NCBI GenBank assembly: GCA_023957235.1 | Contig: JAMLHI010000003.1 | Location: forward strand, 279,371 to 343,370 | Reading direction: 5' to 3' | Length of the DNA stretch: 64,000 nt | Source of the DNA: Chitinophagales bacterium | GTDB taxonomy: Bacteria > Bacteroidota > Bacteroidia > Chitinophagales > JADIYW01 | Shown: positions 1-64,000 of the stretch, piece after piece | How positions within the stretch are numbered: the first letter of the stretch is position 1 | How the letters are laid out: each line of letters starts with the position of its first letter | Translations under genes and position numbers: made by a program | Notes under the pieces: model-generated | Seen by the model: the letters and a program-made list of their open reading frames with translations, nothing else | Told to the model about the DNA's origin: nothing | Databases searched by the model: none

Positions 1-2037
1 AGTGGTATGGAATATCCTACAATTAGTAATGTAGAAGGAGATATTCATCTTCTGTTAGAAGTTGTTCATGAAGTAACTCATAACTGGTGGTATGGTATTT
101 TGGCGAACAATGAAAGGAAAGAACCTTTTCTAGATGAGAGTGTCACTTCTTATTATGAGAGTCGAATTCTAAATGAAATATTTCCCAGTGAATATAAAAG
201 ATTTCAGTGGTTCAAAAATATTTCTAATTATATAGGTTTAAATAGAATGCCAGAAGATTTGTCTCGGAAAAACATGGTGCTATATCAGTACAGAAACAAC
301 TTACAACAAGCTACTAATTTAAACTCAGAGCAATATTCTCAATTGAATTATTTGGCGATGATTTATGTAAAAGGGTCAACAGATATTCAAAATTTAGAGG
401 AGTATATAGGAAAAGATTTGTTTGATAGTATAATGAAGTCTTTTTTTGACAAATACAAATTTCAACATATATCGCTGAATAGTTTAGCAGGTCATTTTAA
501 AAGTCATTCCTCTAAAGATGTGAGTTGGTTTTTTGATGAATTATTGACGAATCCTGTTTTGTATGATGTGTCTGTTAAGAAAATATTGATGGAGGAAGGA
601 AGAATCAATGTGGATTTATATAATAAAAGGGGAACTCCTGTTGCGGTAAATGTTGCACTTGTTAATAAAAATTTAGACATACTTCAATCTCAATATGTTT
701 TGTTTTCAGAGAAGAACGAATCTGTGATATTTGAAAAAGTGCCAAATGCTTATGCTGTTTTGATAGACCCCAAATGGATAACACCTGAGAAAAATCGCAA
801 GAATAATTTTGCGAAAATTTCGGGAATGAAGTCATGGAAACCTCTGCAAATTAGAGCATTAGGTGCATTGGAAGACCCTACAAAAAACCAGTTATTTTTT
901 ATTCCTACTCTAGCAGGTAATCAATATGATGGCTTTATGTTCGGAGCAGCACTATATAACAGCATTTTTCCAATTAAAAAATTTGCATTTGAATTGATTC
1001 CATTTTATGCTTTTAAGTCAAAGCAGTTCAATTGGATAGGAAATATGAATTACTTGATTACTCCTGTATCTCAAAAACCAGTTCAAATCGAAATAGGAGT
1101 ACATTCAAAATCTTTTTCTAAAAACAATCGTCCTATTGAGATGAGATATTTTAAACTCCAGCCTTATATTGAAGCATATTTCAGGCCATTGGACAATGAT
1201 TTGGGACCTCATCACCGAGTTGGGTATCGCAATGTTCAGATTTGGGATGAAAATTATTTGTCAAATAAAGATTCTATATCTGGTAAACTTGATTTTTATA
1301 AAACAAAAGGACATTATAATACCCATGAAATTTGGTATGATTTAAAATATTCTCATGCATTATTTCCAATGGAAATGAAGACTGTTTTGCGTTTTGATGA
1401 CAATTATATTCGCCATTCCCTAGCATATAAGCAAAAGTTCAGATATACTGAAAAGGGTGCTTTTGTTCATGTGCGTTTATTTGCTGGAGCTTTCTATTAT
1501 CATAATGAGAATGTGAGTTTTAGAAAAAATGCAGTCGTGGGTTTCAATATGAGTGGAATCAATGGTAGAAACGATTATTTATATGATGGGAACTATTTTG
1601 GAAGAAACTCACAGAGCGGATTAAGTAGTCAGCAATTGATGATGGGTGAAGGTAATTTTAAAGTTTTGACGGCTTTACAAAATCCTATGGAAGGAAAAAC
1701 TGTCAATACTTTATTGGCAGTCAATTTTAAGATTGATGCTCCAGTAAAATGGCTTCCTATTCAATTTTTTACAGACTTTGGTTACAGAGTAGATAAGGTT
1801 TTATCTCCAGATAATTTTCTCCCTTCAAAGGAGTTTTATTATGATTTAGGCTTTAATATTTCTTTGTTGAATGAAGGATTGGAGATTTATTTCCCTTTGT
1901 TAATGCCAAATAATTTCAAGTCTTATTATAAATCCAATTTGCCAAAATTTGGGCAACGCATCAGTTTTTCCTTAGATATAGGCAAGTTGAGACCCTCTCA
2001 AATGCTTAAAGACGGCATAATTCAAAAATACTTTTAA
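1..2037 (+). CDS. M1-family zinc metallopeptidase (aminopeptidase N-like), 5'-truncated by window edge
   Basis: The frame is open from base 1. GMEYPT (GxMEN-like) sits at the start, and there is an HEVTH-X18-E zinc motif (HEVTHNWWYGILANNERKEPFLDE). Confidence 0.8.
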   Translation, partial: SGMEYPTISNVEGDIHLLLEVVHEVTHNWWYGILANNERKEPFLDESVTSYYESRILNEIFPSEYKRFQWFKNISNYIGLNRMPEDLSRKNMVLYQYRNNLQQATNLNSEQYSQLNYLAMIYVKGSTDIQNLEEYIGKDLFDSIMKSFFDKYKFQHISLNSLAGHFKSHSSKDVSWFFDELLTNPVLYDVSVKKILMEEGRINVDLYNKRGTPVAVNVALVNKNLDILQSQYVLFSEKNESVIFEKVPNAYAVLIDPKWITPEKNRKNNFAKISGMKSWKPLQIRALGALEDPTKNQLFFIPTLAGNQYDGFMFGAALYNSIFPIKKFAFELIPFYAFKSKQFNWIGNMNYLITPVSQKPVQIEIGVHSKSFSKNNRPIEMRYFKLQPYIEAYFRPLDNDLGPHHRVGYRNVQIWDENYLSNKDSISGKLDFYKTKGHYNTHEIWYDLKYSHALFPMEMKTVLRFDDNYIRHSLAYKQKFRYTEKGAFVHVRLFAGAFYYHNENVSFRKNAVVGFNMSGINGRNDYLYDGNYFGRNSQSGLSSQQLMMGEGNFKVLTALQNPMEGKTVNTLLAVNFKIDAPVKWLPIQFFTDFGYRVDKVLSPDNFLPSKEFYYDLGFNISLLNEGLEIYFPLLMPNNFKSYYKSNLPKFGQRISFSLDIGKLRPSQMLKDGIIQKYF

Positions 2038-2139
2038 GAACTTTATTGGTTTGGAGTTTTTTCAATGTTATCTTGAATATTTCTTAAATTCAAGAAAGTG
2101 TATTACAATTAATGGTATAGGATTCAGTATTTTTACTCA

Positions 2140-2868
2140 GTGGAAATTCCTTGGCTAATCATTATAATTGTATTTCTTGCGAGTACTATTTTTGCCACTT
2201 TTGGTTTTGGTGATGCATTGTTAGCACTCCCATTTTTAGCGATGACTATTGGCCTTCAAAAAGCTACTCCTTTATTAGCAATATCTGGTTTTACATTGGC
2301 CATCTGTTTGATGGGTTCGGGTTATAAATATGTTCGTTGGAAAGAAGCATTGAAACTTGTTTTGGGTTCATTATGCGGAGTTCCTATAGGGGTGTGGTTG
2401 CTTAAGCATGCTGACAAGGAAATGATGCAGGTAATAGTTGGGTTAGTGATATCTTTTATAGCCCTATATAATATTTTCAAACCGTCATTAGTGAAAATAG
2501 AAAAGGATAGTAGTGCTCCGATATTTGGCTTTATTGGAGGAGTATTAGGTGGTGCTTTTAATACAAGTGCTCCTCCTGTAGTGATGTATGGTTCTATGAG
2601 AGGATGGTCGCCACAGATGTTTGTAGGGATGATGCAAGCATTCTTTTTGCCTACAGATATATTCGTCATTTCAGGGCATATTGGTAGCGGATTATTGGAT
2701 AAGGTAGTGTTACAATATTATTTATGGTGTCTTCCTTTTTTGTTGCTAGCAGTTTATTTAGGGCACCGTTTGAAGAAGAAAATTCCTATTGGGCAGTTTC
2801 AAAATGGTGTTTTTGTATTGATATTTATATCGGGAATTTTACTTGTTGTCAAAAGTTTATTGGGGTAG
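2140..2868 (+). CDS. TauE/SafE (TSUP) family membrane permease
   Basis: 242-aa polytopic hydrophobic ORF with a glycine-rich FGFGDALLALPFL N-terminus and a repeated 4+4 TM layout, as recalled for the family. Apparent GTG start. Confidence 0.6.
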   Translation: MEIPWLIIIIVFLASTIFATFGFGDALLALPFLAMTIGLQKATPLLAISGFTLAICLMGSGYKYVRWKEALKLVLGSLCGVPIGVWLLKHADKEMMQVIVGLVISFIALYNIFKPSLVKIEKDSSAPIFGFIGGVLGGAFNTSAPPVVMYGSMRGWSPQMFVGMMQAFFLPTDIFVISGHIGSGLLDKVVLQYYLWCLPFLLLAVYLGHRLKKKIPIGQFQNGVFVLIFISGILLVVKSLLG

Positions 2869-3302
2869 GAGGCGGGTTGCTTTTTACGGTTTCGTCTTTG
2901 TTTTGTACTTTGATAAGATAGCAATATCAGAATTAGTCATAATAGAATGACTGGCAAAATATTTTTTATTTCCTTTTTTTGAGTGTGTTTTAAGTGATTT
3001 TATTCATAGAGTTTTGGGGATATTGGAAAGCGTCTTCTATGGCTTAGCCAATTAATTATAGAATTTAACTGATTATAATTTTACTTTAATAAAAAAATAT
3101 AAAAAACTGATTATCAATTTTATAAAATACTTTAACTACAATCATAGTTTAATAAATTATTGGATGCTCTACTGTCTTTGTTGACATTCAATGATAGCAT
3201 TAGATATTGATGGATGATAGTAGGAATGTTTGTGTGCTATTTTTCTTTTATGATTGAATATGATATTTTTGTTTGGAAGGGAAATATGAAGTTCTCAGTT
3301 TT

Positions 3303-4079
3303 ATGAACAATGAGATGGTTTTGGATAAGTTATCAGATTTTTGCAAGCACGGTTTAGACTTTTTTTTCGGAGAGAATTTTCCTGATACCATTTTGATATT
3401 TTGGTTATTTCCTTTGATGCTATTTATCGTATTTATGGTATTGAAAATAGATTTATTTTTTCAGAAGGAATATGATTGGAAAGTAGCTTACACACGAAAG
3501 TTTTTTCATTTTTCTATTTTTGGACTTGCAGGTTTGTTACAATACTTATGGGGTATAAGTGCTGTTTTTATTTTAGGTTGGTCTGTTTCTGTTTGGATGA
3601 TTTATCTTCTTTTGAAAGGATCGAGTACGGCATTTTATTCTTTATTGGCTAGACCCAACGATATTCCTCATCCATCAAGATATATTGTCTATCCTTATAT
3701 TGCTACATTTTTGGGTGGTGTGGTGAATAATATATTTTTTCCTTCACTTGGGGCAATAGCTGGATATTTGGTGGCTGGTTTTGGGGATGCTGTTGGAGAG
3801 CCTGTTGGGAGCAAATTTGGACGACATAAGTATCCTGTCTTTAACTGGGGCAGTTCAGTAAAGAGTTATAGGAGTATTGAAGGTTCTATGGCAGTTATGA
3901 CTGTGAGCATGATAGCTTTTACATGTACATTGTATGCCTTTGGATATCCTTTGGATCTTTTTAAAATAACAATAGCTGCTTTATTGGCAGCTATCGTTGA
4001 AGGTATTTCTCCTCATGGGTGGGATAATTTTACATCTCAGATTACAGGAGCTATTTTGATGAGCTATTTTTTGATTTGA
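3303..4079 (+). CDS. Polytopic membrane protein of the CTP-dependent polyprenol/phytol kinase / cytidylyltransferase superfamily
   Basis: GFGDAVGEPVGSKFGRHKY motif (GDAxAxxxGxxxGxxK-like) plus multiple TM segments. The ATG at 3303 is preferred over the TTG at 3273. Confidence 0.5.
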   Translation: MNNEMVLDKLSDFCKHGLDFFFGENFPDTILIFWLFPLMLFIVFMVLKIDLFFQKEYDWKVAYTRKFFHFSIFGLAGLLQYLWGISAVFILGWSVSVWMIYLLLKGSSTAFYSLLARPNDIPHPSRYIVYPYIATFLGGVVNNIFFPSLGAIAGYLVAGFGDAVGEPVGSKFGRHKYPVFNWGSSVKSYRSIEGSMAVMTVSMIAFTCTLYAFGYPLDLFKITIAALLAAIVEGISPHGWDNFTSQITGAILMSYFLI

Positions 4080-5499
4080 TTTCTTTTTTATGAAAATCAT
4101 CATAAACAGATATCACATACGGTATATCTTGAACAGCTATTTTTTTTGCAAAAATTCTCCTCTCTTTATCCAAGATAATGATTACTGGTGTAGAATTAAT
4201 ATCATATAGTTTTCTGAAATTTGATTCGCCAGTGGGGTCATAGACATTGGTCCAGACATCGTTTAGATGATTATTGTCAACAAATTGCTGTGCATGTTCT
4301 CTTTCAATTTCTGTGGAAACACTGAAAACTCCTACATTATATTGCTTTTGTAGGCTGTCTTTCCATATCTCCATGATTTCAGGTATTTCTTTTTTACAAT
4401 GACTACATTCTGAGTTCCAAAATACCAAAATGGTATAATCATTATTTTGGATGGATTGAGAAAAATGAACAGGTCGGTTGTTGAGGTCATAAACGCTGAT
4501 ATCAGGAGCAATTTTGCCTATCAATGTAGGTCTAAGTGCTTCGGCTCTTTCTTTCATTTTGTCGATAGTTGACTGGTCAACCCATGGGGTTTTGCCTGCG
4601 AGATAATATTTATCCAAAAGGTGGACATATATAGATTCCTGACCCATGATATTGCTTTTTGCGTATTTGTTGACAATCTCTGATGACAGAATTTTAAAGG
4701 TCTCTTGATTGACTTCTGATTTTTCAAGAATGATATCTATGGCATGCGAAATTGAATCTGGATGTTGGTAAATCTGATCCAAAAATGTCATTATCCTAGG
4801 AATAATGACAGGAGATTTAATGAGTGCTACATCATTGAAATCAATATTGTCCCAATAATGATGAATTAAATAATTGTATCCTGAATTATTTTCTAATTGC
4901 TGATTTTTATTTGATTCTGGAAGGGGAACATCTCTAAGCGCACTCAAGACTTTGTTATATAGAGCTTTAGGGTTTTTGTTGATGGTTTCAATTCTTTTGT
5001 CAGTATATTCTTGATTGGTCTTCTTCTTTTGTTCTTCAGCTTTTTCTCTTATGTCTTTACTAGTATTTGTATCGGAAATAATTGAGTTCAAGCTATCCAT
5101 TACAATGGAAGTTTGTATGGCTTTTTTCAAATCTTCATACATAATCTGATTTTCCAATGAATTTTTGACAACCATATTGATTGCTAAATTATTAGTGTCA
5201 GTTGATAATTGAAATTTTGTTTCTCTAATAATAAATTCAAATGAATTGAGATTTAATGTAGGGAATGCTACCAAATAAATACCATCATTATAATTTTTTT
5301 CACCTTTGATTTCAGTGATACCGTTATTATTAAAGTGTAGTGTGTCAGCAATAAATTTTTGAGCACCGTAATTATAGGCTAGAATACCAATTTGGTTCTC
5401 CATTCCTTTGACTTTAATTTGAATATCAAAAACCCTTCCTTGAGCTGAATTGTATTGCATGGAGGCCGCTGTCAATAGGATAAAAAGTAATCGTTTCAT
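4051..5499 (-). CDS. Secreted TlpA/AhpC-like thioredoxin-fold thiol:disulfide oxidoreductase with long N-terminal domain
   Basis: Signal peptide MKRLLFILLTAASMQYNSAQG. C-terminal thioredoxin fold with a CxxC motif (VFWNSECSHCKKEIPE). The 3' end overlaps the convergent ORF by 29 nt. Confidence 0.75.
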   Translation of the reverse strand: MKRLLFILLTAASMQYNSAQGRVFDIQIKVKGMENQIGILAYNYGAQKFIADTLHFNNNGITEIKGEKNYNDGIYLVAFPTLNLNSFEFIIRETKFQLSTDTNNLAINMVVKNSLENQIMYEDLKKAIQTSIVMDSLNSIISDTNTSKDIREKAEEQKKKTNQEYTDKRIETINKNPKALYNKVLSALRDVPLPESNKNQQLENNSGYNYLIHHYWDNIDFNDVALIKSPVIIPRIMTFLDQIYQHPDSISHAIDIILEKSEVNQETFKILSSEIVNKYAKSNIMGQESIYVHLLDKYYLAGKTPWVDQSTIDKMKERAEALRPTLIGKIAPDISVYDLNNRPVHFSQSIQNNDYTILVFWNSECSHCKKEIPEIMEIWKDSLQKQYNVGVFSVSTEIEREHAQQFVDNNHLNDVWTNVYDPTGESNFRKLYDINSTPVIIILDKERRIFAKKIAVQDIPYVISVYDDFHKKEIKSKNSSSK

Positions 5500-5558
5500 T
5501 TTCTTTACTTACAAATTTTTAAAATTTTATTTTAGACTGAATCAAAAATTAAACCAAA

Positions 5559-6146
5559 TCACAGGTTTAATTTTGAATAAATGTCAATTTTTGAAAATTC
5601 AAAAATATCTCCTGGTTTTAAATGGTTTAACATCAGATTTTCTATCTGCACTCTTACAAGTCTCAATGTTGGAAATCCTGCCTTTGCGGTCATTTTACGG
5701 ATTTGTCGGTTTTTGCCTTCAGTAAGTGTGATGCTCAGCCAAGTGTCTGGAATATTTTTTCGCTCTCTTATAGGAGGGTTTCTAGGGGGAAGTGATGGGC
5801 AAGGAATGATAAAGGCTTTAGCAGGCAATGTTTGATATTTTTTTTTATTGGGAAGTGTAATGTTGACTCCTTGTTGTAATTGCTGTAATGCTAGAGAGTC
5901 TGGTATTCCCTCTACTTGTACATAATAAGTTCTTGGATGTTGATATTGAGGGTTTGTCATACGATGCTGAAGATGATGATCGTTGGTTAAAATCAACAAT
6001 CCTTCGCTATCTTTGTCTAATCGTCCCACTGGATAGATGTCTTTTGGGAAGGAATAGTTTAACTGAGAAAGATTGTATTCCTCACCAGAAAATTGAGATA
6101 ACATTCCAAATGGCTTATAAATGACAAAGTATTGATGCTGAGACAT
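5559..6146 (-). CDS. rluE: 23S rRNA pseudouridine synthase, RluE-like (RsuA family without S4 domain)
   Basis: GRLDKDSEGLLILTND catalytic Asp motif. YYVQVEGIP, PRNPPIRERKNIP and NRQIRKMTAKAGFPTLRLVR are collinear with E. coli RluE as recalled. Confidence 0.85.
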   Translation of the reverse strand: MSQHQYFVIYKPFGMLSQFSGEEYNLSQLNYSFPKDIYPVGRLDKDSEGLLILTNDHHLQHRMTNPQYQHPRTYYVQVEGIPDSLALQQLQQGVNITLPNKKKYQTLPAKAFIIPCPSLPPRNPPIRERKNIPDTWLSITLTEGKNRQIRKMTAKAGFPTLRLVRVQIENLMLNHLKPGDIFEFSKIDIYSKLNL

Positions 6147-6249
6147 ATTCTTAAAATAGCAATAATAAATAAACTAATGATGGAATATTAAAAATAGAAT
6201 ATCAATTTTAGATAGAGATGCCAATAGTTATATAATCTTCAAATTTTCA

Positions 6250-6279
6250 AAATAAAAAAGGCACACTTAAAGTATGCCT
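6250..6279 (-). terminator. Weak rho-independent terminator candidate after the 6303-7118 gene
   Basis: On the minus strand, AGGCA-11 nt-TGCCT is followed by TTTTTTATTTT. The stem is only 5 bp. Confidence 0.3.
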
Positions 6280-6302
6280 CAATATCTATTTAGAATTAAT
6301 AA

Positions 6303-7118
6303 TTAAAACTGAAAATCTTCACTAGTAAATTTAACGTCAGTTTTTAGATTTTTAAACTCATATACTTCATAAATCCCTTCGTTGTCTTCCATTTTTTGAT
6401 AGATTGGTAAATAAGTTGATTTGTCTATATAAACAGTAGTTTTCTTAGCATAAGAAGAGGGTACTTTTATCACTTGGCCAACAGTCAAATTGTTATCAAT
6501 ATCATTAATTTGTTGAATTTTATATTCTGGTAAAGATAATTTGTAACCTAGTTTCCATACTGTGGTTTCATCTGCTTTTACAGTGTGATTAATGATTTTA
6601 TATTCATCATCAAGGATTTCAATTGCCCAACAAGATTTCCCGTCATAAGTAACAGAGCCTTTTATTTTAACAAAGTCTGCAAGTTCTGGAGAGTTGACAG
6701 TAAGACCTCTAGATTTTATGCTTTGTTCGATAATCCTCTTGAAAGTTCCGAAACCTGCTTGGTTGATTGGATGGTGTTGATCCTTCATCAACATTCCACT
6801 ATGTAAATCTAATTTGAGGGTAAGTCCCTTTTTAACCTGAACTTTTGGAGTTACTGCTGGAATGTATAATAATTTTGCAGCGGTAGGTTTTTTGGCATCT
6901 GCATATATTTTCAGTGGAGATGCTTGGTATTTAAAAATAACTTCTGAATTGACTTTTTTAGTTCCAGCAAATCTTTCATAAGCATAGAAATCATAAGTTA
7001 AACTTTTTGCATCGGCACAAGCCTCTAATACCTTTTTTGTAACTTCATTGACATTTTGAGCTTTGAGAACTCCGGCAACTCCGGCAGAAAGAACAAGACC
7101 AAGAAATAATTTTTTCAT
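6303..7118 (-). CDS. Secreted hypothetical protein
   Basis: The internal start MKKLFLGLVLSAGVAGVLKAQ looks like a signal peptide. No catalytic motif was recognised. Confidence 0.5.
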   Translation of the reverse strand: MKKLFLGLVLSAGVAGVLKAQNVNEVTKKVLEACADAKSLTYDFYAYERFAGTKKVNSEVIFKYQASPLKIYADAKKPTAAKLLYIPAVTPKVQVKKGLTLKLDLHSGMLMKDQHHPINQAGFGTFKRIIEQSIKSRGLTVNSPELADFVKIKGSVTYDGKSCWAIEILDDEYKIINHTVKADETTVWKLGYKLSLPEYKIQQINDIDNNLTVGQVIKVPSSYAKKTTVYIDKSTYLPIYQKMEDNEGIYEVYEFKNLKTDVKFTSEDFQF

Positions 7119-7269
7119 ATTTTTTTGAATTATTGATTTGAATGGTGAAGATAAAAATTCTATGTCATTCTTTAACCATAAACTGTGCCAAATGAGCAAT
7201 TAATGTTTGAAAATTGAAATTGATTTCTTCCTTATAGTGTTTTTCATTCTTCCAAGCATTTGAAGTTCT

Positions 7270-7277
7270 TATATTTG
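7270..7277 (+). promoter_or_regulatory. Bacteroidota -7 box candidate (TAnnTTTG) upstream of PKS gene
   Basis: TATATTTG lies 20 nt upstream of the ATG at 7297. The motif is short and chance matches are likely in AT-rich DNA. Confidence 0.35.
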
Positions 7278-7296
7278 TATTCATCAAAAATAGAGA

Positions 7297-10200
7297 ATGT
7301 CCGAACAACTTACTCAAATGCAAGAGATATTAAAAAAGTCTCTGATAAAAATTAAGAGGTTAGAAGCTGAGTTACAAGATTCTAAATCTCAGGCACAAAA
7401 TGTGAAGCCTACTAAAGAGCCAATTGCTATTGTTGGTTTGGGTTGTAGGTTTCCTGGTGGGATTGAAAATTTAGATTCATTATGGACGGCTTTGATTGAG
7501 AAAAAAGACTTATCAAAACCCATTCCCTTAGACCGTTGGGACAATGATGCTATCTACGATATAGATCCCTTGAGACCAGGACATACAAATGCTCGCTCAG
7601 CTGCATTTTTGACAAGTGATATTAGAGCATTTGATGCAGGCTTTTTTGGAATCATTCCGAGAGAAGCCAAATCTTTAGATCCTTTGCAAAGGATGATATT
7701 GGAAGTGGTTTATGAGGCATTAGAAGAAGCAAATATTCCTTCAGCATCTTTGAAAGGAACTACAACTGCAGTGTATATTGCTATTGGAAATAGTGATTAT
7801 ATACAAGCTAGATTGCGTTCGGGTCAATTGGAAACCGTTGATGTCTATGATGCGACAGGTATTCCATTTGCTACTGCTGCTGGACGAGTTTCCTATTTGT
7901 ATGATTTACAAGGACCCAATTTTGCTTTAGATGCAGCATGTGCTTCTTCAATTGTAGGTATGCACTTGGCAAGTCAGGCATTGAATAATGATGAAGCAGA
8001 TACTGCAATAGTTGCTTCTGCCAATCTACTGCTGACTCCTGAATTATTTGTAGGGCTTTCAAAATTAGGATCATTGTCTGGTTCGGGACAGTGCCGTGCT
8101 TTTTCAAATGATGCAGATGGATATGTCAGAGGTGAAGGTTGTGGGGTAGTGATATTAAGGAAAAAAAGTTTTGCACTTCAAAATAAGAATCATATCCATG
8201 CATATATTTTAGGGTCAGCAGTCAAACATGATGGTTTGAGTAATGGATTTACTGCTCCAAACCCACAAGTTCAATTGGATACTATACGATTGGCAATCAA
8301 AGATGCTAGAGTTCAAGCAAAGGATGTTGTGTTTGTGGAAGCCCATGGTATAGGGAATAAATTGACAGACGCAATGGAAATTCAGGCAATTGCCAATGGG
8401 TATAAAGATACGAATCACAAAATCTATGTAGGTTCTTTAAAGCCTAATATCGGGCATTTAGAAGCGACCATAGGTATGGCTATGCTTTTTAAAGTGATTG
8501 GTACATTGAAGAATAAGCAAATAGCTCCTAATATTTATTTTAATATACCCAATGAAGATATTCCATGGCCAAGGATTCCGATTGAAGTGCCTAGTGAAGT
8601 GGTGGATATAAATAATGGGAATTCACCTATTAGAGCGGCTATCAATCTTTCAGGATATAGTGGGACAAATGTTCACATGATATTTGAATCTGCTGAAAAT
8701 GAACTTGTTGAAAAGAAGAGCAGCAAAACCAAACAACTTTTGATCTGGAGTGCTAAATGTGAGCAGTCATTAAAGGATTTAGTGAAAAAATATTTGGATA
8801 ATTGGCATAATATTTCTCAAAATAATTTTTCAGATTTTGCTTATACATTGCAAGTCGGTCGAAATCATTTTGATAATAAATTAAGCATTATTGCTTCTAA
8901 TTTTGAGGAAGTCAAAAATGAATTACAATTATTTGTCAGTGATGTGAAGAGCACATCCTATCAATTTACTCGAGAAAGCACGAGTTCCAAAGAACTTGCT
9001 TTTTTATTTACTGGTCAAGGGGCTCAATATTTTGGAATGTGTAAAGATATTTATGACACTGAGTCTGTATTTAAGACTTCTATAGATCAATGCGCGGAAA
9101 TATTAGATAAGATTTTGCCTATTCCAATTAGAGAGATTATATGGGGCAATGCAGACGAAAATTTGATACATCAAACTTTCTACACTCAACCGGCTTTATT
9201 TGTTGTAGAATATGCTTTGGCGCGATTGTGGTTGAGTAGAGGAGTTCGTCCTACTGCCTTGCTCGGACACAGTATAGGAGAATTTGTGGCATTAACTATT
9301 GCGGAAGCTATTTCACTTCAAGATGCTTTAAGATTAGTGTCCATTCGAGGATATTTGATGCAGTCGCTTCCAAGTGGTGAGGGAGCAATGGCTGCTGTCA
9401 TTGCTGATGAAGATACGGTGAGGCATTATACTCAGCAGTCAAATGGCTTAGTAGATATTGCTGCAGTCAATGCACCAAAGGCAATTACTATTTCAGGAGA
9501 AAAGAATGCAGTTGCTCAACTTGTAGAAGCTATGAAAGAAGTCAAGATAAAATCTATTGCTTTAAGTGTTTCTCACGCTTTCCATTCTTATCAGATGAAC
9601 CCTATTCTAGAGAAATTTGAAGAAGAAGTAGCTAAAATTAAATTCAAACCGATTCAAATACCTGTCATTTCTAATGTTACAGGCAAAGAATTGAATTTTG
9701 AAGAATTGACACCTCAATATTTCTCCAAGCAACTTAGAGGTACTGTACAGTTTGTTGAAGATGTCAAATATCTAAATGAAGAATTAAATATCCATCAATT
9801 TATAGAATGCGGTCCAGCCCCTACATTGATTGGTCTAGCGGGAAAAATTATCTCTTCAGAGGAGAGTACTTGGATAGCTTCAGCTAAAAAAGAGAGTCCT
9901 TATTTAGATGTAAAAGTTTTGAGCCTTCAAAAAATATTTCATTCAAATTTAAAAATTGATTGGAATAATCTTTCAGACGAACAGAATAAGCATAAAATAC
10001 AATTGCCTACTTATGCATGGCAACGTCAAGTGTATTGGGAAAATCCAGTAAGAAATCTACACCAAACTCAATTAGACCAAAAGCAAGATACATCAGATGA
10101 AAAATTTGCAAAAGTAGAAAGTGAACTTGTTAAAGCTGAAGCTAAGCATGTCAAAGTGACCAAAGAAAATTTGATGGCTATCATGCAACTAGAGGCAACT

Positions 10201-10569
10201 GAAACATTGGGGCTTCTACCTGGCCAAAAAATTGATCCAAATAAATCTTTGAGAGAACAAGGTTTTGATTCAATGATGAGTGGGGAGTATTTGACTAAGT
10301 TGGAAAAACATTTTGATACTCAATTAGAAATGTCATTGCTACATACTTATGGCACATTAAATGAACTTCAAAGATTTTTAGTAGATGAATTTCTAGGAGG
10401 AGGTGAAATAGATGAATCTAATTCGGCAGTCACAATGAATGATATTGTTTTTGGAGTAGATACAGTAGCAAGTATTTCAGTTGATAATTGGCATGAAATT
10501 AAAGAATCAGATCCTCAATGGTTGAAAATTTTTAAGAAAGTAGATAAAATGATTAGTACTCCGAAATAA
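7297..10569 (+). CDS. Stand-alone type I polyketide synthase module KS-AT-ACP
   Basis: - KS: PIAIVGLGCRFPGG, DAACASS (Cys215), EAHGIGNKLTD and NIGHLEATIG.
- AT: GHSIGE (Ser659) and a SHAFHS (HAFH, malonyl-type) motif.
- ACP: GFDSMMSG (Ser992).
- N-terminal coiled-coil-like 40 aa. No KR, DH, ER or TE domain. Confidence 0.9.
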   Translation: MSEQLTQMQEILKKSLIKIKRLEAELQDSKSQAQNVKPTKEPIAIVGLGCRFPGGIENLDSLWTALIEKKDLSKPIPLDRWDNDAIYDIDPLRPGHTNARSAAFLTSDIRAFDAGFFGIIPREAKSLDPLQRMILEVVYEALEEANIPSASLKGTTTAVYIAIGNSDYIQARLRSGQLETVDVYDATGIPFATAAGRVSYLYDLQGPNFALDAACASSIVGMHLASQALNNDEADTAIVASANLLLTPELFVGLSKLGSLSGSGQCRAFSNDADGYVRGEGCGVVILRKKSFALQNKNHIHAYILGSAVKHDGLSNGFTAPNPQVQLDTIRLAIKDARVQAKDVVFVEAHGIGNKLTDAMEIQAIANGYKDTNHKIYVGSLKPNIGHLEATIGMAMLFKVIGTLKNKQIAPNIYFNIPNEDIPWPRIPIEVPSEVVDINNGNSPIRAAINLSGYSGTNVHMIFESAENELVEKKSSKTKQLLIWSAKCEQSLKDLVKKYLDNWHNISQNNFSDFAYTLQVGRNHFDNKLSIIASNFEEVKNELQLFVSDVKSTSYQFTRESTSSKELAFLFTGQGAQYFGMCKDIYDTESVFKTSIDQCAEILDKILPIPIREIIWGNADENLIHQTFYTQPALFVVEYALARLWLSRGVRPTALLGHSIGEFVALTIAEAISLQDALRLVSIRGYLMQSLPSGEGAMAAVIADEDTVRHYTQQSNGLVDIAAVNAPKAITISGEKNAVAQLVEAMKEVKIKSIALSVSHAFHSYQMNPILEKFEEEVAKIKFKPIQIPVISNVTGKELNFEELTPQYFSKQLRGTVQFVEDVKYLNEELNIHQFIECGPAPTLIGLAGKIISSEESTWIASAKKESPYLDVKVLSLQKIFHSNLKIDWNNLSDEQNKHKIQLPTYAWQRQVYWENPVRNLHQTQLDQKQDTSDEKFAKVESELVKAEAKHVKVTKENLMAIMQLEATETLGLLPGQKIDPNKSLREQGFDSMMSGEYLTKLEKHFDTQLEMSLLHTYGTLNELQRFLVDEFLGGGEIDESNSAVTMNDIVFGVDTVASISVDNWHEIKESDPQWLKIFKKVDKMISTPK

Positions 10570-10615
10570 GATTTTTTAGATAGGAGAGATTTGACTGATT
10601 TTTTATCATGCTATT

Positions 10616-11011
10616 TCAAGATTTATCAAACCACACAGGAGTTTTATCTTCAGGTTCATAATTATAATTGACAGTAATTTCAGTATGAGCAAGTATGTCT
10701 TTTAGGGCAATAAATTCTATAATTTGTTCATCGTAATAAGTTCTGTAGATAGAATTGGGTTGATAGCTATGGTTATATAAACTTCCAAAACCTAGTGCAA
10801 TGGCAGTACTAAGATTATCTTCTTCCCATAAGAAATAATAATTGTACAGAAATGACTGATCAATCAGTTCTCTGTCCTTTGGAGGGCAGACAATTACAGG
10901 GCAGACCTCTATAATAGTTCCTTTAGAGATATCTATTGAAGCGAAAACCCCTCTGCCTTTCTTATCGACTTCTTTTATATAAATCATATTGAGCAAATTT
11001 AAGAGATTCAA
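10616..11011 (-). CDS. SET-domain protein (putative lysine methyltransferase)
   Basis: KGRGVFASIDISKGTIIEVCPV, GSLYNHSYQPN (NHSCxPN-like) and EITVNY motifs. The start may be the ATG at 10987. Confidence 0.8.
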   Translation of the reverse strand: MNLLNLLNMIYIKEVDKKGRGVFASIDISKGTIIEVCPVIVCPPKDRELIDQSFLYNYYFLWEEDNLSTAIALGFGSLYNHSYQPNSIYRTYYDEQIIEFIALKDILAHTEITVNYNYEPEDKTPVWFDKS

Positions 11012-11196
11012 ATTTCAAATCTATAATTGCGAGAGACATAAAAACAAATTGTACAAAGTAGGATAGATTTTCACTGGCTGGATTTTCAATAACTTTAAAA
11101 TAGTATTGAAATGATTGAAAAATAGAAGTAGAAGTTGTATAGGCTCATTTTTATTTCTTTGGATTAAATTCTCATTTCATATATATTTTTACTACA

Positions 11197-12822
11197 TTGA
11201 AAAAAGATAATTGTATTGATATGCGACGAGATTTTGTGATAGGATCTAGTTTCTTTTTAATTGTGACTTTAGGATTAGCTCTTTTTATGGATAAGAACTG
11301 GTGGGTATTATTTATTATCATATTTGTTTTGACTATTATGGGCTATATTGATATGTTTCAAACCAAACATACTATCAGGCGGATTTATCCATTGTTTGGG
11401 AGAATGAGATATGTGATGGAAGAGCTAAGGCCAAAAATTTATCAATATTTTGTAGAGTCAGATATTGATGGAAGGCCCATTAATCGAGTGGATCGTTCAA
11501 CAATATATCAAAGGGCAAAAAACGAAACAGATACAATTCCGTTTGGTACTCAGCTAGATGTCTATGCTGAGGGGTATGAGTGGATGTGTCATTCCATTGC
11601 ACCTAAAGCATTTGAAAAACTGGATCATAATCCGAGAGTAATATTTGGAAATAAAGATTGCAAGCAACCTTATGCTGCTAGCATATTAAATGTATCTGCA
11701 ATGAGTTATGGCGCATTGAGTTCCCAAGCAGTGGAAACGATGAATGCAGGAGCTAAAATTGGAGGTTTTGCACAAAATACTGGTGAGGGAGGGATTAGTC
11801 CATATCATTTGAAACATGGTGGCGATTTGATATGGCAAGTAGGCACAGGATATTTTGGTTGCAGAGATGAAAATGGCTTTTTCTCTCCTGAATTATTTGA
11901 AGAAAAGGCAAGAATTCCAAATGTCAAAATGATTGAACTGAAGCTATCTCAAGGAGCCAAACCAGGACATGGAGGCATACTTCCTGCATCTAAGAATACA
12001 GAAGAAATAGCAAAAATTAGACATATAGAACCGCATACGATTATTGCTTCTCCTCCGTATCATTCTGCCTTTAATACTCCCTTGGAAATGGTGAAATTTA
12101 TTCAACAACTGAGAGAGCTTTCTGGTGGAAAGCCAGTTGGATTTAAAATATGTATAGGTCATAAGAGTGAATTTATTTCTATTTGTCAAGCGATGATTCA
12201 TCTCGATATCTATCCAGATTTTATTACTGTAGATGGGGGAGAGGGTGGTACTGGTGCAGCTCCTCAAGAGTTTTCTAATTATGTTGGAGCACCATTATTA
12301 GATAGTCTAGCATTTGTTCAAAATATTTTGAATGGACTGAATATCAGAAAGCATATTAAAATTATAGCATCAGGAAAGATGATTACAGGATTTGATATCG
12401 CTAGAACAATTGCTCTAGGTGCAGATACTTGTAACTCAGCACGCGCTATGATGGTGGCTATTGGCTGTATTCAAGCATTGTTGTGTAACACCAATCGTTG
12501 TCCAACAGGGATTACAACTCATGATCCAAAATTGACAGTAGGCTTAGTAGTTGATGATAAAAAAGTTAGATTGGCAAATTATCATAAAGCAACAATCAAG
12601 AATTTTGTTGAATTATTAGGTGCATCGGGATTAGATGAGATGAAAAATTTGACTCGCTCTCATATATACCGTAGAGTGTATCTGAATAAAATGATGACCT
12701 ATGAAGAGATCTTTCCTTCAGTAGAAGTTGGCTCAATGCTAGAAGGGAATATTCCTGATAAGTATAAACCAGATTTTGCTAGTGCAAATATCAATAGATG
12801 GGGTATTCAGCATCTTGGATAA
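11197..12822 (+). CDS. FMN-binding glutamate-synthase-family protein (GltB domain-2-like) with N-terminal TM segments
   Basis: KLSQGAKPGHGGILP, VDGGEGGTGAAP and CIQALLCNTNRCPTGITT motifs. The start is a TTG at 11197 or the ATG at 11221. Confidence 0.85.
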   Translation: MKKDNCIDMRRDFVIGSSFFLIVTLGLALFMDKNWWVLFIIIFVLTIMGYIDMFQTKHTIRRIYPLFGRMRYVMEELRPKIYQYFVESDIDGRPINRVDRSTIYQRAKNETDTIPFGTQLDVYAEGYEWMCHSIAPKAFEKLDHNPRVIFGNKDCKQPYAASILNVSAMSYGALSSQAVETMNAGAKIGGFAQNTGEGGISPYHLKHGGDLIWQVGTGYFGCRDENGFFSPELFEEKARIPNVKMIELKLSQGAKPGHGGILPASKNTEEIAKIRHIEPHTIIASPPYHSAFNTPLEMVKFIQQLRELSGGKPVGFKICIGHKSEFISICQAMIHLDIYPDFITVDGGEGGTGAAPQEFSNYVGAPLLDSLAFVQNILNGLNIRKHIKIIASGKMITGFDIARTIALGADTCNSARAMMVAIGCIQALLCNTNRCPTGITTHDPKLTVGLVVDDKKVRLANYHKATIKNFVELLGASGLDEMKNLTRSHIYRRVYLNKMMTYEEIFPSVEVGSMLEGNIPDKYKPDFASANINRWGIQHLG

Positions 12823-12843
12823 TGATTGAAATAAGATAATGAA

Positions 12844-13446
12844 ATGAAGAAGGGAATTATATTTACTCCTGAAATTGATATTTATGCAGAAATTGAAAAG
12901 ATTTCCCAATTGTTTGATTTAGGTATGGACTATTTAATTTTAAGGAAGCAAGACAAAGAATTGTCGTATTGGTATGCGTATATTGAACAGTTTCCTTTTG
13001 GTTATGAAAGTAAAATGCTGACTTATGATTTTCAGTTATTACATGATTTAAATTTAGGAGGCTTTGTCTTTGAATCATTTACTGTGAATAGTTTGTCGGA
13101 GAAGGATTTGTCTGAAAATATTCGTCTTTTAAGGTCTCAAAATAAATTGAGTGTTCTTGTCGTTAATGATATAGAAAGTCTTATAAAGTATGATACAAAA
13201 TTTGATTTGTTAATTGTAGGCACGTCTCTTTGGACTCCAGAAATAAAAAAAGATATGAATTGTGATGTTTTAGAATATATTCAAAAGCGAGATAAATTAA
13301 ACTCTTGTATATCAATTAAATATTCTGAAGATGGAGCTAAATATGACAACTATGTATGTGCTTATGACTATACTCAGTTTTTGTGGAATCAGCCAAATGA
13401 GGCTATTGAAAAATTTAATAATAGAAGAAATGGCTTTATTGAATAA
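12844..13446 (+). CDS. Thiamine-phosphate-synthase-like (TenI/ThiE-like, probably degenerate) protein
   Basis: About 200 aa. The N-terminal pattern IFTPE...QLFDLGMDYLILRK is typical of short ThiE-like proteins, and the gene lies directly upstream of thiE. Confidence 0.45.
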   Translation: MKKGIIFTPEIDIYAEIEKISQLFDLGMDYLILRKQDKELSYWYAYIEQFPFGYESKMLTYDFQLLHDLNLGGFVFESFTVNSLSEKDLSENIRLLRSQNKLSVLVVNDIESLIKYDTKFDLLIVGTSLWTPEIKKDMNCDVLEYIQKRDKLNSCISIKYSEDGAKYDNYVCAYDYTQFLWNQPNEAIEKFNNRRNGFIE

Positions 13447-13525
13447 GATTGCATTTTGTGGCAAAGATATTGAGGCATTTGGAATGTATATTTTAATAAC
13501 TAGATTTAAGTGATTGGAACAGATT

Positions 13526-14155
13526 ATGATTAGCAAGTTACATGTGATTACACAAGATTTAGATGATTTGCCACATATAGAACAAGTAGAATTGGCTTGT
13601 AAGAGTGGAGCTAAATGGATTCAGCTGAGAATTAAAGATACAAATTGTGAAAAGTGGCGTGCAATTGCCAAAGATGCAGTAAAAATATGTAGGAGCTATG
13701 GAGCAAAGTTGATAATAAACGATAGTGTTCAAATGGCTATTGAAGTTGATGCCGATGGTGTACATTTAGGGAAAGATGACATGCCCATACATTCTGCTAG
13801 AGCATTATTAGGGAAAGACAAGATAATAGGCGGAACTGGGAGTACGATTGAAGATATTATGGAGCTAAGTCATTCAGGGGCAGATTATGCAGTGATAGGT
13901 CCATATAAATATACTCCGACTAAAAAGAATATGAATATTACTTTAGGGCTTTTAAAATATAAGGAGTTTGTTACAGAAATGAAAGACAAATTCATCAATT
14001 TTCCAATTATTGCTATAGGGGGAATTCATTTAGAAGATGTCCCTTCATTATTAAAGTTAGGAGTTTATGGAGTGGCTGTTTCTTCTGCTATCTTTTCTAC
14101 AAGCATACCTGGTCAGATGGTTAAAAGTTTCCAGAATATTGTGAGTAGTGTATAA
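13526..14155 (+). CDS. thiE: Thiamine-phosphate synthase
   Basis: LHVITQD, GAKWIQLRIKD, DGVHLGKDDMP, IIGGTG, IGPYKYTPTK and AIGGI motifs. The ATG at 13526 is preferred over the TTG at 13514. Confidence 0.85.
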   Translation: MISKLHVITQDLDDLPHIEQVELACKSGAKWIQLRIKDTNCEKWRAIAKDAVKICRSYGAKLIINDSVQMAIEVDADGVHLGKDDMPIHSARALLGKDKIIGGTGSTIEDIMELSHSGADYAVIGPYKYTPTKKNMNITLGLLKYKEFVTEMKDKFINFPIIAIGGIHLEDVPSLLKLGVYGVAVSSAIFSTSIPGQMVKSFQNIVSSV

Positions 14156-14317
14156 ATAAACATTGATAAAATTGAATGTTTATTATTGAATTATCATTTT
14201 TGTACTGTAAAAATTATTAATTCAATAAAAAAAGAGGATAAATTTTAAATTTTATTATTAATATATTTGGAGTTATCATAAGTATTAATTTACTTTAGGT
14301 GATAAAATTATAATAAT

Positions 14318-15523
14318 TTGAAAACTTCAACTTCGTTCGATATTGATGACTTAACAACTAGTCATTCATCTCAATTGTGCACCAGATGCTGTCAAGATAC
14401 TACTGTTCCATTTATTACTTTTGATGAACAAGGTGTATGTAATTATTGTCACTTTCATGATATGCTGGAAGGTGTTTTCCCAAATGGAGAAAAGGGAAGG
14501 GAAATATTGACAAAGTTATTTGACAAAGTAAAAGCAAAAGGTAAAGGGAAGAAGTATGATTGTATTGCTGGGGTAAGTGGAGGTAGAGATAGTACATATT
14601 TGCTTTACTTTTTAGTAAAGATATGGGGACTTAGACCTTTGGCTGTTCATTTTGATGATGGATTTGATAATCCTGTAGCCACAGAGAATATGTTGAAGGC
14701 ATGTAAGATATTAGGCGTAGATTTTAAGAATGTAGTTTCCGACTGGGAGGAAGCTAAAGAATTAAAAATAGATTTTTTGAAAGCATCGACTCCTGATATG
14801 AATATGGGTACAGATATAGGTATTGCTTCTTCATTATATGGTGCAGCAGCCCAAGAGGATGTCAAGTTTATTTTTATTGGTCAATCGTTTAGAACTGAAG
14901 GTACTAAGCCTTTGATATGGTCATTTTTTGATGGAGACTATCTCAGAGATGTTCATCGTCGTTTTAGCAAATTGCCATTAAAAGGATGGTCACCTAATCA
15001 GCCTAACTTTAATTTTGGGGCTAAAGAATTGGTGTATTATTCATTTTTTAGAGGAATACAAACCTATACTCCATTGTATTATTGGGATTATATTCGTCCC
15101 GAAGCTCAAAAAATAATTGAAAGGGAATTGGATTGGATATATCCAGGAGCGCATTATTTTGATGACCTATACCACAGCTTAATTAAGTATGTTCATCGAG
15201 TAAAGTTCAAAATTGATATGAATATCAATAGTGATGCTGCATTGGTTCGCTCTGGTTTTATGTCAAGAGAAGAGGCTATTAAAAGGGCACATGGGATTTA
15301 TAAAATAGAAGATCCGGTAGTAATAAATTCATGTATTGAAAAATTGGGTGTTTCAAAAGAACAGTTTGAAGAATGGATGGCATTAGCTCCCAAAGATTTT
15401 AGAGATTATAACACGATGTATAATTGGATACGTCCATTTAGAGGAGTGATAAAGATATTATCAAAGCTGAATATTATCCCTAAAATTGTTTATTACAAAT
15501 ATTTTGTTTTGAACAAATTGTAA
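14318..15523 (+). CDS. N-acetyl sugar amidotransferase (PP-loop ATPase, WbpG/WbuX-like)
   Basis: N-terminal Cys-rich ribbon (CTRCC...CNYCHFH) and a PP-loop (CIAGVSGGRDSTY). Apparent TTG start. Confidence 0.8.
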   Translation: MKTSTSFDIDDLTTSHSSQLCTRCCQDTTVPFITFDEQGVCNYCHFHDMLEGVFPNGEKGREILTKLFDKVKAKGKGKKYDCIAGVSGGRDSTYLLYFLVKIWGLRPLAVHFDDGFDNPVATENMLKACKILGVDFKNVVSDWEEAKELKIDFLKASTPDMNMGTDIGIASSLYGAAAQEDVKFIFIGQSFRTEGTKPLIWSFFDGDYLRDVHRRFSKLPLKGWSPNQPNFNFGAKELVYYSFFRGIQTYTPLYYWDYIRPEAQKIIERELDWIYPGAHYFDDLYHSLIKYVHRVKFKIDMNINSDAALVRSGFMSREEAIKRAHGIYKIEDPVVINSCIEKLGVSKEQFEEWMALAPKDFRDYNTMYNWIRPFRGVIKILSKLNIIPKIVYYKYFVLNKL

Positions 15524-15735
15524 TTTATTGATTAGCGGAGACATTAATATAATTCGTCATTTTAATAACTATATTGGATGATGATAGTCCAAAGTTTAAG
15601 TAATAAGTGCAACACTTTTAGTCAATTTATTTTTTGGGTTATACTTATTCTTTCAATTTACTAATTTGAAAATATTTTTCATTATAAATGGCACGCTTAT
15701 AAAAATGCTCTCTATTCTTGCCGGGGTGTAGTGAT

Positions 15736-17001
15736 TTATATTCCATACTTTCTCCAAAACTCTTCAATACTAATAATAATTCCATCATGTAACTGCACAG
15801 ATGTAAATCTATCTCTAAATAGCACAGGAAATTCTAGCGCATACTTAGTAAGTCTATTGAAGTTTTTATCAAAGACTGCATATTTATCTTTACTCTTATT
15901 CTTAATCTGAAAATATGGATATCCTTCATCATTAAATGCATCTAAATCAAATTGAAAAGGTAATAAGACTTCCTTTTGCTCTTTGACTAAAAATAGTCCA
16001 TAACGATTATTTTTCCTGAATGGAATACTATAACAAAACCTGTTGGTATAGACTTCATCCCAATCAAATGGGCTTGAATAACCTGTATGAGGAATATGAA
16101 TAGAAAACTTTGACTTTTCATTTTCCAAGATAAAATAAACCACTTCATTATGCCTTCCATAATTCTTTTGAAAAGATGATATCGATTTAAACTCACAAGG
16201 AATAATGATTTCCAGATGCTTATTCATCATACCATACTTGTCACCTTGATTTAAAATTAAAAAATCATAAGCATAGCCATACAGTTGAATATAATCATAC
16301 ATCATTTCTGCATCCATTTCAGATAAAATCAAATCGTAATTGAGTGGAATACAAATATTTCCTTCAAAATCTACAACTCCATACTTGCCGTCTTTCTCAA
16401 CTACTAAATAATTCCCCAAAGGCGGAGTATTAATAAAATCATACTGTGGAGCCAATACAATCTCACCAAACTTATTTATCAAGCCATATTTTGATTCATT
16501 GTCTATACAAATGGAAACACCTTTGTAGAATAGTTCGTCTTCTTTTATTAGATATTTTAATCGAACACCTTTCGCTCTAAAAACCAACCTTCTGTCACCA
16601 TAATATTCATCAACTGCTAAAATATATGATGCTATAATCTTTTTTGTTTTATCATCATATTCAGTGACTTGTTCTAGACTATATTTTCCATACAAACTAC
16701 TATATTTATATTCAGCATCATCTATATCTGCATATTTGATTAAATCTTCCATAAAATCTGTAAAGACATTATCATCTCTTCCAATAAGTTGATTTAAAGA
16801 AATATTGCTTCTATACGTTTTTTCAAGAAAATATGCGATGTATTGATTGATTAAAGCTTTGTCAAAATCAGGATTAGTTTTAAGTACAGCACTAAAAAAA
16901 TCTACAACATTCATCTTCTCATATAAGTTTCTATGAAGATAAAGATATATTGTTTTAAACTTTACAAAAGCTACCTTTTCAAAAAGAGAGACTCCCATCA
17001 T
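15736..17001 (-). CDS. WG/KWG-repeat protein
   Basis: Repeated KYGLINKFGEIVLAPQYD, KYGVVDFEGN, KYGMMNK and RYGLF units. Confidence 0.7.
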   Translation of the reverse strand: MMGVSLFEKVAFVKFKTIYLYLHRNLYEKMNVVDFFSAVLKTNPDFDKALINQYIAYFLEKTYRSNISLNQLIGRDDNVFTDFMEDLIKYADIDDAEYKYSSLYGKYSLEQVTEYDDKTKKIIASYILAVDEYYGDRRLVFRAKGVRLKYLIKEDELFYKGVSICIDNESKYGLINKFGEIVLAPQYDFINTPPLGNYLVVEKDGKYGVVDFEGNICIPLNYDLILSEMDAEMMYDYIQLYGYAYDFLILNQGDKYGMMNKHLEIIIPCEFKSISSFQKNYGRHNEVVYFILENEKSKFSIHIPHTGYSSPFDWDEVYTNRFCYSIPFRKNNRYGLFLVKEQKEVLLPFQFDLDAFNDEGYPYFQIKNKSKDKYAVFDKNFNRLTKYALEFPVLFRDRFTSVQLHDGIIISIEEFWRKYGI

Positions 17002-17253
17002 TTAAGCACTATCAATCTACGCTATCATAACTAAATAGCTATCATAAGAGGATTAGTTTGACAGATAAATTCCCAAACCAACTTTTATAGTAAATTAAAA
17101 TTAATGAAGCATATTCTTAGTTTGCAAGATTTTGGGAAGTGTTCAGATATCGTTTGCTTTTTCTGTTTGGTGGTAGGAGATGAACGTAAGTCTTATAAAG
17201 TTTTGTTAAGTTAAAAGAATATTGTTTACTAAATTTATTATAATTTAATCATC

Positions 17254-18501
17254 ATGCTCATTCGCTTATTTAATAAGATTTATCATTTCGTAATTAACAA
17301 TATCTTTTTGAAGATTATATTTTATTTAGGATTATTCATTTATCCATTTCTATTTTATTTTTTCTTTAAAGAGTATGGACTTTTTACTATTGGAATACAT
17401 ACAAATCTTATCATCCCATTGTACTTCATAGTAATAGTTGATTTTTTGAGCAAAACAACACCATCTTTTTCTCCTCTATTTTTAAAGATTAAATATTTTA
17501 TTACAGTCTATCTTATAATTGAATTTATTTTAATACTTATTAAGCCTGGAAGTATAAATCTTCCTGGGCGCTATGGCCAATATACTAACAATACTAAAGT
17601 CAATATTAATAATTATTATCACATCAACAAACCAGAAGAGTATATTTCAACAAAGGAAAAAGAATTTGTATTTGAAAGAAAACAAAACAGTCTCGGTTTG
17701 TCTGACAAAGAATGGATAAAAGAAAAACCGGAAGGAACATACAGAATTATCTGTTTGGGAGATTCATTTACAGAAGGTGATGGTGTAGATTATGAACACT
17801 CTTATGTGCAAGCTCTTCAAAGAATATTGAGTAAGAAATATAAAAAAATTGAAGTTCTAAATGCTGGGAAAAGAGGCTCAGATCCTTTTTTCAACTTTAA
17901 ATATCTAGAAGACAAACTAGTAGATTATCAACCTGACATGGTGATACAGAGTTTCACTGCAAATGATTATTATTATGATTTTGTTGGAAGAGGTGGCATG
18001 GAACGTTTTGGTGAAAACGGGATTTTAAATACCAGAAAAGATTTTTGGTGGGAGCCGGTTTATGCGGCGAGCTATACAGCCAGAATACTCATACAAACAT
18101 TGGGAGGCTACGATAAATATTTAATCAAAAAAAGTAAATATGAGCAATCTATTGAAGAAATGAAACCCAAAACGATAGTTTTATTTAAGGAATATCAACA
18201 ATTTTCAAAAGAGCATCAATTTGATTTAGTTGTTTTTACACTCCCTTTTAAAAACGATTATCAAGGCAATAAAGAGAATGAAAAGTTTTATCAAGAGGTT
18301 CATCAGGAGTTTTTAAAATTCAATCTTCGCTTTTATAATTTACAGTCTTGTTATGATAGCTATATTGAAAATCATCAAGCGTCTTACAAAGATTATTATT
18401 GGAAGAAAGACGGTCATCACAATGCAAAAGGTTATGAGATGATGGCTGAATGTGTGGAAGATATAATTGAACCTACCTTATCAAAACACTTTCAGCCATA
18501 A
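17254..18501 (+). CDS. Membrane-anchored SGNH/GDSL hydrolase (polysaccharide esterase/acyltransferase-like)
   Basis: N-terminal TM helices. Block I is IICLGDSFTEGDG, followed by NAGKRGS, and block V is DGHHNAKGYEMMA (DxxH). Confidence 0.8.
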   Translation: MLIRLFNKIYHFVINNIFLKIIFYLGLFIYPFLFYFFFKEYGLFTIGIHTNLIIPLYFIVIVDFLSKTTPSFSPLFLKIKYFITVYLIIEFILILIKPGSINLPGRYGQYTNNTKVNINNYYHINKPEEYISTKEKEFVFERKQNSLGLSDKEWIKEKPEGTYRIICLGDSFTEGDGVDYEHSYVQALQRILSKKYKKIEVLNAGKRGSDPFFNFKYLEDKLVDYQPDMVIQSFTANDYYYDFVGRGGMERFGENGILNTRKDFWWEPVYAASYTARILIQTLGGYDKYLIKKSKYEQSIEEMKPKTIVLFKEYQQFSKEHQFDLVVFTLPFKNDYQGNKENEKFYQEVHQEFLKFNLRFYNLQSCYDSYIENHQASYKDYYWKKDGHHNAKGYEMMAECVEDIIEPTLSKHFQP

Positions 18502-18536
18502 GAATATCTAATTGTTGTACAATAAATATGCGTCAA

Positions 18537-20156
18537 TCACTTTTCTAAATAATAATCTCCTATCACAAGAGCATCTAAGCCACTGCCATAAAATGTAGAA
18601 ATCGCCTGAATAGGATTTTCTACTATTGGTTGGTGGTTGACGTTGAAACTAGTATTAAGAGACACTCCATGACCGATGAGGCGTTTAAGCTCTTTTAAGT
18701 ATTCGTAATACAGCGCATTTTGTTGTGCGTTGACTGTTTGTATCCTAGCAGTATCATTGATATGAATAACACCGGGCAGCACCTGCCTCGCTCCTTCTTT
18801 TGCCTGATAATTAATCGTCATGTAAGGAGCTATTTTCTGCTTACCTTCAAAATATAAATCAAAGTCTTCTTCTAAAACCGAAGGACAAAAAGGTCGAAAC
18901 CCTTCTCTAAACTTTATCTTTTGATTGACTATGGATTGTACATCTTTTGAAAGCGGATTGGTTAAGATACTTCTATTCCCTAAAGCTCTCGGACCAAACT
19001 CCATACGCCCTTGAAACCAGCCTATTACTCGACCTTTGGCGACCATCTGTGCCGCCAATAAAGCTGGGTCTTTAGTGTGTTTGGGCTGTAAACCTAGTTT
19101 CTTAAATGTCGATTCAATTTCTTCATTCGTATAAGATTGCCCCCAATAAACATTTGTGACTTTTTGAGGTGTTATTCCTTGTGAGATACCTGCTAAATAA
19201 GTAGCTCCTTGCGAGATACCTGCATCTCCTGCTGCTGGTTGCACAAATAAAGCATCTACTTCCGACATTTCTATGATGACCTTATTGGCTGCACAATTTA
19301 GACCCACACCTCCAGAAATACAGACTTTTTTTATTCCCGTCTGTCGAATATATTTTTTAATCAAAGAAATCATTGCAATTTCTAATCTTTGCTGTGCGGA
19401 AGCAGCGAAGTCTTTATAGAATGATGTGAGAGGTGTTTTCGGTAATCTATTGATTCCATATTGTTGAATCAACTTATCGCTAAAGATAGCTTGTTGTATA
19501 GATGGTTGTGGCTGTCCGGGTATTATTTTTTGGATATAATCCAAATTGAGAAAAAAACCATTTTCATCTACTTTTAAAACATCTGATAAATCAATCTCTG
19601 CTTTGCCATAAGGAGCCAAACCCATCAATTTAAACTCATCACTGTCTCTCACAAAACCACAATACTGAGTTACCATTCCATAAAACATTCCTAAGCTATT
19701 AGGACGTTCTATGCGTTCTAAAACTTCTATTTGAGTACCTCTACCTATAGCGACTTGCGTACCTATACCATCTCCTGAGTTGTCAAAAGTAAAAATCAAA
19801 GATTCTTGAAATCCTGACGAAAAATAGGAGCCTGCTGCATGACAATCATGATGATGAAACCTCATTATTTGTGGACAATATCCAAAATTAGTTTCAAAAT
19901 AGTTTTTTAAAATATCTTCATATTGCTCCCCCCAAGTACTACCATGTGTAGCGACAATATTAACATCTTGAATTGTAATTTTTGCAATTTCAAGGACTTG
20001 TCGTATAGCTAAATCAGGGAGTTGATGTGGTGAAGATTTAATTCTATTCAATCGTTCTTCCTCGACTGCTGCTAATATTTCTCCATCCTTCATCAATACT
20101 GCAGAAGCATCTCTATACCCTAGTCGAACACCACCATTAATACCTAATATATACAT
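18537..20156 (-). CDS. Carbamoyltransferase (NodU/CmcH family)
   Basis: MYILGINGG...RDASAVLMKDGEILAAVEEERLNRIK N-terminus, HHHDCHAAGSY and GGVGLNCAANK motifs. Confidence 0.9.
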   Translation of the reverse strand: MYILGINGGVRLGYRDASAVLMKDGEILAAVEEERLNRIKSSPHQLPDLAIRQVLEIAKITIQDVNIVATHGSTWGEQYEDILKNYFETNFGYCPQIMRFHHHDCHAAGSYFSSGFQESLIFTFDNSGDGIGTQVAIGRGTQIEVLERIERPNSLGMFYGMVTQYCGFVRDSDEFKLMGLAPYGKAEIDLSDVLKVDENGFFLNLDYIQKIIPGQPQPSIQQAIFSDKLIQQYGINRLPKTPLTSFYKDFAASAQQRLEIAMISLIKKYIRQTGIKKVCISGGVGLNCAANKVIIEMSEVDALFVQPAAGDAGISQGATYLAGISQGITPQKVTNVYWGQSYTNEEIESTFKKLGLQPKHTKDPALLAAQMVAKGRVIGWFQGRMEFGPRALGNRSILTNPLSKDVQSIVNQKIKFREGFRPFCPSVLEEDFDLYFEGKQKIAPYMTINYQAKEGARQVLPGVIHINDTARIQTVNAQQNALYYEYLKELKRLIGHGVSLNTSFNVNHQPIVENPIQAISTFYGSGLDALVIGDYYLEK

Positions 20157-20516
20157 ACTTAATCAATAAAAATAAGCTGATTTAAGAGATTGACAAATAT
20201 TTTATTTAGATTTTAATAGATACTTGATTTTTTTTTATATCTATTCATTATGAAAATGAATTTTATTACTTAGAAATTTTCAAAATATGTTTCTAATTTA
20301 CAGAATTAGTTCACAATTTTCTAAAGAATATTTTCCATAGTTTGATTATAATTAGATTGAAAAGAATATTATTGATTTGATGGGTTTAATGATTGAAGAA
20401 TTAGATATTTAGTGCGTATTATATCATTATTGACACTTGTTTTAAAATACAAAATTGCTTGCTAGACTGAAAATGCGTTATGGGCAATTATAGAATTATT
20501 ATTATTTTTAAAGGAG

Positions 20517-20861
20517 ATGAAGCCTCAGATAATCACATTATTCAAGGATTATCAAAAACTATCAGAAAAAAATAGTGTCAAGTTGATTGTGTTTACTTTA
20601 CCCTTTGTACCAAACTTTTGAGGGTCTTCTGAAAATTATGAGTTTTATATGGAGTTTAAAAATGAGTTTGGAGGCTTTGGTCTTGATTTTTATAATTTAG
20701 AGCCCTGTTAAGAGAGCTATATGTAAGTTCATCACACTGATTAAAAAGATTATTATTGGAATAAAGATGATCATCAAAACACATATAGTTACGAGTTGAT
20801 TGCCATTTGTATTGAGGATATTATCTCACCATTTATATTACTACAGAAAGAGAAAACATAA
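20517..20861 (+). pseudogene. Decayed 3' fragment of an SGNH hydrolase paralogous to 17254-18501
   Basis: A single frame reads MKPQIITLFKDYQKLSEKNSVKLIVFTLPF...*...FYNLEPC*ESYM*...*KDYYWNKDDHQNTYSYELIAICIEDII. It is collinear with the last ~115 aa of the intact gene. It has 4 in-frame stops, and catalytic DGHH has become DDHQ. Confidence 0.85.
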
Positions 20862-20876
20862 TGGCTAAAATTATTT

Positions 20877-21770
20877 TTAATACTTTAATTTCTCTATTGC
20901 TTTTGTAATATCTGCCAGAGTGGAAGAGGGATCTCCCATTTGTCTATTCACTGTCACTATAGTTGGTCGAATGTTCAGTTCATTTCCAATATTTTCTATC
21001 ATTTCTCTGACTGATACTTTTTCTCCATTACCGAGATTAAAGATTTCAAGATGGTTTCGATAATGGATACCTGCTTTTATTCCTTTGATGATGCGAGAAA
21101 TATGGGTAAAGTCACGACTGATGTTTTCGCCATAAAGCTCTATCATTTTATCTTCTATAAGAAGTCTTTTGAATTTGGCAAATGCCATGTCAGGTCTTTG
21201 CCTAGGACCATATACAGTAAAAAATCGAAAGATATTGACCGTGATATTACTTTCTTTATGGAGTTCTTTAATGGTTTCTTCTGCTTTTAATTTACTTTCA
21301 GCATAAGGTGATATGGGCTTTAGAGGAGTTACATCTTCGATTGCTTTCTGTCCTTCTATTTCACCATAAACAGAGGACGATGAAGCATAGATAAAGTGTT
21401 TGATATTGTGTTGAATTGCATTTTTGAAAATAAGAAAAGTCCCTTCAGTATTGACTCTGAAATATTCCCGTGGTTTGTCAAAAGAGGGTCTGACACCAGC
21501 TAACGCAGCTAGATGGATAATAGTGTCAATTTTACCTTCGTTTTCTTTGAGAATTTGAGAGATACTATTTTCATCAGTAATATCCGCCTTGTATAATTTA
21601 AAGTTGGAGTGATTAAGAGCATTTTTGAGGTTGTTTTCTTTGATGGATGGGCTGTAAAAGTTGTCAAAGTTATCTATCCCTATGATTTTATAGTTAGATT
21701 GCAATAAATCATCTACTAAATTACTACCGATAAATCCTGCACAACCTGTGATTAAAATTTTCTTTGTCAT
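20877..21770 (-). CDS. NAD-dependent sugar epimerase/dehydratase (extended SDR)
   Basis: ILITGCAGFIGSNL Rossmann motif, YAESKLKAE (YxxxK) and ASSSSVYG. Confidence 0.85.
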   Translation of the reverse strand: MTKKILITGCAGFIGSNLVDDLLQSNYKIIGIDNFDNFYSPSIKENNLKNALNHSNFKLYKADITDENSISQILKENEGKIDTIIHLAALAGVRPSFDKPREYFRVNTEGTFLIFKNAIQHNIKHFIYASSSSVYGEIEGQKAIEDVTPLKPISPYAESKLKAEETIKELHKESNITVNIFRFFTVYGPRQRPDMAFAKFKRLLIEDKMIELYGENISRDFTHISRIIKGIKAGIHYRNHLEIFNLGNGEKVSVREMIENIGNELNIRPTIVTVNRQMGDPSSTLADITKAIEKLKY

Positions 21771-21996
21771 ACTAATAAAATCAAATCTACAATTTTAGAG
21801 TAATATAATCATAGATACACTAATTCAATTATTTCATATTTTTAGATAATGCTTTTTAGTTGCTGAATTCAAGCGCCAAGTGCAACATTGAGTGAATATA
21901 ATAATTTATTAGGAGAAAGAAATTTATTTTTCTTTCTAGGTCACAGCCGTCCGAAAGTTTTCTAAAAACCAATAAAAATCTTCCCAACTCCTTTAT

Positions 21997-23247
21997 TTAT
22001 AGAGGTAAACTTGTTTGTAAGGTGGAATTATCTCTGTCGAAAAGTGTTTTTTGGGGAGGTTTTTTAGCTTTTTTTACTACCGGTTTCAGTTTGTTGCAGA
22101 TATAATCCAACGTGAGATAGTGCATCAGGCAGATTCTTACTTTCTCACAAAAATTACTGAAAGTCGTTTTGCTGTCGCAATAAAAGCGTTTGATGAGTTC
22201 AAGTAACAAATAGCTTATCAAAGCCACATAAATCTGCGATTTTACTGCATTTTCACTCGTTCCAAGAAAAGTTTTGATTTGCAGGTTTTGCTTCATCGCC
22301 TTGAAAAAAAGCTCAATATCCCAACGTTTTTTGTATAGGTCAGCTATGGTTCGGGCAGACCAATCGAGGTTGTTGGTAATGATTTCGATTACTTTGTTCT
22401 CATCTTCTTTATAAACGTGTAGAAGCCTTAATTTTTGAGTGTTAATGCCTGTTCCCACCGCTTTTTTAGAAGACAATTCTATGATTTCATCTTTGAGAAT
22501 ATCCTGTTCTTTATCATCGGGAAGTTCTTTTTCTTCGAGACTCGTAAAAACTGTATTTTCTTTGATTCTGGTTACAAAAACATTCTCTGCCTTGATACGT
22601 TTCATCATCAGCGAAAAATCAAAATACCCTCTGTCCTCAACGATTATCGTGCCTTTATCAAATATATTGTTTTCCAATCCGTAGCGGTCGTGGACTTTTG
22701 CTTCCGAGATATTGACCATATCGGGAAGCCCAAGCTGGTCGTCCCAAACCGTGTGGATTTTCAAACCTCCTTTAGCTGTTCGGAACTTTGCCCAATCAAA
22801 TAAACTCAAACACAGACTGATTGTGGTGCTGTCAATGAGTTTGATATTATGGTTTTTGATTTCTTCAATAACGTGGCTTTGGTGATGGGATTTCAAGGTT
22901 TCTTTGTAATAGCTCAACAGTCTGTAATACAGTCCCTCAAAGACTTGATAATTTCGGTTTTTATTGCCATCACTCATCGTAGATTTAGCCGGACTTTGAT
23001 GAAGCTCAATATCAGAAAGAAAGGTGCTACTGATTGATAATCAGCAACTTATGTCCGAAAGGGTGTAACATTTATTCAGCTGTCCGAACAATAAAGCAAC
23101 CAGTTGATCGTAAGTCTTGTATTTATGACAACCTTTGTCGGATTTGTACTTATGGATTTCGGCACGAAGTAAATGAGGAGGAATCAATCTTAAAATTTGA
23201 CCAAGTAACGGTTTATTTGTATTTTTGGAACGCCTGAATAATGCCAT
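21997..23247 (-). mobile_element. IS4-family transposase gene (DUF4372-type N-terminus + DDE domain) inactivated by one in-frame TGA
   Basis: ORFs 23041-23247 and 21997-22977 are in the same frame and are separated only by the TGA at 23041-23043 (..LSDISC*LSISSTFLSDIELHQSPAKSTMSDGNK..). GC content is visibly higher than in the flanks. Confidence 0.85.
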
Positions 23248-23301
23248 ATTTGAAATGAAGTGAGATTTTTTTCAAAATAACGCATTCTCAGGCACTTTTT
23301 T

Positions 23302-24105
23302 TTATTCTAAGTTTCGGATTGTTGTGTTTCTAGGTCTATTGTTCAATTTATTTTGAATTGTTTCAACTTGTTTGTCGGTTATAAGATTTAGGTCAGTGTT
23401 GTTTTTGAAATATTGCCTTAGTAGCCCGTTTTGGTTTTCATTACATCCTCTTTGCTGGGAAGAATAAGGGTCAGCAAAGAACCACTTAATATTAAATGCT
23501 TGTTCTACATTTTTGAATCTTGCGAATTCTGTTCCGTTATCGCTCGTTATGGAATGGATTTTATCTTTGAAGGGCATTAGTGTTTGGATTAAGTTTTGCT
23601 CCACAATTTCTGCGTTTTTTGATGGTATTTTTACTATAAAATTGAATAGTGATTTTCGTTCGGTAATGGTAATAAAGTAGCCGTTCGTGCATTTTACCAG
23701 ATCTGTTTCAAAGTCTCCAATGCGAGCCTGATTATCAATAATTTCATCTCTTAGATGAATGGAAAGCTTGTCTTTTATTATCACTCTAGGCTGTTTGTCC
23801 AATTTTCTTTTACGTCGCTTTCTATGCCCTATTCTGAGGTGCTGAAGGAGATCTTCGCCTTCATACCGCCTGTTAGCATATAACCACTGGTAAATTGCTT
23901 CGATGCTTAACATAGGAATATCTCTATTCTTACAGGTAACGGCTATTTGTTCCGGACTCCAATCCCTCTTAATAAGCCATACAATACGCCTAATAATAGC
24001 CCTATCTTTTGTTTTACGACTCCAGGGTTTATAGGCTCTTTTGCAAGCAAAAACGTGAGCTTGTTTGGCTTTGTACTTGTCAGGTGGTGTACTAATGATA
24101 GATTC
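23302..24105 (-). mobile_element. IS30-family transposase gene, 5'-truncated (HTH region missing)
   Basis: The C-terminus SITSDNGTEFARF...RGCNENQNGLLRQYF...NKLNNRPR is typical of IS30. The frame stays open upstream of the annotated Met (PPDKYKAKQAHVFACKRAYKPWSRK..DWSPEQIA) but ends at TGATGA at about 24106-24111 with no start codon. Confidence 0.8.
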
Positions 24106-24433
24106 TCATCATTCATACAAGTCCTTCGCTAAAGAAACTCCGGGTATCACCCACAAGAATTTCATTGCCAAAGACCATGTCAGTAAAGATGATAAGAATA
24201 TACACGTACAGAGTGTAAACAATACCCATAAACAGATAAGGATGTTTCTAAAACCATTCAACGGAGTGAGTTCTAAATATCTTTAAAACTATATGAACTG
24301 GTACGCTTATAGCGATAAGCTAAAACAAACCAAACATACTATCAAACAATGGGTCATTACTGGACTCTTGGCTCATGGTGCTTATGAGCTATTTTGTTTG
24401 TTTAAGCAAAATGCTGTGCTAATTAGAATATAG
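24092..24433 (+). pseudogene. IS1595-family (ISXO2-like) transposase 3' fragment with in-frame TAA
   Basis: DSHHSYKSFAKE...HVQSVNNTHKQIRMFLKPFNGVSSKYL*NYMNWY matches the conserved C-terminal pattern of IS1595 transposases. A TAA sits where Gln is expected. The 5' part is replaced by the IS30 fragment. Confidence 0.75.
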
Positions 24434-24899
24434 CCTTTTGGATTAATGGATAGCACATTAAATTACGTCAATAATATCCAGGTGTTTATCGAGCGAAACA
24501 TTCATATCGCTCCTCATCATTTAGCACCTCACTACTTTTCAAAATATAAATCAGGCATAAAATATATCATGTATCATGCTAATAAAAACACCATTTGGTA
24601 TATCTTTTTCAAGCTACATAAGCACCGTTTTATGATACATTACATCACTAACAACCATTTTGAAGGACAATATATCCGTTGAAAATGAATAGAAAGAATT
24701 AACGTTAACCTCAATAGACTTAAAATTAACCGAGCTTTTTATTTGGGAGGAAGAGGATTTTTATCATTTTGTACATGATGTACCCATTGGCGCTGTATAA
24801 GTAGCCAATGAAATGTATAGGAAACTGAAATTAGAATTAACGAACTGATTCATAGTTTTAGTCATATAAATCTCATATATTTATATCAATTCTATTGCT

Positions 24900-25355
24900 A
24901 TGAATCTCAAAGTTTTCCTGCAATCATTAGAAAAGCTTCTGAAAAGATATTCGTTTTTCTTCGGATTAATATTTCTCACCCTAGTCATTAAAGAAATTTA
25001 TCCCTTCTCAATGTATGACATGTACAATAAATTCCCCAATGAGTCTTATGCATACTACCTCACAGATGAAAACAAGCAAACTATTAGTCATCAATTTGGT
25101 GTTTCTAGTGGAGGATTAGGTCATATTTTACCTGCTGAATTTACGAAATTAAAAATAGATGCTACAGCGGGAAAAGCAACTTCTGAAGAACTTAAGTTGA
25201 TAGGAAAAAGCATAATAGAGAATCTATTGAAAAAACAAGATAATTCTGGGTTACCCGATAAAATATATTTAAATAGAATATACAATTATATGGGGGGGGA
25301 GGGTGAACAAATCGTTTCTGACACAATAATTATGATAGAATATGCAATTAGATAA
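24900..25355 (+). CDS. Hypothetical protein with N-terminal TM anchor; contains a G8 tract
   Basis: 151-aa ORF with a hydrophobic segment (YSFFFGLIFLTLVI). No motif was recognised. Confidence 0.4.
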   Translation: MNLKVFLQSLEKLLKRYSFFFGLIFLTLVIKEIYPFSMYDMYNKFPNESYAYYLTDENKQTISHQFGVSSGGLGHILPAEFTKLKIDATAGKATSEELKLIGKSIIENLLKKQDNSGLPDKIYLNRIYNYMGGEGEQIVSDTIIMIEYAIR

Positions 25356-26193
25356 TAAAACAATAAGCTACTCTATCGAATGGAAGTGTATTATCATCCC
25401 ATACTTATTTCTAAATCTTCTTAATTTATCGGGTTTATTAATTGGAATAGATATGATAACAATAAATAGAGGAGTTTGCTTATTAATCAACTGCAATATA
25501 TTTTTGTTAAAAGGGTTGAAAGCCACTCTATTTTTTCTTTTGTTCTTTTCAAATTTCATCTTCCTTTTCACAAAATATAAAAAAACCTCTTCTCTTTTAA
25601 TTGCATTATTGGCATTCATTATTCTATCACTCGAAGAGTCTTATGGAGTACAAAGTAGAACAGGTATCACTGTGTTTATATGGCTATCTATTTTCTTTGC
25701 ATACTTTATATATGGTAAGAATAAAAATAAATTTGGACTTTATGAAAATAGGGTTAAGCTCCCTATACAGGTTATTCTTGCTTGCTATACTTTAGCAGGT
25801 ATTTCCAAACTACAAACCACGGGATTATCATGGATATATAGTGCAAAACTAATGCCTTTGCAAATTGTAAAAAGTAATCAAACAAATTTTATTGATAAGA
25901 TGTATTTTGGTGAAATTATCAATAATAAAGTAGAGTTTATTATGCAAAATGAAACACTCGTCATTATATTGCTTGCAGGAGCATTGCTAATAGAGCTAAC
26001 TTCTGGACTTGGAATGATCAATAAAAAAATGAGATTATTATACGCTTTTTTACTGCTTTCTATGCATATTGGCATATACTATTTATTTCAGATAGCCATC
26101 ACACCGTTCATCGTACCACTTGTCTTATTTATGATTAATCCATTATATTGGGTATGTAAGATTTGTATTAGATTAAGACTGGCGATTCAATAG
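25342..26193 (+). CDS. Hypothetical polytopic membrane protein
   Basis: 283-aa ORF with about 7-8 hydrophobic segments. It overlaps the previous ORF by 14 nt. Confidence 0.5.
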   Translation: MQLDNKTISYSIEWKCIIIPYLFLNLLNLSGLLIGIDMITINRGVCLLINCNIFLLKGLKATLFFLLFFSNFIFLFTKYKKTSSLLIALLAFIILSLEESYGVQSRTGITVFIWLSIFFAYFIYGKNKNKFGLYENRVKLPIQVILACYTLAGISKLQTTGLSWIYSAKLMPLQIVKSNQTNFIDKMYFGEIINNKVEFIMQNETLVIILLAGALLIELTSGLGMINKKMRLLYAFLLLSMHIGIYYLFQIAITPFIVPLVLFMINPLYWVCKICIRLRLAIQ

Positions 26194-26605
26194 AGCATTT
26201 AACTTCTATAAAGAAGATTTAACCAATCGTCTCTTATTGCTACAAAAGTGAAAAATGCTAATTGGAAATTTAAGATTGATTTGCTTAGCATTTATATTTT
26301 ATTGCATTTAAGTCAAGTTCATTGATTTCAAAAAACATCATTCATAAAGGAAACCATAAAAAGAATAGAGAGAATCGCTATAGTTATAATCAAAATATTC
26401 ATTATCCAAGTCGGCAAATTGAATTCAGCGAATGAATCTAATACCAAAATATATTGCTTAAAAATTTGACCGCAAAGACGCAAGGAGTTATTCCCCAGCC
26501 ACTGATTCTATTTAACCACAGAGTACACAAAGCTTTTCACAAAGCAAACCAAGAAAATGCACCGGACATTGAGCTTCGGTCATCGAGTGCTTCGATTGAA
26601 CTTAG

Positions 26606-26903
26606 CATCATGCTGTAAGTATCTATAAGCAATACAGTTTAACAATGAGATCCTTACAGGGTGACAGTAGTAGCCATAACTATAGACAGATGTCATGCTG
26701 TAAGCATCTATGTGTAATACAGTTAGGCAATGAGATTCTTACGCTTCAACAGGTGATACATTAGCCTGTCGAAGCGCTCAACGACTGCAGGGTGACAGTA
26801 GTGTACATAACACTACATGAACGGCATGTGTATCCTGCGTATGTCATGCTGTAAGCATCTATATACATTACAGTTGAGGAAGGAGATTCTTTCAGAATGA
26901 CAG
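26606..26903 (+). repeat. Tandem array (3 copies) of an ~62-bp core + ~22-bp linker repeat (ATGTCATGCTGTAAGCATCT..CAATACAGTT..GAGATTCTT..CAGGGTGACAG)
   Basis: Copies lie at 26606-26667, 26690-26798 and 26841-26903. The middle copy carries a ~45-bp hairpin insertion. CGCAAAG/CACAAAAG-type motif blocks flank the array, at about 26470-26560 and 26930-26965. Confidence 0.9.
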
Positions 26904-26973
26904 GGAGGTATCATAATTGCACCCAAATGTCACACTAACAACAAAGAACACAAAAGAAAAATAGTGTTCCTTG

Positions 26974-27029
26974 CGCTCTCCTGTCCCGAGAGCGTGTTCC
27001 GTGAATACAGAAACGGAGTGATTCGGGAC
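26974..27029 (-). other. GC-rich nested stem-loop element directly 3' of wecE-like gene (possible terminator or repeat-associated structure)
   Basis: GTCCCGA (26983-26989) pairs with TCGGGAC (27023-27029) and encloses TCCGT/ACGGA (26998-27002/27013-27017). An alternative stem, CGCTCTC/GAGAGCG, overlaps the outer stem. A T-rich run follows on the minus strand. Confidence 0.4.
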
Positions 27030-27034
27030 TGCGG

Positions 27035-28153
27035 TTAAGAATAAAACTCAAAAATCTTCTCTACTACCATCTCTTGCTCTTCTCGTTTTAGCAGATAATA
27101 TTGAGGAAGACGGAGTAATCTTTCACTTTCTTTACTGGTAAATTTATCTTCCCCTCTAAACTCACCTTCTTTCATACCATATTCAGAAGTGTGAAGAGGT
27201 GCATAATGAAAAGCACTACCTATTTCATTTTTTCGTAGGAAATCAATTAGCGCTTTTCTCTCATCAAAATCAGCAGTTTTCATCCAAAATAGATGACCAT
27301 TGTGTTGAGCATAATCAGGAATTTGAGCAAGCTGTATTTTACCTTCTTTTTCCAGATGTTTTAATTCTTGATAATAAAAATTCCAGTTGGAAAGATATTG
27401 ATGAATGATTTTATCTAACTGTAAAAGCTGACTGTGCAAAATAACAGCCAAGGGTTCAGCAAGTAATGAATTAGTACCCATGTGTTTCCACTCGTAGGAA
27501 TTAGCCTTCCCGTCCAACATTTCCTGTCTATTCGTTCCGAAATGATAAGACTTGATAAAGTTATCCCAAAGTTGGGGTTGATTAATAGAGATTCCTCCAC
27601 CTTCACCGCAGCTGATATTTTTTAAAAAGTCAAAACTAATAGTAGAAATATCACCTAAGTTTCCTAAAAATCGGTCTTTATATTTACAATTGATACCATG
27701 TGCATTATCCTCTATGAGAAATAGGTTATTCTCGGTACACAGTTTTTGTATCTTATCATAATCGCAAGCAACACCAGCATAATTGATAGTTATCACTGCA
27801 ACGGTATCTTTCGTGATAGCACTTTCAATAGCATTGGCACTAACATTCATTGTGCCTGGTTCACAATCTACAAAGACACATTTATAACCATTGAGTGCAA
27901 CCGCGTTTGCTAAAGAAACAAAACCGTAAGAAGGTAAGATAATTTCTTTCCCTTTTTCAGAGGGTAAACTCATCAAAGCCAATTCTAAGGATTGAGTACA
28001 AGATTTCGTAAGTAAAAAATTTGAATAGTTATAGTTTTCAGTAAAATGTTTTGGAATTTCATACTCTCTAATGTTTTTCATTTCTCCCAGATAGAACTTT
28101 TTTAATAGCTCTATTTCGTCTAATGAATAATATGGCACGAAATATGGCAACAT
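27035..28153 (-). CDS. wecE: dTDP-4-amino-4,6-dideoxygalactose transaminase-like (DegT/DnrJ/EryC1 family)
   Basis: Collinear with E. coli WecE as recalled. It has LTKSCTQSLELAL, the PLP lysine context SFDFLKNISCGEGGGISI, and the C-terminus FHYAPLH...GEDKFTSKESERLLRLPQYY. Confidence 0.85.
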   Translation of the reverse strand: MLPYFVPYYSLDEIELLKKFYLGEMKNIREYEIPKHFTENYNYSNFLLTKSCTQSLELALMSLPSEKGKEIILPSYGFVSLANAVALNGYKCVFVDCEPGTMNVSANAIESAITKDTVAVITINYAGVACDYDKIQKLCTENNLFLIEDNAHGINCKYKDRFLGNLGDISTISFDFLKNISCGEGGGISINQPQLWDNFIKSYHFGTNRQEMLDGKANSYEWKHMGTNSLLAEPLAVILHSQLLQLDKIIHQYLSNWNFYYQELKHLEKEGKIQLAQIPDYAQHNGHLFWMKTADFDERKALIDFLRKNEIGSAFHYAPLHTSEYGMKEGEFRGEDKFTSKESERLLRLPQYYLLKREEQEMVVEKIFEFYS

Positions 28154-28498
28154 GATAGCTATAATAGTTTTGTATTGATTTATACATCAAAGATACTATT
28201 TGCTAATGATTTATTTGCTGTGAATAAAACAAGTGAGTAAAAGATAAGTATATTTATAACTAAAGTTAAATAGTTTAACTATCACAGAAAACTTTAAAGA
28301 TTATTATCTACCCAGTCCTAACTTGCAGATAGACTATATGTTTAAAGATGGATATGAAGTATATATCGAGGAATATATAACTGAATACCTCCCTTTTAAT
28401 TTAACTTTGAACACAAATCAGAAGCTCACTATTAAGATGAAGCCAAAAGAATAATAATTGTTTTTACATAAGTCCTATGTTAAAAATAGCATTATTGA

Positions 28499-28506
28499 TA
28501 TATTTG
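28499..28506 (+). promoter_or_regulatory. Bacteroidota -7 box candidate (TAnnTTTG)
   Basis: TATATTTG lies 17 nt upstream of the ATG at 28523. Confidence 0.35.
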
Positions 28507-28522
28507 TATCTATCATTTTTTA

Positions 28523-29914
28523 ATGCGAATTCAAAATTCTAAAGTAGATATCATTTTTGTCCAGCCTATGGATATGTTTAGTGCTGTGCCTTATGTCAAG
28601 AGTTTAGGTCATGTTTCATTGCTTAGAGAGAATGGCTATACTGTTCAACTCATTGATCCTGCGCCACATAAATTATCACTTAAAGAAGTAGTTCAAATTA
28701 TTATTGACTCTGAAGCAAAACTTTTAGTTGTTTCTGCTTTTTCGAGTACACTTCCATTTGCCTACCAGCTGACTAATCAAGTGTTTGATCAATGTCCTGA
28801 ATTACCTATTGTTTTAGAAGGCTATCATGTCAATGCTGACCCCAAAATTTTAAACCATATGCAAGTACAGTATGGTTTAAGAGGAGATAGCGAATTTGCT
28901 CTTTTACATTTATGCAATGCATTGCTTCGTCATCAAGAGTTCAATGAATACACGGATGGCTTAGTAGTAAAAAAGAAAAATGAACTCATTGCTAATAAGC
29001 ATGGGGTTCTACAAGATGTCAACACATTACCTCTTCCAGCTTATGAATTTATGGCTCATGGGAAATACTTTTCGGCAAGTACCAATAAGAAGCTCATGTA
29101 TTTGTTTACTACGAGAGGATGCCCTTATGATTGTAATTTCTGTGCGAGTGCTATACAGCGAAATTATCGACATCTTACAGAAGATAATATCATTCATTTA
29201 TTGAAATATTTAATCAATGATCTAAAGTATGAATGGTTAGAGTTTATGGATTTAACTTTTACTATTCATAAAAAGAGAATCATTGAGTTATGCAACAGGA
29301 TTGTTGAGGAAAACATTTGTTTTGAATGGGGCTGTGAAACTCGTGTCGATTTAATTGATGAAGAAGTCCTTATAGCTATGAAGCAAGCAGGTTGTCAAAA
29401 AATCACATTTGGTGTGGAATCTGGGAATGAGCAGGTGAGATACAAAACGGGTAAGAAAATAACTAATCAGCAATTTATAGACGCTTTCCGATTATGTAAG
29501 AAATATGACATCAGGACTATGGCCAATTTTATTATTGGACATCCAGGAGAAACAGTTGAACAAGTCGAAGAGTCCATTTCTTTTTCTAAAAAGATAGATC
29601 CTTTCAATGTGTTTTTCACTCGAATGGTACCTCTGCCAGATGTTTATATATATTCACAAGCTGTCAGAAAGGGGGAAATAGAATCTGACATTTGGATCCA
29701 GTATATGAAAGGAAAGATTGGGCATCCTGTTTATTATACTTCTACTATACCTCAAAAGAAAATAGAAAAATTATATAAAAAAGCTTTACTTTCCTACTAT
29801 GTTAGCTGGAGTACTTTTAGAAAATATTTACCTTTATTTAATAATCCTAAATATTTCTTTAAAGTCATTATAGTGTTTATATCATTTACATTTGGAAAGC
29901 CTAAATTCAAGTAG
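28523..29914 (+). CDS. B12-binding-domain radical SAM enzyme #1
   Basis: N-terminal Rossmann-like B12 domain (DIIFVQP...GYTVQLIDPA) and the CxxxCxxC motif TTRGCPYDCNFCAS. The C-terminus is hydrophobic. Confidence 0.85.
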   Translation: MRIQNSKVDIIFVQPMDMFSAVPYVKSLGHVSLLRENGYTVQLIDPAPHKLSLKEVVQIIIDSEAKLLVVSAFSSTLPFAYQLTNQVFDQCPELPIVLEGYHVNADPKILNHMQVQYGLRGDSEFALLHLCNALLRHQEFNEYTDGLVVKKKNELIANKHGVLQDVNTLPLPAYEFMAHGKYFSASTNKKLMYLFTTRGCPYDCNFCASAIQRNYRHLTEDNIIHLLKYLINDLKYEWLEFMDLTFTIHKKRIIELCNRIVEENICFEWGCETRVDLIDEEVLIAMKQAGCQKITFGVESGNEQVRYKTGKKITNQQFIDAFRLCKKYDIRTMANFIIGHPGETVEQVEESISFSKKIDPFNVFFTRMVPLPDVYIYSQAVRKGEIESDIWIQYMKGKIGHPVYYTSTIPQKKIEKLYKKALLSYYVSWSTFRKYLPLFNNPKYFFKVIIVFISFTFGKPKFK

Positions 29915-29916
29915 CA

Positions 29917-30693
29917 ATGAGCAAAAGTAAACTTTGGTTTTCAGATTATGATAACGAGTACCATCAAAAATATCATGGTATCCTTAGAAGTGATCAGGTT
30001 TCATTCATTCAAGATTTGGAACTATTGTATCCAAAGATAAAAGATGAGGTTGCTATACTTTGGATGAATAAGCAAAGTCAGTTATATGGTAGCTTTGACC
30101 AATTTGATCAATTGCAATATCCTCCCAAATCATGGAAAAAGCTAGTGATTAAAGTATGGGATGTGTGGAGTCACAAAACTCGCAATTTTTTCCCAAACCT
30201 AACTTCGTTTATAGATAAACATCCTGATATTCTGAGTTGTTATATTACTAAGACAGCACCGCTATCTGTAATCAAACAGCATTATGGTGAAACTAATGCT
30301 ACCTACCGAATACATTTGGGATTAAACGTTCCTATTGCAGAAAAGAATGAATGTTCCATCAAAGTCAGTGGAGAGGTAGAAGATTGGAAAAATGGGAAAT
30401 CTTTTGCTTTCATTGACGCAGAGCCTCATGAAGTATGGAATAAAACTAATCAGGAAAGATATGTTCTAATTATTGATGTTCTCCGACCTGAATTTATAAA
30501 GAAAAGAAAGTTTATCTGCGCTAGAATCATTTCTACTCAGTTTTTCTTTTCAATTTTTTCTAGGTTTTTAAAAAAAGAAACATTACATAACATACCAAGT
30601 GCATTCTATACAATTCTAACTTATATTACTTATTGGCCTATTTATCTGTTAAGTGAGGCTGAGAAGAAATATGGTGTTTTAAGGTTTTTATAA
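29917..30693 (+). CDS. Aspartyl/asparaginyl beta-hydroxylase (AspH/LpxO) family Fe(II)/2OG oxygenase #1 with hydrophobic C-terminal tail
   Basis: HYGETNATYRIHLGLNVP core and the distal His in DAEPHEVWNKT. The C-terminal tail is hydrophobic. The gene starts 2 nt after the stop of rSAM #1. Confidence 0.8.
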   Translation: MSKSKLWFSDYDNEYHQKYHGILRSDQVSFIQDLELLYPKIKDEVAILWMNKQSQLYGSFDQFDQLQYPPKSWKKLVIKVWDVWSHKTRNFFPNLTSFIDKHPDILSCYITKTAPLSVIKQHYGETNATYRIHLGLNVPIAEKNECSIKVSGEVEDWKNGKSFAFIDAEPHEVWNKTNQERYVLIIDVLRPEFIKKRKFICARIISTQFFFSIFSRFLKKETLHNIPSAFYTILTYITYWPIYLLSEAEKKYGVLRFL

Positions 30694-30959
30694 GCCATCC
30701 TCCCTATACCGTTTCCATTGGCTTTTCAAGCTAATGGTAAGTTTAAAAAAAAACTACAAATCCCTATCTTTGACTTGCTCTTTGCAAAGCCGACTTTAAA
30801 ACTGTTACTTCGAGTACTGATGTAACCGACTAAAAATAGCACTTCGCAATGCTACTAATGCAATAGGAAACCTTAAAGATTCAACACCTTTAAGAGACTT
30901 TTTACAGGGAATAAATTATAGAAAAGGTAGAGTTTCTGCTATAAGTGCTACTGCCAGAA

Positions 30960-31265
30960 TTAAGCATAGCGAATCACTAATACCATTGAAAACAAATATA
31001 AATAGCAATGAGTAAAACTTGGAGTAATCATTTGGAACATGGTAGTATAAGGCGCGTAATACAACAACACAAAAGGATATTTATTTTTAGTCCAAAAAAG
31101 GAAAATGGAAATTGTAAAAAGAATCCAAAAATAAATTACGAAATTTGGACTGACTAATGAAGAACTATGAACTGTAACTAATTGATATTCAGCAGCCATT
31201 TTTAAATTAGTCAGAAGCTTAAAAATTAGGGTCTTAAGATGGGATTCATATACATACTTATTCAA
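30960..31265 (-). CDS. Possible small membrane protein (uncertain)
   Basis: 101-aa ORF with a TTG start and two hydrophobic segments, lying antisense to the surrounding operon direction. It could be spurious. Confidence 0.2.
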   Translation of the reverse strand: MNKYVYESHLKTLIFKLLTNLKMAAEYQLVTVHSSSLVSPNFVIYFWILFTISIFLFWTKNKYPFVLLYYAPYTTMFQMITPSFTHCYLYLFSMVLVIRYA

Positions 31266-31416
31266 CTTAGGTTATAATATTTTAGAACTTGCTATTAAAA
31301 AAAGGTTCTTATCTAATTATGAACTTTATCAATCGGATAGTTTTTTAAATGATTTTTTGTACTTTTATCTTTTATCAAGCGCATAATGACTTGATATATG
31401 GTTGCAAATGTAATAT

Positions 31417-32079
31417 ATGGGAAAGATTGAAATAATAAGTTTTTTAATACAATATATTACTATATTACTTGTGTCTTTTTTCTATTATTTAAAATATAAA
31501 AAAGCTAAAAATAAATATTCTTCAAATCAGTTAAGTCTGAATTATGAAGATTTAATGTTAATCCTTAAGGATAAATTTAATTTAGAGATTACTATAGTAA
31601 AGACTAACTATAGTACAGAGATATCTTATAATTCCAACACAAAAAAGTTAGCCATTCCTATTAAATATAAAAACCTTTCCCAATGGTCGCTATCCTTAAT
31701 ATACAGAGAAATAGATTATTTAGTTGATACTAGCTTAAAAAACAACAAATTTAGAAACTCTTTTAATAGATTAATTTTTCACTATCTGATAGCCCTTGGT
31801 TGGATTTTTATCGGTTTCATCTTCCTTGATGATGCTATGTTTCCTTTAGTTTTCATCTATTTATTACCATTGTTATTAGCCTATTTTATTAACAAACGAT
31901 ACTCTGATAAAAGTATTGTATCTTTTAACAGCTTCATAAATGAACTTAATTTAAATATAGAACCTCCAGATAAAGAGACCCTTTTTAATTGGATATATAA
32001 GCAGCCTTATTACTTATTAGCAGTTTCATTCTCTAGACAAATAGTTATCTTAAAATGGTTGTTTTCTGACAAAGAATGA
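31417..32079 (+). CDS. Membrane protein resembling YugP-type zinc metallopeptidases but lacking HExxH
   Basis: The N-terminal TM, the KNKYS segment and the later TM pair are collinear with YugP-like proteins as recalled. The position of HExxH reads YREIDY. Confidence 0.35.
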   Translation: MGKIEIISFLIQYITILLVSFFYYLKYKKAKNKYSSNQLSLNYEDLMLILKDKFNLEITIVKTNYSTEISYNSNTKKLAIPIKYKNLSQWSLSLIYREIDYLVDTSLKNNKFRNSFNRLIFHYLIALGWIFIGFIFLDDAMFPLVFIYLLPLLLAYFINKRYSDKSIVSFNSFINELNLNIEPPDKETLFNWIYKQPYYLLAVSFSRQIVILKWLFSDKE

Positions 32080-33488
32080 AGGAAGTTTTACAGTTTTTCG
32101 AGAATTCAACAAGCACGTTATACGATGCTACTTTGACTATACAGTCTACTAAATTGCTCCATACTGCATCTACCAGTAGCAGAGAAGTTGTTCAATATAT
32201 AAATCAAAAACATACTGTCGCTTACCTAACAGAAAACTCCCCACTTGATTTCCTCTTTTGTGAAGTATTGCTTTCGCATTTAGACTGTTATCTTTTTCCA
32301 ATCTCCTTTGAGAGTTTTAAGAATGATGCAGATTACATACTTCAACATCTTAACATTCATTATATACTATTAGATTCTTCTATTCTTAATAATTGGTTGA
32401 TACGAAGACGCAATTGGGAACTGATAAAAAAAATTAAAGGCATCAAGAATATAATCTATTTATTGAAAAATAATGAGAAAATAGGCATAAAACCTTTTAA
32501 TAGCATAGAGTCAAGTATAATATTGAGCACTTCTGGAACAAGCTCAAATAAAAAATTTATTATACAATCTCCAACAAACTTTAAAGAGTCCATCAATGTA
32601 TTTTCATCCACATCTTTATTTAAGAATAAAAAAAAATATATCAATTTATTGCCTCTTTATTTTAGTGGTGGACGGAAAGTATTTTACTCTTGTATATCGA
32701 ATAATATAGATATTCATTTTGCTGATAGCTTTCATATAGAAGATCCATTTGATTTAACATCTGGTACACCTTTTATTTTAAAAAGGCTGATAGAAAACAA
32801 TCCCAAAACCAAGTATCAAGGACAGTCATTTATTTGTGGAGGAGCTAAGCTATCATTAGAATTAATCAGCAAAGCTGAGTCGGTCGGTCTTAAGGTGTAC
32901 AATGTATATGGTTTAACTGAAACATCCTCTATCGCATCATACAACACACCTGACTCCAATTTGCCAAGTTCCGTTGGAAAGCTTTGCTCTATTAATCAAT
33001 ATAAGATAATTAACAACAAGCTATTTATTAAAGGTCCCACAGTAAGCCAATACCAGATAATAAACAAACGACTACACCCTATATTGAATCAAGATGGATG
33101 GCTACAAACCAATGATATAGTTAAAAAACAAGATGGTTATTTATTTATTAAGGGAAGATCTGACTCTAAATTTAAATTGAGCAATGGCTTATTTACTACA
33201 TCAAAAAGAATAATGCAAATTATTCAATCTTATATTTCAATAAAAGAATTTGATATACATAATATTGAAAATGATCACTTTGAAATTTATCTTGATAGAA
33301 AATATATAGAAAGACAATCAATCATTATAGATGCATGCATAAATCTTAATAAAAATGAAAGTTTTATAGTACAAAAGATTAAATTTACAAAGAGCCAAAG
33401 TGATATTAATAAAGTCTCATTTAAAAAAGATACTTGTGATAACGCTGAAACTATTTTAAACGTAATAATAGATGAACATGATAAATAA
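32076..33488 (+). CDS. Acyl-AMP ligase / adenylate-forming enzyme (ANL superfamily)
   Basis: STSGTSSNKK (A3), YGLTET (A5), GWLQTNDIV (A7) and GRSDSKFKLSNG (A8). An ATGA overlap joins it to the upstream ORF. Confidence 0.8.
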   Translation: MKEVLQFFENSTSTLYDATLTIQSTKLLHTASTSSREVVQYINQKHTVAYLTENSPLDFLFCEVLLSHLDCYLFPISFESFKNDADYILQHLNIHYILLDSSILNNWLIRRRNWELIKKIKGIKNIIYLLKNNEKIGIKPFNSIESSIILSTSGTSSNKKFIIQSPTNFKESINVFSSTSLFKNKKKYINLLPLYFSGGRKVFYSCISNNIDIHFADSFHIEDPFDLTSGTPFILKRLIENNPKTKYQGQSFICGGAKLSLELISKAESVGLKVYNVYGLTETSSIASYNTPDSNLPSSVGKLCSINQYKIINNKLFIKGPTVSQYQIINKRLHPILNQDGWLQTNDIVKKQDGYLFIKGRSDSKFKLSNGLFTTSKRIMQIIQSYISIKEFDIHNIENDHFEIYLDRKYIERQSIIIDACINLNKNESFIVQKIKFTKSQSDINKVSFKKDTCDNAETILNVIIDEHDK

Positions 33489-33714
33489 GCTCATAAATAT
33501 TATCAAAGAAGAATTTCCAGAAGTTATTGATAAAACAAAAGTAATTGATCAAAACACATCTATTCAAGATGTGATACCCTTCTCCTCTTTAAACATGGCT
33601 ATACTACTAACATGTATTGAATTAGAGTTTGATGTTGTGATTCAACCTATTGAACTAAGGAAATGCAACACTTTTGAAGATTTATATCAGATTATCTTAT
33701 CATTTAGTACATGA
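33472..33714 (+). CDS. Acyl carrier protein-like
   Basis: 80 aa, with the putative phosphopantetheine site in DVIPFSSLNMAILL. It lies between the ligase and the KAS III gene and overlaps the ligase by 17 nt. Confidence 0.65.
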   Translation: MNMINKLINIIKEEFPEVIDKTKVIDQNTSIQDVIPFSSLNMAILLTCIELEFDVVIQPIELRKCNTFEDLYQIILSFST

Positions 33715-34715
33715 AAGTCCAATCTTCATTTCAAATAAAAGGTATTGTTTCTTCCTACCCTAAACAAGTTATCTTAACCGACAACATGCCATTTAATTCA
33801 ATCTCAGAATTATCTATATTTAAAAGAAAAATTGGTGTACTTAAAAGAAGAAGTTCAAGTGGAAAATTAACCGCAAAAGATCTTGGAACTCATGCAATCA
33901 AAAATCTATTAGATGGTTTAAAGTGGAAGGCAGAGGAAATCGGTCTATTAATCAATGTCACACAGACTCCCGACTACTCTACTCCAGGCAATTCTTATCT
34001 ATATCAAAAAGAATTAGAATTTCCAGATTCTTGCTTCTTAATGGATCTAAACGTAGGTTGTACAGGGTTTATTCAAAGTTTATTAATAGCTTTAGCTCAA
34101 GGAGATTTGTTAAACACTTCAAAGATAATTATTGTTTGTGGTGATACTGATATTCTAACAAGTACAGAAAGACAAGAGTCTAATAAATTAATGGGTGATG
34201 CTGTTTGTGCAATTGCTTTAGAAGCTCAAAATAAGTTGCTTGACTATACATTTAGCTTTCAAACAAACGGATCTGATTTTCAATCTATTTATTCAGAAAA
34301 CAGTTTTGCAAGATCTATTTCGAAAGACAGTTCACATCTTTTATCTCCAGTAATTCAGATGAATGGAGGACTAATTTTTAATTATATTACTCAAATTGTC
34401 ATTCCAAAATTAAAAAATATGGAATTGTCTTTAGAAACTCCCAGTCAGATACATTTCTTACACCAGCCTAATTTAATGTATTATGAATATATTATAAAAA
34501 AGATGGGGTGGGATTTTAAACAAGCACCTACTTGTATTCAGGACTTTGGAAATGTAAGTTCTGCCATGATACCTTTGATAATACAAAAAAATAAGCACTT
34601 ATTACAAAAAAATCAAAAGTCCTTGCTGGTAAGTTTTGGTGTTGGTCTATCATTTATAGCTGCTCAGATAGAACTCTCACATAATTTATTTACTAATGAA
34701 GTGGAGTGTGAATGA
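33711..34715 (+). CDS. 3-oxoacyl-ACP synthase III (FabH-like)
   Basis: Cys-His-Asn triad contexts: LNVGCTGFIQS, FLHQPN and FGNVSSAMIP. Confidence 0.8.
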   Translation: MKVQSSFQIKGIVSSYPKQVILTDNMPFNSISELSIFKRKIGVLKRRSSSGKLTAKDLGTHAIKNLLDGLKWKAEEIGLLINVTQTPDYSTPGNSYLYQKELEFPDSCFLMDLNVGCTGFIQSLLIALAQGDLLNTSKIIIVCGDTDILTSTERQESNKLMGDAVCAIALEAQNKLLDYTFSFQTNGSDFQSIYSENSFARSISKDSSHLLSPVIQMNGGLIFNYITQIVIPKLKNMELSLETPSQIHFLHQPNLMYYEYIIKKMGWDFKQAPTCIQDFGNVSSAMIPLIIQKNKHLLQKNQKSLLVSFGVGLSFIAAQIELSHNLFTNEVECE

Positions 34716-35386
34716 AAGAGAGTTTACCTATTTATATTGTTATTCCAATTTACAATTCTTCAAAATACATTATAGAAGTATTAGATGTCCTATATTTAGC
34801 TTTAAAAGAAATAAGATACCCTAATATTTCAGTTATTCTCAGCGATGATTCTTCTAATGACACAACAGTCTTTATTATTAAAAAGTATATTGAAGAAAGA
34901 AATATAACCAACTTTCATTTATTAGAACGCAAAAAGAATGTTGGTCAATCATTGAACACGATATATGCTATCAGCTCACTTCCAACACCTAGCTACTGTA
35001 TAACAATGGACAGCGATATGCAACCATCTCCCGAGGTTTTAAAAGATTTTATCCCTTATTGCCTACAATCCAAGCAAAATCTTATTATAGGCAACTTCAA
35101 TGTACATAAATTAGGATTGAGATATTTCATCTCAAAACTATATGGATTAATAATCTCTTTTAAGGCTAAAAAAAATCTACTATTTAATTATGGTTCTTCT
35201 TTTCGATGGTTTTATTTTGATGGAAAACTCAAAGATGAGTTTTTTATTCATCAAGGTAGAATAGATATTTTACTCCTTAAAAATTACAAAGAATTCTTAT
35301 TTTACAAAATAGACTATAGTCAATTAAAGAATTATAGTCAATTATCAATGAAACAGTTATTAAAAAATATTATTCGTAACAGCTAA
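34712..35386 (+). CDS. Family 2 glycosyltransferase
   Basis: IVIPIYNSSKYI, LSDDSSNDTT and TMDSDMQ (DxD). Confidence 0.8.
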   Translation: MKESLPIYIVIPIYNSSKYIIEVLDVLYLALKEIRYPNISVILSDDSSNDTTVFIIKKYIEERNITNFHLLERKKNVGQSLNTIYAISSLPTPSYCITMDSDMQPSPEVLKDFIPYCLQSKQNLIIGNFNVHKLGLRYFISKLYGLIISFKAKKNLLFNYGSSFRWFYFDGKLKDEFFIHQGRIDILLLKNYKEFLFYKIDYSQLKNYSQLSMKQLLKNIIRNS

Positions 35387-35387
35387 A

Positions 35388-36275
35388 ATGCGATATATTA
35401 AGATTGTTATATTTATATTTATAGAATTTCTTGTGTTGGGAATTATTATATATTTGACAACCCCCTTACCTGTCTATGAGGTTGAACTAGCTAAAGTTAA
35501 TCTAACAGCTAACAAAGATATTACAGAAGGAAAAAAGTTAGCAAGCGCAATATGCAGAAGCTGTCATTACAATCCAGAGCTCAACAGACTTTCAGGGATA
35601 CAACATGGTAATCCCAAAAAGTTTGGTAAAATATATTCAAGTAATATTACTAAAGATTCTATGTACGGTATTGGTTCTTGGACAGACAAAGAATTAGCAT
35701 ACTTTTTTAAAACAGGAATTAAAAAAGATGGCACATTTATTTTCGATATGCCAAAATATAATTATCTAACAGATGAAGATATTTCAAGTCTAATTGCTTA
35801 TTTAAGAAGTGACGATGACTGGGTTAAACCAGTAGCTTCAATCAAAGGACATACTCAATATTCTATATTGTCTAAAGTTCTTTTAAAGTTTTATTTCAGA
35901 CCCGAAAGCTATATTGAACATATTGCTCCAATTGACAAAAGTGATAGTGTCGCATGGGGAAAATACTTATCAACGGTGAAATATTCTTGTGCTAGTTGCC
36001 ATTCATTTAATGCGTTGACATTTAATAATAAAGAGCCAGAAAAATCTGTTGGATATTTTAAAGGAGGTAATCCACATTATGACGAATATAACAATAAAGT
36101 TTATAGCGCATCTCTAAGACCAGTTTCTAAATATAAACAAGATGATTTTATAAATATGGTTCAAACTGGAATTAAAAATAACTCAACTACTTTGAGGAGG
36201 CCTATGATTCCATTCAATATGCTAGATAAAGATGAAATAAAAGCTATATTTTTATATCTTAAGACACTCGATTAA
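35388..36275 (+). CDS. Membrane-anchored diheme c-type cytochrome
   Basis: N-terminal TM helix and two CxxCH motifs (AICRSCHY and SCASCHSF). Confidence 0.8.
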   Translation: MRYIKIVIFIFIEFLVLGIIIYLTTPLPVYEVELAKVNLTANKDITEGKKLASAICRSCHYNPELNRLSGIQHGNPKKFGKIYSSNITKDSMYGIGSWTDKELAYFFKTGIKKDGTFIFDMPKYNYLTDEDISSLIAYLRSDDDWVKPVASIKGHTQYSILSKVLLKFYFRPESYIEHIAPIDKSDSVAWGKYLSTVKYSCASCHSFNALTFNNKEPEKSVGYFKGGNPHYDEYNNKVYSASLRPVSKYKQDDFINMVQTGIKNNSTTLRRPMIPFNMLDKDEIKAIFLYLKTLD

Positions 36276-36276
36276 T

Positions 36277-36903
36277 ATGGAAGTTGAAACAAATGGGCTA
36301 ACTTTAAGAAGAATGAATTATCATGATATTGAGATGACGAGACAGCATCGTAATAATAGTCAAGTCAATAAATTTTTAATAAATAAAAAATACATTTCAA
36401 GAAAACAACAAGAACTTTGGTTTAATTCTATCAACTGGAATAAAGATTATTATTGGATAATAAAATTTAACGAAAAAGAAAATGGTTTAATATATATCAA
36501 AAATTGGGATGAAAATCTAAATGAGGCAGAGACTAATATTTTTCTCTTTCATGAAGAAGACAAAGGCAATCCTCAAATAATTAGAGCAATTTGGCTTATT
36601 GCATTTCTTTGTTTTGAGATTTTTAAAATAAAAAAGCTATTGTCAAAAACAGACAGTAAGAACATTTCCGCAATTGAAATTGATAATTTTATTGGATTTC
36701 ACCAATATAAATCAGAAAATAACTTAATTTTTTCAATTTGCAATAAGGATTCATTTAACAAAAATAAAGAGAAAATCTTAAATAAGTTTTTTAGAAAACA
36801 TAATAAAGTTTGTATAAAGAATAATCTAAACTTAAATTCAGTATTCGAACAAAAGTTAGACATATTTCTTAATAAGAAAATAAGCATATTCGATATATCA
36901 TAA
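36277..36903 (+). CDS. GNAT-family N-acetyltransferase (PseH/RimL-like N-terminus)
   Basis: LTLRRMNYHDIEMTRQHRNNSQVNKFL...ISRKQQELWF pattern. Confidence 0.55.
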   Translation: MEVETNGLTLRRMNYHDIEMTRQHRNNSQVNKFLINKKYISRKQQELWFNSINWNKDYYWIIKFNEKENGLIYIKNWDENLNEAETNIFLFHEEDKGNPQIIRAIWLIAFLCFEIFKIKKLLSKTDSKNISAIEIDNFIGFHQYKSENNLIFSICNKDSFNKNKEKILNKFFRKHNKVCIKNNLNLNSVFEQKLDIFLNKKISIFDIS

Positions 36904-36921
36904 TGCTCATTTAGAGTATTA

Positions 36922-38541
36922 TTACTCAACTATAGTCACTTGGTAAATATTAATATCGCTTTGTGGAATGTGATTTATTAAAACAAAATTCAGATGCATA
37001 TTATATATTAGCTCCAAGTATCTTTCAAAGAGTTTTTTGTACATTTCATCCATGGCAATCAGTCCACATTCTTCAACTATTTGCATCATCCTCTTATCTA
37101 TACGTCCCCAATCCTCTCCAAATTCATCAATAAATATTTTCTGAAAAACAGAATTATTATTCATGTTAGAAGCATCTAAATATTTCCAAACAGTTTTATC
37201 TCTATCAAACAGTTTTATTGGATAAGCATAAGATACATTGATACTACCTAGGTATAAACTTAAGCCATCTTCAGATAACTTATTTCGCAAATCTATAAGA
37301 GAGGTATGAGCTTTATGTATTTTTAATAGATCAGGATAAATATCCTTTCTAAAAGAACCATAATTAAGTATGCCTATAAATCCAATCAACCACAAAACAA
37401 TAATAGCCTTGGCGTTTATTAAATAGTTCATAAGCAGACAGAATATTAGCAACAAAAAGACGCTAGCAAAACGAATGTTTATTTCAGAAAATAAGTTAAG
37501 TAATAATATTAAAGAGACACAAGCAAACAAGCCTAATATTAACTTTATAAAAAAACTCCTTCTATAAAAAACTCCTATACACAAACCCATTAAAAGAATG
37601 GATAACATTATGTATTTAAAATTCACCCATAAACTATCTATTAAGCTTAATATTGTAGATTCATAATGAGAAGATAATGAGTCATTATCTAACAAGTACT
37701 CTTTCATATTATGATGAATAATAACCTCTTCGAAAGATATTTTCTGCAACTCTATATCATTAATAAAAAGTACTTTAGCAAAATTAATGATTTTTTCTCT
37801 ACTGTAGTTTTCAATATCAGAATCATATTTTGAAACAATGCTGCTGCCCATATTATATATTTTTCTTTCATATTTATTAAAGCCTCTCTCTCCATCAATA
37901 TTTGATAAGCTTAATGTTAAATAAAATAAATATATAGCACCTGTAATTAAAAGTAACCAAATCATCTCTTTTTTAATATAGTTGTATATAATAAAAAATA
38001 TCAATGAATAAGTAAAAATCAAAATTAATGGTATTTCAATTCGACATATAATGCCCAAAATCAATATAGCTATTAGTATTAAAAAATTAGACTTACTGAT
38101 GAGTTTATGAGTTTGAATAAACATAATAATACCAATCGTTATCAAACCTGATGACCTAACATTGTTAATAATCACAAAATTGTCTATTGCAAATAAAATC
38201 AACAATATGGGAGCAAAATATTTCAAAGGTGTAGTTGCATTTTTTACTATGCTATAATGAATCAAAGAAAGTCCAATAATATTTGTAATACATCTAAATA
38301 AATCATAATATGGAAAAGTGTTATCAAACCTATATAGAAAATAAAACAAATAGTTTAATAGGAAGTTTTCATTATGAATTTCATAAGGAAATACGCCTAA
38401 CTGTGCAGAGGTCTTAAAATAATAATTAATAAATGGCTCATAATCTTCAAATAATAAATAAAAATAATAATAGATAAATAAGTATATTATTGTGTATAAT
38501 AATAATATATTGATAGGTTTATTAAATTTTATATTTTGCAT
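36922..38541 (-). CDS. Polytopic membrane protein, paralogue D of a 4-member family (GT-C-like architecture, function unknown)
   Basis: About 10 or more TM segments plus a soluble C-terminal domain. It has the RIE motif (ICRIEIPL) and shares the C-terminal YLELIYNMHLNFV with paralogue C (YLNIVYNMNIAFI). Confidence 0.7.
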   Translation of the reverse strand: MQNIKFNKPINILLLYTIIYLFIYYYFYLLFEDYEPFINYYFKTSAQLGVFPYEIHNENFLLNYLFYFLYRFDNTFPYYDLFRCITNIIGLSLIHYSIVKNATTPLKYFAPILLILFAIDNFVIINNVRSSGLITIGIIMFIQTHKLISKSNFLILIAILILGIICRIEIPLILIFTYSLIFFIIYNYIKKEMIWLLLITGAIYLFYLTLSLSNIDGERGFNKYERKIYNMGSSIVSKYDSDIENYSREKIINFAKVLFINDIELQKISFEEVIIHHNMKEYLLDNDSLSSHYESTILSLIDSLWVNFKYIMLSILLMGLCIGVFYRRSFFIKLILGLFACVSLILLLNLFSEINIRFASVFLLLIFCLLMNYLINAKAIIVLWLIGFIGILNYGSFRKDIYPDLLKIHKAHTSLIDLRNKLSEDGLSLYLGSINVSYAYPIKLFDRDKTVWKYLDASNMNNNSVFQKIFIDEFGEDWGRIDKRMMQIVEECGLIAMDEMYKKLFERYLELIYNMHLNFVLINHIPQSDINIYQVTIVE

Positions 38542-38662
38542 TCCTAAATTAACGTTTTTAATTACAAGCTTTTTGACTTATTAGCTTTAAAAGTCTGTTA
38601 CAAATTTAAAATAAGATTATCCAAATAAGAAATATTAAAATGAGTAGAGTTAATTTCGTATC

Positions 38663-39658
38663 ATGTTTAAAGTAGCACTAATAGGATATGGTTATTGGGG
38701 AGTCAATTTATTGAGAAACCTGATTAACTCTGCTTCAGTTTCTAAGGTTAACGTTTGTGATATTCGTAATGAAAGGCTACAATTAGCAAAAAAAAGTTAT
38801 CCATCTATTCATACAAGTTCAGACATCTATTCTATTCTTAAAAATACAGATATAGACGTTGTCGTAATAGCCACTCCCACCTCTACGCATTATGAACTTA
38901 CAAAACGAGCTTTAAGTCATAATAAGCATGTATTAGTCGAAAAACCCATTTGTACAAGAAGCACAGAAGCAAGAGAGCTATATTCACTTGCCCAGACAAA
39001 AGGTAAAATACTTTTTACAGACTTGACTTTTTTATATAATGGAGCTGTGGAATATATCCATGACTATATTCACGATGAGAAAATAGGAGAAATAAAATAT
39101 ATAGATTCTACCAGAGTCAACTTAGGTATTTATCAAGAAGACACTAATGTAGTATGGGACTTAGCACCTCATGATATTTCTATTATACAGAAAATACTGA
39201 AGCAAAAGCCTATTCAGTTGAGAGCTATTAGCAATCCATTAAAGTCACTAAAGGATATTGACTTTGTTTATATTTTCCTCTATTATACTAATGGACTTGT
39301 CGTTCAAATTAATTGCTCTTGGGCTTCACCTACTAAGATTAGACAAATGATTATTGGAGGAGAACGAAAAATGATTATCTATGATGAAGTAGAGCCTACT
39401 CAAAAAATAAAAATTTATAATTATAGTTCTGAGCAAAAAGATAGAGATACAACTCTCATTGATTACAGGCTTGGAGATATTGTGATACCCAAGTTTTCTA
39501 CGAAAGAACCTTTACAAAAGATGTTAGAGGTTTTTTTCAGTTGTATAAAAGAGAATAAATATCTATGCATCAGTCCAGAACAAAGCATTGAAATCATCAG
39601 TATTATTGAAAATATTGAAAAGTCTCTGTTCTTAAAAGGAGAGTTGGTGAATCTATAG
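38663..39658 (+). CDS. Gfo/Idh/MocA-family NAD(P)-dependent sugar oxidoreductase
   Basis: KVALIGYGYWGVNLLRN Rossmann motif and HVLVEKP. Confidence 0.8.
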   Translation: MFKVALIGYGYWGVNLLRNLINSASVSKVNVCDIRNERLQLAKKSYPSIHTSSDIYSILKNTDIDVVVIATPTSTHYELTKRALSHNKHVLVEKPICTRSTEARELYSLAQTKGKILFTDLTFLYNGAVEYIHDYIHDEKIGEIKYIDSTRVNLGIYQEDTNVVWDLAPHDISIIQKILKQKPIQLRAISNPLKSLKDIDFVYIFLYYTNGLVVQINCSWASPTKIRQMIIGGERKMIIYDEVEPTQKIKIYNYSSEQKDRDTTLIDYRLGDIVIPKFSTKEPLQKMLEVFFSCIKENKYLCISPEQSIEIISIIENIEKSLFLKGELVNL

Positions 39659-39708
39659 GTCAATTGTACTACATAGCACATGGAAATTTTTACAAAGCTC
39701 ACAGAGCA

Positions 39709-40629
39709 TTATACCCTTTGCGTTCTTTGTGTAACCTTTGAGTCTTCAATATCATTCAATATATTTCTAAACCTATACTCACCTATCGCCTTTAAAAGCG
39801 TAGTGTTTTCCGCTTTAGTATAGATTTGATAATGCGGTTTTAATTCTTCTGGCATTTTGATGGTTTTAATTTCTCCTTGATAAACTTCTGCAATTTTATT
39901 AGCTATGGATTCAAAAGACCTCGTAACACCTGTTCCTATATTAAAAGTTCCATGAGCTTCTTTAAGATACGCGTGATACATAATTTCAACAACATCTTCT
40001 ACAGAAATAAAATCCCTCAAATAGTCTCCGGAATCTTCAAAAAGCTTAATTACACCTGTTGTTTTGACTTGCTGAATAAACTTAAAATAAGGACTGGCTT
40101 GCTGTCCTTTATGTTGCTCGTTTTTTCCATAAACATTGAATAAACGTAGGACACATACTCTAAAATCAGAGGAGGTGTTTAGCTTTTGAATATATTGCTC
40201 AATCACCGATTTGCTATAAGTATATTGAGAGAAAAATTGATGCGTACACGAAAGATTCGACTGCAATAGATGGCCATATAAAGATGCGGATGAAGTAAAT
40301 ATAAATGGCACTTCATTTTTGTACGCAAAGTCTATCAATTGACGACTTAGATAGATGTTATATAAATTGATTTTGTCCCAGTTTTTTTCAGTAGTAGATG
40401 ATATAGCACCCACATGAAAAACACAATCGATTTGTTCAAAAAGTTCTAAATGATTGTAAAAACTCTCTAGATTAAAATATTTCAGCCTATTTGTATCTTT
40501 AATATACAGTGGATTATGCGTATCATGACAATCAACCCCAATGATTTCATCTTCCGTATGACTCAACAAATAATTGGCTAAGTGACTCCCTATAAATCCA
40601 TTGATGCCGGTAATAATTAATTTAGCCAC
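39709..40629 (-). CDS. ADP-L-glycero-D-manno-heptose-6-epimerase-like SDR (HldD/RfaD-like)
   Basis: LIITGINGFIGSHL, FHVGAISSTTEKNWD, FTSSASLYG, YTYSK, FNVYGKNEQHKGQQAS and RDFISVEDV are collinear with RfaD as recalled. Confidence 0.65.
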   Translation of the reverse strand: MAKLIITGINGFIGSHLANYLLSHTEDEIIGVDCHDTHNPLYIKDTNRLKYFNLESFYNHLELFEQIDCVFHVGAISSTTEKNWDKINLYNIYLSRQLIDFAYKNEVPFIFTSSASLYGHLLQSNLSCTHQFFSQYTYSKSVIEQYIQKLNTSSDFRVCVLRLFNVYGKNEQHKGQQASPYFKFIQQVKTTGVIKLFEDSGDYLRDFISVEDVVEIMYHAYLKEAHGTFNIGTGVTRSFESIANKIAEVYQGEIKTIKMPEELKPHYQIYTKAENTTLLKAIGEYRFRNILNDIEDSKVTQRTQRV

Positions 40630-40690
40630 AGGATAAAAATAATAAAGATTTTATGTTATTTTATGTTCTATCAGAAAAACATCTTGTTGG

Positions 40691-42379
40691 ATGAGAAATT
40701 ATCGATTCAATTCTCAAAAAAGAAAAACACTTATCACGCATATTGTCTTGATGGTTGTTTATGCTACTACGGTTTACCTGACCTCCGGTGTTGTGCTGGA
40801 GGCTGTTACCCAAAAGGTGGCATATTTTATGTCTACAAGTTTTTTCCCTGAACCTTTTATACAATTTGGATTGAAAGATTATATAGGCGTAAATTATATT
40901 TATAAGTTTCTATTTTCCATTGCTCCTCATATTAATTGGTATCCCTTATCATTCTTTGTGTTGCAATTGATCCTGGGTATTTCTATTGTATATATCCTAA
41001 TTTTTAAATTTTATCTACCACAAAAGACTGCTCTCACCATTCAAGTATTAACATCTTCTTCTATACTCACCATGCTTTTTATACAACAGATATTTTTAGA
41101 GCATAATAGTACCAGCCTGTTGTATGGCGCGGTGGGAGTATGGCTTCTGATATTATACCAAGCTCGAACACTGCAATATATAATAGGTTGTTTATTTTTG
41201 ATAATATCTGTAGCATATAGGCCAGAAGCCACTACAGGAGTTTTACTGCTTTTTGTTCCGATTTTAATTTTATTTCGACTCAAAACTATCAAGCTAGATT
41301 TAATTCATTTATCGCCAGTATTTTTACTTCTTTTTTCCTATTATCTTCTTTTTATTTACAAAACATCCTTTTCAGATGAGATGTACTATCAGCTGGAGCC
41401 AGACTTTGAATATGAGATTATGGACAGAAGAAATGTAGTCCCAATTTCAGCAATGACCAGTCAAAATGATGCTATCAAATATGAAATGGTCAACGCTTGG
41501 CTACTTTGTGATCCGGATACACTGGATGCAAAATTTATACGTTCTATAATCAACAAAGAAAACGTCAATGCGAAATACAACATAGCTTCTATTTTTAGTA
41601 ACACTAAAAACATACGTCAAAATCTCAAAAAGGTTTTTAGTTCTATAGAGTTTATTTCTCTTTTATTTATAATGTTGACCTTATTGGTAGCAATAGAGAA
41701 TAAATGGAGAGGCATCATTAAAAGCCTCATTTATCTATCCTTTATTTTAGCTATCATCATTTTTAATATAGCATCTATAGACACTCAGCTCGACCGTTTA
41801 TTTTTTCAAACAATTATAACTATTGCCTCCATCAACTTAGCTTTTTCTATTTTCACAACCAATAAGAAAGTACGTCTAAATATACTCCACAGCCTCCTTA
41901 TATTTTCATTACCTATCACTCTATATCTTAAGTCGCCTTTCATCATCAATAAAATAAAACAGAATAATGAAAATATCTATGAGCATCTAAATGATATCAA
42001 TGTAATTAATTCATTTTCAGAAAACATCGTCGTCTATATGGGATCACACGATATTTTTAATTGTCATACTTCTATCCTAAACATCCATCCTATCTTTAAT
42101 TCTAAAAAAGTAATTGATTTTAGAATGGCACAATATTATGACACACAAAACCATAGGAATATTCTTAGCAGTATTGTGGGCATACAAAATCCGAGTTATA
42201 TAGATATTCTAAATTTTATTGATGAAAATCGAGATCATATTATGGTCATTGGTAGTCCTGATATAATGAAAGTTTGGACAGGTTACAACCAATTTATTTA
42301 TCAAAAGGATTTCGAATATGAACAAATAAATCATCAATTACTTTCTGATGGTGAGAATATTTACAACTTAAAAAAATAG
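40691..42379 (+). CDS. Polytopic membrane protein, paralogue A
   Basis: Shares AYRPEATTG (R-P-E) and the YYQLEPDFEYEIMDRRNVVP...AIKYEMVNAW block with paralogues B and C. Confidence 0.75.
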   Translation: MRNYRFNSQKRKTLITHIVLMVVYATTVYLTSGVVLEAVTQKVAYFMSTSFFPEPFIQFGLKDYIGVNYIYKFLFSIAPHINWYPLSFFVLQLILGISIVYILIFKFYLPQKTALTIQVLTSSSILTMLFIQQIFLEHNSTSLLYGAVGVWLLILYQARTLQYIIGCLFLIISVAYRPEATTGVLLLFVPILILFRLKTIKLDLIHLSPVFLLLFSYYLLFIYKTSFSDEMYYQLEPDFEYEIMDRRNVVPISAMTSQNDAIKYEMVNAWLLCDPDTLDAKFIRSIINKENVNAKYNIASIFSNTKNIRQNLKKVFSSIEFISLLFIMLTLLVAIENKWRGIIKSLIYLSFILAIIIFNIASIDTQLDRLFFQTIITIASINLAFSIFTTNKKVRLNILHSLLIFSLPITLYLKSPFIINKIKQNNENIYEHLNDINVINSFSENIVVYMGSHDIFNCHTSILNIHPIFNSKKVIDFRMAQYYDTQNHRNILSSIVGIQNPSYIDILNFIDENRDHIMVIGSPDIMKVWTGYNQFIYQKDFEYEQINHQLLSDGENIYNLKK

Positions 42380-42504
42380 TCTTAAATATTATAGAGTCTA
42401 AACATTTTGATTAAATTCGTTTAGTTAAATAAACCTTTATCATTAATAATACTCAATATATAAACGTTACAAAAAAATCTCAAATTGAAAAACCTATTTT
42501 CTTT

Positions 42505-43233
42505 TTGAATGAGGAAGATGTTTATACCGGTAATTCAAAATATTTTTTTACAAAAGATGACATTGAAGGAGTTGATATTTTAGAACAAGAATGGAGAACT
42601 ATCTTTGAAGAGTTTTCCAATGTATTTGAAGATGAAGGCACGCTTAATTGTGCAAGTCCTAACCCTCCTTACTTGTCTGCACCTAATGTTTGGAAAAATG
42701 TCTATTTTTATAATTTTATGTGGAAATATCACAAAAACGTTCAACAATATCCTAAAACCTATAAAATTCTAAAAAAGATTTCTTTTTTAACTTTTGCTGA
42801 GGTGACAATTTTAGAACCCAATAGTGATATTCTTCCTCATATTGGTGAGACAAACACCACGATAAGAGGACATTTAGGTTTGTCTATCCCGGGAAAATTA
42901 CCCGAAGCTGGAATTGAAGTCAATGGAGAAGCTCGAAGTTGGGAAGATGGAAAAGTGATATTATTCAGTGATGCACACAGACATAGAGTATGGAATCACA
43001 CTTCTAATAGGCGTATGGTATTGGTTTTTGATATTATTAAAAAAGAATATCAGAACAAAGCATTGTGGTATTGCGCACAGTCCTTATCTACCCTAGTTGT
43101 CAAAGGTATAGACAGTCGAATTCCTATTATTAAAAAGCTGCCCAAGTTGATGCAATGGGGTTTCCATTATTTCTTTTCTGCCTGTTGGTATATTTATTTA
43201 CCCTTACAAAGAAGAGTCACATGGCTACCGTGA
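42505..43233 (+). CDS. AspH/LpxO-family Fe(II)/2OG oxygenase #2
   Basis: PHIGETNTTIRGHLGLSIP, SDAHRHRVWNHT and the C-terminal YLPLQRRVTWLP. TTG start. Confidence 0.8.
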   Translation: MNEEDVYTGNSKYFFTKDDIEGVDILEQEWRTIFEEFSNVFEDEGTLNCASPNPPYLSAPNVWKNVYFYNFMWKYHKNVQQYPKTYKILKKISFLTFAEVTILEPNSDILPHIGETNTTIRGHLGLSIPGKLPEAGIEVNGEARSWEDGKVILFSDAHRHRVWNHTSNRRMVLVFDIIKKEYQNKALWYCAQSLSTLVVKGIDSRIPIIKKLPKLMQWGFHYFFSACWYIYLPLQRRVTWLP

Positions 43234-43277
43234 GTAGAACATTACAATGGTATCATTAAATTCTAAAATATAAAAAT

Positions 43278-44306
43278 TTGGCAGCAAGGTTTTTCGCTTT
43301 TCTTTTATATAAATTAATGGACTGGGGACTTGTACTGAAAAGACGACCAAGAGAAATACAGCTATATAAAAAAAAGCACCTCTTCAATAGCTTTGTCAAC
43401 AATTTCGCCTATTGGTTAATGATATATGATCAACACAGAAACCAAGCTTTTGATAAAGCTTTTCAAGAACATATTAAATCTGATACAGAAGCCTTAGAGA
43501 TAGGAACTGGACATCAGGCTTTTTTAACAAGAATGGCTGCAAATCATCAACCATTTTCTATCACAAGTATTGAAGAAAATAAAGATGCTTTTTTACAATC
43601 ATTAAAAATGATATGTAAAAATAATTACAACAATATACGACTATTGAATGAGCATTCAACTCAATTCAAATCAAATAAAAAGTTTAATTTACTATTCCAT
43701 GAAATCATAGGATCCATAGCTAGCTCTGAGGGTGTCGTACACTCTATTAGAAAAATAAAACAAGAGTATCTAGCTAAAGATTGTGTGTTTATACCTCAAA
43801 GTGTTTCTACTTATTTCGCTCCGGTCAGTACACTTAAGTTATCTGGCATATCCAAAGTTCTTGATTATCTAATCTCAAAAAATGACTTAGGCATAGGTTA
43901 TCATCGCGTCTATAATTTTCCTTCTCACTTAAAAATGGCGAAAGAACAAATTTTTGAAAACTTAGATTTTGATAAGGATATTGATGATATACAAAAAGAC
44001 AAACTACGATTTATTATTGAAAAAGCTGGCTGGTGGGATGGATTTATATTTTTTATAGATATAAATTTTGGCAACAACAATTCTGTCAACTCTCTGAATC
44101 AACATACTAATTGGTCTGTACCTTACATAAAGCTATTAGATGAACCTATCTATATGGAAAAGGATGAAATTTTGGATATAGTTATCTTTAAAGATTTAAG
44201 TAGTCTAAATGTTTACTATGATTTACAAGTTAACATTGAGAAGGTCAATAAAAACATTAGGTTTCAATGGGCTAGTACAAGTAGGTGGGCTATAGATATA
44301 GAATAA
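43278..44306 (+). CDS. PRMT-like (protein arginine methyltransferase fold) class I SAM methyltransferase
   Basis: Collinear with the PRMT1 core as recalled:
- MIYDQHRNQAFDKAF matches ML.D..R...Y..A.
- Motif I: ALEIGTG.
- Double-E loop: HEIIGSIASSEG (E-x8-E).
- IPQSVSTYFAPVS.
- THW-loop-like TNWSVPY. Confidence 0.6.
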   Translation: MAARFFAFLLYKLMDWGLVLKRRPREIQLYKKKHLFNSFVNNFAYWLMIYDQHRNQAFDKAFQEHIKSDTEALEIGTGHQAFLTRMAANHQPFSITSIEENKDAFLQSLKMICKNNYNNIRLLNEHSTQFKSNKKFNLLFHEIIGSIASSEGVVHSIRKIKQEYLAKDCVFIPQSVSTYFAPVSTLKLSGISKVLDYLISKNDLGIGYHRVYNFPSHLKMAKEQIFENLDFDKDIDDIQKDKLRFIIEKAGWWDGFIFFIDINFGNNNSVNSLNQHTNWSVPYIKLLDEPIYMEKDEILDIVIFKDLSSLNVYYDLQVNIEKVNKNIRFQWASTSRWAIDIE

Positions 44307-44309
44307 ATC

Positions 44310-45269
44310 CTATTGCTTTAGAAGTCTTTTCCACCATGTTTTTTTCTCAATTTCTTGATTTTTTTGTTCATCACTAAAATCATACTGATTTCTTTGTGCT
44401 CCTATGTTTTTTAACTCTTGTTCCAGTTCTTGATGAGTGTATGTGGGATACAAATAGATTTCTCTTTTTATCTCTAGCTCAGGCAACTCTAATCCTTTTT
44501 TAAAGTATTTATTGATAATAACTTCATTTCTATTATGAGCAAAAAAAGATGAATTCACTTTATACTGTATCATTTCTACTTTATTAGGTGTAGAGTCTGG
44601 ATGCATATAATAATGATATAGATCGCTGTCTTTATGATAAAGCGCAAACCTCAATAATGGACGATCGCTATCGCTTATGTTATCATAGGAGCCATGAATT
44701 ATATTATTAAAAAATACAATTGCTTGTCCAGCCTTCATTTCTTCAAAAGTCATATATTCAAAAACAAGTTGTTCATGCTCTAATAATGGAATAGGAGCAT
44801 AGGGAGCAGGTGAAGGTGGCGGTGTTAAATCTTTCATTTTATGGCTACACGGAACTAGTCCTAGTGCACCGTTTTCAAAACGAATATCACCCAAAGCAAT
44901 AAAAAGTGATAATGAAGGTGTATCTAAAGACTCTCTATCAGTAAAAAGCCAATCCTGATGCCCTGGAATATTACTTTTGCCTGGTTTTTTAACTAGAAAC
45001 TCAACAAATAAAGTTCTTAACTCTGGGCAATGTCTTGAAAGAGATGGAGATACAATTTTATTTAGAATATTATACAAAGCATCAAAATCATTGCCTGTTA
45101 GAGTTTCTACCTTTTCTGTATCATTATAGGTGTTTTCATCAGTAATTTTCCACATAGAATAGACTTTCAAAATTTCATCTATTTTCTCTTTTTTAAGAAA
45201 ATCAAATTTTATATACCCTTGCTCTTTGAGTTTACTATCTAAATCTTTATCTAAAAAAAGATAATTCAT
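44310..45269 (-). CDS. Phytanoyl-CoA dioxygenase (PhyH) family Fe(II)/2OG oxygenase #1
   Basis: GHQDWLF (HxD), FIALGDIRFENGALGLVPCSH and IIHGSYDN. Confidence 0.85.
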   Translation of the reverse strand: MNYLFLDKDLDSKLKEQGYIKFDFLKKEKIDEILKVYSMWKITDENTYNDTEKVETLTGNDFDALYNILNKIVSPSLSRHCPELRTLFVEFLVKKPGKSNIPGHQDWLFTDRESLDTPSLSLFIALGDIRFENGALGLVPCSHKMKDLTPPPSPAPYAPIPLLEHEQLVFEYMTFEEMKAGQAIVFFNNIIHGSYDNISDSDRPLLRFALYHKDSDLYHYYMHPDSTPNKVEMIQYKVNSSFFAHNRNEVIINKYFKKGLELPELEIKREIYLYPTYTHQELEQELKNIGAQRNQYDFSDEQKNQEIEKKTWWKRLLKQ

Positions 45270-45375
45270 GTTTTTATTTGTGTAAATTTAAGACTTATAA
45301 TATATTAATCAATCAAATTACTGACTCATTTTAATTATTATATAACAAATGTAATTTTTACATTGAGCATAAATT

Positions 45376-46194
45376 ATGATTAGCTACAGAATTATCAACT
45401 CAAATAAAGAGACTTTTAGAGATTATCTTAAAAGGATCATTCAAAATAGAGTATTGATCTATCCTATTATTTTAAAAGATACCAAACTCAAGTATCATCA
45501 GACATTTTTGGGTGGATTGTGGACTATTTTATATCCTTTCTTATCTGTAGTCTTATATGTTATTTTTTTTGGCTATATTTTTAAAATCCCACTAGAACAT
45601 GGTAATTATTTATCTTTTGTTCTTACTGGCTACGCTTGCTGGAATATCTTTAGCAATGTCAGTTTCCAATCAGGAAATGCTTTAATCCAAAATCAGGAAT
45701 TAATCAGAAAGTTATCTATTCCTAAAATTATATTTCCTATTTGCAAATCTATCACTGTATGGTATGAAAATATAGTACTTTTATTAGTTGCATTTACAGT
45801 TCTCTTTTTTAATGAGAACAAAGACTACTCACGACTGATATGGCTTCCAGTGGTCTTGATCGGTTTGTTTGTTTTTTCTATAGCTTTAGGGACTTTTATT
45901 TCTGCTCTTACAATTTACAAAAAAGACCTAAATCATGGAATCCCTATCATTATGCAAGCTTTGATATGGTTTACCCCTGTTTTTTATCCAATTAGTATTT
46001 TACCCGACTTTCTAAAGAAGTTCATTTTTTTAAATCCCTTCGCTAGTTTTATCGAACTATTTAGATGGACTCTTGGCGTATCAGATAAAGTGTCACCCCA
46101 TTATTTTATAGGATTGATTATTGCATTTATCTTTACTATATTTTCATTCATCTTCTTTAAAAAGCGAGAAGATATAATAATAGATTATCTTTAA
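45376..46194 (+). CDS. ABC-2 type polysaccharide/teichoic-acid exporter permease (Wzm/TagG/KpsM-like)
   Basis: KDTKLKYHQTFLGGLWTILYPFL signature region and 6 TM segments. Confidence 0.8.
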   Translation: MISYRIINSNKETFRDYLKRIIQNRVLIYPIILKDTKLKYHQTFLGGLWTILYPFLSVVLYVIFFGYIFKIPLEHGNYLSFVLTGYACWNIFSNVSFQSGNALIQNQELIRKLSIPKIIFPICKSITVWYENIVLLLVAFTVLFFNENKDYSRLIWLPVVLIGLFVFSIALGTFISALTIYKKDLNHGIPIIMQALIWFTPVFYPISILPDFLKKFIFLNPFASFIELFRWTLGVSDKVSPHYFIGLIIAFIFTIFSFIFFKKREDIIIDYL

Positions 46195-46196
46195 TC

Positions 46197-47402
46197 TTGT
46201 CTTTTATAGAAATGCCAGATAGCAAAGAACCATATATAGAGTGTAGTAATATAAGCAAACACTATTCTATTCAGCTCAATTTAAAAGAGTCTTTCAAGTC
46301 CATTATTTCAAATAAAAGATATACGAAAGAAGGATATTATGCATTAAAAGATATTAGTTTTAAGCTTCATCGTGGAGACAGATTGGGTATTATCGGTGCA
46401 AACGGTGCGGGAAAATCTACTCTTCTTAAAATTATAAGTGGTGTCATCAAACCATCATCAGGTAGCATTCGATTGCAAGGTGAATCTACTGCCATTTTAG
46501 AAGCTCAAAATATCCTTTATGAAGATTTAAGCGGAAGAGATAATATCAAAATAGTTACACAACTCATAGGGATATCCAATAAAATAAATGATGATGAACT
46601 TAATTTTATTCAAGAGTTTAGTGAGTTAGGACCTTATATTGACCAACCAATAAAATATTATTCCTCTGGAATGAAACTGAGGTTAACTATGGCTATCTAT
46701 CAGTTTATCCAGCCCGACATTCTCTTAATGGATGAAGTAATGGCTGTGGGAGATGTCTCTTTTAGAAATAAACTTATAGCTTCTTTTAATGATAGCTTTT
46801 CTAAAATCCCTGTTATTATAATGGTAAGTCATGAAGTAAATGATATTGTAAACTTGTGTAATAAATGCCTTTATCTAAAAGATGGGGAAATGGTGTTTCT
46901 AGGTGATGTAAGCGATGTATATAAAAAATACAGCATTGAGCATTTAGAAAAGAAATCAAAGCAAAGTATCAAAAATGGTTTGAAAATAATTAGTCATAAT
47001 CAACATCAAATTAAAAAACATTCAGAGAAAATTTTGTTTTCTTTTACTTTAGAGATTAGTGAGCCACTCAATTGTTCTATTGTCTTTTATTTGAATGATA
47101 CGAGAGGACCAGTTTTATTTGATTCTTTACTTTTTAGAGAAAAAAATGAATATCAATTTGCACAAGGAGTGCATGAAGTACAAATCTCTATACATTCTTA
47201 TCTTTTGAATAAAGGAACTTATTTTGCAAAATGTATATTTGCAAATCCTCAAGATGATAACCATATTGAACAAGAAATTAATTTAGGAGAAGTGAAAGTC
47301 ATATCAGACGATTGGGAAAAGGATGAAAAGTGGAATATTCATCCTAAATATCCCCTAAGACCACAATTAGAATGGAAAATTGAATCCATAAAACAACAAT
47401 GA
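46197..47402 (+). CDS. ABC exporter ATPase (Wzt/TagH-like) with C-terminal beta-sandwich-like extension
   Basis: Walker A is GANGAGKST, the signature is YSSGMKLRL, and Walker B is LLMDEVMAVGD. A ~150-aa C-terminal domain carries LLNKGTYFAKCIF (Wzt_C-like). The start is a TTG at 46197 or the ATG at 46209. Confidence 0.8.
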   Translation: MSFIEMPDSKEPYIECSNISKHYSIQLNLKESFKSIISNKRYTKEGYYALKDISFKLHRGDRLGIIGANGAGKSTLLKIISGVIKPSSGSIRLQGESTAILEAQNILYEDLSGRDNIKIVTQLIGISNKINDDELNFIQEFSELGPYIDQPIKYYSSGMKLRLTMAIYQFIQPDILLMDEVMAVGDVSFRNKLIASFNDSFSKIPVIIMVSHEVNDIVNLCNKCLYLKDGEMVFLGDVSDVYKKYSIEHLEKKSKQSIKNGLKIISHNQHQIKKHSEKILFSFTLEISEPLNCSIVFYLNDTRGPVLFDSLLFREKNEYQFAQGVHEVQISIHSYLLNKGTYFAKCIFANPQDDNHIEQEINLGEVKVISDDWEKDEKWNIHPKYPLRPQLEWKIESIKQQ

Positions 47403-48817
47403 GTATAAACAAATCCATAAAAGTTTTATTTGTAAATCTACCTTTCCCAGCTAGATTCACACGCAGATATATGTGTACCTATACTTCAGCGACAAGTTTA
47501 TTTCCTCCATACGAATTGATGGCTGCTGCTGGTCAAGTTAGAAATATTGAAAACACAGAAATAGAATTTATTGATTGTATTGCAGATGAAATAGATGAAC
47601 TGCAGCTATCTAAACTCATTGCTAAGTTTCAGCCTGATATAATGCTTTCATTAGTGGGAATGGATTCTTTTGAGAAAGATATTTCTTGTATCAACTATCT
47701 AAAATCGAATTTCCCATATATACAGCAAGTCATTTTTGGACATTATCCGACTACTTTTCCTAAAGAAATTATAAAAAAAAGTAAAGTTGATATAGTTATA
47801 ATGGGTGAACCAGACATCACTATTTGCGATATTGTAAATTCATTTAAGTCAAAGGATTATACTAACGTTCAAGGAATTACCTATAAAAGAGGAAATGAGA
47901 TATATGTTCAGCAACAAAAAAGAATAATTGATATTAATCACTTAGCTCTTCCTACACACGATTTGATTGATGCAACAAAATACTTTGAACCATTTATGCC
48001 TGCACCATTTGGTATGATTCAAACATCAAGGGGCTGTCCTTTTAAATGTAATTTTTGTGTAACTACCTATGGGTCTAAATATACAGTGAAGTCACCCATT
48101 AAAATTATTGATGAACTGAAATGGATGATTGATTTGCATCAAATTAAATCTTTCAGAATTATTGACGACACATTTACTATCCAAAAAAAAAAGGTATTGG
48201 ATTTCTGCGATTTAATGATACAGAATAATTTAAATCTAAAATGGACTTGTCTTAGTAGAGTAGATACTGTAACAAAAGAGATGCTTATAAAAATGAAAGA
48301 AGCAGGATGTCAGCGTATCTATTTTGGCATTGAGTCTGGCAGCCAAGAAGTACTAGATTACTACAGAAAAGATATTAATAGAGATAAAATAAAAGAGGCT
48401 ATTCAGTTGTGTGAAAATATTGGCATAGACACAGTAGGGCTTTTTATGACTGGACTTCCAACAGAAACCGAAAAGGATTTTCAAGAGACACTTTTTTTAG
48501 CCAAACAGCTTCCTTTAACTTTTGCAGGAGTAGGTGAACTAACTCCTTATCCAGGTACAGATTTATATGAAAAGGTGAAAGAATTTATTGATTTTAGCCT
48601 TTTTCCTTATAGACTAAAGTTTAAAGAAGAGAAAATTAGTTCCGTTTCAATCAAAAGGAGAAACATATTTCATCGGAGTTTTTATTTTAGATTGAATACT
48701 TTATTTAAAATTATCAAAACAGCATTAAAAAATCCGAGTACTATTTTACCTCTAATAAGAAATACATATTCTAGTAGAAAATATAGTACAGTTTTATATC
48801 CTTTCTTACATGAATAA
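47399..48817 (+). CDS. B12-binding-domain radical SAM enzyme #2
   Basis: TSRGCPFKCNFCVT and an N-terminal B12-like domain. An ATGA overlap joins it to the Wzt-like gene. Confidence 0.85.
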   Translation: MSINKSIKVLFVNLPFPARFTRRYMCTYTSATSLFPPYELMAAAGQVRNIENTEIEFIDCIADEIDELQLSKLIAKFQPDIMLSLVGMDSFEKDISCINYLKSNFPYIQQVIFGHYPTTFPKEIIKKSKVDIVIMGEPDITICDIVNSFKSKDYTNVQGITYKRGNEIYVQQQKRIIDINHLALPTHDLIDATKYFEPFMPAPFGMIQTSRGCPFKCNFCVTTYGSKYTVKSPIKIIDELKWMIDLHQIKSFRIIDDTFTIQKKKVLDFCDLMIQNNLNLKWTCLSRVDTVTKEMLIKMKEAGCQRIYFGIESGSQEVLDYYRKDINRDKIKEAIQLCENIGIDTVGLFMTGLPTETEKDFQETLFLAKQLPLTFAGVGELTPYPGTDLYEKVKEFIDFSLFPYRLKFKEEKISSVSIKRRNIFHRSFYFRLNTLFKIIKTALKNPSTILPLIRNTYSSRKYSTVLYPFLHE

Positions 48818-48823
48818 ATAGTC

Positions 48824-49939
48824 ATGAAGTATTTAAGCAAATGTTTGTATATTATTTTTATTATAATCTTATTAGAAATATTAGGATGGGGATTGCTAAG
48901 ATTATACTCGACTAATTCTGATTTTATCTCCAATCAGAATTATAATAAAATAAGAGCTATGCTCATAGCAAATAACAATGAGCAAACAGTGTCAAAATAT
49001 ATTCAAGTACCTTACCTAACATATATTCCAAATCCATTATACACAAAAGAAGGATATACCCAGCATAACATCTCTGGTTATAGAGGTACCGAAATCCCAT
49101 TAAAGAAATCTAATAAGTTTCGTATCCTATGCCTTGGAGGCTCTACAACTTATGGGACAGGTGTCGATAACCCTTCAGACTCTTATCCTGCTCAATTAGA
49201 AAAGATATTAAATAAATCTCTTTTACAAGAGACAGAGGTTATTAATGCTGGACTGGAAGCCGGGACTTCAGCTGAAGAATTAGTGCATTATCTTTTAAAG
49301 TTTAGATATTATCATCCCGACCTAGTAATTATTCATAGTGGAGGGAATGATGCTATGATTGTTGATGATTCAACAGATTTTCAATTAGATTATACTCATT
49401 ATAGAAAGCTAAAATTCTCTTTAGAACCTGCATCCCAATTAATTAGATGCTTATTACATTCAAGATTACTAAGCTTCCTACTTATTCGCACAATCTATAG
49501 TCCATTACTGAATAACAGTGGAGATATGTTTTCCGAGGGCGCTATAAGTTCCAGAAAAATTGCCCATTGGACGAATGCAGAAGTAGTTAAAAGAAGCTCA
49601 GATTATACTTTCAATCCTTTTTATCAAAATCACACAGCTTTAATTAAAAATATTCAATTGGAAGGTACTAAAGTTATAGATTTGACTTTCGGGTTCGATA
49701 CAAGTTTTTATTTAAAAAACAATATGAAAAGGATTATGGAAAACGTTATTTCAAATAATTCAACAATTGAAAAATGTAGTAAAGAATTAGAGATAAATTT
49801 GATTAAATATTCTTACTCTGATATCTCAGAAAAATATTTTTGGTTAGATGATTGCCATATAACAAAAGAAGGAGAAAAAGAAAAGGCCCAATTAATAGCA
49901 GATTTTATTATTGAAAATAATTTAATAGAAAGTGAATAA
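48824..49939 (+). CDS. Membrane-anchored SGNH hydrolase-type protein
   Basis: N-terminal TM. Block I is ILCLGGSTTYGTG, followed by NAGLEAG and HSGGNDA, and block V is DDCHITKEG (DxxH). Confidence 0.75.
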   Translation: MKYLSKCLYIIFIIILLEILGWGLLRLYSTNSDFISNQNYNKIRAMLIANNNEQTVSKYIQVPYLTYIPNPLYTKEGYTQHNISGYRGTEIPLKKSNKFRILCLGGSTTYGTGVDNPSDSYPAQLEKILNKSLLQETEVINAGLEAGTSAEELVHYLLKFRYYHPDLVIIHSGGNDAMIVDDSTDFQLDYTHYRKLKFSLEPASQLIRCLLHSRLLSFLLIRTIYSPLLNNSGDMFSEGAISSRKIAHWTNAEVVKRSSDYTFNPFYQNHTALIKNIQLEGTKVIDLTFGFDTSFYLKNNMKRIMENVISNNSTIEKCSKELEINLIKYSYSDISEKYFWLDDCHITKEGEKEKAQLIADFIIENNLIESE

Positions 49940-51587
49940 ACTAGATAATGCTGTCAAAAAAAAGCCCTTAATATTTTCGATGCTATTCGTGTTATCTGTA
50001 TTTTTGATTTCATTGTTATATATTGGTTTTTATTATGAATCTTTTGAGTCTCTGTTCGCAGCTTTTCTAAATGGAGACCTCACTCCGGGTTTTCTTTATA
50101 ACCACTTATACTATATGGCACATCTTGGAGGGCTAGCTTCTCTATATGCACACCTTGCAAAATGGTTTCCGACTATTCCTATTATCAACTTAATCTCTTA
50201 TTTATTAATTGGAATCAGCATCTGTATTTTATCGACTATATATATAAAAACTGCTAGTAGAAATATATTAACAGGTGCTATATTAATAGCAGTTTTATGT
50301 ATAGAGAATATTGTTTTCTTAAATGCTACTAGAAGAGCTTTCCTATTTTGTTCAGTATCTAGTGTATTATTTTTTTATATATTAAAAAATCGAAAACCTG
50401 TTCTTTCTCTAATTGGTTTTTTAATTCTATTATTTTGGCTATTAGGGTTATTCACAAGAGTTGAACCTGCATTGTTTAGTTTATCAATATTGGGTTTGGT
50501 TTTATTCTTACCTATTCTCTTTAAACAAACTAGAATAAAACCTTCAAAGTATTTAATTTTTCCACTTTTCTTCATCATATCGACCTTATTAGTAAGTGTA
50601 TGGGTGACATGGAAAATTAATACAAGTCAAGATTTCTATTTACAAATTGAACCCGAATGTGAATATGAAATTATGGTTAAACAAAATATGGTTCCATCCC
50701 AATTCACTTCAATACAAGATTCATTAAGATATACAGCAATAAAAAAAGGGTTCTGGAATGATGCTAAGTTGAATGATGCAAATTATATTAAATCTTTAAT
50801 AGGTCAAAAAAGGAAAGGCATCTTCACTTCGCAAAACCTTGAATTTTACAATACACGCTTTACTTATATCTTAGATACTTCTAAAGAGCATATTCTATTT
50901 AGTGGTTTTCTGTTGTTTATATTCATTTTTAATTTCCGATATGATAAACGGAAAATACTAATAGGAGGCATTACTTTTTTATTACTTATATTATTATTGA
51001 TACTTTTTATTTCATTTCAGCTAAAAGCTCAAGATTATATAAACAATAGTATTCTTTTTTCGGCGATTACTTTTTATTGGATAGTACTACAGATGTATTT
51101 GCCACACTCCAAAACTAATAAGGAATTTATAAATATTGTCTATATAGCAATGGTTCTGTTTCTTTTCAATTTATATAACAATCAAAGCATACCTTATAAA
51201 GAAAGTCAGAAGATAGGTAAGGAGTTTATTAATTCGGATAACTTTAGAAATAATAAGACCCTTCTTTTATCAGGTGAGTATATAGAAAATATTTTAGGTG
51301 CTAATAATCCTTTAGAACACTTTAAAGTATTTCAAAAGAAAGATGTTTATATTATAGATGCTTTAGCTATTACACAAATACAGCCTTACAAGGCATATTT
51401 GGAACATACTTTGGATTGTAATGTAGCTGATTACCCTTCATTTTTTAGAGCTTTAAATCGACATGATCCGAAGGCCTTATATCTTATAAATGGAGATAGA
51501 ATTAACTTTATAAAAGAATATTTAAAAAAGGTACACGGTTATGACTTAGGTGAAGTAAAACATATAGCCCTTCCTTTAGCAGATTAA
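49932..51587 (+). CDS. Polytopic membrane protein, paralogue B
   Basis: FTRVEPALF (R-V-E) and FYLQIEPECEYEIMVKQNMVP...SLRYTAIKKGFW. It overlaps the SGNH gene by 8 nt. Confidence 0.75.
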   Translation: MNKLDNAVKKKPLIFSMLFVLSVFLISLLYIGFYYESFESLFAAFLNGDLTPGFLYNHLYYMAHLGGLASLYAHLAKWFPTIPIINLISYLLIGISICILSTIYIKTASRNILTGAILIAVLCIENIVFLNATRRAFLFCSVSSVLFFYILKNRKPVLSLIGFLILLFWLLGLFTRVEPALFSLSILGLVLFLPILFKQTRIKPSKYLIFPLFFIISTLLVSVWVTWKINTSQDFYLQIEPECEYEIMVKQNMVPSQFTSIQDSLRYTAIKKGFWNDAKLNDANYIKSLIGQKRKGIFTSQNLEFYNTRFTYILDTSKEHILFSGFLLFIFIFNFRYDKRKILIGGITFLLLILLLILFISFQLKAQDYINNSILFSAITFYWIVLQMYLPHSKTNKEFINIVYIAMVLFLFNLYNNQSIPYKESQKIGKEFINSDNFRNNKTLLLSGEYIENILGANNPLEHFKVFQKKDVYIIDALAITQIQPYKAYLEHTLDCNVADYPSFFRALNRHDPKALYLINGDRINFIKEYLKKVHGYDLGEVKHIALPLAD

Positions 51588-51591
51588 TATT

Positions 51592-51613
51592 AAGACAAGC
51601 AGGTCTTTTTATT
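51592..51613 (+). terminator. Weak terminator candidate
   Basis: AAGAC-aagcag-GTCTT followed by TTTATT. The stem is 5 bp. Confidence 0.3.
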
Positions 51614-51653
51614 AAAAGCTAATGATTATCTTTATATCAATTAGAAATTCCAC

Positions 51654-52538
51654 ATGCAACAGCTCATTTTAGATGAAAAATTAAATAAGGATTTTTTTGA
51701 AAAAGGATTTGCCAAGTTTCAACTTTTTTCAGAAGAGCAAGTTGATAAATTAAGAGGATTTTATTTTCAACATGCTTTTGTCCAAAAGAAAGAAGGCGTC
51801 TATTTTAATACTACAAGTAATAGTGGAGATATTGACCTCGTAAAAAAGACATCGCAGTATCTATTAGATAACTATTTTAGACCAGAGTTAAAAAAGCATC
51901 TTTGTAATTTCCAGTTGACTCTTTCTAATTATTTAGTAAAAGAATCCGGTAAAGATTCAGCTGTGAGTGCTCACCAAGATTGGCTACTCGTAGATGAGAG
52001 CAAACATGTGTCTTTTAATTGTTGGGTTTGTTTAGAAGATGCAAACTACAATACTGGAAATATGCAGTTTATTCCTGGTTCTCATAGGTTTCAAAACAAT
52101 ATAAGAGTTGCGCATACCGATCGTTTTTTTGATAGGATAGCAACAAATATTTCTAACTACATGATAGATATCCCCACCAAAGCAGGTGAATGCGTAGTGT
52201 TTAGTCATGCAATTGTTCATGCCTCTAGAAAGAATAAATCGGGTCATCCAAGAATAGCAGTGGTGGCTGGTGGATACACAGATGGAGCAGATTTATTATT
52301 TTATTATAGAGAAAATAAAGAGCAAGAATTAGTAGAAAAATATCTTATTCAAACAGAAGATTTATTGAATATGCAGCCAAATGAAAGGCCTCAAAACGGA
52401 AAACTTATTGAAGAACTTGTTGCAGATATTTATTATCCTTCAGACAAAGAATTCAAAGAAATGTGTCTCCAACAAATAAATCCGTCCTATATATTAAGAA
52501 ACAAACTGATTAACTTCTTTATCGGAAGTAGTAACTAA
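51654..52538 (+). CDS. PhyH-family Fe(II)/2OG oxygenase #2
   Basis: SAHQDWLLVDE, CLEDANYNTGNMQFIPGSHRF and AIVHASRKN. Confidence 0.85.
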   Translation: MQQLILDEKLNKDFFEKGFAKFQLFSEEQVDKLRGFYFQHAFVQKKEGVYFNTTSNSGDIDLVKKTSQYLLDNYFRPELKKHLCNFQLTLSNYLVKESGKDSAVSAHQDWLLVDESKHVSFNCWVCLEDANYNTGNMQFIPGSHRFQNNIRVAHTDRFFDRIATNISNYMIDIPTKAGECVVFSHAIVHASRKNKSGHPRIAVVAGGYTDGADLLFYYRENKEQELVEKYLIQTEDLLNMQPNERPQNGKLIEELVADIYYPSDKEFKEMCLQQINPSYILRNKLINFFIGSSN

Positions 52539-52551
52539 ATTATCTCTCAAA

Positions 52552-53370
52552 ATGGTATTTCACGATATAGATTATAACACAATAGACGAAAAACAGAAAC
52601 TTACTGTTTTTAAAGATATCAGTGAAGGCAATTGCTCTGGCTATGTCATTCGAAACTTCTTTGATTCAGCATTATTAGATAAACTTCGAGATATTTTTTA
52701 TCAATATCCTCATGAGTATTTTGTTCCTTATGACGGTTTTGAATCACTACCTAGACCTTTTAATTTCATCTTTAAAACAGAGCAATCCGATTGGAAGAGA
52801 GAAGCCGATTATATATATACTCAACTTGAAAAGAAAGGTATTAGTGAGGTATTTCAAAGTAGAATGAAAAAACTCGTAGGTAATACAGAATTGTTTTTTT
52901 CATCACCACAACAAGCTCATTCTTTTTCCAAATCATGGTCGTCTCTAAGAAGATTACAACCTGAAAAAGGTTATTTCGAAGTACACTGTGGACGGCTATT
53001 TCAAGATGCAAATAAAACCTTTTATAACTTTTTTAGAAATGTAGCCAATGTCGATATGCAAATGGTTTTCTTAATGATAGTTGACAGACCAGAAGATACT
53101 GTTTCAGATATAGATATTTATAGTGCAAATTGGAATGAAGTAAACGAAAAAGTGGATGCTGAATATTTAAAAGATAGGAACGGAAATGTTTTAGCATTAA
53201 AAGATATGGAAGTGGAAAGGATTCAGCTAAATGAAGGAGATATCTTATTTTTTGATGAAGGTAATTGTTGGCATGCAGTTCCTCGATTTTCAGGAAATAA
53301 AGCCAGAATGTCTTTTGGAGGATTTGTCACTCAATACAGAGAGAAAGATAAAGTTCAATTTTGGGTATAG
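52552..53370 (+). CDS. P4H-like (2OG-FeII_Oxy_3-like) oxygenase with HxG in place of HxD, copy 1
   Basis: FEVHCGRLF (His145-Cys-Gly147), a mid block (MVFLMIVDRPED), LNEGDILFFDEGNCWHAVPRF (His241) and ARMSFGGFV. Paralogue of 58102-58959. Confidence 0.6.
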   Translation: MVFHDIDYNTIDEKQKLTVFKDISEGNCSGYVIRNFFDSALLDKLRDIFYQYPHEYFVPYDGFESLPRPFNFIFKTEQSDWKREADYIYTQLEKKGISEVFQSRMKKLVGNTELFFSSPQQAHSFSKSWSSLRRLQPEKGYFEVHCGRLFQDANKTFYNFFRNVANVDMQMVFLMIVDRPEDTVSDIDIYSANWNEVNEKVDAEYLKDRNGNVLALKDMEVERIQLNEGDILFFDEGNCWHAVPRFSGNKARMSFGGFVTQYREKDKVQFWV

Positions 53371-53373
53371 ACT

Positions 53374-54252
53374 ATGTTAGACTGGTTAAAAAAAAACAAA
53401 GCTTCGATACAGAGAAATATCCCACTTCACTTTGCTGATTATTACATAAGTGATGATTTTAAAAAACAATATGTAAAAAATGGATTTGTCATCATAAAAA
53501 GCCTTATTTCTGAAGATATCATTAATGAATTAAAAGCTATTAATCAGAAGTTCTTAAAAAATTTAGATAAAGATTTTGCATATAGTACCATGATAGGTGA
53601 TGCAGATGTCAACATCGAAATCCATCATAAGACCACTCAATTAGTCCAACCGATTTTAGATACACTCTTTAAAAACTATAAGAACTATTCTTCTACTTTT
53701 TTAATCAAACCGGCTGAAAATGGTAGTGAGATGAAATTGCATCAAGACTGGTCTTTTACAGATGAAAATGAATTTTTACCCACTACTTTTTGGCTACCAT
53801 TACAAGATGTGAATGAAAAAAATGGTGCTGTATTTTTTATTAAAAAGAGCCATGCCTTTTTCAAAAACTATCGCTCACATTCACTTCCGTCAGCTAGGAT
53901 TGCTAGCAATGGAATAATAGCTCCTTATATTGAAACTGCCAACATAAAAGTCGGAGACTTGCTCCTTTTCAATCCAGCTATCTTCCACGGTTCTCACGCT
54001 AATAGTACCGAGCAACACAGGATTGCTTATACAACTACTATCATGGCTGATTCAGCAAGACTCTCTTACTTTCATTATTTAGATGCACAAAAAATACAGA
54101 TATTTCACCTAGATGAATTTGCTTTTCTAACTCAGATGAAAGAATTTAATCTGACTGGAGAATTTAGTGGAGAAAAAATACGAACCGAAAGTTATCAGCA
54201 TTCAATACCATCTGAAAAGGAAATTGTCAACTCATGTCAGTTCATTATATAA
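53374..54252 (+). CDS. PhyH-family Fe(II)/2OG oxygenase #3
   Basis: KLHQDWSFTDE, LPLQDVNEKNGAVFFIKKSH and AIFHGSHAN. Confidence 0.85.
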   Translation: MLDWLKKNKASIQRNIPLHFADYYISDDFKKQYVKNGFVIIKSLISEDIINELKAINQKFLKNLDKDFAYSTMIGDADVNIEIHHKTTQLVQPILDTLFKNYKNYSSTFLIKPAENGSEMKLHQDWSFTDENEFLPTTFWLPLQDVNEKNGAVFFIKKSHAFFKNYRSHSLPSARIASNGIIAPYIETANIKVGDLLLFNPAIFHGSHANSTEQHRIAYTTTIMADSARLSYFHYLDAQKIQIFHLDEFAFLTQMKEFNLTGEFSGEKIRTESYQHSIPSEKEIVNSCQFII

Positions 54253-55089
54253 TGGTTGAATTATTTCAATAATGTGCTGCATTGAAATATCTTCTACTTG
54301 AAAATGATAATTTTCAACAATTGGATATTTTTTTAAAAACTCATCATCTTCGAATTTTCCAGCGGAGAAAAAATCTAAATCGACTTTGTATTTTATTACT
54401 TTATCGTCTTTGAATCTGTTATAATAGAGTGTGGTTTGAGGAGGTAAGACACCGCCATGAATTACTGGTCTTGGGCTAGATGTGAAGTTTTCCCATGATC
54501 CATGAAGCATTTTATCAGCATACAGAATTAGATCTCCTTTATGAGGATAAACTGACTTGGCAAATTGCATTAGATCATTTTTCAAATATTCATAAGACCA
54601 GTCAGCAAACATTGGCCTGATATCTTTAAAAAGTTGATGACTTCCTGGTATAACATATAAAGCACCATTTTCTAGGTTAATATCTATGAGGGGAATCCAA
54701 AAATTTCTATATTGAACCATAGATTCATCAAAGACAGTAAAGTCTCTATGTAATTCACACGTACTTCCTTTAATAGGGTTTTTGGACATGAAAGAGGCTG
54801 ATAGCACCTTGTAGTCTATAAAGTGTTTTTCAAATTCAGTTTCAAGAATATGAAGTATATTTTCGGAAACTAGCTTGCTGTCTTCTAACGATAAATCACG
54901 CTGACTATTCCACTGGTTTTTACTTGTATCTATAGAGGTATGAACTCTAGAAAACTCTTTATAAAGTAGATCAACCTTCTTCTTAGATATGAAATCCTTA
55001 ATATGGATAAATCCATACTGATTAAAAAACTGTTCTTTATTCTCATCTTTTAATTTTCCTGCTGCTACCATATAGAGAAGATTTAACAA
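54232..55089 (-). CDS. PhyH-family Fe(II)/2OG oxygenase #4
   Basis: ELHRDFTVFDE, IPLIDINLENGALYVIPGSH and KMLHGSWEN. The 3' ends overlap the previous gene by 21 nt. Confidence 0.85.
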   Translation of the reverse strand: MLNLLYMVAAGKLKDENKEQFFNQYGFIHIKDFISKKKVDLLYKEFSRVHTSIDTSKNQWNSQRDLSLEDSKLVSENILHILETEFEKHFIDYKVLSASFMSKNPIKGSTCELHRDFTVFDESMVQYRNFWIPLIDINLENGALYVIPGSHQLFKDIRPMFADWSYEYLKNDLMQFAKSVYPHKGDLILYADKMLHGSWENFTSSPRPVIHGGVLPPQTTLYYNRFKDDKVIKYKVDLDFFSAGKFEDDEFLKKYPIVENYHFQVEDISMQHIIEIIQPLYNELT

Positions 55090-55160
55090 GTAAGATAAGA
55101 AAGTTTTTTAATCAAAATTGAGATTCTTATAGAAAACAATCATAGTATAATGTTACACAA

Positions 55161-55298
55161 ATGTCATGCGTAAATTGAGCGCAGTCGAAATAAGCATCTA
55201 TATGCAATACAGATTAACAATGAGACCCTTTCAGGGTGACAGAGAGGTAGTCATACGATACACTGATGACATGCTGAAAGCATCTATATGTAATACAA
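55161..55298 (+). repeat. One full (with ~20-bp insertion) plus one partial copy of the ~84-bp repeat family
   Basis: ATGTCATGC[gtaaattgagcgcagtcgaaa]TAAGCATCTATATGCAATACAGATTAACAATGAGACCCTTTCAGGGTGACAG, then linker GAGAGGTAGTCATACGATACACTG, then ATGACATGCTGAAAGCATCTATATGTAATACAA. Confidence 0.85.
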
Positions 55299-55332
55299 TC
55301 AAAAATCACAGCCATATATCCATTAAAATACT

Positions 55333-55340
55333 TAAATTTG
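55333..55340 (+). promoter_or_regulatory. Bacteroidota -7 box candidate (TAnnTTTG)
   Basis: TAAATTTG lies 22 nt upstream of the ATG at 55363. Confidence 0.35.
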
Positions 55341-55362
55341 AGAAACATCCAAAAGCAATAGA

Positions 55363-57060
55363 ATGCGACTACTAGACAGCCATGCTGAAAGTTTTTTAAA
55401 AGAAAACGGATTCTGTAAGTTTGACTTGAAGGCTAAATCTATTTTATCTCAACTAAAAGAGATATACAAAAAGCACATTCTAGAACCAGAAAACAAGCAA
55501 ATGTTCGTCACTCATAATGATGGACAAGTCGAAAAAACAACACGTATTCATCATGAAATAGCTCAAGTATTCGAACCTATTTTATTTCAATTTTGGGAGG
55601 ATTATGAAATATACGCAGCCCATTTCGTTGTTAAAAAAGCGAAGAGCGAAGAGAGTTTTCAGCTACATCAAGATTGGAGTAATGTAGAGGAAACTATAGA
55701 GCGAAGTGTACAGATTTGGCTGCCTTTAGATTTGAGCTATCCTGAAAATGGAGGCATGGGATTTATTCCCAAAAGTCATCTTTTCTTTAATAACTATAGG
55801 TCAGGATCTTATAGTATTCCCAGAGTAGAGGTCGAAGAAAAACTCTATCCCTATATCTCTTATACTAGACTTTTTCCCGGGGAAGCTAACTTTTTCTACA
55901 CGAGTACTTTTCACTGTTCTTTTATCAACTCTACAGATGAAGATAGAGTAGCAGTTTTACTCAATATCATACCCAAAAATCAGCAAACACTCTATTTTCA
56001 CAAAAATGGAGATGAAGTAGAAAAATATAAAATGTCCACTCGACAACTTTATGAGCGTTTACATCTATTAGAGAAAGGAGAAGCTCCTGCAGGTTTGGAT
56101 TTAGTAGAAAAAATAGAAAATGTTCAGGATGACAACGTCCAAATAGATGCGAATACACTCATCCATCATCTAACCAAAGAAAATTCAAAAAGAGGTTTAC
56201 CAGCAGATTATGAACTCAAAATGTATTCTGTAATTAGAGATGAAAACTTAGAAAAAGAAATTAATCATAGAGGGTATAAGGTCATAGATTTTCTTACAGA
56301 AAAGGAAAGAAATGAAATTTTGAAACTATTCCCTAAGTTCTTTCCAGATAGAACTATATTCAAAGGTCGATACTCTAGTATGGATCATTTACCCGCTGAA
56401 AAAACTTTAGAAGTTCATCAAGAAATTCAAAAAATCATTCGACCTAGAATAGAACACTTTTTTAAAGATGCGTATAGCCCTATTAGTATCTTATACTCAA
56501 AAAAGCCAGATGGAGTATTGGATATAGACTGGCATAGCGACCCATCTTTTTTGTTAAATGAACAACTTGAACCACTTTATGGTATATGGTGTGCGCTTTA
56601 TGATATTGGAGAAAAAGAAGGGTCACTCATGGTAGTTCCTGGCTCACATAGGTTTATCAAAAGACTGAATGGCACCTCTGTCACATGGCAAACTCCTCTG
56701 TCAGAATTATTAAGAGAATTAGATCAATATGGTATTCAGCCACCTTTAAAAGCAGGTCAAGCCATTTTATACGATACAAGAATCATACATAATTCTACAC
56801 CTAATCATTCTTCAATTGACAGAGATTGTACTGTCATGAGAATTACTCATGATCGGACTCAAGATTTCTTTCACATATTAATGGATAAAGAAAATTCCAA
56901 TAAAGGTTTTGTACACAGAAATACTTCTGACTTTTTCTTCGGAAATACAGCAAAACACCATCAGGGAGAAATTGAATATAAAAATCTAGAAGGCGAAATG
57001 TATTTCTTTGATTATCCAATGACTAAAGAAATCATTAAACAATATTTCAATAGGTTTTGA
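55363..57060 (+). CDS. Tandem di-domain PhyH-PhyH Fe(II)/2OG oxygenase (PhyH #5 and #6 fused)
   Basis: - N-terminal domain: QLHQDWSNVEE, LPLDLSYPENGGMGFIPKSH and TFHCSFIN.
- C-terminal domain: IDWHSDPSF, ALYDIGEKEGSLMVVPGSHRF and RIIHNSTPN. Confidence 0.85.
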   Translation: MRLLDSHAESFLKENGFCKFDLKAKSILSQLKEIYKKHILEPENKQMFVTHNDGQVEKTTRIHHEIAQVFEPILFQFWEDYEIYAAHFVVKKAKSEESFQLHQDWSNVEETIERSVQIWLPLDLSYPENGGMGFIPKSHLFFNNYRSGSYSIPRVEVEEKLYPYISYTRLFPGEANFFYTSTFHCSFINSTDEDRVAVLLNIIPKNQQTLYFHKNGDEVEKYKMSTRQLYERLHLLEKGEAPAGLDLVEKIENVQDDNVQIDANTLIHHLTKENSKRGLPADYELKMYSVIRDENLEKEINHRGYKVIDFLTEKERNEILKLFPKFFPDRTIFKGRYSSMDHLPAEKTLEVHQEIQKIIRPRIEHFFKDAYSPISILYSKKPDGVLDIDWHSDPSFLLNEQLEPLYGIWCALYDIGEKEGSLMVVPGSHRFIKRLNGTSVTWQTPLSELLRELDQYGIQPPLKAGQAILYDTRIIHNSTPNHSSIDRDCTVMRITHDRTQDFFHILMDKENSNKGFVHRNTSDFFFGNTAKHHQGEIEYKNLEGEMYFFDYPMTKEIIKQYFNRF

Positions 57061-57079
57061 CAATAGAAAGCTTTATCCA

Positions 57080-58012
57080 CTAACTAATATTCTTTTGATA
57101 CAGCTCTTTTGTAATATCCTTTTTCAAGACATTTGAATCTAATAAGTTTCTATAAAACCATAAATAATAGTGAGTAGGCAAAGTCTTTCTATATGCTGGA
57201 TACTTACTAAATGGTAATGATTTAAAATACCTAAAATCCTCTTCAGGAAAAATATTTTCAGAATATTGTATTGGAATAAGCGTTTTCTTTTGATATAAGA
57301 TTTTACTATCCAAAAAAACAAGAGACAAGTCATTAAAATCATTATCCTTTACTCTTCTACTAAGTTGCCCCTCACTTAAAGGAAGGTTTGTCTTTGTATC
57401 AATAGGCCCTAAAAAGCCATTCTGAAAATCTATTCCGAGTGTATAAGATATTCCATTCTCTTCATATCTCACCCCACTAATTACATGATCAAAAGAATAA
57501 CTGAAGTTTAATAGAGTGGTAGATTTAATAGACTTAATGTTTTTAATCAATATACTATTAGAAAGCTCACTAATTTCAGCACAAAGCGGAGACCAATAAC
57601 CATATTGTATTAATTTTTTCTTTATAAAAAAGGGAAGCCTTTTATAATAATCAGGAGGGGTTGTAACTATAAATTCCTCTGTATATAGTAAAAATAATTC
57701 TTCTAGCTCATTTTGTAAACTATCTAGAACACAATTGGGTTTTGTAAAAACAAATTGATTATCAGCTTTTTTCTCATAATATATTTTAGTATTAAAAGTA
57801 TCCGTATGATTAAATACTTGTAATGCTTTAGTCTGTATGCCATCAGATATATTATTTGTATCTATCCCTAGTTTTTCAAAATAGTTATATAAATCATTTT
57901 CATCAAATTGTAGTATCTGAAATTTTATAGGCTTCAGATATAAAAAAGAATAGACAATTAATACGCATAGTATCAATAGACTCAACTTAAGCAATACTCT
58001 TTTAACATCCAT
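57080..58012 (-). CDS. Hypothetical protein with N-terminal membrane anchor
   Basis: 310-aa ORF with a hydrophobic LLKLSLLILCVLIVYSFLYL. No motif was recognised. Confidence 0.5.
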   Translation of the reverse strand: MDVKRVLLKLSLLILCVLIVYSFLYLKPIKFQILQFDENDLYNYFEKLGIDTNNISDGIQTKALQVFNHTDTFNTKIYYEKKADNQFVFTKPNCVLDSLQNELEELFLLYTEEFIVTTPPDYYKRLPFFIKKKLIQYGYWSPLCAEISELSNSILIKNIKSIKSTTLLNFSYSFDHVISGVRYEENGISYTLGIDFQNGFLGPIDTKTNLPLSEGQLSRRVKDNDFNDLSLVFLDSKILYQKKTLIPIQYSENIFPEEDFRYFKSLPFSKYPAYRKTLPTHYYLWFYRNLLDSNVLKKDITKELYQKNIS

Positions 58013-58101
58013 AATTAGACAGTCTTAAAATAAAGATCTTATAAATATACAAACTAAATAAAATTATGATTAGTTTAGTAATATTATCTAAGTAAGTTAA
58101 A

Positions 58102-58959
58102 ATGAGCACACAAAAAGGGAAAACTATTATCGGTGATGATAGATTTTATGATATTATAGAATTAGATTATCAAGACGCTATACAACAAGGTGATATAATA
58201 TCAAAAATTCATGCGTGGGATATTCAGGGAGCTGTAATAAAAAATGTTTTATCAGAAAGTGAAGTCAATGAGGTTATACAAAACATGGCAAAAATACCTA
58301 CAGAAGCTATACTTCATACTGATACAGGCACATCTTTCCCAGATCCATTTGCAACAATTACGAATGGCGGAGAAAGATTAGATAATTATATCAACAAAAA
58401 AAACATACTCTACAGTTTACCTTTCACCAATTTACTTGAAAAAATCGATGCGTTCTTCTCAAGTATAGAAACTAAAATAAAATCTGAAGTCCCAGAACTA
58501 AAAACTAGAAGTACTCCTGCTGTACCTGGTAATTTTAGAGTATTACCAGAAGAAAAAGGCGGCTTATTTGTTCACTGCGGTTATTTGTTTCAAAAAAAAT
58601 CCCCTTTTTATTATGAAGTAGTCAGCGATATGGTCAAAGAAGGGCAATTAAGTTACTTTATGGTTCTACAAAATGCAGATGAGGGTGGGGAGTTAACTCT
58701 TTATGATATGCTTTGGAAAGACATCCAGGACAAAGATAATTTTATTGAAAACAGATATGTTCTCCAACCTAATGGGGAAAAGCTTTATTTGAAGGATGTC
58801 CGACAGTTTTATATCAAGCCCAATCCAGGCGATATTTTCATATTTTCCGGAGGACCTATTTGGCACAGAGTTGAACCTGTTAAAGGTCAAGATAGAATTA
58901 CGTTTGGAGGCTTTGTGAATTTCTCGGCTGATTCTAAAACTTGTTATTACTGGTCATGA
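58102..58959 (+). CDS. P4H-like oxygenase with HxG in place of HxD, copy 2
   Basis: LFVHCGYLF (His158-Cys-Gly160), FMVLQNADEGGELTLYD, PNPGDIFIFSGGPIWHRVEPV (His255) and DRITFGGFV. Confidence 0.65.
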   Translation: MSTQKGKTIIGDDRFYDIIELDYQDAIQQGDIISKIHAWDIQGAVIKNVLSESEVNEVIQNMAKIPTEAILHTDTGTSFPDPFATITNGGERLDNYINKKNILYSLPFTNLLEKIDAFFSSIETKIKSEVPELKTRSTPAVPGNFRVLPEEKGGLFVHCGYLFQKKSPFYYEVVSDMVKEGQLSYFMVLQNADEGGELTLYDMLWKDIQDKDNFIENRYVLQPNGEKLYLKDVRQFYIKPNPGDIFIFSGGPIWHRVEPVKGQDRITFGGFVNFSADSKTCYYWS

Positions 58960-59067
58960 TATTGCTAAACAACTATATCAAATATTTTTGTTAATAAGAG
59001 AGATTCTAGATACGGCATTCGTTTCCTTTATAATTCAAGATTTGTTACTTTTTTCACATTATCTTAA

Positions 59068-60741
59068 ATGCATATTTATAAAAATAAGATTTCTCAATAT
59101 GCACTAATATTGTTTTTGTGTAATTTCTTTTTACTCTATATCTTTTATAATACTTTCACTCTTATTGTTGGTGATGATTACCAATCTTTTGCCTATCAAG
59201 TGTTTGGTGGAGTGTTTAGTGACAAGCCTAAAATCAATCATTTATTTACTTCTTACGTTGGAATATCTCACTTCTACAATCTCTTATTTACACTATTCCC
59301 TAAGATAAACTGGGTAGCATTTTTTGATGTTTTCTTTTTGTTGATTGGCTATTTAATCTATCAAATTACCATTATACATTTGGCAAAGAGATTTTTAAAT
59401 AACATTTGGTGGGTCGGTATATGTCTATTTTCATCTTCATTCATCTTTATCGAGGGATTTGCTATCATTTCACTTTCGAGACCAGCCCTAATTTTATGTG
59501 GTTTAAGCTTATATTATTTATTATTTATTGCTCAAAACAAATTACAGAAATCATTCTATCACATAATCTTTATAATAGGAATGATGATAAGGCCTGAGGC
59601 AGGTATGGGCATGTTAATCTTTGTCCCTATGGCTTATTTATTATTTGGAAATAAAATCACTCAATGTTTGTACAGTATTCGATGGATAATTTTAGGAGTG
59701 ATAGCTTTTAATTTTTACTCTACTTATCAAATGAAATTTAGTTCTAATTTCTTAGACAGAATTGAACCTGAAGTAGAGTATAATTTTATGCAAAACAATA
59801 CTCTTCCTTTGCCGCCTAATTCATCTAAGGTTGATTCTATTAAATATGAATTAGCAATAAAAGGTTTTATTTTTGACCCTCAAGTACTCACTCCCGAATA
59901 TTTAAGAAGTATTCAATATTCACCAAGTCCCAATCAATATCTAAATAAACTACAGCCATCTCTAGAAATCACTTTCAATTTTATTGAAAAGTATCCAATT
60001 TTTGGAGTTCTATTTCTCCTTTCCATTTTAATAGGCATTTTGAAAAAGAAGTGGAAATATATTTTTACAGTACTGTCACTAACTACCTTTTTAATATCAA
60101 CATTTACAGCTTTGGTGATGGTAAGCGGCATTGGTGATAGACATGTGCAACCATTCCTTTCTATTTATATATTGTTACTATTTCATCTTTTCATTAATAC
60201 TTTTAATTCAAGAGAACTTCATCCACTTGTCTGGATATCAATCAGCACCGTTCTATCCTTCGCTATTCATTCACAATTGATAAAAATGAAGATGAATGTG
60301 TTATCATTATATGAAAAATGCCTAAATAGTGAGCAAAGAAGAAAAGAACTAGATACAGCATATAATAATCAACTGATTGTTGGTGCATTATCCTCTATGA
60401 CTGAAGTTTTCGATAGAAGAATTAGTCTAAAAAATCAAGACAGCTTTAACAATAAATATATGATATTTGAAGTATATCAATTTTCGATGCAACCTCCTTA
60501 TGATAATTATATTAAAAGACTTGTCAATAAGAAAGACTATAATGTATCTGATGTGTATGAATATTTTTGTAGTCAAAATGCTTTATATATTACAAATAAA
60601 AGAGATGCACAATTAACAGAAGACTATCTCAATATTGTTTATAATATGAACATAGCATTCATTCCAGAAGCATTTGAGTTTTCATCTCACTCTGACAATC
60701 ATAATAGAGTAAATGTCTATAGGTTAGTAAATAATCGTTAA
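59068..60741 (+). CDS. Polytopic membrane protein, paralogue C
   Basis: MIRPEAGMG (R-P-E) and FLDRIEPEVEYNFMQNNTLP...SIKYELAIKGF. Confidence 0.75.
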   Translation: MHIYKNKISQYALILFLCNFFLLYIFYNTFTLIVGDDYQSFAYQVFGGVFSDKPKINHLFTSYVGISHFYNLLFTLFPKINWVAFFDVFFLLIGYLIYQITIIHLAKRFLNNIWWVGICLFSSSFIFIEGFAIISLSRPALILCGLSLYYLLFIAQNKLQKSFYHIIFIIGMMIRPEAGMGMLIFVPMAYLLFGNKITQCLYSIRWIILGVIAFNFYSTYQMKFSSNFLDRIEPEVEYNFMQNNTLPLPPNSSKVDSIKYELAIKGFIFDPQVLTPEYLRSIQYSPSPNQYLNKLQPSLEITFNFIEKYPIFGVLFLLSILIGILKKKWKYIFTVLSLTTFLISTFTALVMVSGIGDRHVQPFLSIYILLLFHLFINTFNSRELHPLVWISISTVLSFAIHSQLIKMKMNVLSLYEKCLNSEQRRKELDTAYNNQLIVGALSSMTEVFDRRISLKNQDSFNNKYMIFEVYQFSMQPPYDNYIKRLVNKKDYNVSDVYEYFCSQNALYITNKRDAQLTEDYLNIVYNMNIAFIPEAFEFSSHSDNHNRVNVYRLVNNR

Positions 60742-60843
60742 CATTAATTTACAAAAAGTTGTTTTAGTTACAAATAGATTCTCTACTTTTTTAAATAAAT
60801 AGGAGTTTAATTGATTATATTAGTGGTCAAATAAGATTAGATT

Positions 60844-61629
60844 ATGAACGAAAGTGAATATGAATTTCCTAAAGGTGAGGAAATCGTTTATTTAAGACCT
60901 CCTAAGGAAGAATATAAAGGTAAAATGAAACCTTTTTATAATCCTGCTAACTTTCCTGAACTTCAACCTCTACTAGATAATTGGGAAAAAATTAGAGATG
61001 AAGTTCTGTCTTATGAAAAAAAGAATGGCTTTTTAAATATAACCAATACTCTATCACCTGGAAAAGTTACAGGAAAAGGGAAGTGGAATCTTACATATTT
61101 AATGAGTTTTTCTAGAATTTACCATAGCAATATTGAGCTCTTTCCTTTTACATGGAGTGTATTACAGCAAATACCTAACATCGTTTTTGCAGGAGTGAGT
61201 ATTCTACCTCCTCACACGACAATTAATCCACACTATGGCGATACTAATGGTATTGTAAGAGGGCATTTGGGTTTAATTATACCTTCTAATGACACGAATG
61301 AATTAGGTATAAATGTTAGTGAAGAAATCAATGGCTGGAAAGAAGGTGAAATTTTCTGTTTTATGAATGTCATCAAACATTGGGTTTGGAATAAAACTTC
61401 CGAGAGAAGATATGTAATAATGTTTGATTTTATTCCTCAACCATTAGTACACAAGCAAAAAGAAATCTGCGCAAGAGGGTTGGGAAGCCAGAGTTTCATA
61501 TATATGTACAAACATTGGTCTTGGGTAAAATCATTGCCAGAGTTCTTATATGAACCGATGTGCAGATTGTTTGCTCTCATATGGAGAGTTTATCTACCAT
61601 TCCAAAGACGTTTAAAGTTTCTACCCTAA
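60844..61629 (+). CDS. AspH/LpxO-family Fe(II)/2OG oxygenase #3
   Basis: PHYGDTNGIVRGHLGLIIP, MNVIKHWVWNKT and the C-terminal YLPFQRRLKFLP. Confidence 0.8.
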   Translation: MNESEYEFPKGEEIVYLRPPKEEYKGKMKPFYNPANFPELQPLLDNWEKIRDEVLSYEKKNGFLNITNTLSPGKVTGKGKWNLTYLMSFSRIYHSNIELFPFTWSVLQQIPNIVFAGVSILPPHTTINPHYGDTNGIVRGHLGLIIPSNDTNELGINVSEEINGWKEGEIFCFMNVIKHWVWNKTSERRYVIMFDFIPQPLVHKQKEICARGLGSQSFIYMYKHWSWVKSLPEFLYEPMCRLFALIWRVYLPFQRRLKFLP

Positions 61630-61643
61630 TTCACAAAACAGTC

Positions 61644-63281
61644 TTAGTTATTAGTGGTTTCTTCAGCTTTACTAGCTACATTTTTTCCCCTCGGCGGTTC
61701 TGGCTTTTCAGCAGCATATAATCGAGCATCCGGTTTAGGAATATCTTTATAGATTTTAGCGATTTTATAATTCTTGTAGCCCAGTTTTTTCAAGTAAAAT
61801 CTTAATATATTTTTCAGGTAAAAGTTAGCATAAGTAATAAAATCAAGATTAATATCTTTAAAACCTGCATATACATCCACCACTTTACCCAAAAAGTTTT
61901 TAATAGGTCTAGGTATCCAATCTACAGCTTCTTCGCTCAATCTTTGCTTAATAAAATTAGGCATAGAAGGTAGAATTCTATAGATAAATTCATAGTTAGC
62001 ATAAGCTCTTACAAGCTCTGGATCTTTGATATTATCTTGGTTTCTAAAGAAGTAAAAATCTTCACCATGATTCAATCTTTTTAAATCTTCATCTGAAACG
62101 ATACCTGCATCATAAGCTTCAAAAAGCATCTCTGTTCCAGGCAAGAAAGCAGTCCAAAAAGTTTGAATTCTATAAGGAGTATATTTCTTATATAAATCTA
62201 AAGCTATTTTTTGGGCACTGACAGGTTCTCCCGGTAATGCAAGCATTTGATCCACTTTTACTTTGAGTTTATACTTTCTCATCAACTCCAAAGCAATAAT
62301 GATTTGTTCAGATTTTTCTCTACGCTTTAAAGTATTGGTTTTAAATTCCTCATCCATGGTCTGAATACCCATTTGTATCCATTGACATCCGGCATGTTTG
62401 AGAGCTCTTGCTATATCTTCATCGAAATATTTAGCATGTACCAAAATATTGAAGGGTAAGTCGATTTCTCTTTTATACGTATCCAAAAACTCCATGAGCC
62501 AAGTCTTATTGACCGTAAAGACATCATCTTGAAAATCAACAGACCTCAACTTATATCTTTCTTTCGCCCATTTCAGTTCACCTATAACGTGAGAAACACT
62601 TCTGTGTCTTACATATTTACCCTTTTTACCTTCTGGAAGTCTGGCAAAAAAGTTGTTAAAACAGAAAGTACATTGGTATGGACAACCTCTTGACGCCAAA
62701 ATCAAATAACTGTCTCTTAGATTCACATAAGGCTCCCACATCGTTTTTTCAGGATATGGAAAATCATCCAAATCTTGATGAAATCCTACTTGCCTACCTT
62801 TTACTATTTGTCCGTCTCGTCCAACAAACTGCGTATTTTGGATAGGCTGATCTAGACCTCCAGCTTCTATATCTTTCAAAATATCAACGATACAAAGCTC
62901 GCCTTCTCCTACCACTGCGTAATCAACCTCATCATAAGAAAGACACACATCTGGTACTGCAGAAGTATGCACACCACCAAAAATAGTTTTTACATACGGC
63001 AGTTCTTTTTTTACTCCTCTAACGATTTGTATAGACCATTGAAAAGTAGCGGTCAGAGCTCCAAATGCAATGACATCCGGCTTTTTCGCAATAATTTCTT
63101 TGATGAGAGAATCCGTTTCATCAAAAAATTTATTGAGCCACGGAATCTCCAAGTTGTATCTATCGTGAAATAAGGAAGCAGTAAAAGCAATATCAATTTC
63201 ATGACCAGCTTCTTTCACTAAAGCGGCAATTTGACTGATACCTAACTGTTCTGAACCTATCCCAAGAAAGAGTACTTTCAT
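61644..63281 (-). CDS. B12-binding-domain radical SAM enzyme #3
   Basis: MKVLFLGIGSEQLGISQIAALVKEAGHEIDIAF (B12 domain) and ASRGCPYQCTFCFN. Confidence 0.85.
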   Translation of the reverse strand: MKVLFLGIGSEQLGISQIAALVKEAGHEIDIAFTASLFHDRYNLEIPWLNKFFDETDSLIKEIIAKKPDVIAFGALTATFQWSIQIVRGVKKELPYVKTIFGGVHTSAVPDVCLSYDEVDYAVVGEGELCIVDILKDIEAGGLDQPIQNTQFVGRDGQIVKGRQVGFHQDLDDFPYPEKTMWEPYVNLRDSYLILASRGCPYQCTFCFNNFFARLPEGKKGKYVRHRSVSHVIGELKWAKERYKLRSVDFQDDVFTVNKTWLMEFLDTYKREIDLPFNILVHAKYFDEDIARALKHAGCQWIQMGIQTMDEEFKTNTLKRREKSEQIIIALELMRKYKLKVKVDQMLALPGEPVSAQKIALDLYKKYTPYRIQTFWTAFLPGTEMLFEAYDAGIVSDEDLKRLNHGEDFYFFRNQDNIKDPELVRAYANYEFIYRILPSMPNFIKQRLSEEAVDWIPRPIKNFLGKVVDVYAGFKDINLDFITYANFYLKNILRFYLKKLGYKNYKIAKIYKDIPKPDARLYAAEKPEPPRGKNVASKAEETTNN

Positions 63282-63421
63282 TTTAATCTAGATTTTCTAA
63301 TATCTAAGGCAAATTACAAAAATATATGCTGAAATGAATAGGCTAGAGTGTTTTATGTGATATTTATTACACTTTTGTCTTTTGCGTTCTCTGTTGTTAA
63401 TGAAGTTACACGAGGTTGAAG

Positions 63422-63650
63422 GTCATTATAAAAGAATCTCAATCCTCAACTGTATTGCATAAAGATGCTTACAGCATGACATTTGTGATAGTTATGGTTA
63501 CCACTGTCATTCTAAAAGAATCTCAATCCTTAACTGTATTGCATAAAGATGCTTACAGCATGACATTCGTGTAGTATGGCTGCCTCTCTGTCATTCTGAA
63601 AGAATCTCAATCCTCAACTGTATTGCATAAAGATGCTTACAGCATGACAT
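63422..63650 (-). repeat. Tandem array (3 copies) of the ~84-bp repeat family, inverted relative to the 26.6-kb array
   Basis: Copies lie at 63422-63482, 63505-63566 and 63589-63650 (TGTCATTCTGAAAGAATCTCAATCCTCAACTGTATTGCATAAAGATGCTTACAGCATGACAT). The linkers are 22 nt. TTGTCTTTTGCG motif blocks flank both sides. Confidence 0.9.
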
Positions 63651-63813
63651 TAGCGTAAAATTCTAAATCACTATTTGTCTTTTGCGCCTTTGCGATTATT
63701 AAAAGAACGCAAGATTATTTCACAAAAGCAAGAGAGATGTCAAAATATCTTTAAATGAAAAACCTTTTGATTTTTACTTTTTTGCCTAATTTTATCAACG
63801 AACTTAATTATTG

Positions 63814-64000
63814 ATGAAATATCGATTGATTTATTTTCTGGAAAAAAAAGTTGGCAAAATTTTGTGCTTTCTATTGTCACTTTTTGCCAATAATAAAAAA
63901 TCATCTAACACAGAAGCCAAGACAAGCAAGCTAGTTTTTATTAAGTTTATTGAACAAGGTGCATGGGTTTTACATTTACCCAATATTTTATACACTCAGA
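63814..64000 (+). CDS. Partial ORF running off the window (possibly a GT9-type glycosyltransferase N-terminus)
   Basis: The frame is open from the ATG at 63814 to the window end. KLVFIKFIEQGAWVLHLP loosely resembles the GT9 N-terminal ILVIRLxxxGD pattern. Confidence 0.35.
   Translation, partial: MKYRLIYFLEKKVGKILCFLLSLFANNKKSSNTEAKTSKLVFIKFIEQGAWVLHLPNILYTQ

Follow-up and report, generated by a model that had tools for sequence, protein, structure and literature searches.

The 84-bp repeats found at three loci in a 64-kb stretch of DNA from a Chitinophagales metagenome-assembled genome (MAG; GC ~31%) are probably tandem arrays of a non-autonomous, palindromic selfish DNA element with a cruciform core. 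We refer to the whole 64-kb stretch as the window. It contains eight copies of the repeat, seven full and one half, arranged in arrays A, B and C (Table 1). The element is short, non-coding and multi-copy. On sequence comparison, the window repeats belong to a widespread family of palindromic DNA repeats that form a four-way junction, a family that is apparently new to the literature.

Table 1. Repeat arrays, their units and flanking blocks (window positions), and the four arms of the core
Feature	Position	Strand	Details
Array A, three units	26605–26924	+	sequence reading
Leader of array A	26470..26604	+	CGCAAAGACGCAAGG block, CACAGAGTACACAAAG-type motifs, second small palindrome GTCATCGAGTGCTTCGAT
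Unit A1	26605..26688	+	core 26607–26665 and linker; covariance model 28.6 bits; P4 variant ATCCT/AGGGT; one G·T pair within P2
Unit A2	26690..26840	+	core 26692–26796; long linker; ~45-nt hairpin insertion in P4 loop, 26743–26788
Unit A3	26841..26924	+	core 26843–26901 and linker; covariance model 47.2 bits
Tail of array A	26925..26996	+	CTAACAACAAAGAACACAAAAGAAAAATAGTGTTCCTTGCG; overlaps hairpin CGCTCTC-N7-GAGAGCG, which is 3' of DegT on the minus strand
Array B, one unit with insertion and a truncated 5' half	55161–55300	+	sequence reading
Unit B1	55161..55264	+	core 55163–55240; covariance model 24.9 bits; 21-nt insertion in P2 loop, 55170–55190; P4 variant ACCCT/AGGGT
Unit B2, truncated, 5' half only	55266..55300	+	covariance model 11 bits
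Array C, three units	63410–63650	−	sequence reading, TRF, repeat grouping, covariance model
Leader of array C	63651..63700	−	CGCAAAGGCGCAAAAGACAAATAGTG; near-direct repeat of the tail motif
Array C cores	63590–63648, 63506–63564, 63422–63480	−	units 94–97% alike
Tail of array C	63340..63421	−	TTAACAACAGAGAACGCAAAAGACAAAAGTG; sequence reading
Core arm P1			GTC/GAC
Core arm P2			ATGCY-NNN-RGCAT
Core arm P3			long, variable; opens C-T6...A6-G (metagenome alignment)
Core arm P4			ATTCY-NNN-RGAAT

TRF reported a tandem repeat at 63422–63651 with a period of 84, 2.7 copies, 91% matches and a score of 379. Repeat grouping returned seven copies, at 26608, 26693, 26844, 55183, 63423, 63507 and 63591. 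Together with a covariance model, these calls confirmed the eight copies at three loci given in a first-pass annotation of this DNA, the eighth being the half copy. The core that it described, ~62 bp closed by TGTCAT...ATGACA, was recovered at 59–62 bp; the semi-conserved ~22-nt linker was evident on reading the units, and the extra hairpin placed at ~26742-26786 corresponded to the insertion in A2. One of the two core hairpins proposed, ATTCT-nnn-AGAAT, is arm P4. The other, GCAT-AAAG-ATGC, was poorly kept among copies, and the conserved 5' hairpin of the window units is ATGCT-GTA-AGCAT. Arrays A and C did have leader motifs (CGCAAAGRCGCAA) and tail motifs (TAACAACARAGAACRCAAAAGA) in common. 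The cap motif CGCAAAG/CACAAAG had two matches in the window and was not frequent there. The window units fell into two subtypes, one comprising A1 and B1 and the other A2, A3 and C. An independent Logan assembly was 100% identical over array A. Motif blocks resembling the A leader also accompany a core variant at another locus, L134.

We observed a second small palindromic module (GAGCTTCGGTYATYGAG.., GCCTGTCGAAGCGCTCAA) in the A leader (26570-26600). The same module lies exactly in the P4 loop of A2 (26743-26788) and of its orthologue (L131:11236-11310), and exactly in the P2 loop of B1 (55170-55190). These positions suggest nested insertion at hairpin tips. A 194-nt direct repeat with 70% identity (18274-18467 and 20631-20824, spaced 2357 nt) lies elsewhere in the window, in or near the ORFs 17254-18501 and 20877-21770.

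The core forms a perfect four-way junction, with zero unpaired nucleotides at the junction in an alignment of 82 metagenome cores. Paired cells made up 89.6% of this alignment, and all shuffles and slid controls were lower. A covariation test had been suggested when the repeats were first described; on the metagenome cores it gave compensatory changes and favoured the four-way junction over a rod. We observed such changes in P3a (UA 60 / GC 15; UA 47 / UG 18 / CG 7) and at the P4 closing pair (CG 36 / UA 23 / AU 3), and in the window P4 covaries from ATTCT-nnn-AGAAT to ATCCT/AGGGT and ACCCT/AGGGT. The rod-like single hairpin given by the minimum-free-energy fold was rejected on covariation, because its pair 12–60 was unpaired in 51 of the 82 sequences. 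The P2 and P4 triloops were fully complementary in 70 of 124 cores compared to 49.6 in shuffles, a comparison confounded by kinship among copies. This complementarity, along with the cross-phylum recurrence of P1, P2 and P4, hints at constraint beyond simple parasitism. The P3 arm of the window units is short and weak, and single window units folded modestly better than shuffles (z −1.0 to −2.6).

We assessed family membership with a covariance model, R1, built from the 82 metagenome cores and zero window sequences; an nhmmer profile was too insensitive, and R1 was used instead. The model scored the three C copies at 49.7, 47.3 and 39.3 bits and the lowest-scoring A copy at 20.4 bits, with the remaining scores as listed in Table 1. 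The rest of the 64 kb gave nothing better than E = 0.1. The metagenome cores had been collected with a pattern made of the two core ends (GTCATGC-N3-5-GCATC...GATTC-N5-GAATGAC), which A3 and C1 match exactly. This pattern fixed 24 bases, so conservation at those positions is partly built in. It recovered at least 120 stretches from metagenomes, including dozens on separate long contigs of one sample. A strict pattern search of 185,579 species genomes returned nine loci; two Bacteroidota MAGs contributed tandem arrays to these, and a KSB1 MAG one solitary copy. Scanning viral contigs for the core pattern yielded 0 matches. P1, P2 and P4 sequences recur across phyla, and the superfamily spans FCB-group bacteria (Bacteroidota, KSB1, CLD3 and others). 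Tandem arrays of at least three units are frequent in the family (L002, L006, L043, L062, L081, L088, L092 and L102). Literature searches with the core sequence in full text, and with GIY-YIG plus repeats, found no paper, among those listed, describing the element or the nuclease association reported below.

In L001:2564-2664, L007:2537-2627 and L093:2055-2123 the core is part of a longer conserved block, GGACAGCNCCTAATT...ATGCCGGNGAGTGCTGTTCTTCCTGAAAGAA, that has an outer stem of its own and may be a third shell (see below) or a larger element. Hairpins of the form GTC-AT..hairpin..AT-C (GTCATTCCCATGAAAATGGGAATC, GTCATCCTGAGCG.., GTCATTGCGA..GCAATC) occur at L134:6276-6348, L140:2459-2475 and L148:1323-1474, in L002 near 4790-4830 and in L007 upstream of 2537. 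They point to a still wider group of related palindromes.

Homologues of the window repeats carry the marks of transposition. In the metagenome Ga0247727 the core lies in a ~133-bp element, shell-1, with the inverted ends GTAATGCCTCAG...CTGAGGCATTAC. The 8-mers flanking shell-1 elements were identical at 7 or more of 8 positions in 12 of 20 cases, 7 of them perfect. When flanks were paired randomly, none reached 7/8 and the mean was 2.0 matches. The same core was also found in a second shell with different inverted ends (TTATTGAKSTTTGCA), so either the core is carried by at least two vehicles or vehicles arise around it. Judged by these target duplications and inverted ends, homologues of the window repeats transpose like miniature transposons. 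A MITE-like selfish repeat was one of the roles considered in the first-pass annotation, and it is the one that these data favour, along with unbiased orientation and varying unit number. The fetched loci contained no full-length insertion sequence or DDE transposase with shell-1 ends, and the window had none either. IS66 elements make 8-bp duplications; a link to IS66 is a lead and not a result. Shell ends beginning GTAA resemble the ends of the IS66 family (PMC12888890). The window arrays had no clear terminal inverted repeats, the only candidate being an 8-nt CGCAAGGA/TCCTTGCG pair around array A, and target duplications were not seen there.

A ~97-aa GIY-YIG gene was the only recurrent neighbour among the core-bearing loci, and wherever it was found (L043, L081 and L088) it lay inside an array. 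On clustering the ORFs near cores, only GIY-YIG recurred; larger clusters were translations of the repeat. We then took seven independent loci, selected on protein homology and nothing else. In 5 of the 7, the gene had cores or half-cores on both sides. At three loci (L138:2456-2850, L141:2467-2850 and L135:2389-2876) a 96-aa ORF is nested between the two halves of one core: the 5' half (e.g. GTCATTCAGGAGGAATC) is followed by the ORF and then by the matching 3' half. Intact ORF-less cores stand in tandem beside these nested ORFs, and in L138 the adjacent intact cores are the precise ORF-less version. L140 and L148 were without cores, but the related GTCATCCTGAGCG hairpin was present. Most contigs bearing the GIY-YIG protein were under 3 kb, as expected for repeats.

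The solved structures closest to the GIY-YIG protein are UPF0213 proteins, which we take to be the YhbQ/YazA family. To our knowledge, UPF0213/YhbQ is a large family without a known role at present. The YhbQ/YazA family is described as having the junction-cutting nuclease Slx1 as its founding member (PMC7017083). A profile of 119 GIY-YIG homologues found no such gene in the 64-kb window. The 283-aa and 151-aa ORFs beside array A encode a membrane protein and an unknown protein, respectively, and neither is a nuclease. At L147:1-1054, an RVT_1 reverse-transcriptase gene ends at the start of a four-unit core array that lies directly upstream of the GIY-YIG gene. This pairing of reverse transcriptase and GIY-YIG recalls Penelope-like elements and was seen at a single locus.

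The arrays occupy intergenic spacers around and within a biosynthetic cluster. Array A has a membrane-protein gene on one side and the 3' end of a DegT-type aminotransferase gene on the other; array B lies between two divergent PhyH-family genes inside the cluster, and array C upstream of a B12-binding radical SAM (rSAM) gene. The claim that B occupies the only sizeable divergent spacer did not hold, as the DegT/rSAM spacer at 28154–28522 (369 nt) is also divergent. The bracketed cluster (27035-63281) encodes PhyH dioxygenases, the DegT aminotransferase and two or more B12-binding radical SAM enzymes, and the Logan assembly of this locus shows an Asp/Arg hydroxylase gene in addition. The same gene families occur in other orders, with extra genes, in relatives (L131, L134 and L151).

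Relatives of the cluster show what changes at these sites. The DegT of L131 is 76% identical to that of the window, and it is followed by the same terminator region and tail. The next unit in L131 is an orthologue of A2 with the same P4-loop insertion; A3 is absent, and the contig ends inside the array (L131:11400). Between L131 and the window, the A2 unit plus tail is 86–92% identical and the tail 87–92%, compared to 70–83% for the DegT coding DNA, so the unit/tail block is either constrained or homogenised. Its conservation could reflect selection for a local function. Two other relatives had no array after DegT, and an 80%-identical rSAM orthologue lies within an operon with no array upstream. 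These comparisons indicate that an array position can persist, and that units and arrays are gained and lost over time.

We weighed three alternatives to a selfish DNA element. One is that the units are structured RNA modules, acting as an sRNA or as a cis-acting leader or trailer. Transcription would proceed from the leader, and the RNA would adopt a tRNA-like four-way-junction fold in which the P2 and P4 loops make contact. We consider this unlikely. It would agree with the covariation in the stems, with loop complementarity above that of shuffles and with conservation of the A2 unit above neighbouring coding DNA. In addition, the wobble pairs of A1 and A2 fit the sense strand only, and a near-match to the Bacteroidota -7 box (consensus TAnnTTTG) was found by eye directly upstream of the A leader. 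A sense-strand RNA, however, tolerates G·U and not A·C pairs, and family-wide the two were similar (G·U 29 vs A·C 24 at the five anchor-adjacent P3 pairs). Both strands are able to form the junction because the element is quasi-symmetric. Orientation relative to flanking ORFs was unbiased (sense 22, antisense 32, divergent spacers 16, convergent 13), with copies frequent in divergent spacers. These data are evidence that the constraint on the core acts on DNA and not on one RNA strand. The weak folding of single units and the target duplications at homologues also count against an RNA. Rfam gave zero families at any threshold (for the window and canonical copies, no match at the gathering score and chance-level ones only at permissive E-values).

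The position of the arrays likewise counts against the RNA element that had been proposed at first pass. A GC-rich hairpin and then a T-rich stretch separate DegT from array A. By eye, the -7 box is matched between array B and the downstream gene (TAAATTTG, 55333–55340) and, on the minus strand, at 63317–63324 between array C and the rSAM gene. If these terminator and -7 box signals are real, all three arrays are outside mRNAs: the likely promoters of the adjacent genes stand downstream of B and C, and A is past the DegT terminator hairpin. We infer that arrays A, B and C are outside predicted transcripts.

The same placement could be read as function at the DNA level. The cores would then be domesticated DNA sites, either binding or architectural, or bidirectional terminator or insulator modules between transcription units. 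All three arrays do lie between transcription units, tail and unit are conserved across species, and in the main family a short hairpin and then a six-T run can be read on either strand. The window type is without T runs, however, presence and unit number vary between relatives, and many copies elsewhere stand in divergent promoter regions. We regard domestication as unlikely.

The remaining alternative is that arrays A and C, as an inverted pair, mark the functional limits of a ~36.5-kb biosynthetic island, serving as recombination or mobilisation ends or as inversion substrates. A (+) and C (−) are indeed oppositely oriented immediately outside the first and last cluster genes, as originally described. 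A second genome retains array A beside DegT at the cluster edge, and its contig breaks there. GC is slightly lower inside the bracketed cluster than outside, and at 21997-23913, ~3 kb upstream of A, there are two ORFs of transposase type (DDE_Tnp_1, and an rve integrase core scoring below cutoff). Against this, array B is inside the cluster and array C is absent upstream of the 80%-identical rSAM orthologue. The A...C segment is without flanking direct repeats, and the inverted arms of A and C are only 60–76 nt long and 82–91% complementary. The same cores occur at ordinary spacers in many genomes, and the chance of an inverted outer pair among three arrays is 0.5. We consider a boundary role unlikely. 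The bracketing of the cluster is probably incidental, given that elsewhere the repeats behave as miniature transposons and are found around a tiny GIY-YIG gene; it may instead reflect some part played by the arrays in rearrangement, for which the retention of array A is the one positive sign.

Several known repeat systems were rejected for the window arrays: a CRISPR array, since linkers are semi-conserved and Pfam found no cas among neighbouring genes; type III toxin–antitoxin repeats, since the neighbours are DegT, B12-rSAM, PhyH and membrane-protein genes with no endoribonuclease toxin; and integron attC sites, since the units show no R''/L''...L'/R' boxes (RYYYAAC...GTTRRRY) and no integron-type integrase was seen.

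Our preferred reading, a selfish DNA element, runs as follows. The core can extrude as a cruciform, a perfect four-way junction. Members of the superfamily are found as single copies inside MITE shells with target-site duplications, and also build up head-to-tail in intergenic spacers. ORF-bearing versions have the 96-aa SLX1/UPF0213-type GIY-YIG gene either at the P3 tip or in between cores. The window arrays would be ORF-less copies parked in three spacers outside predicted transcripts, their unit number changing over time, and their placement at the cluster ends would most likely be a by-product of insertion-tolerant spacers. We further infer that the SLX1-type nuclease made by ORF-bearing copies recognises the extruded junction, and that repair of its breaks from other copies spreads ORF or core and adds tandem units. 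There are two versions of this scheme: the cores may be deletion derivatives of the ORF-bearing element, or they may be homing targets of the nuclease gene. Passive movement of cores inside MITE shells occurs as well. Stated at its most specific, the cores would be the DNA substrates of a new prokaryotic mobile element whose sole gene is a ~96-aa SLX1/UPF0213-type GIY-YIG nuclease with shape-based recognition of the extruded junction in place of a DNA-binding domain. We put this forward as a tentative reading. It would make the element a counterpart of REP–RAYT built on GIY-YIG, with the window arrays as its fossil or active site fields.

Palindromic intergenic repeats and MITEs are well known, and the closest parallel is REP/BIME with RAYT (TnpA-REP). 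In both systems short palindromic repeats occur between genes in many copies, often clustered, and persist over the long term; copies of the repeat stand on either side of a small nuclease gene, whose substrate is probably a folded strand. The enzyme here, however, is a GIY-YIG protein of the UPF0213/SLX1 family, whereas RAYT is an HUH tyrosine transposase. REP repeats are simple hairpins tagged with GTAG or CGTC, whereas the present repeat forms a four-way junction; its arrays run head-to-tail whereas BIME units alternate, and the ORF can sit inside one repeat. We rejected REP/RAYT itself, as no HUH Y1 gene was flanked by the repeats, the sole recurrent neighbour was GIY-YIG, and the cores begin GTCAT and not GTAG or CGTC.

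Bacterial MITEs, among them palindromic ones such as Correia/NEMIS and ERIC, are likewise small, non-coding and multi-copy, with relatives here that have inverted ends and target duplications. Unlike them, one and the same core is found in two or more unrelated shells as well as in shell-free form; the window arrays show no such ends or duplications, and a DDE partner was not found. The BrickBuilt MITE of Porphyromonas gingivalis, which has an internal minisatellite, resembles the arrays in its tandem units with leader and tail, but its unit is reportedly 23 nt and unstructured. Free-standing GIY-YIG homing endonuclease genes (phage Seg, I-TevI type) are also small selfish genes between unrelated host genes, with an ORF that interrupts a sequence found intact elsewhere. 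The protein here, in contrast, is ~96 aa, a catalytic domain with no DNA-binding domain, and the interrupted sequence is a multi-copy palindrome and not a unique gene. Head-to-tail structured units of fixed period are also a feature of tandem RNA arrays (type III ToxI, CRISPR, the STAXI motif). These differ from the present arrays, which have no adjacent toxin or cas gene, conserved linkers, negative Rfam results and evidence of DNA-level behaviour. What is unusual here is the combination of a perfectly paired four-way junction, cross-phylum recurrence in different shells, head-to-tail arrays and a nested minimal GIY-YIG gene.

These results bear on how such loci are annotated and assembled. 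The arrays are best annotated as repeat DNA, and not as regulatory RNA or cluster boundaries. The repeats break metagenome assemblies and account for the contig breaks seen in MAGs of Chitinophagales and KSB1. Junction recognition could also be studied in a compact system consisting of a 96-aa nuclease and a ~70-nt DNA junction. The tight link between junction and nuclease suggests a structure-guided mobile element and a testable role for UPF0213/YhbQ. If the nuclease is the partner enzyme, the element would represent a new class of bacterial mobile element.

Follow-up and report, generated by a model that had tools for sequence, protein, structure and literature searches.

Positions 31417 to 36903 of the window (the whole 64,000-nucleotide stretch analyzed here) hold seven ORFs on the (+) strand, which form a translationally coupled module in a large surface-glycan locus of an uncultured Chitinophagales bacterium. 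In order, they encode an orphan membrane protein (ORF1, 220 amino acids; 31417-32079), an acyl-AMP ligase of the ANL family (470 amino acids; 32076-33488), a dedicated acyl carrier protein (ACP, 80 amino acids; 33472-33714), a KAS III-like condensing enzyme or acyltransferase (334 amino acids; 33711-34715), a GT2 (GT-A fold) glycosyltransferase (224 amino acids; 34712-35386), a membrane-anchored diheme cytochrome c (295 amino acids; 35388-36275), and a GNAT (Acetyltransf_3) N-acyltransferase (208 amino acids; 36277-36903). The initial annotation counted eight genes, but the ORF list of the window gives seven, and the title of that annotation itself names seven functions. Its description of the six junctions is accurate: stop and start codons overlap as ATGA at 32076, 33711, and 34712, a single nucleotide separates the genes at 35388 and 36277, and the overlap at 33472 is 17 nt. 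Orthologous ACPs begin with MI(E/N)KL, so the true start of the ACP gene is probably the ATG at 33478, which would shorten the protein to 78 amino acids and the overlap with the ligase gene to 11 nt. Spacing along the operon is therefore -4, -17 or -11, -4, -4, +1, and +1 nt, and of the nine same-strand gene pairs in the whole window that are separated by ≤1 nt, six fall here. The operon also looked richer in AT and in Asn, Lys, and Ile than its neighbors, and computation agrees: GC content is 0.275 in operon genes versus 0.322 in the other 44 genes (Mann-Whitney p = 0.0003), and the summed fraction of the three residues is 0.30 versus 0.236 (p = 0.001). The contrast in GC3 is slight (0.231 versus 0.261).

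Profile matches confirm the domains proposed for the ligase, KAS III, GT2, cytochrome c (CRSCH and CASCH), and GNAT. The ligase matches Pfam AMP-binding (1.2e-15). Its closest named families are of the MenE type, far under their cut-offs (116 bits versus 330), and MenE is also its best PDB match (7e-12). SGT, YGLTE, D347, G360-R361, and K451 are invariant across five orthologs, and the probable role of the enzyme is to charge the neighboring ACP with a carboxylic acid. The identification of the ACP is less secure by profile, as its PP-binding match is weak (18.6 bits versus a cut-off of 20.8; NF002148, 1.2e-3), but Ser39 in (S/T)SL is invariant in orthologs and across six sequences that include one ACP from an unrelated polysaccharide locus. 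The KAS III-like protein matches NF006829 (3e-33; 115 bits versus a cut-off of 249) and has an intact Cys-His-Asn triad, with Cys117, His251, and Asn281 invariant among orthologs. Its best PDB match is 4efi_A (9e-37), with canonical FabH at about 1e-15, and only four close clusters exist among 5.8e9 proteins. The closest relative outside the clade is in L011, in a polysaccharide locus with the order ACP-KAS III-KR-DegT. Neither a ketoreductase nor a dehydratase is present in the operon.

The GT2 protein (Glycos_transf_2, 5e-19) has no transmembrane segment and keeps P12-x-Y14-N15, D46, and D100-x-D102 invariant among orthologs. The GNAT matches PF13302 (2.7e-7, 31.8 bits versus a cut-off of 25.4), and its sole NCBIfam match is PseH (TIGR03585, 2.7e-8, 34 bits versus a cut-off of 93). 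Upstream of the operon is a WecE-like NDP-4-keto-6-deoxyhexose 4-aminotransferase (27035-28153, (-) strand; NF008687, 3e-109) that, at 365 bits, falls just below the cut-off of 375 for the WecE equivalog and is the likely source of an amino sugar; orthologs of 56-74% identity occur in L004, L009, and L013. Between this gene and the operon are rSAM1, a B12-binding radical SAM enzyme (28523-29914, (+) strand; Radical_SAM and B12-binding) that is HpnJ/BchE-like at about 1e-40, under cut-offs, and hyd1, an LpxO/OlsC-like Fe(II)/2OG hydroxylase (29917-30693, (+) strand; Asp_Arg_Hydrox, 2.4e-31). An rSAM1 ortholog (55-69% identity) adjoins the operon in every lineage. The position of hyd1 varies: the L004 ortholog (48%) precedes the ligase gene, and the L013 ortholog (74%) follows the GNAT gene. 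The locus further encodes a UDP-GlcNAc 3-dehydrogenase-like GFO protein, a TagH/Wzt-like ATPase, and an ABC-2 permease. Sugar-nucleotide and glycan-export genes (WecE-like, GFO, epimerases, more GT2s, and Wzm/Wzt) are kept with the operon in relatives.

Two membrane proteins have no family assignment. ORF1, with an N-terminal and two central transmembrane helices, was called a pseudo-peptidase, a label that finds no support: it has no Pfam or NCBIfam match even at E ≤ 10 and no match in the PDB, and its sequence is that of an orphan, not recognizable as a peptidase. An exhaustive search of 1.84 billion (1.84e9) representatives yields just three clusters. Orthologs occur in L002/L003 (82%), L005 (37%; on the opposite strand and adjoining the rSAM1 ortholog), and L013 (27%). 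A single-sequence AF2 model is unusable (pLDDT 44). Convergent with the operon and 18 nt away is a gene for a polytopic membrane protein (36922-38541, (-) strand; 539 amino acids) that, by hydropathy, has at least seven transmembrane helices and a soluble C-terminal portion. Neither Pfam nor the PDB gives a match; tblastn finds homologs of 23-30% identity beside the operon in L002/L003, L005, and L013. In L004, a gene for a 549-amino acid protein occupies the equivalent convergent position, with no detected similarity in sequence to the 539-amino acid protein.

In the cytochrome, a signal-anchor helix at the N terminus precedes two class-I cytochrome c domains (Cytochrom_C/CBB3, about 3e-10). 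The protein is predicted to be anchored by this single helix with its heme domains facing the periplasm. C56/C59/H60 and C201/C204/H205 are invariant in 58 of 58 aligned homologs. M121 is nearly invariant in the same 58, and both M121 and M273 are invariant in a 12-sequence alignment; these methionines are probably the axial heme ligands. All matches in the PDB by sequence are cytochrome subunits of membrane-bound dehydrogenases, with that of fructose dehydrogenase best (7w2j_C, 5.9e-23), followed by those of glucose, alcohol, and aldehyde dehydrogenases. An AF2 model (pLDDT 93.4) has as its top Foldseek matches the cytochrome subunits of membrane-bound ADH, ALDH, and FDH (TM 0.63-0.68). Sequence and fold thus relate this two-domain protein to the cytochrome c subunits of membrane-bound sugar/alcohol dehydrogenases. 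Like those compared (Gluconobacter FdhC 7W2J_C, AdhB 8GY2_B, and ALDH 8GY3_A; Burkholderia FAD-GDH beta 8HDD_B), it combines CXXCH motifs with a conserved methionine, the presumed sixth ligand, and carries the NIT.D..GIG.W loop within its first domain. Unlike them, it has two hemes rather than three, an N-terminal transmembrane anchor, a place in a biosynthetic operon, and no adjacent catalytic dehydrogenase subunit, and the GIG loop of domain 2 is gone through a 5-residue deletion that marks the operon cytochromes as a distinct subclade. Some distant relatives of about 406-410 amino acids retain the third heme domain, and one distant homolog is 2 kb from a GMC oxidoreductase and Gluconate_2-dh3 pair. 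Neither the window nor the surroundings of the operon in relatives yielded a dehydrogenase or oxidase that could reduce the cytochrome, leaving the operon-specific ORF1 and the 539-amino acid protein as the only nearby candidates. The cytochrome had been flagged as unexpected in such an operon, and that anomaly stands.

The gene order ligase-ACP-KAS III-GT2-(CydA-like)-cytochrome c-GNAT is conserved across five diverged Chitinophagales lineages (that of the window, L002/3, L004, L005/9, and L013, all metagenome assemblies) and was not found outside of them. The cytochrome gene is between the GT2 and GNAT genes, with tight junctions around it, in five of five lineages (from its stop to the GNAT start, +1, +1, -17, -14, and -11 nt), and is therefore not the lineage-specific insertion that the initial annotation had considered. 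It also encodes the best-conserved enzyme-sized protein of the operon: pairwise identities are 53-70% for the cytochrome, 35-64% for the ligase, 44-70% for KAS III, 33-50% for the GNAT, and 37-44% for GT2, the least conserved gene. The window and L003 copies of the cytochrome gene give a dN/dS of about 0.22. The diheme cytochrome c belongs genuinely to the module and is under strong constraint.

Two lineages add a possible partner. In L002/3 and L005, an orphan cytochrome-bd CydA-like gene (PF01654, 1e-29) is directly upstream of the cytochrome gene; it is absent from the other three lineages, including the window, and has a single origin, as one 2.5-kb recombination tract is common to L002/3 and L005. 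The protein keeps equivalents of the heme ligands H19, H186, M393, and E445, while E99 and E107 have no counterpart and the Q-loop region is short. It is a near-orphan, with best matches of 21-24% identity among 5.8e9 proteins apart from the 90%-identical L005 copy. Members of the cytochrome bd superfamily without a quinol site have been described (OR-C, 'b-type' CydA; Murali et al., bioRxiv 10.1101/2021.01.16.426971), and the CydA-like protein resembles them in these residues and in the short Q-loop region. Its gene neighbors that of a c-type cytochrome, as would suit a bd-type enzyme fed by cytochrome c. In contrast to these, heme c is on a separate, unfused protein, and a second CydA/CydB-like subunit is not adjacent.

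For the biosynthetic genes, the closest precedent is the O-polysaccharide wfpC-wfpG set of Flavobacterium psychrophilum, also of Bacteroidota, whose ACP, KAS, KR, and acyltransferase make a 3,5-dihydroxyhexanoyl group on Qui2NAc4N (PMC6519341). Both loci combine a dedicated ACP and 3-ketoacyl-ACP synthase(s) within a glycan locus with an adjoining sugar aminotransferase and N-acyltransferase that would direct the acyl group to a 4-amino sugar. The operon differs in having an ANL ligase (absent from the wfp set as described), no ketoreductase, an acyltransferase that is a GNAT rather than PglD-like, and, in addition, a GT2, an orphan membrane protein, and a diheme cytochrome c. The pairing of a DegT-family 4-aminotransferase with a nearby GNAT also recalls WecE/WecD (enterobacterial common antigen) and PseC/PseH (pseudaminic acid). 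However, the operon GNAT is far under the PseH cut-off, its acyl donor may be the acyl-ACP of the operon instead of acetyl-CoA, and about 8 kb separates the aminotransferase gene from the GNAT gene, which is on the other strand.

We tentatively suggest, with a probability of about 0.45, that the operon is an N-acyl amino-sugar tailoring cassette in an ABC-transporter-type glycan locus that has recruited a periplasmic electron carrier for an extracytoplasmic oxidation. From family membership and context, the ligase would adenylate a small carboxylic acid and put it on the dedicated ACP, and the KAS III-like enzyme would either add one malonyl unit to the acyl group or pass it on. The GNAT would place an acyl group on the 4-amino group of an NDP-4-amino-6-deoxyhexose made by the WecE-like transaminase, and the GT2 would install that sugar. 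The probable role of the neighboring B12-radical SAM enzyme and Fe/2OG hydroxylase is to modify the sugar or the acyl chain, and the glycan would be exported by the ABC (Wzm/Wzt-type) transporter. At the outer face of the inner membrane, the cytochrome may drain electrons from oxidation of the exported or lipid-linked product and pass them to the respiratory chain or, in two lineages, possibly directly to the operon-encoded bd-like heme protein. In mycobacteria, oxidation of decaprenyl-phosphoryl-ribose by DprE1/DprE2 is linked to the quinone pool. The likeness, that of an envelope sugar precursor oxidized at the membrane with electrons passed to the respiratory chain, is one of analogy and not homology, as DprE1 is a flavoenzyme and does not involve cytochrome c; no DprE1-type flavoenzyme was found at the locus. 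The initial proposal from the ligase-ACP-KAS III-GT2-GNAT combination, that a short acyl chain is made for transfer to an amino sugar, fits the WecE-like aminotransferase, the PseH-like GNAT, the KAS III relative from a polysaccharide locus, and the F. psychrophilum precedent.

It is also conceivable, though unlikely, that only the other six genes are biosynthetic and the cytochrome is an ordinary co-transcribed respiratory carrier. Its sequence family is respiratory, the operon encodes no redox partner for it, and homologs at ~40% identity are stand-alone genes in varied, unrelated, non-biosynthetic contexts, so the family can act as a general carrier. But loss or relocation in at least some lineages would then be expected, and the gene instead keeps its slot in all five, even where flanking genes have diverged to 33-44% identity, with a start and stop that overlap or abut its neighbors; the protein's conservation and the subclade-specific deletion in domain 2 likewise count against this reading. 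We give somewhat less credence to a free product, in which the ligase, ACP, and KAS III make a membrane lipid or secondary metabolite, such as an alkyl-pyrone, a resorcinol-type, or an aryl-keto compound, possibly glycosylated by the GT2, rather than an N-acyl substituent of a glycan. KAS III-like enzymes with ligase and ACP partners are known in such pathways (DarB, PqsD, and CorB), PqsD and CorB are among the PDB matches of KAS III, and the closest named relatives of the ligase are MenE ligases of the aryl-acid type. A redox-active head group oxidized by the cytochrome, alone or together with the bd-like protein, would directly explain why a cytochrome is present. This reading is at odds with the conserved setting of the operon among sugar-nucleotide and glycan-export genes, the PseH-like GNAT, and the closest outside KAS III, which is beside a DegT aminotransferase in a polysaccharide locus.

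Electrons could also flow in the opposite direction, from the respiratory chain through the cytochrome to an oxygen-dependent tailoring enzyme in the membrane or periplasm, a reading we consider improbable. Tailoring enzymes that depend on oxygen (Asp_Arg_Hydrox, PhyH, and WelO5-like proteins) are unusually numerous at the locus, and ORF1 and the 539-amino acid membrane protein have no assignment. However, the recognizable oxygenases are Fe(II)/2-oxoglutarate enzymes, which work without an external electron donor and reside in, or face, the cytoplasm, and the bd-oxidase-like partner in two lineages is a sink and not a source. Under the favored reading of an N-acyl amino-sugar cassette, the operon looks built for an unusual acyl group on a surface sugar, and the presence of the cytochrome in all five versions hints at an unrecognized redox step outside the cytoplasm.

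The segment from 31417 to 36903 (+) is a compact operon. The initial annotation counted eight genes in it, but it has seven plus-strand ORFs, which encode ORF1, an acyl-AMP (ANL) ligase, an acyl carrier protein (ACP), a KAS III, a GT2, a diheme cytochrome c, and a GNAT (220, 470, 80, 334, 224, 295, and 208 aa, in gene order). The junctions listed in that annotation all hold: genes overlap by ATGA at 32076, 33711, and 34712 and by 17 nt at 33472, and gaps of 1 nt separate them at 35388 and 36277. The start of the ACP gene is more likely the ATG at 33478, with an overlap of 11 nt, because orthologous ACPs begin MI(E/N)KL. Across the window, six of nine same-strand junctions with a gap of ≤1 nt fall within the operon. 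The impressions of AT-richness and of abundant Asn, Lys, and Ile are also borne out. GC is 0.275 in operon genes versus 0.322 in the other 44 window genes (p = 0.0003), and the Asn + Lys + Ile fraction is 0.30 versus 0.236 (p = 0.001). The difference in GC3 is slight (0.231 versus 0.261), so the shift is mostly one of amino acid composition and gives no clear sign of foreign origin.

The 5′ end of the operon differs from that of its relatives. In relatives, a radical SAM gene abuts ORF1; in the window, a gene-free gap of 723 nt (30694-31416) precedes it, and a search for similarity between this gap and relatives' loci or the remaining window sequence found none. Matches in a sigma-70-type promoter scan are no more common than in shuffled sequence. 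One copy of the Bacteroidota -7 motif TAnnTTTG precedes the B12-radical SAM gene rSAM1 (28523-29914; motif at 28499), another is at 30765, and none is close to ORF1.

Gene order is conserved across five diverged lineages. The order ligase-ACP-KAS III-GT2-cytochrome c-GNAT is shared by the window and by lineages A (L002/L003), B (L004), C (L005/L009), and D (L013), with one additional gene inserted in A and C, and cytochrome identities to the window are 71%, 63%, 54%, and 60-63%, respectively. All five are from metagenomes, as is all of the evidence, and are Chitinophagales where named. The initial annotation allowed that the cytochrome gene could prove to be a lineage-specific insertion; it is present in five of five lineages, and such an insertion is therefore not borne out. 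Spacing around the gene is also tight, with a gap between GT2 and cytochrome genes of +1 nt in the window, +5 in L013, and ∼+2 in L004 (judged from a tblastn alignment), and gaps between cytochrome and GNAT genes of +1, +1, -17, -14, and -11 nt across lineages. All five lineages have an ortholog of the B12-radical SAM gene (55-69% identity) next to the operon, and four have ORF1. The 539-aa membrane protein encoded convergently at 36922-38541 (-) has a homolog beside the operon in all lineages except L004, where a 549-aa gene without detected similarity occupies the same convergent position. GTDB species representatives yielded no further copies of the operon beyond a contig already counted, plus a Prevotella KAS III of 24% identity, and two JGI metagenome scans yielded none. 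In these searches, the operon clade is rare. We regard tight coupling, gene content, intact catalytic and cofactor motifs, and conserved synteny as established for this operon. It is real, and the case for it is somewhat stronger than a reader of the window sequence could have known.

The ligase belongs to the ANL superfamily (AMP-binding, 1.2e-15; PF00501, 57.7 bits versus a cut-off of 29.9). Its nearest named families are MenE-type, with a MenE equivalog score far below cut-off (116 versus 330 bits). In five orthologs its core motifs do not vary, and these include the putative A10 lysine. The predicted ACP scores just under the gathering threshold for PP-binding (18.6 versus 20.8 bits); its Ser39 is invariant and at the expected (D/S)SL position, and every lineage has its gene flanked by those for the ligase and KAS III. 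KAS III is a member of the FabH family (NF006829, 3e-33; ACP_syn_III_C, 46 bits versus a cut-off of 26.6) with an invariant Cys-His-Asn triad (C117, H251, and N281). It does not score as a housekeeping FabH equivalog (best NCBIfam score of 115 bits versus a cut-off of 249) and forms a separate small clade: among 5.8 billion proteins there are four close clusters, then a drop to 29% identity. The GT2 (5e-19) has an invariant DxD, and the GNAT matches Acetyltransf_3 (31.8 versus 25.4 bits), its sole NCBIfam match being PseH, below cut-off.

The cytochrome (35388-36275) is a class I c-type cytochrome by its motifs, probable axial Met residues, and predicted export, and would bind heme covalently. 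The CRSCH and CASCH motifs reported initially are two CXXCH motifs with Pfam support, in matches to PF00034 and PF13442 at ∼3e-10 (41.6 and 40.4 bits, above cut-offs). Across 58 homologs, C56/C59/H60 and C201/C204/H205 are invariant and M121 nearly so; in a 12-sequence alignment, both M121 and M273 are invariant. A signal-anchor helix, the single TM anchor, is predicted at residues 6-24. In a phmmer search of PDB sequences, the only matches are cytochrome c subunits of membrane-bound dehydrogenases, with fructose dehydrogenase best (7w2j_C, 5.9e-23), followed by FAD-glucose dehydrogenase beta, alcohol dehydrogenase subunit II, and aldehyde dehydrogenase. The same subunits rank first in Foldseek with an AlphaFold model of pLDDT 93.4, built from the 58-sequence alignment (TM 0.63-0.68 over ∼280 columns; 8gy2_B, 7e-12, TM 0.68). 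Thus, the heme domains are homologous to those of FdhC/AdhB/GDH-beta subunits by both sequence and fold. However, those subunits have three heme c domains and are encoded beside a catalytic flavo-, PQQ-, or Mo-dehydrogenase subunit, whereas the operon cytochrome has two domains, two CXXCH motifs, and no such neighbor. The operon subclade also has its own 5-residue deletion, with loss of the GIG loop of domain 2.

Constraint on the cytochrome is strong. Pairwise identity across lineages is 53-70%, compared with 35-64% for the ligase, 44-70% for KAS III, 37-44% for GT2, and 33-50% for GNAT, making it the best conserved enzyme-sized protein of the operon. The estimated dN/dS is ∼0.22 for the pair of window and L003. 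The conservation, this ratio, and the invariant heme motifs together indicate that the gene is neither decaying nor drifting. A Chitinophagales MAG encodes a protein with the same sequence across 95% of the window protein's length.

A conserved partner is harder to recognize. No flavo-, PQQ-, or molybdo-dehydrogenase was found in the window or next to the operon in lineages A to D. In other Bacteroidota, genes for homologs of ∼40% identity stand alone, in surroundings that vary, and distant relatives of ∼406-410 aa have a third heme domain in those inspected. GMC oxidoreductases and Gluconate_2-dh3 proteins are the classical partners of this cytochrome family. Such a pair is 2 kb from a ∼37% homolog in one locus, L015 (1633-4001 (-) and 6001-6951 (+)), an arrangement that fits an ancestral role of the family as a dehydrogenase cytochrome subunit. 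No candidate for a conserved partner held up across six contexts inspected. Unannotated 543-aa proteins are encoded near three of the six homologs, two of them from close genomes (88% identity) and the third unrelated, and the 543-aa protein of locus L007 shows no relation to the family of the window's 539-aa protein. The window has no second c-type cytochrome. Its sole other CXXCH is in a 401-aa PP-loop protein (14318-15523 (+); SGGRDS) without a Pfam match, which is not a cytochrome; the motif, CNYCH, is zinc-ribbon-like, and the protein resembles N-acetyl-sugar amidotransferases.

In lineages A and C, the gene inserted between those for GT2 and the cytochrome (L002:8759-9949 and L005:8824-10008) encodes a 396-aa CydA-like protein (PF01654, 103.6 bits, 1e-29), for which tblastn finds no match in the window. 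In alignment with subunit I of E. coli bd-II, equivalents of H19, H186, M393, and E445 are kept, E99 and E107 (the proton-channel glutamates) are missing, and a short loop replaces the Q-loop. By alignment, the protein resembles branches of the bd superfamily that lack a quinol site, for which feeding by cytochrome c has been proposed (bioRxiv 10.1101/2021.01.16.426971). It is nearly an orphan: beyond the 90% identical copy in L005, the best identity among 5.8 billion proteins is 21-24%. A sliding comparison of A and C shows one 2.5-kb tract at 90-99% nucleotide identity with flanks at 50-67% (L002:∼7890-10400 versus L005). This tract spans the genes for GT2 and the CydA-like protein and reaches ∼130 codons into the cytochrome gene. 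It marks a recent recombination, with one breakpoint inside the cytochrome gene. Because one tract is common to both lineages, the CydA-like gene was acquired once and spread by recombination, and does not represent two independent associations.

ORF1 was initially called a pseudo-peptidase, a label that is unsupported: there is no match in Pfam (E ≤ 10), NCBIfam, or PDB profiles, HEXXH is absent, and no His is invariant among four orthologs. When 1.84 billion cluster representatives were searched exhaustively with HMMER, ORF1 recovered only itself and two relatives (39% and 25% identity), and a single-sequence AF2 model is unusable (pLDDT 44). We consider ORF1 a predicted orphan membrane protein. 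The 539-aa protein could not be assigned to a known GT-C, polymerase, or ligase (no Pfam match at E ≤ 10 and no PDB profile match), and a GT-C-like role for it is a guess. It is one of four polytopic proteins of 540-560 aa in the window, with those at 40691-42379 (+), 49932-51587 (+), and 59068-60741 (+), the first and last of these three being 26% identical. None of the four matches Pfam, NCBIfam, or PDB. They may be glycan-processing enzymes, perhaps GT-C-like.

The operon is embedded in a single large locus of surface-glycan type that extends from ∼14-25 kb to 63 kb of the window. Sugar genes include those for a WecE-like 4-aminotransferase (27035-28153 (-); 365 bits versus a cut-off of 375), a UDP-GlcNAc-3-dehydrogenase-like GFO, and epimerases/dehydratases, and the exporter is of the Wzm/Wzt ABC-2 type. 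The locus also encodes a carbamoyltransferase and GDSL esterases, with three B12-radical SAM proteins, three LpxO/OlsC-like hydroxylases, six PhyH, and two WelO5-like Fe/2OG enzymes. The part around the exporter, at 42505-63281, is unusually dense in genes for oxygen- and radical-dependent tailoring: all six PhyH and both WelO5-like genes are there, along with two of the three LpxO/OlsC-like hydroxylase genes and two of the three B12-radical SAM genes. The glycan or lipid product of the locus is probably very heavily modified. In the left part of the region are a DDE transposase gene (21997-22977 (-)) and a gene with an rve integrase domain (23302-23913 (-)), and upstream of the locus is a gene for a 1090-aa type I PKS-like protein (KS-AT-ACP; 7297-10569 (+)).

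Families and context suggest how the biosynthetic enzymes could act. The ligase would load an acid on the ACP, KAS III would extend or transfer the acyl group, the GNAT would acylate a 4-amino sugar supplied by the WecE-like enzyme, and the GT2 would install the acylated sugar. This reading is supported by the wfpC-G cassette of Flavobacterium psychrophilum, which makes 3,5-dihydroxyhexanoyl-Qui2NAc4N (PMC6519341), and by the nearest outside KAS III (29%; locus L011), encoded in a polysaccharide locus of ACP-KAS III-KR-DegT type. Of the components of such a cassette, a predicted ACP, a KAS, and an acyltransferase occur in the operon and a WecE-like transaminase is encoded nearby. The ketoreductase is absent, and the operon acyltransferase is of a different fold. 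An alternative is that the product is a free redox-active lipid or metabolite and not a sugar-linked acyl group.

The role of the cytochrome can be read in more than one way. More tentatively than for the enzymes, it may carry off electrons released by an oxidation at the periplasmic face, for which the only operon-linked candidates are ORF1 and the 539-aa protein. In membrane-bound dehydrogenases, cytochrome subunits of this type normally receive their electrons from the catalytic subunit in the periplasm, and their hemes are of high potential (PMC6472588). The opposite direction is conceivable, with the cytochrome delivering electrons to an oxygenase instead of removing them, or the cytochrome could be a general carrier that is co-transcribed with the other genes. 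The CydA-like association is an argument for electron exchange between the cytochrome and a membrane heme protein, possibly with oxygen as the last acceptor. A more far-reaching reading is that an obligatory extracytoplasmic redox step in a glycan or lipid-linked sugar pathway is wired to respiration via a recruited diheme cytochrome and sometimes a private bd-type oxidase, with ORF1 or the 539-aa protein as catalyst. We consider this doubtful as a whole, with a probability of roughly one in five; if true, the catalyst would represent a type of glycan or lipid oxidase that is new in being linked to cytochrome c.

The unusual element of the operon is its conserved cytochrome and occasional private bd-like protein; the biosynthetic half varies a known type of cassette. 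Acyl-tailoring cassettes for amino sugars and cytochrome subunits of periplasmic sugar dehydrogenases are each already known. Both together in one conserved, translationally coupled operon have not been previously described, and a literature search for a cytochrome-containing glycan operon returned no relevant description. If the cytochrome is merely a passenger, the operon is simply another variable module for glycan tailoring. If it helps make the product, this would show that the making of an envelope glycan can involve an extracytoplasmic oxidation coupled to respiration, and would provide a functional handle on ORF1, the 539-aa protein, and the extremely divergent CydA-like protein.
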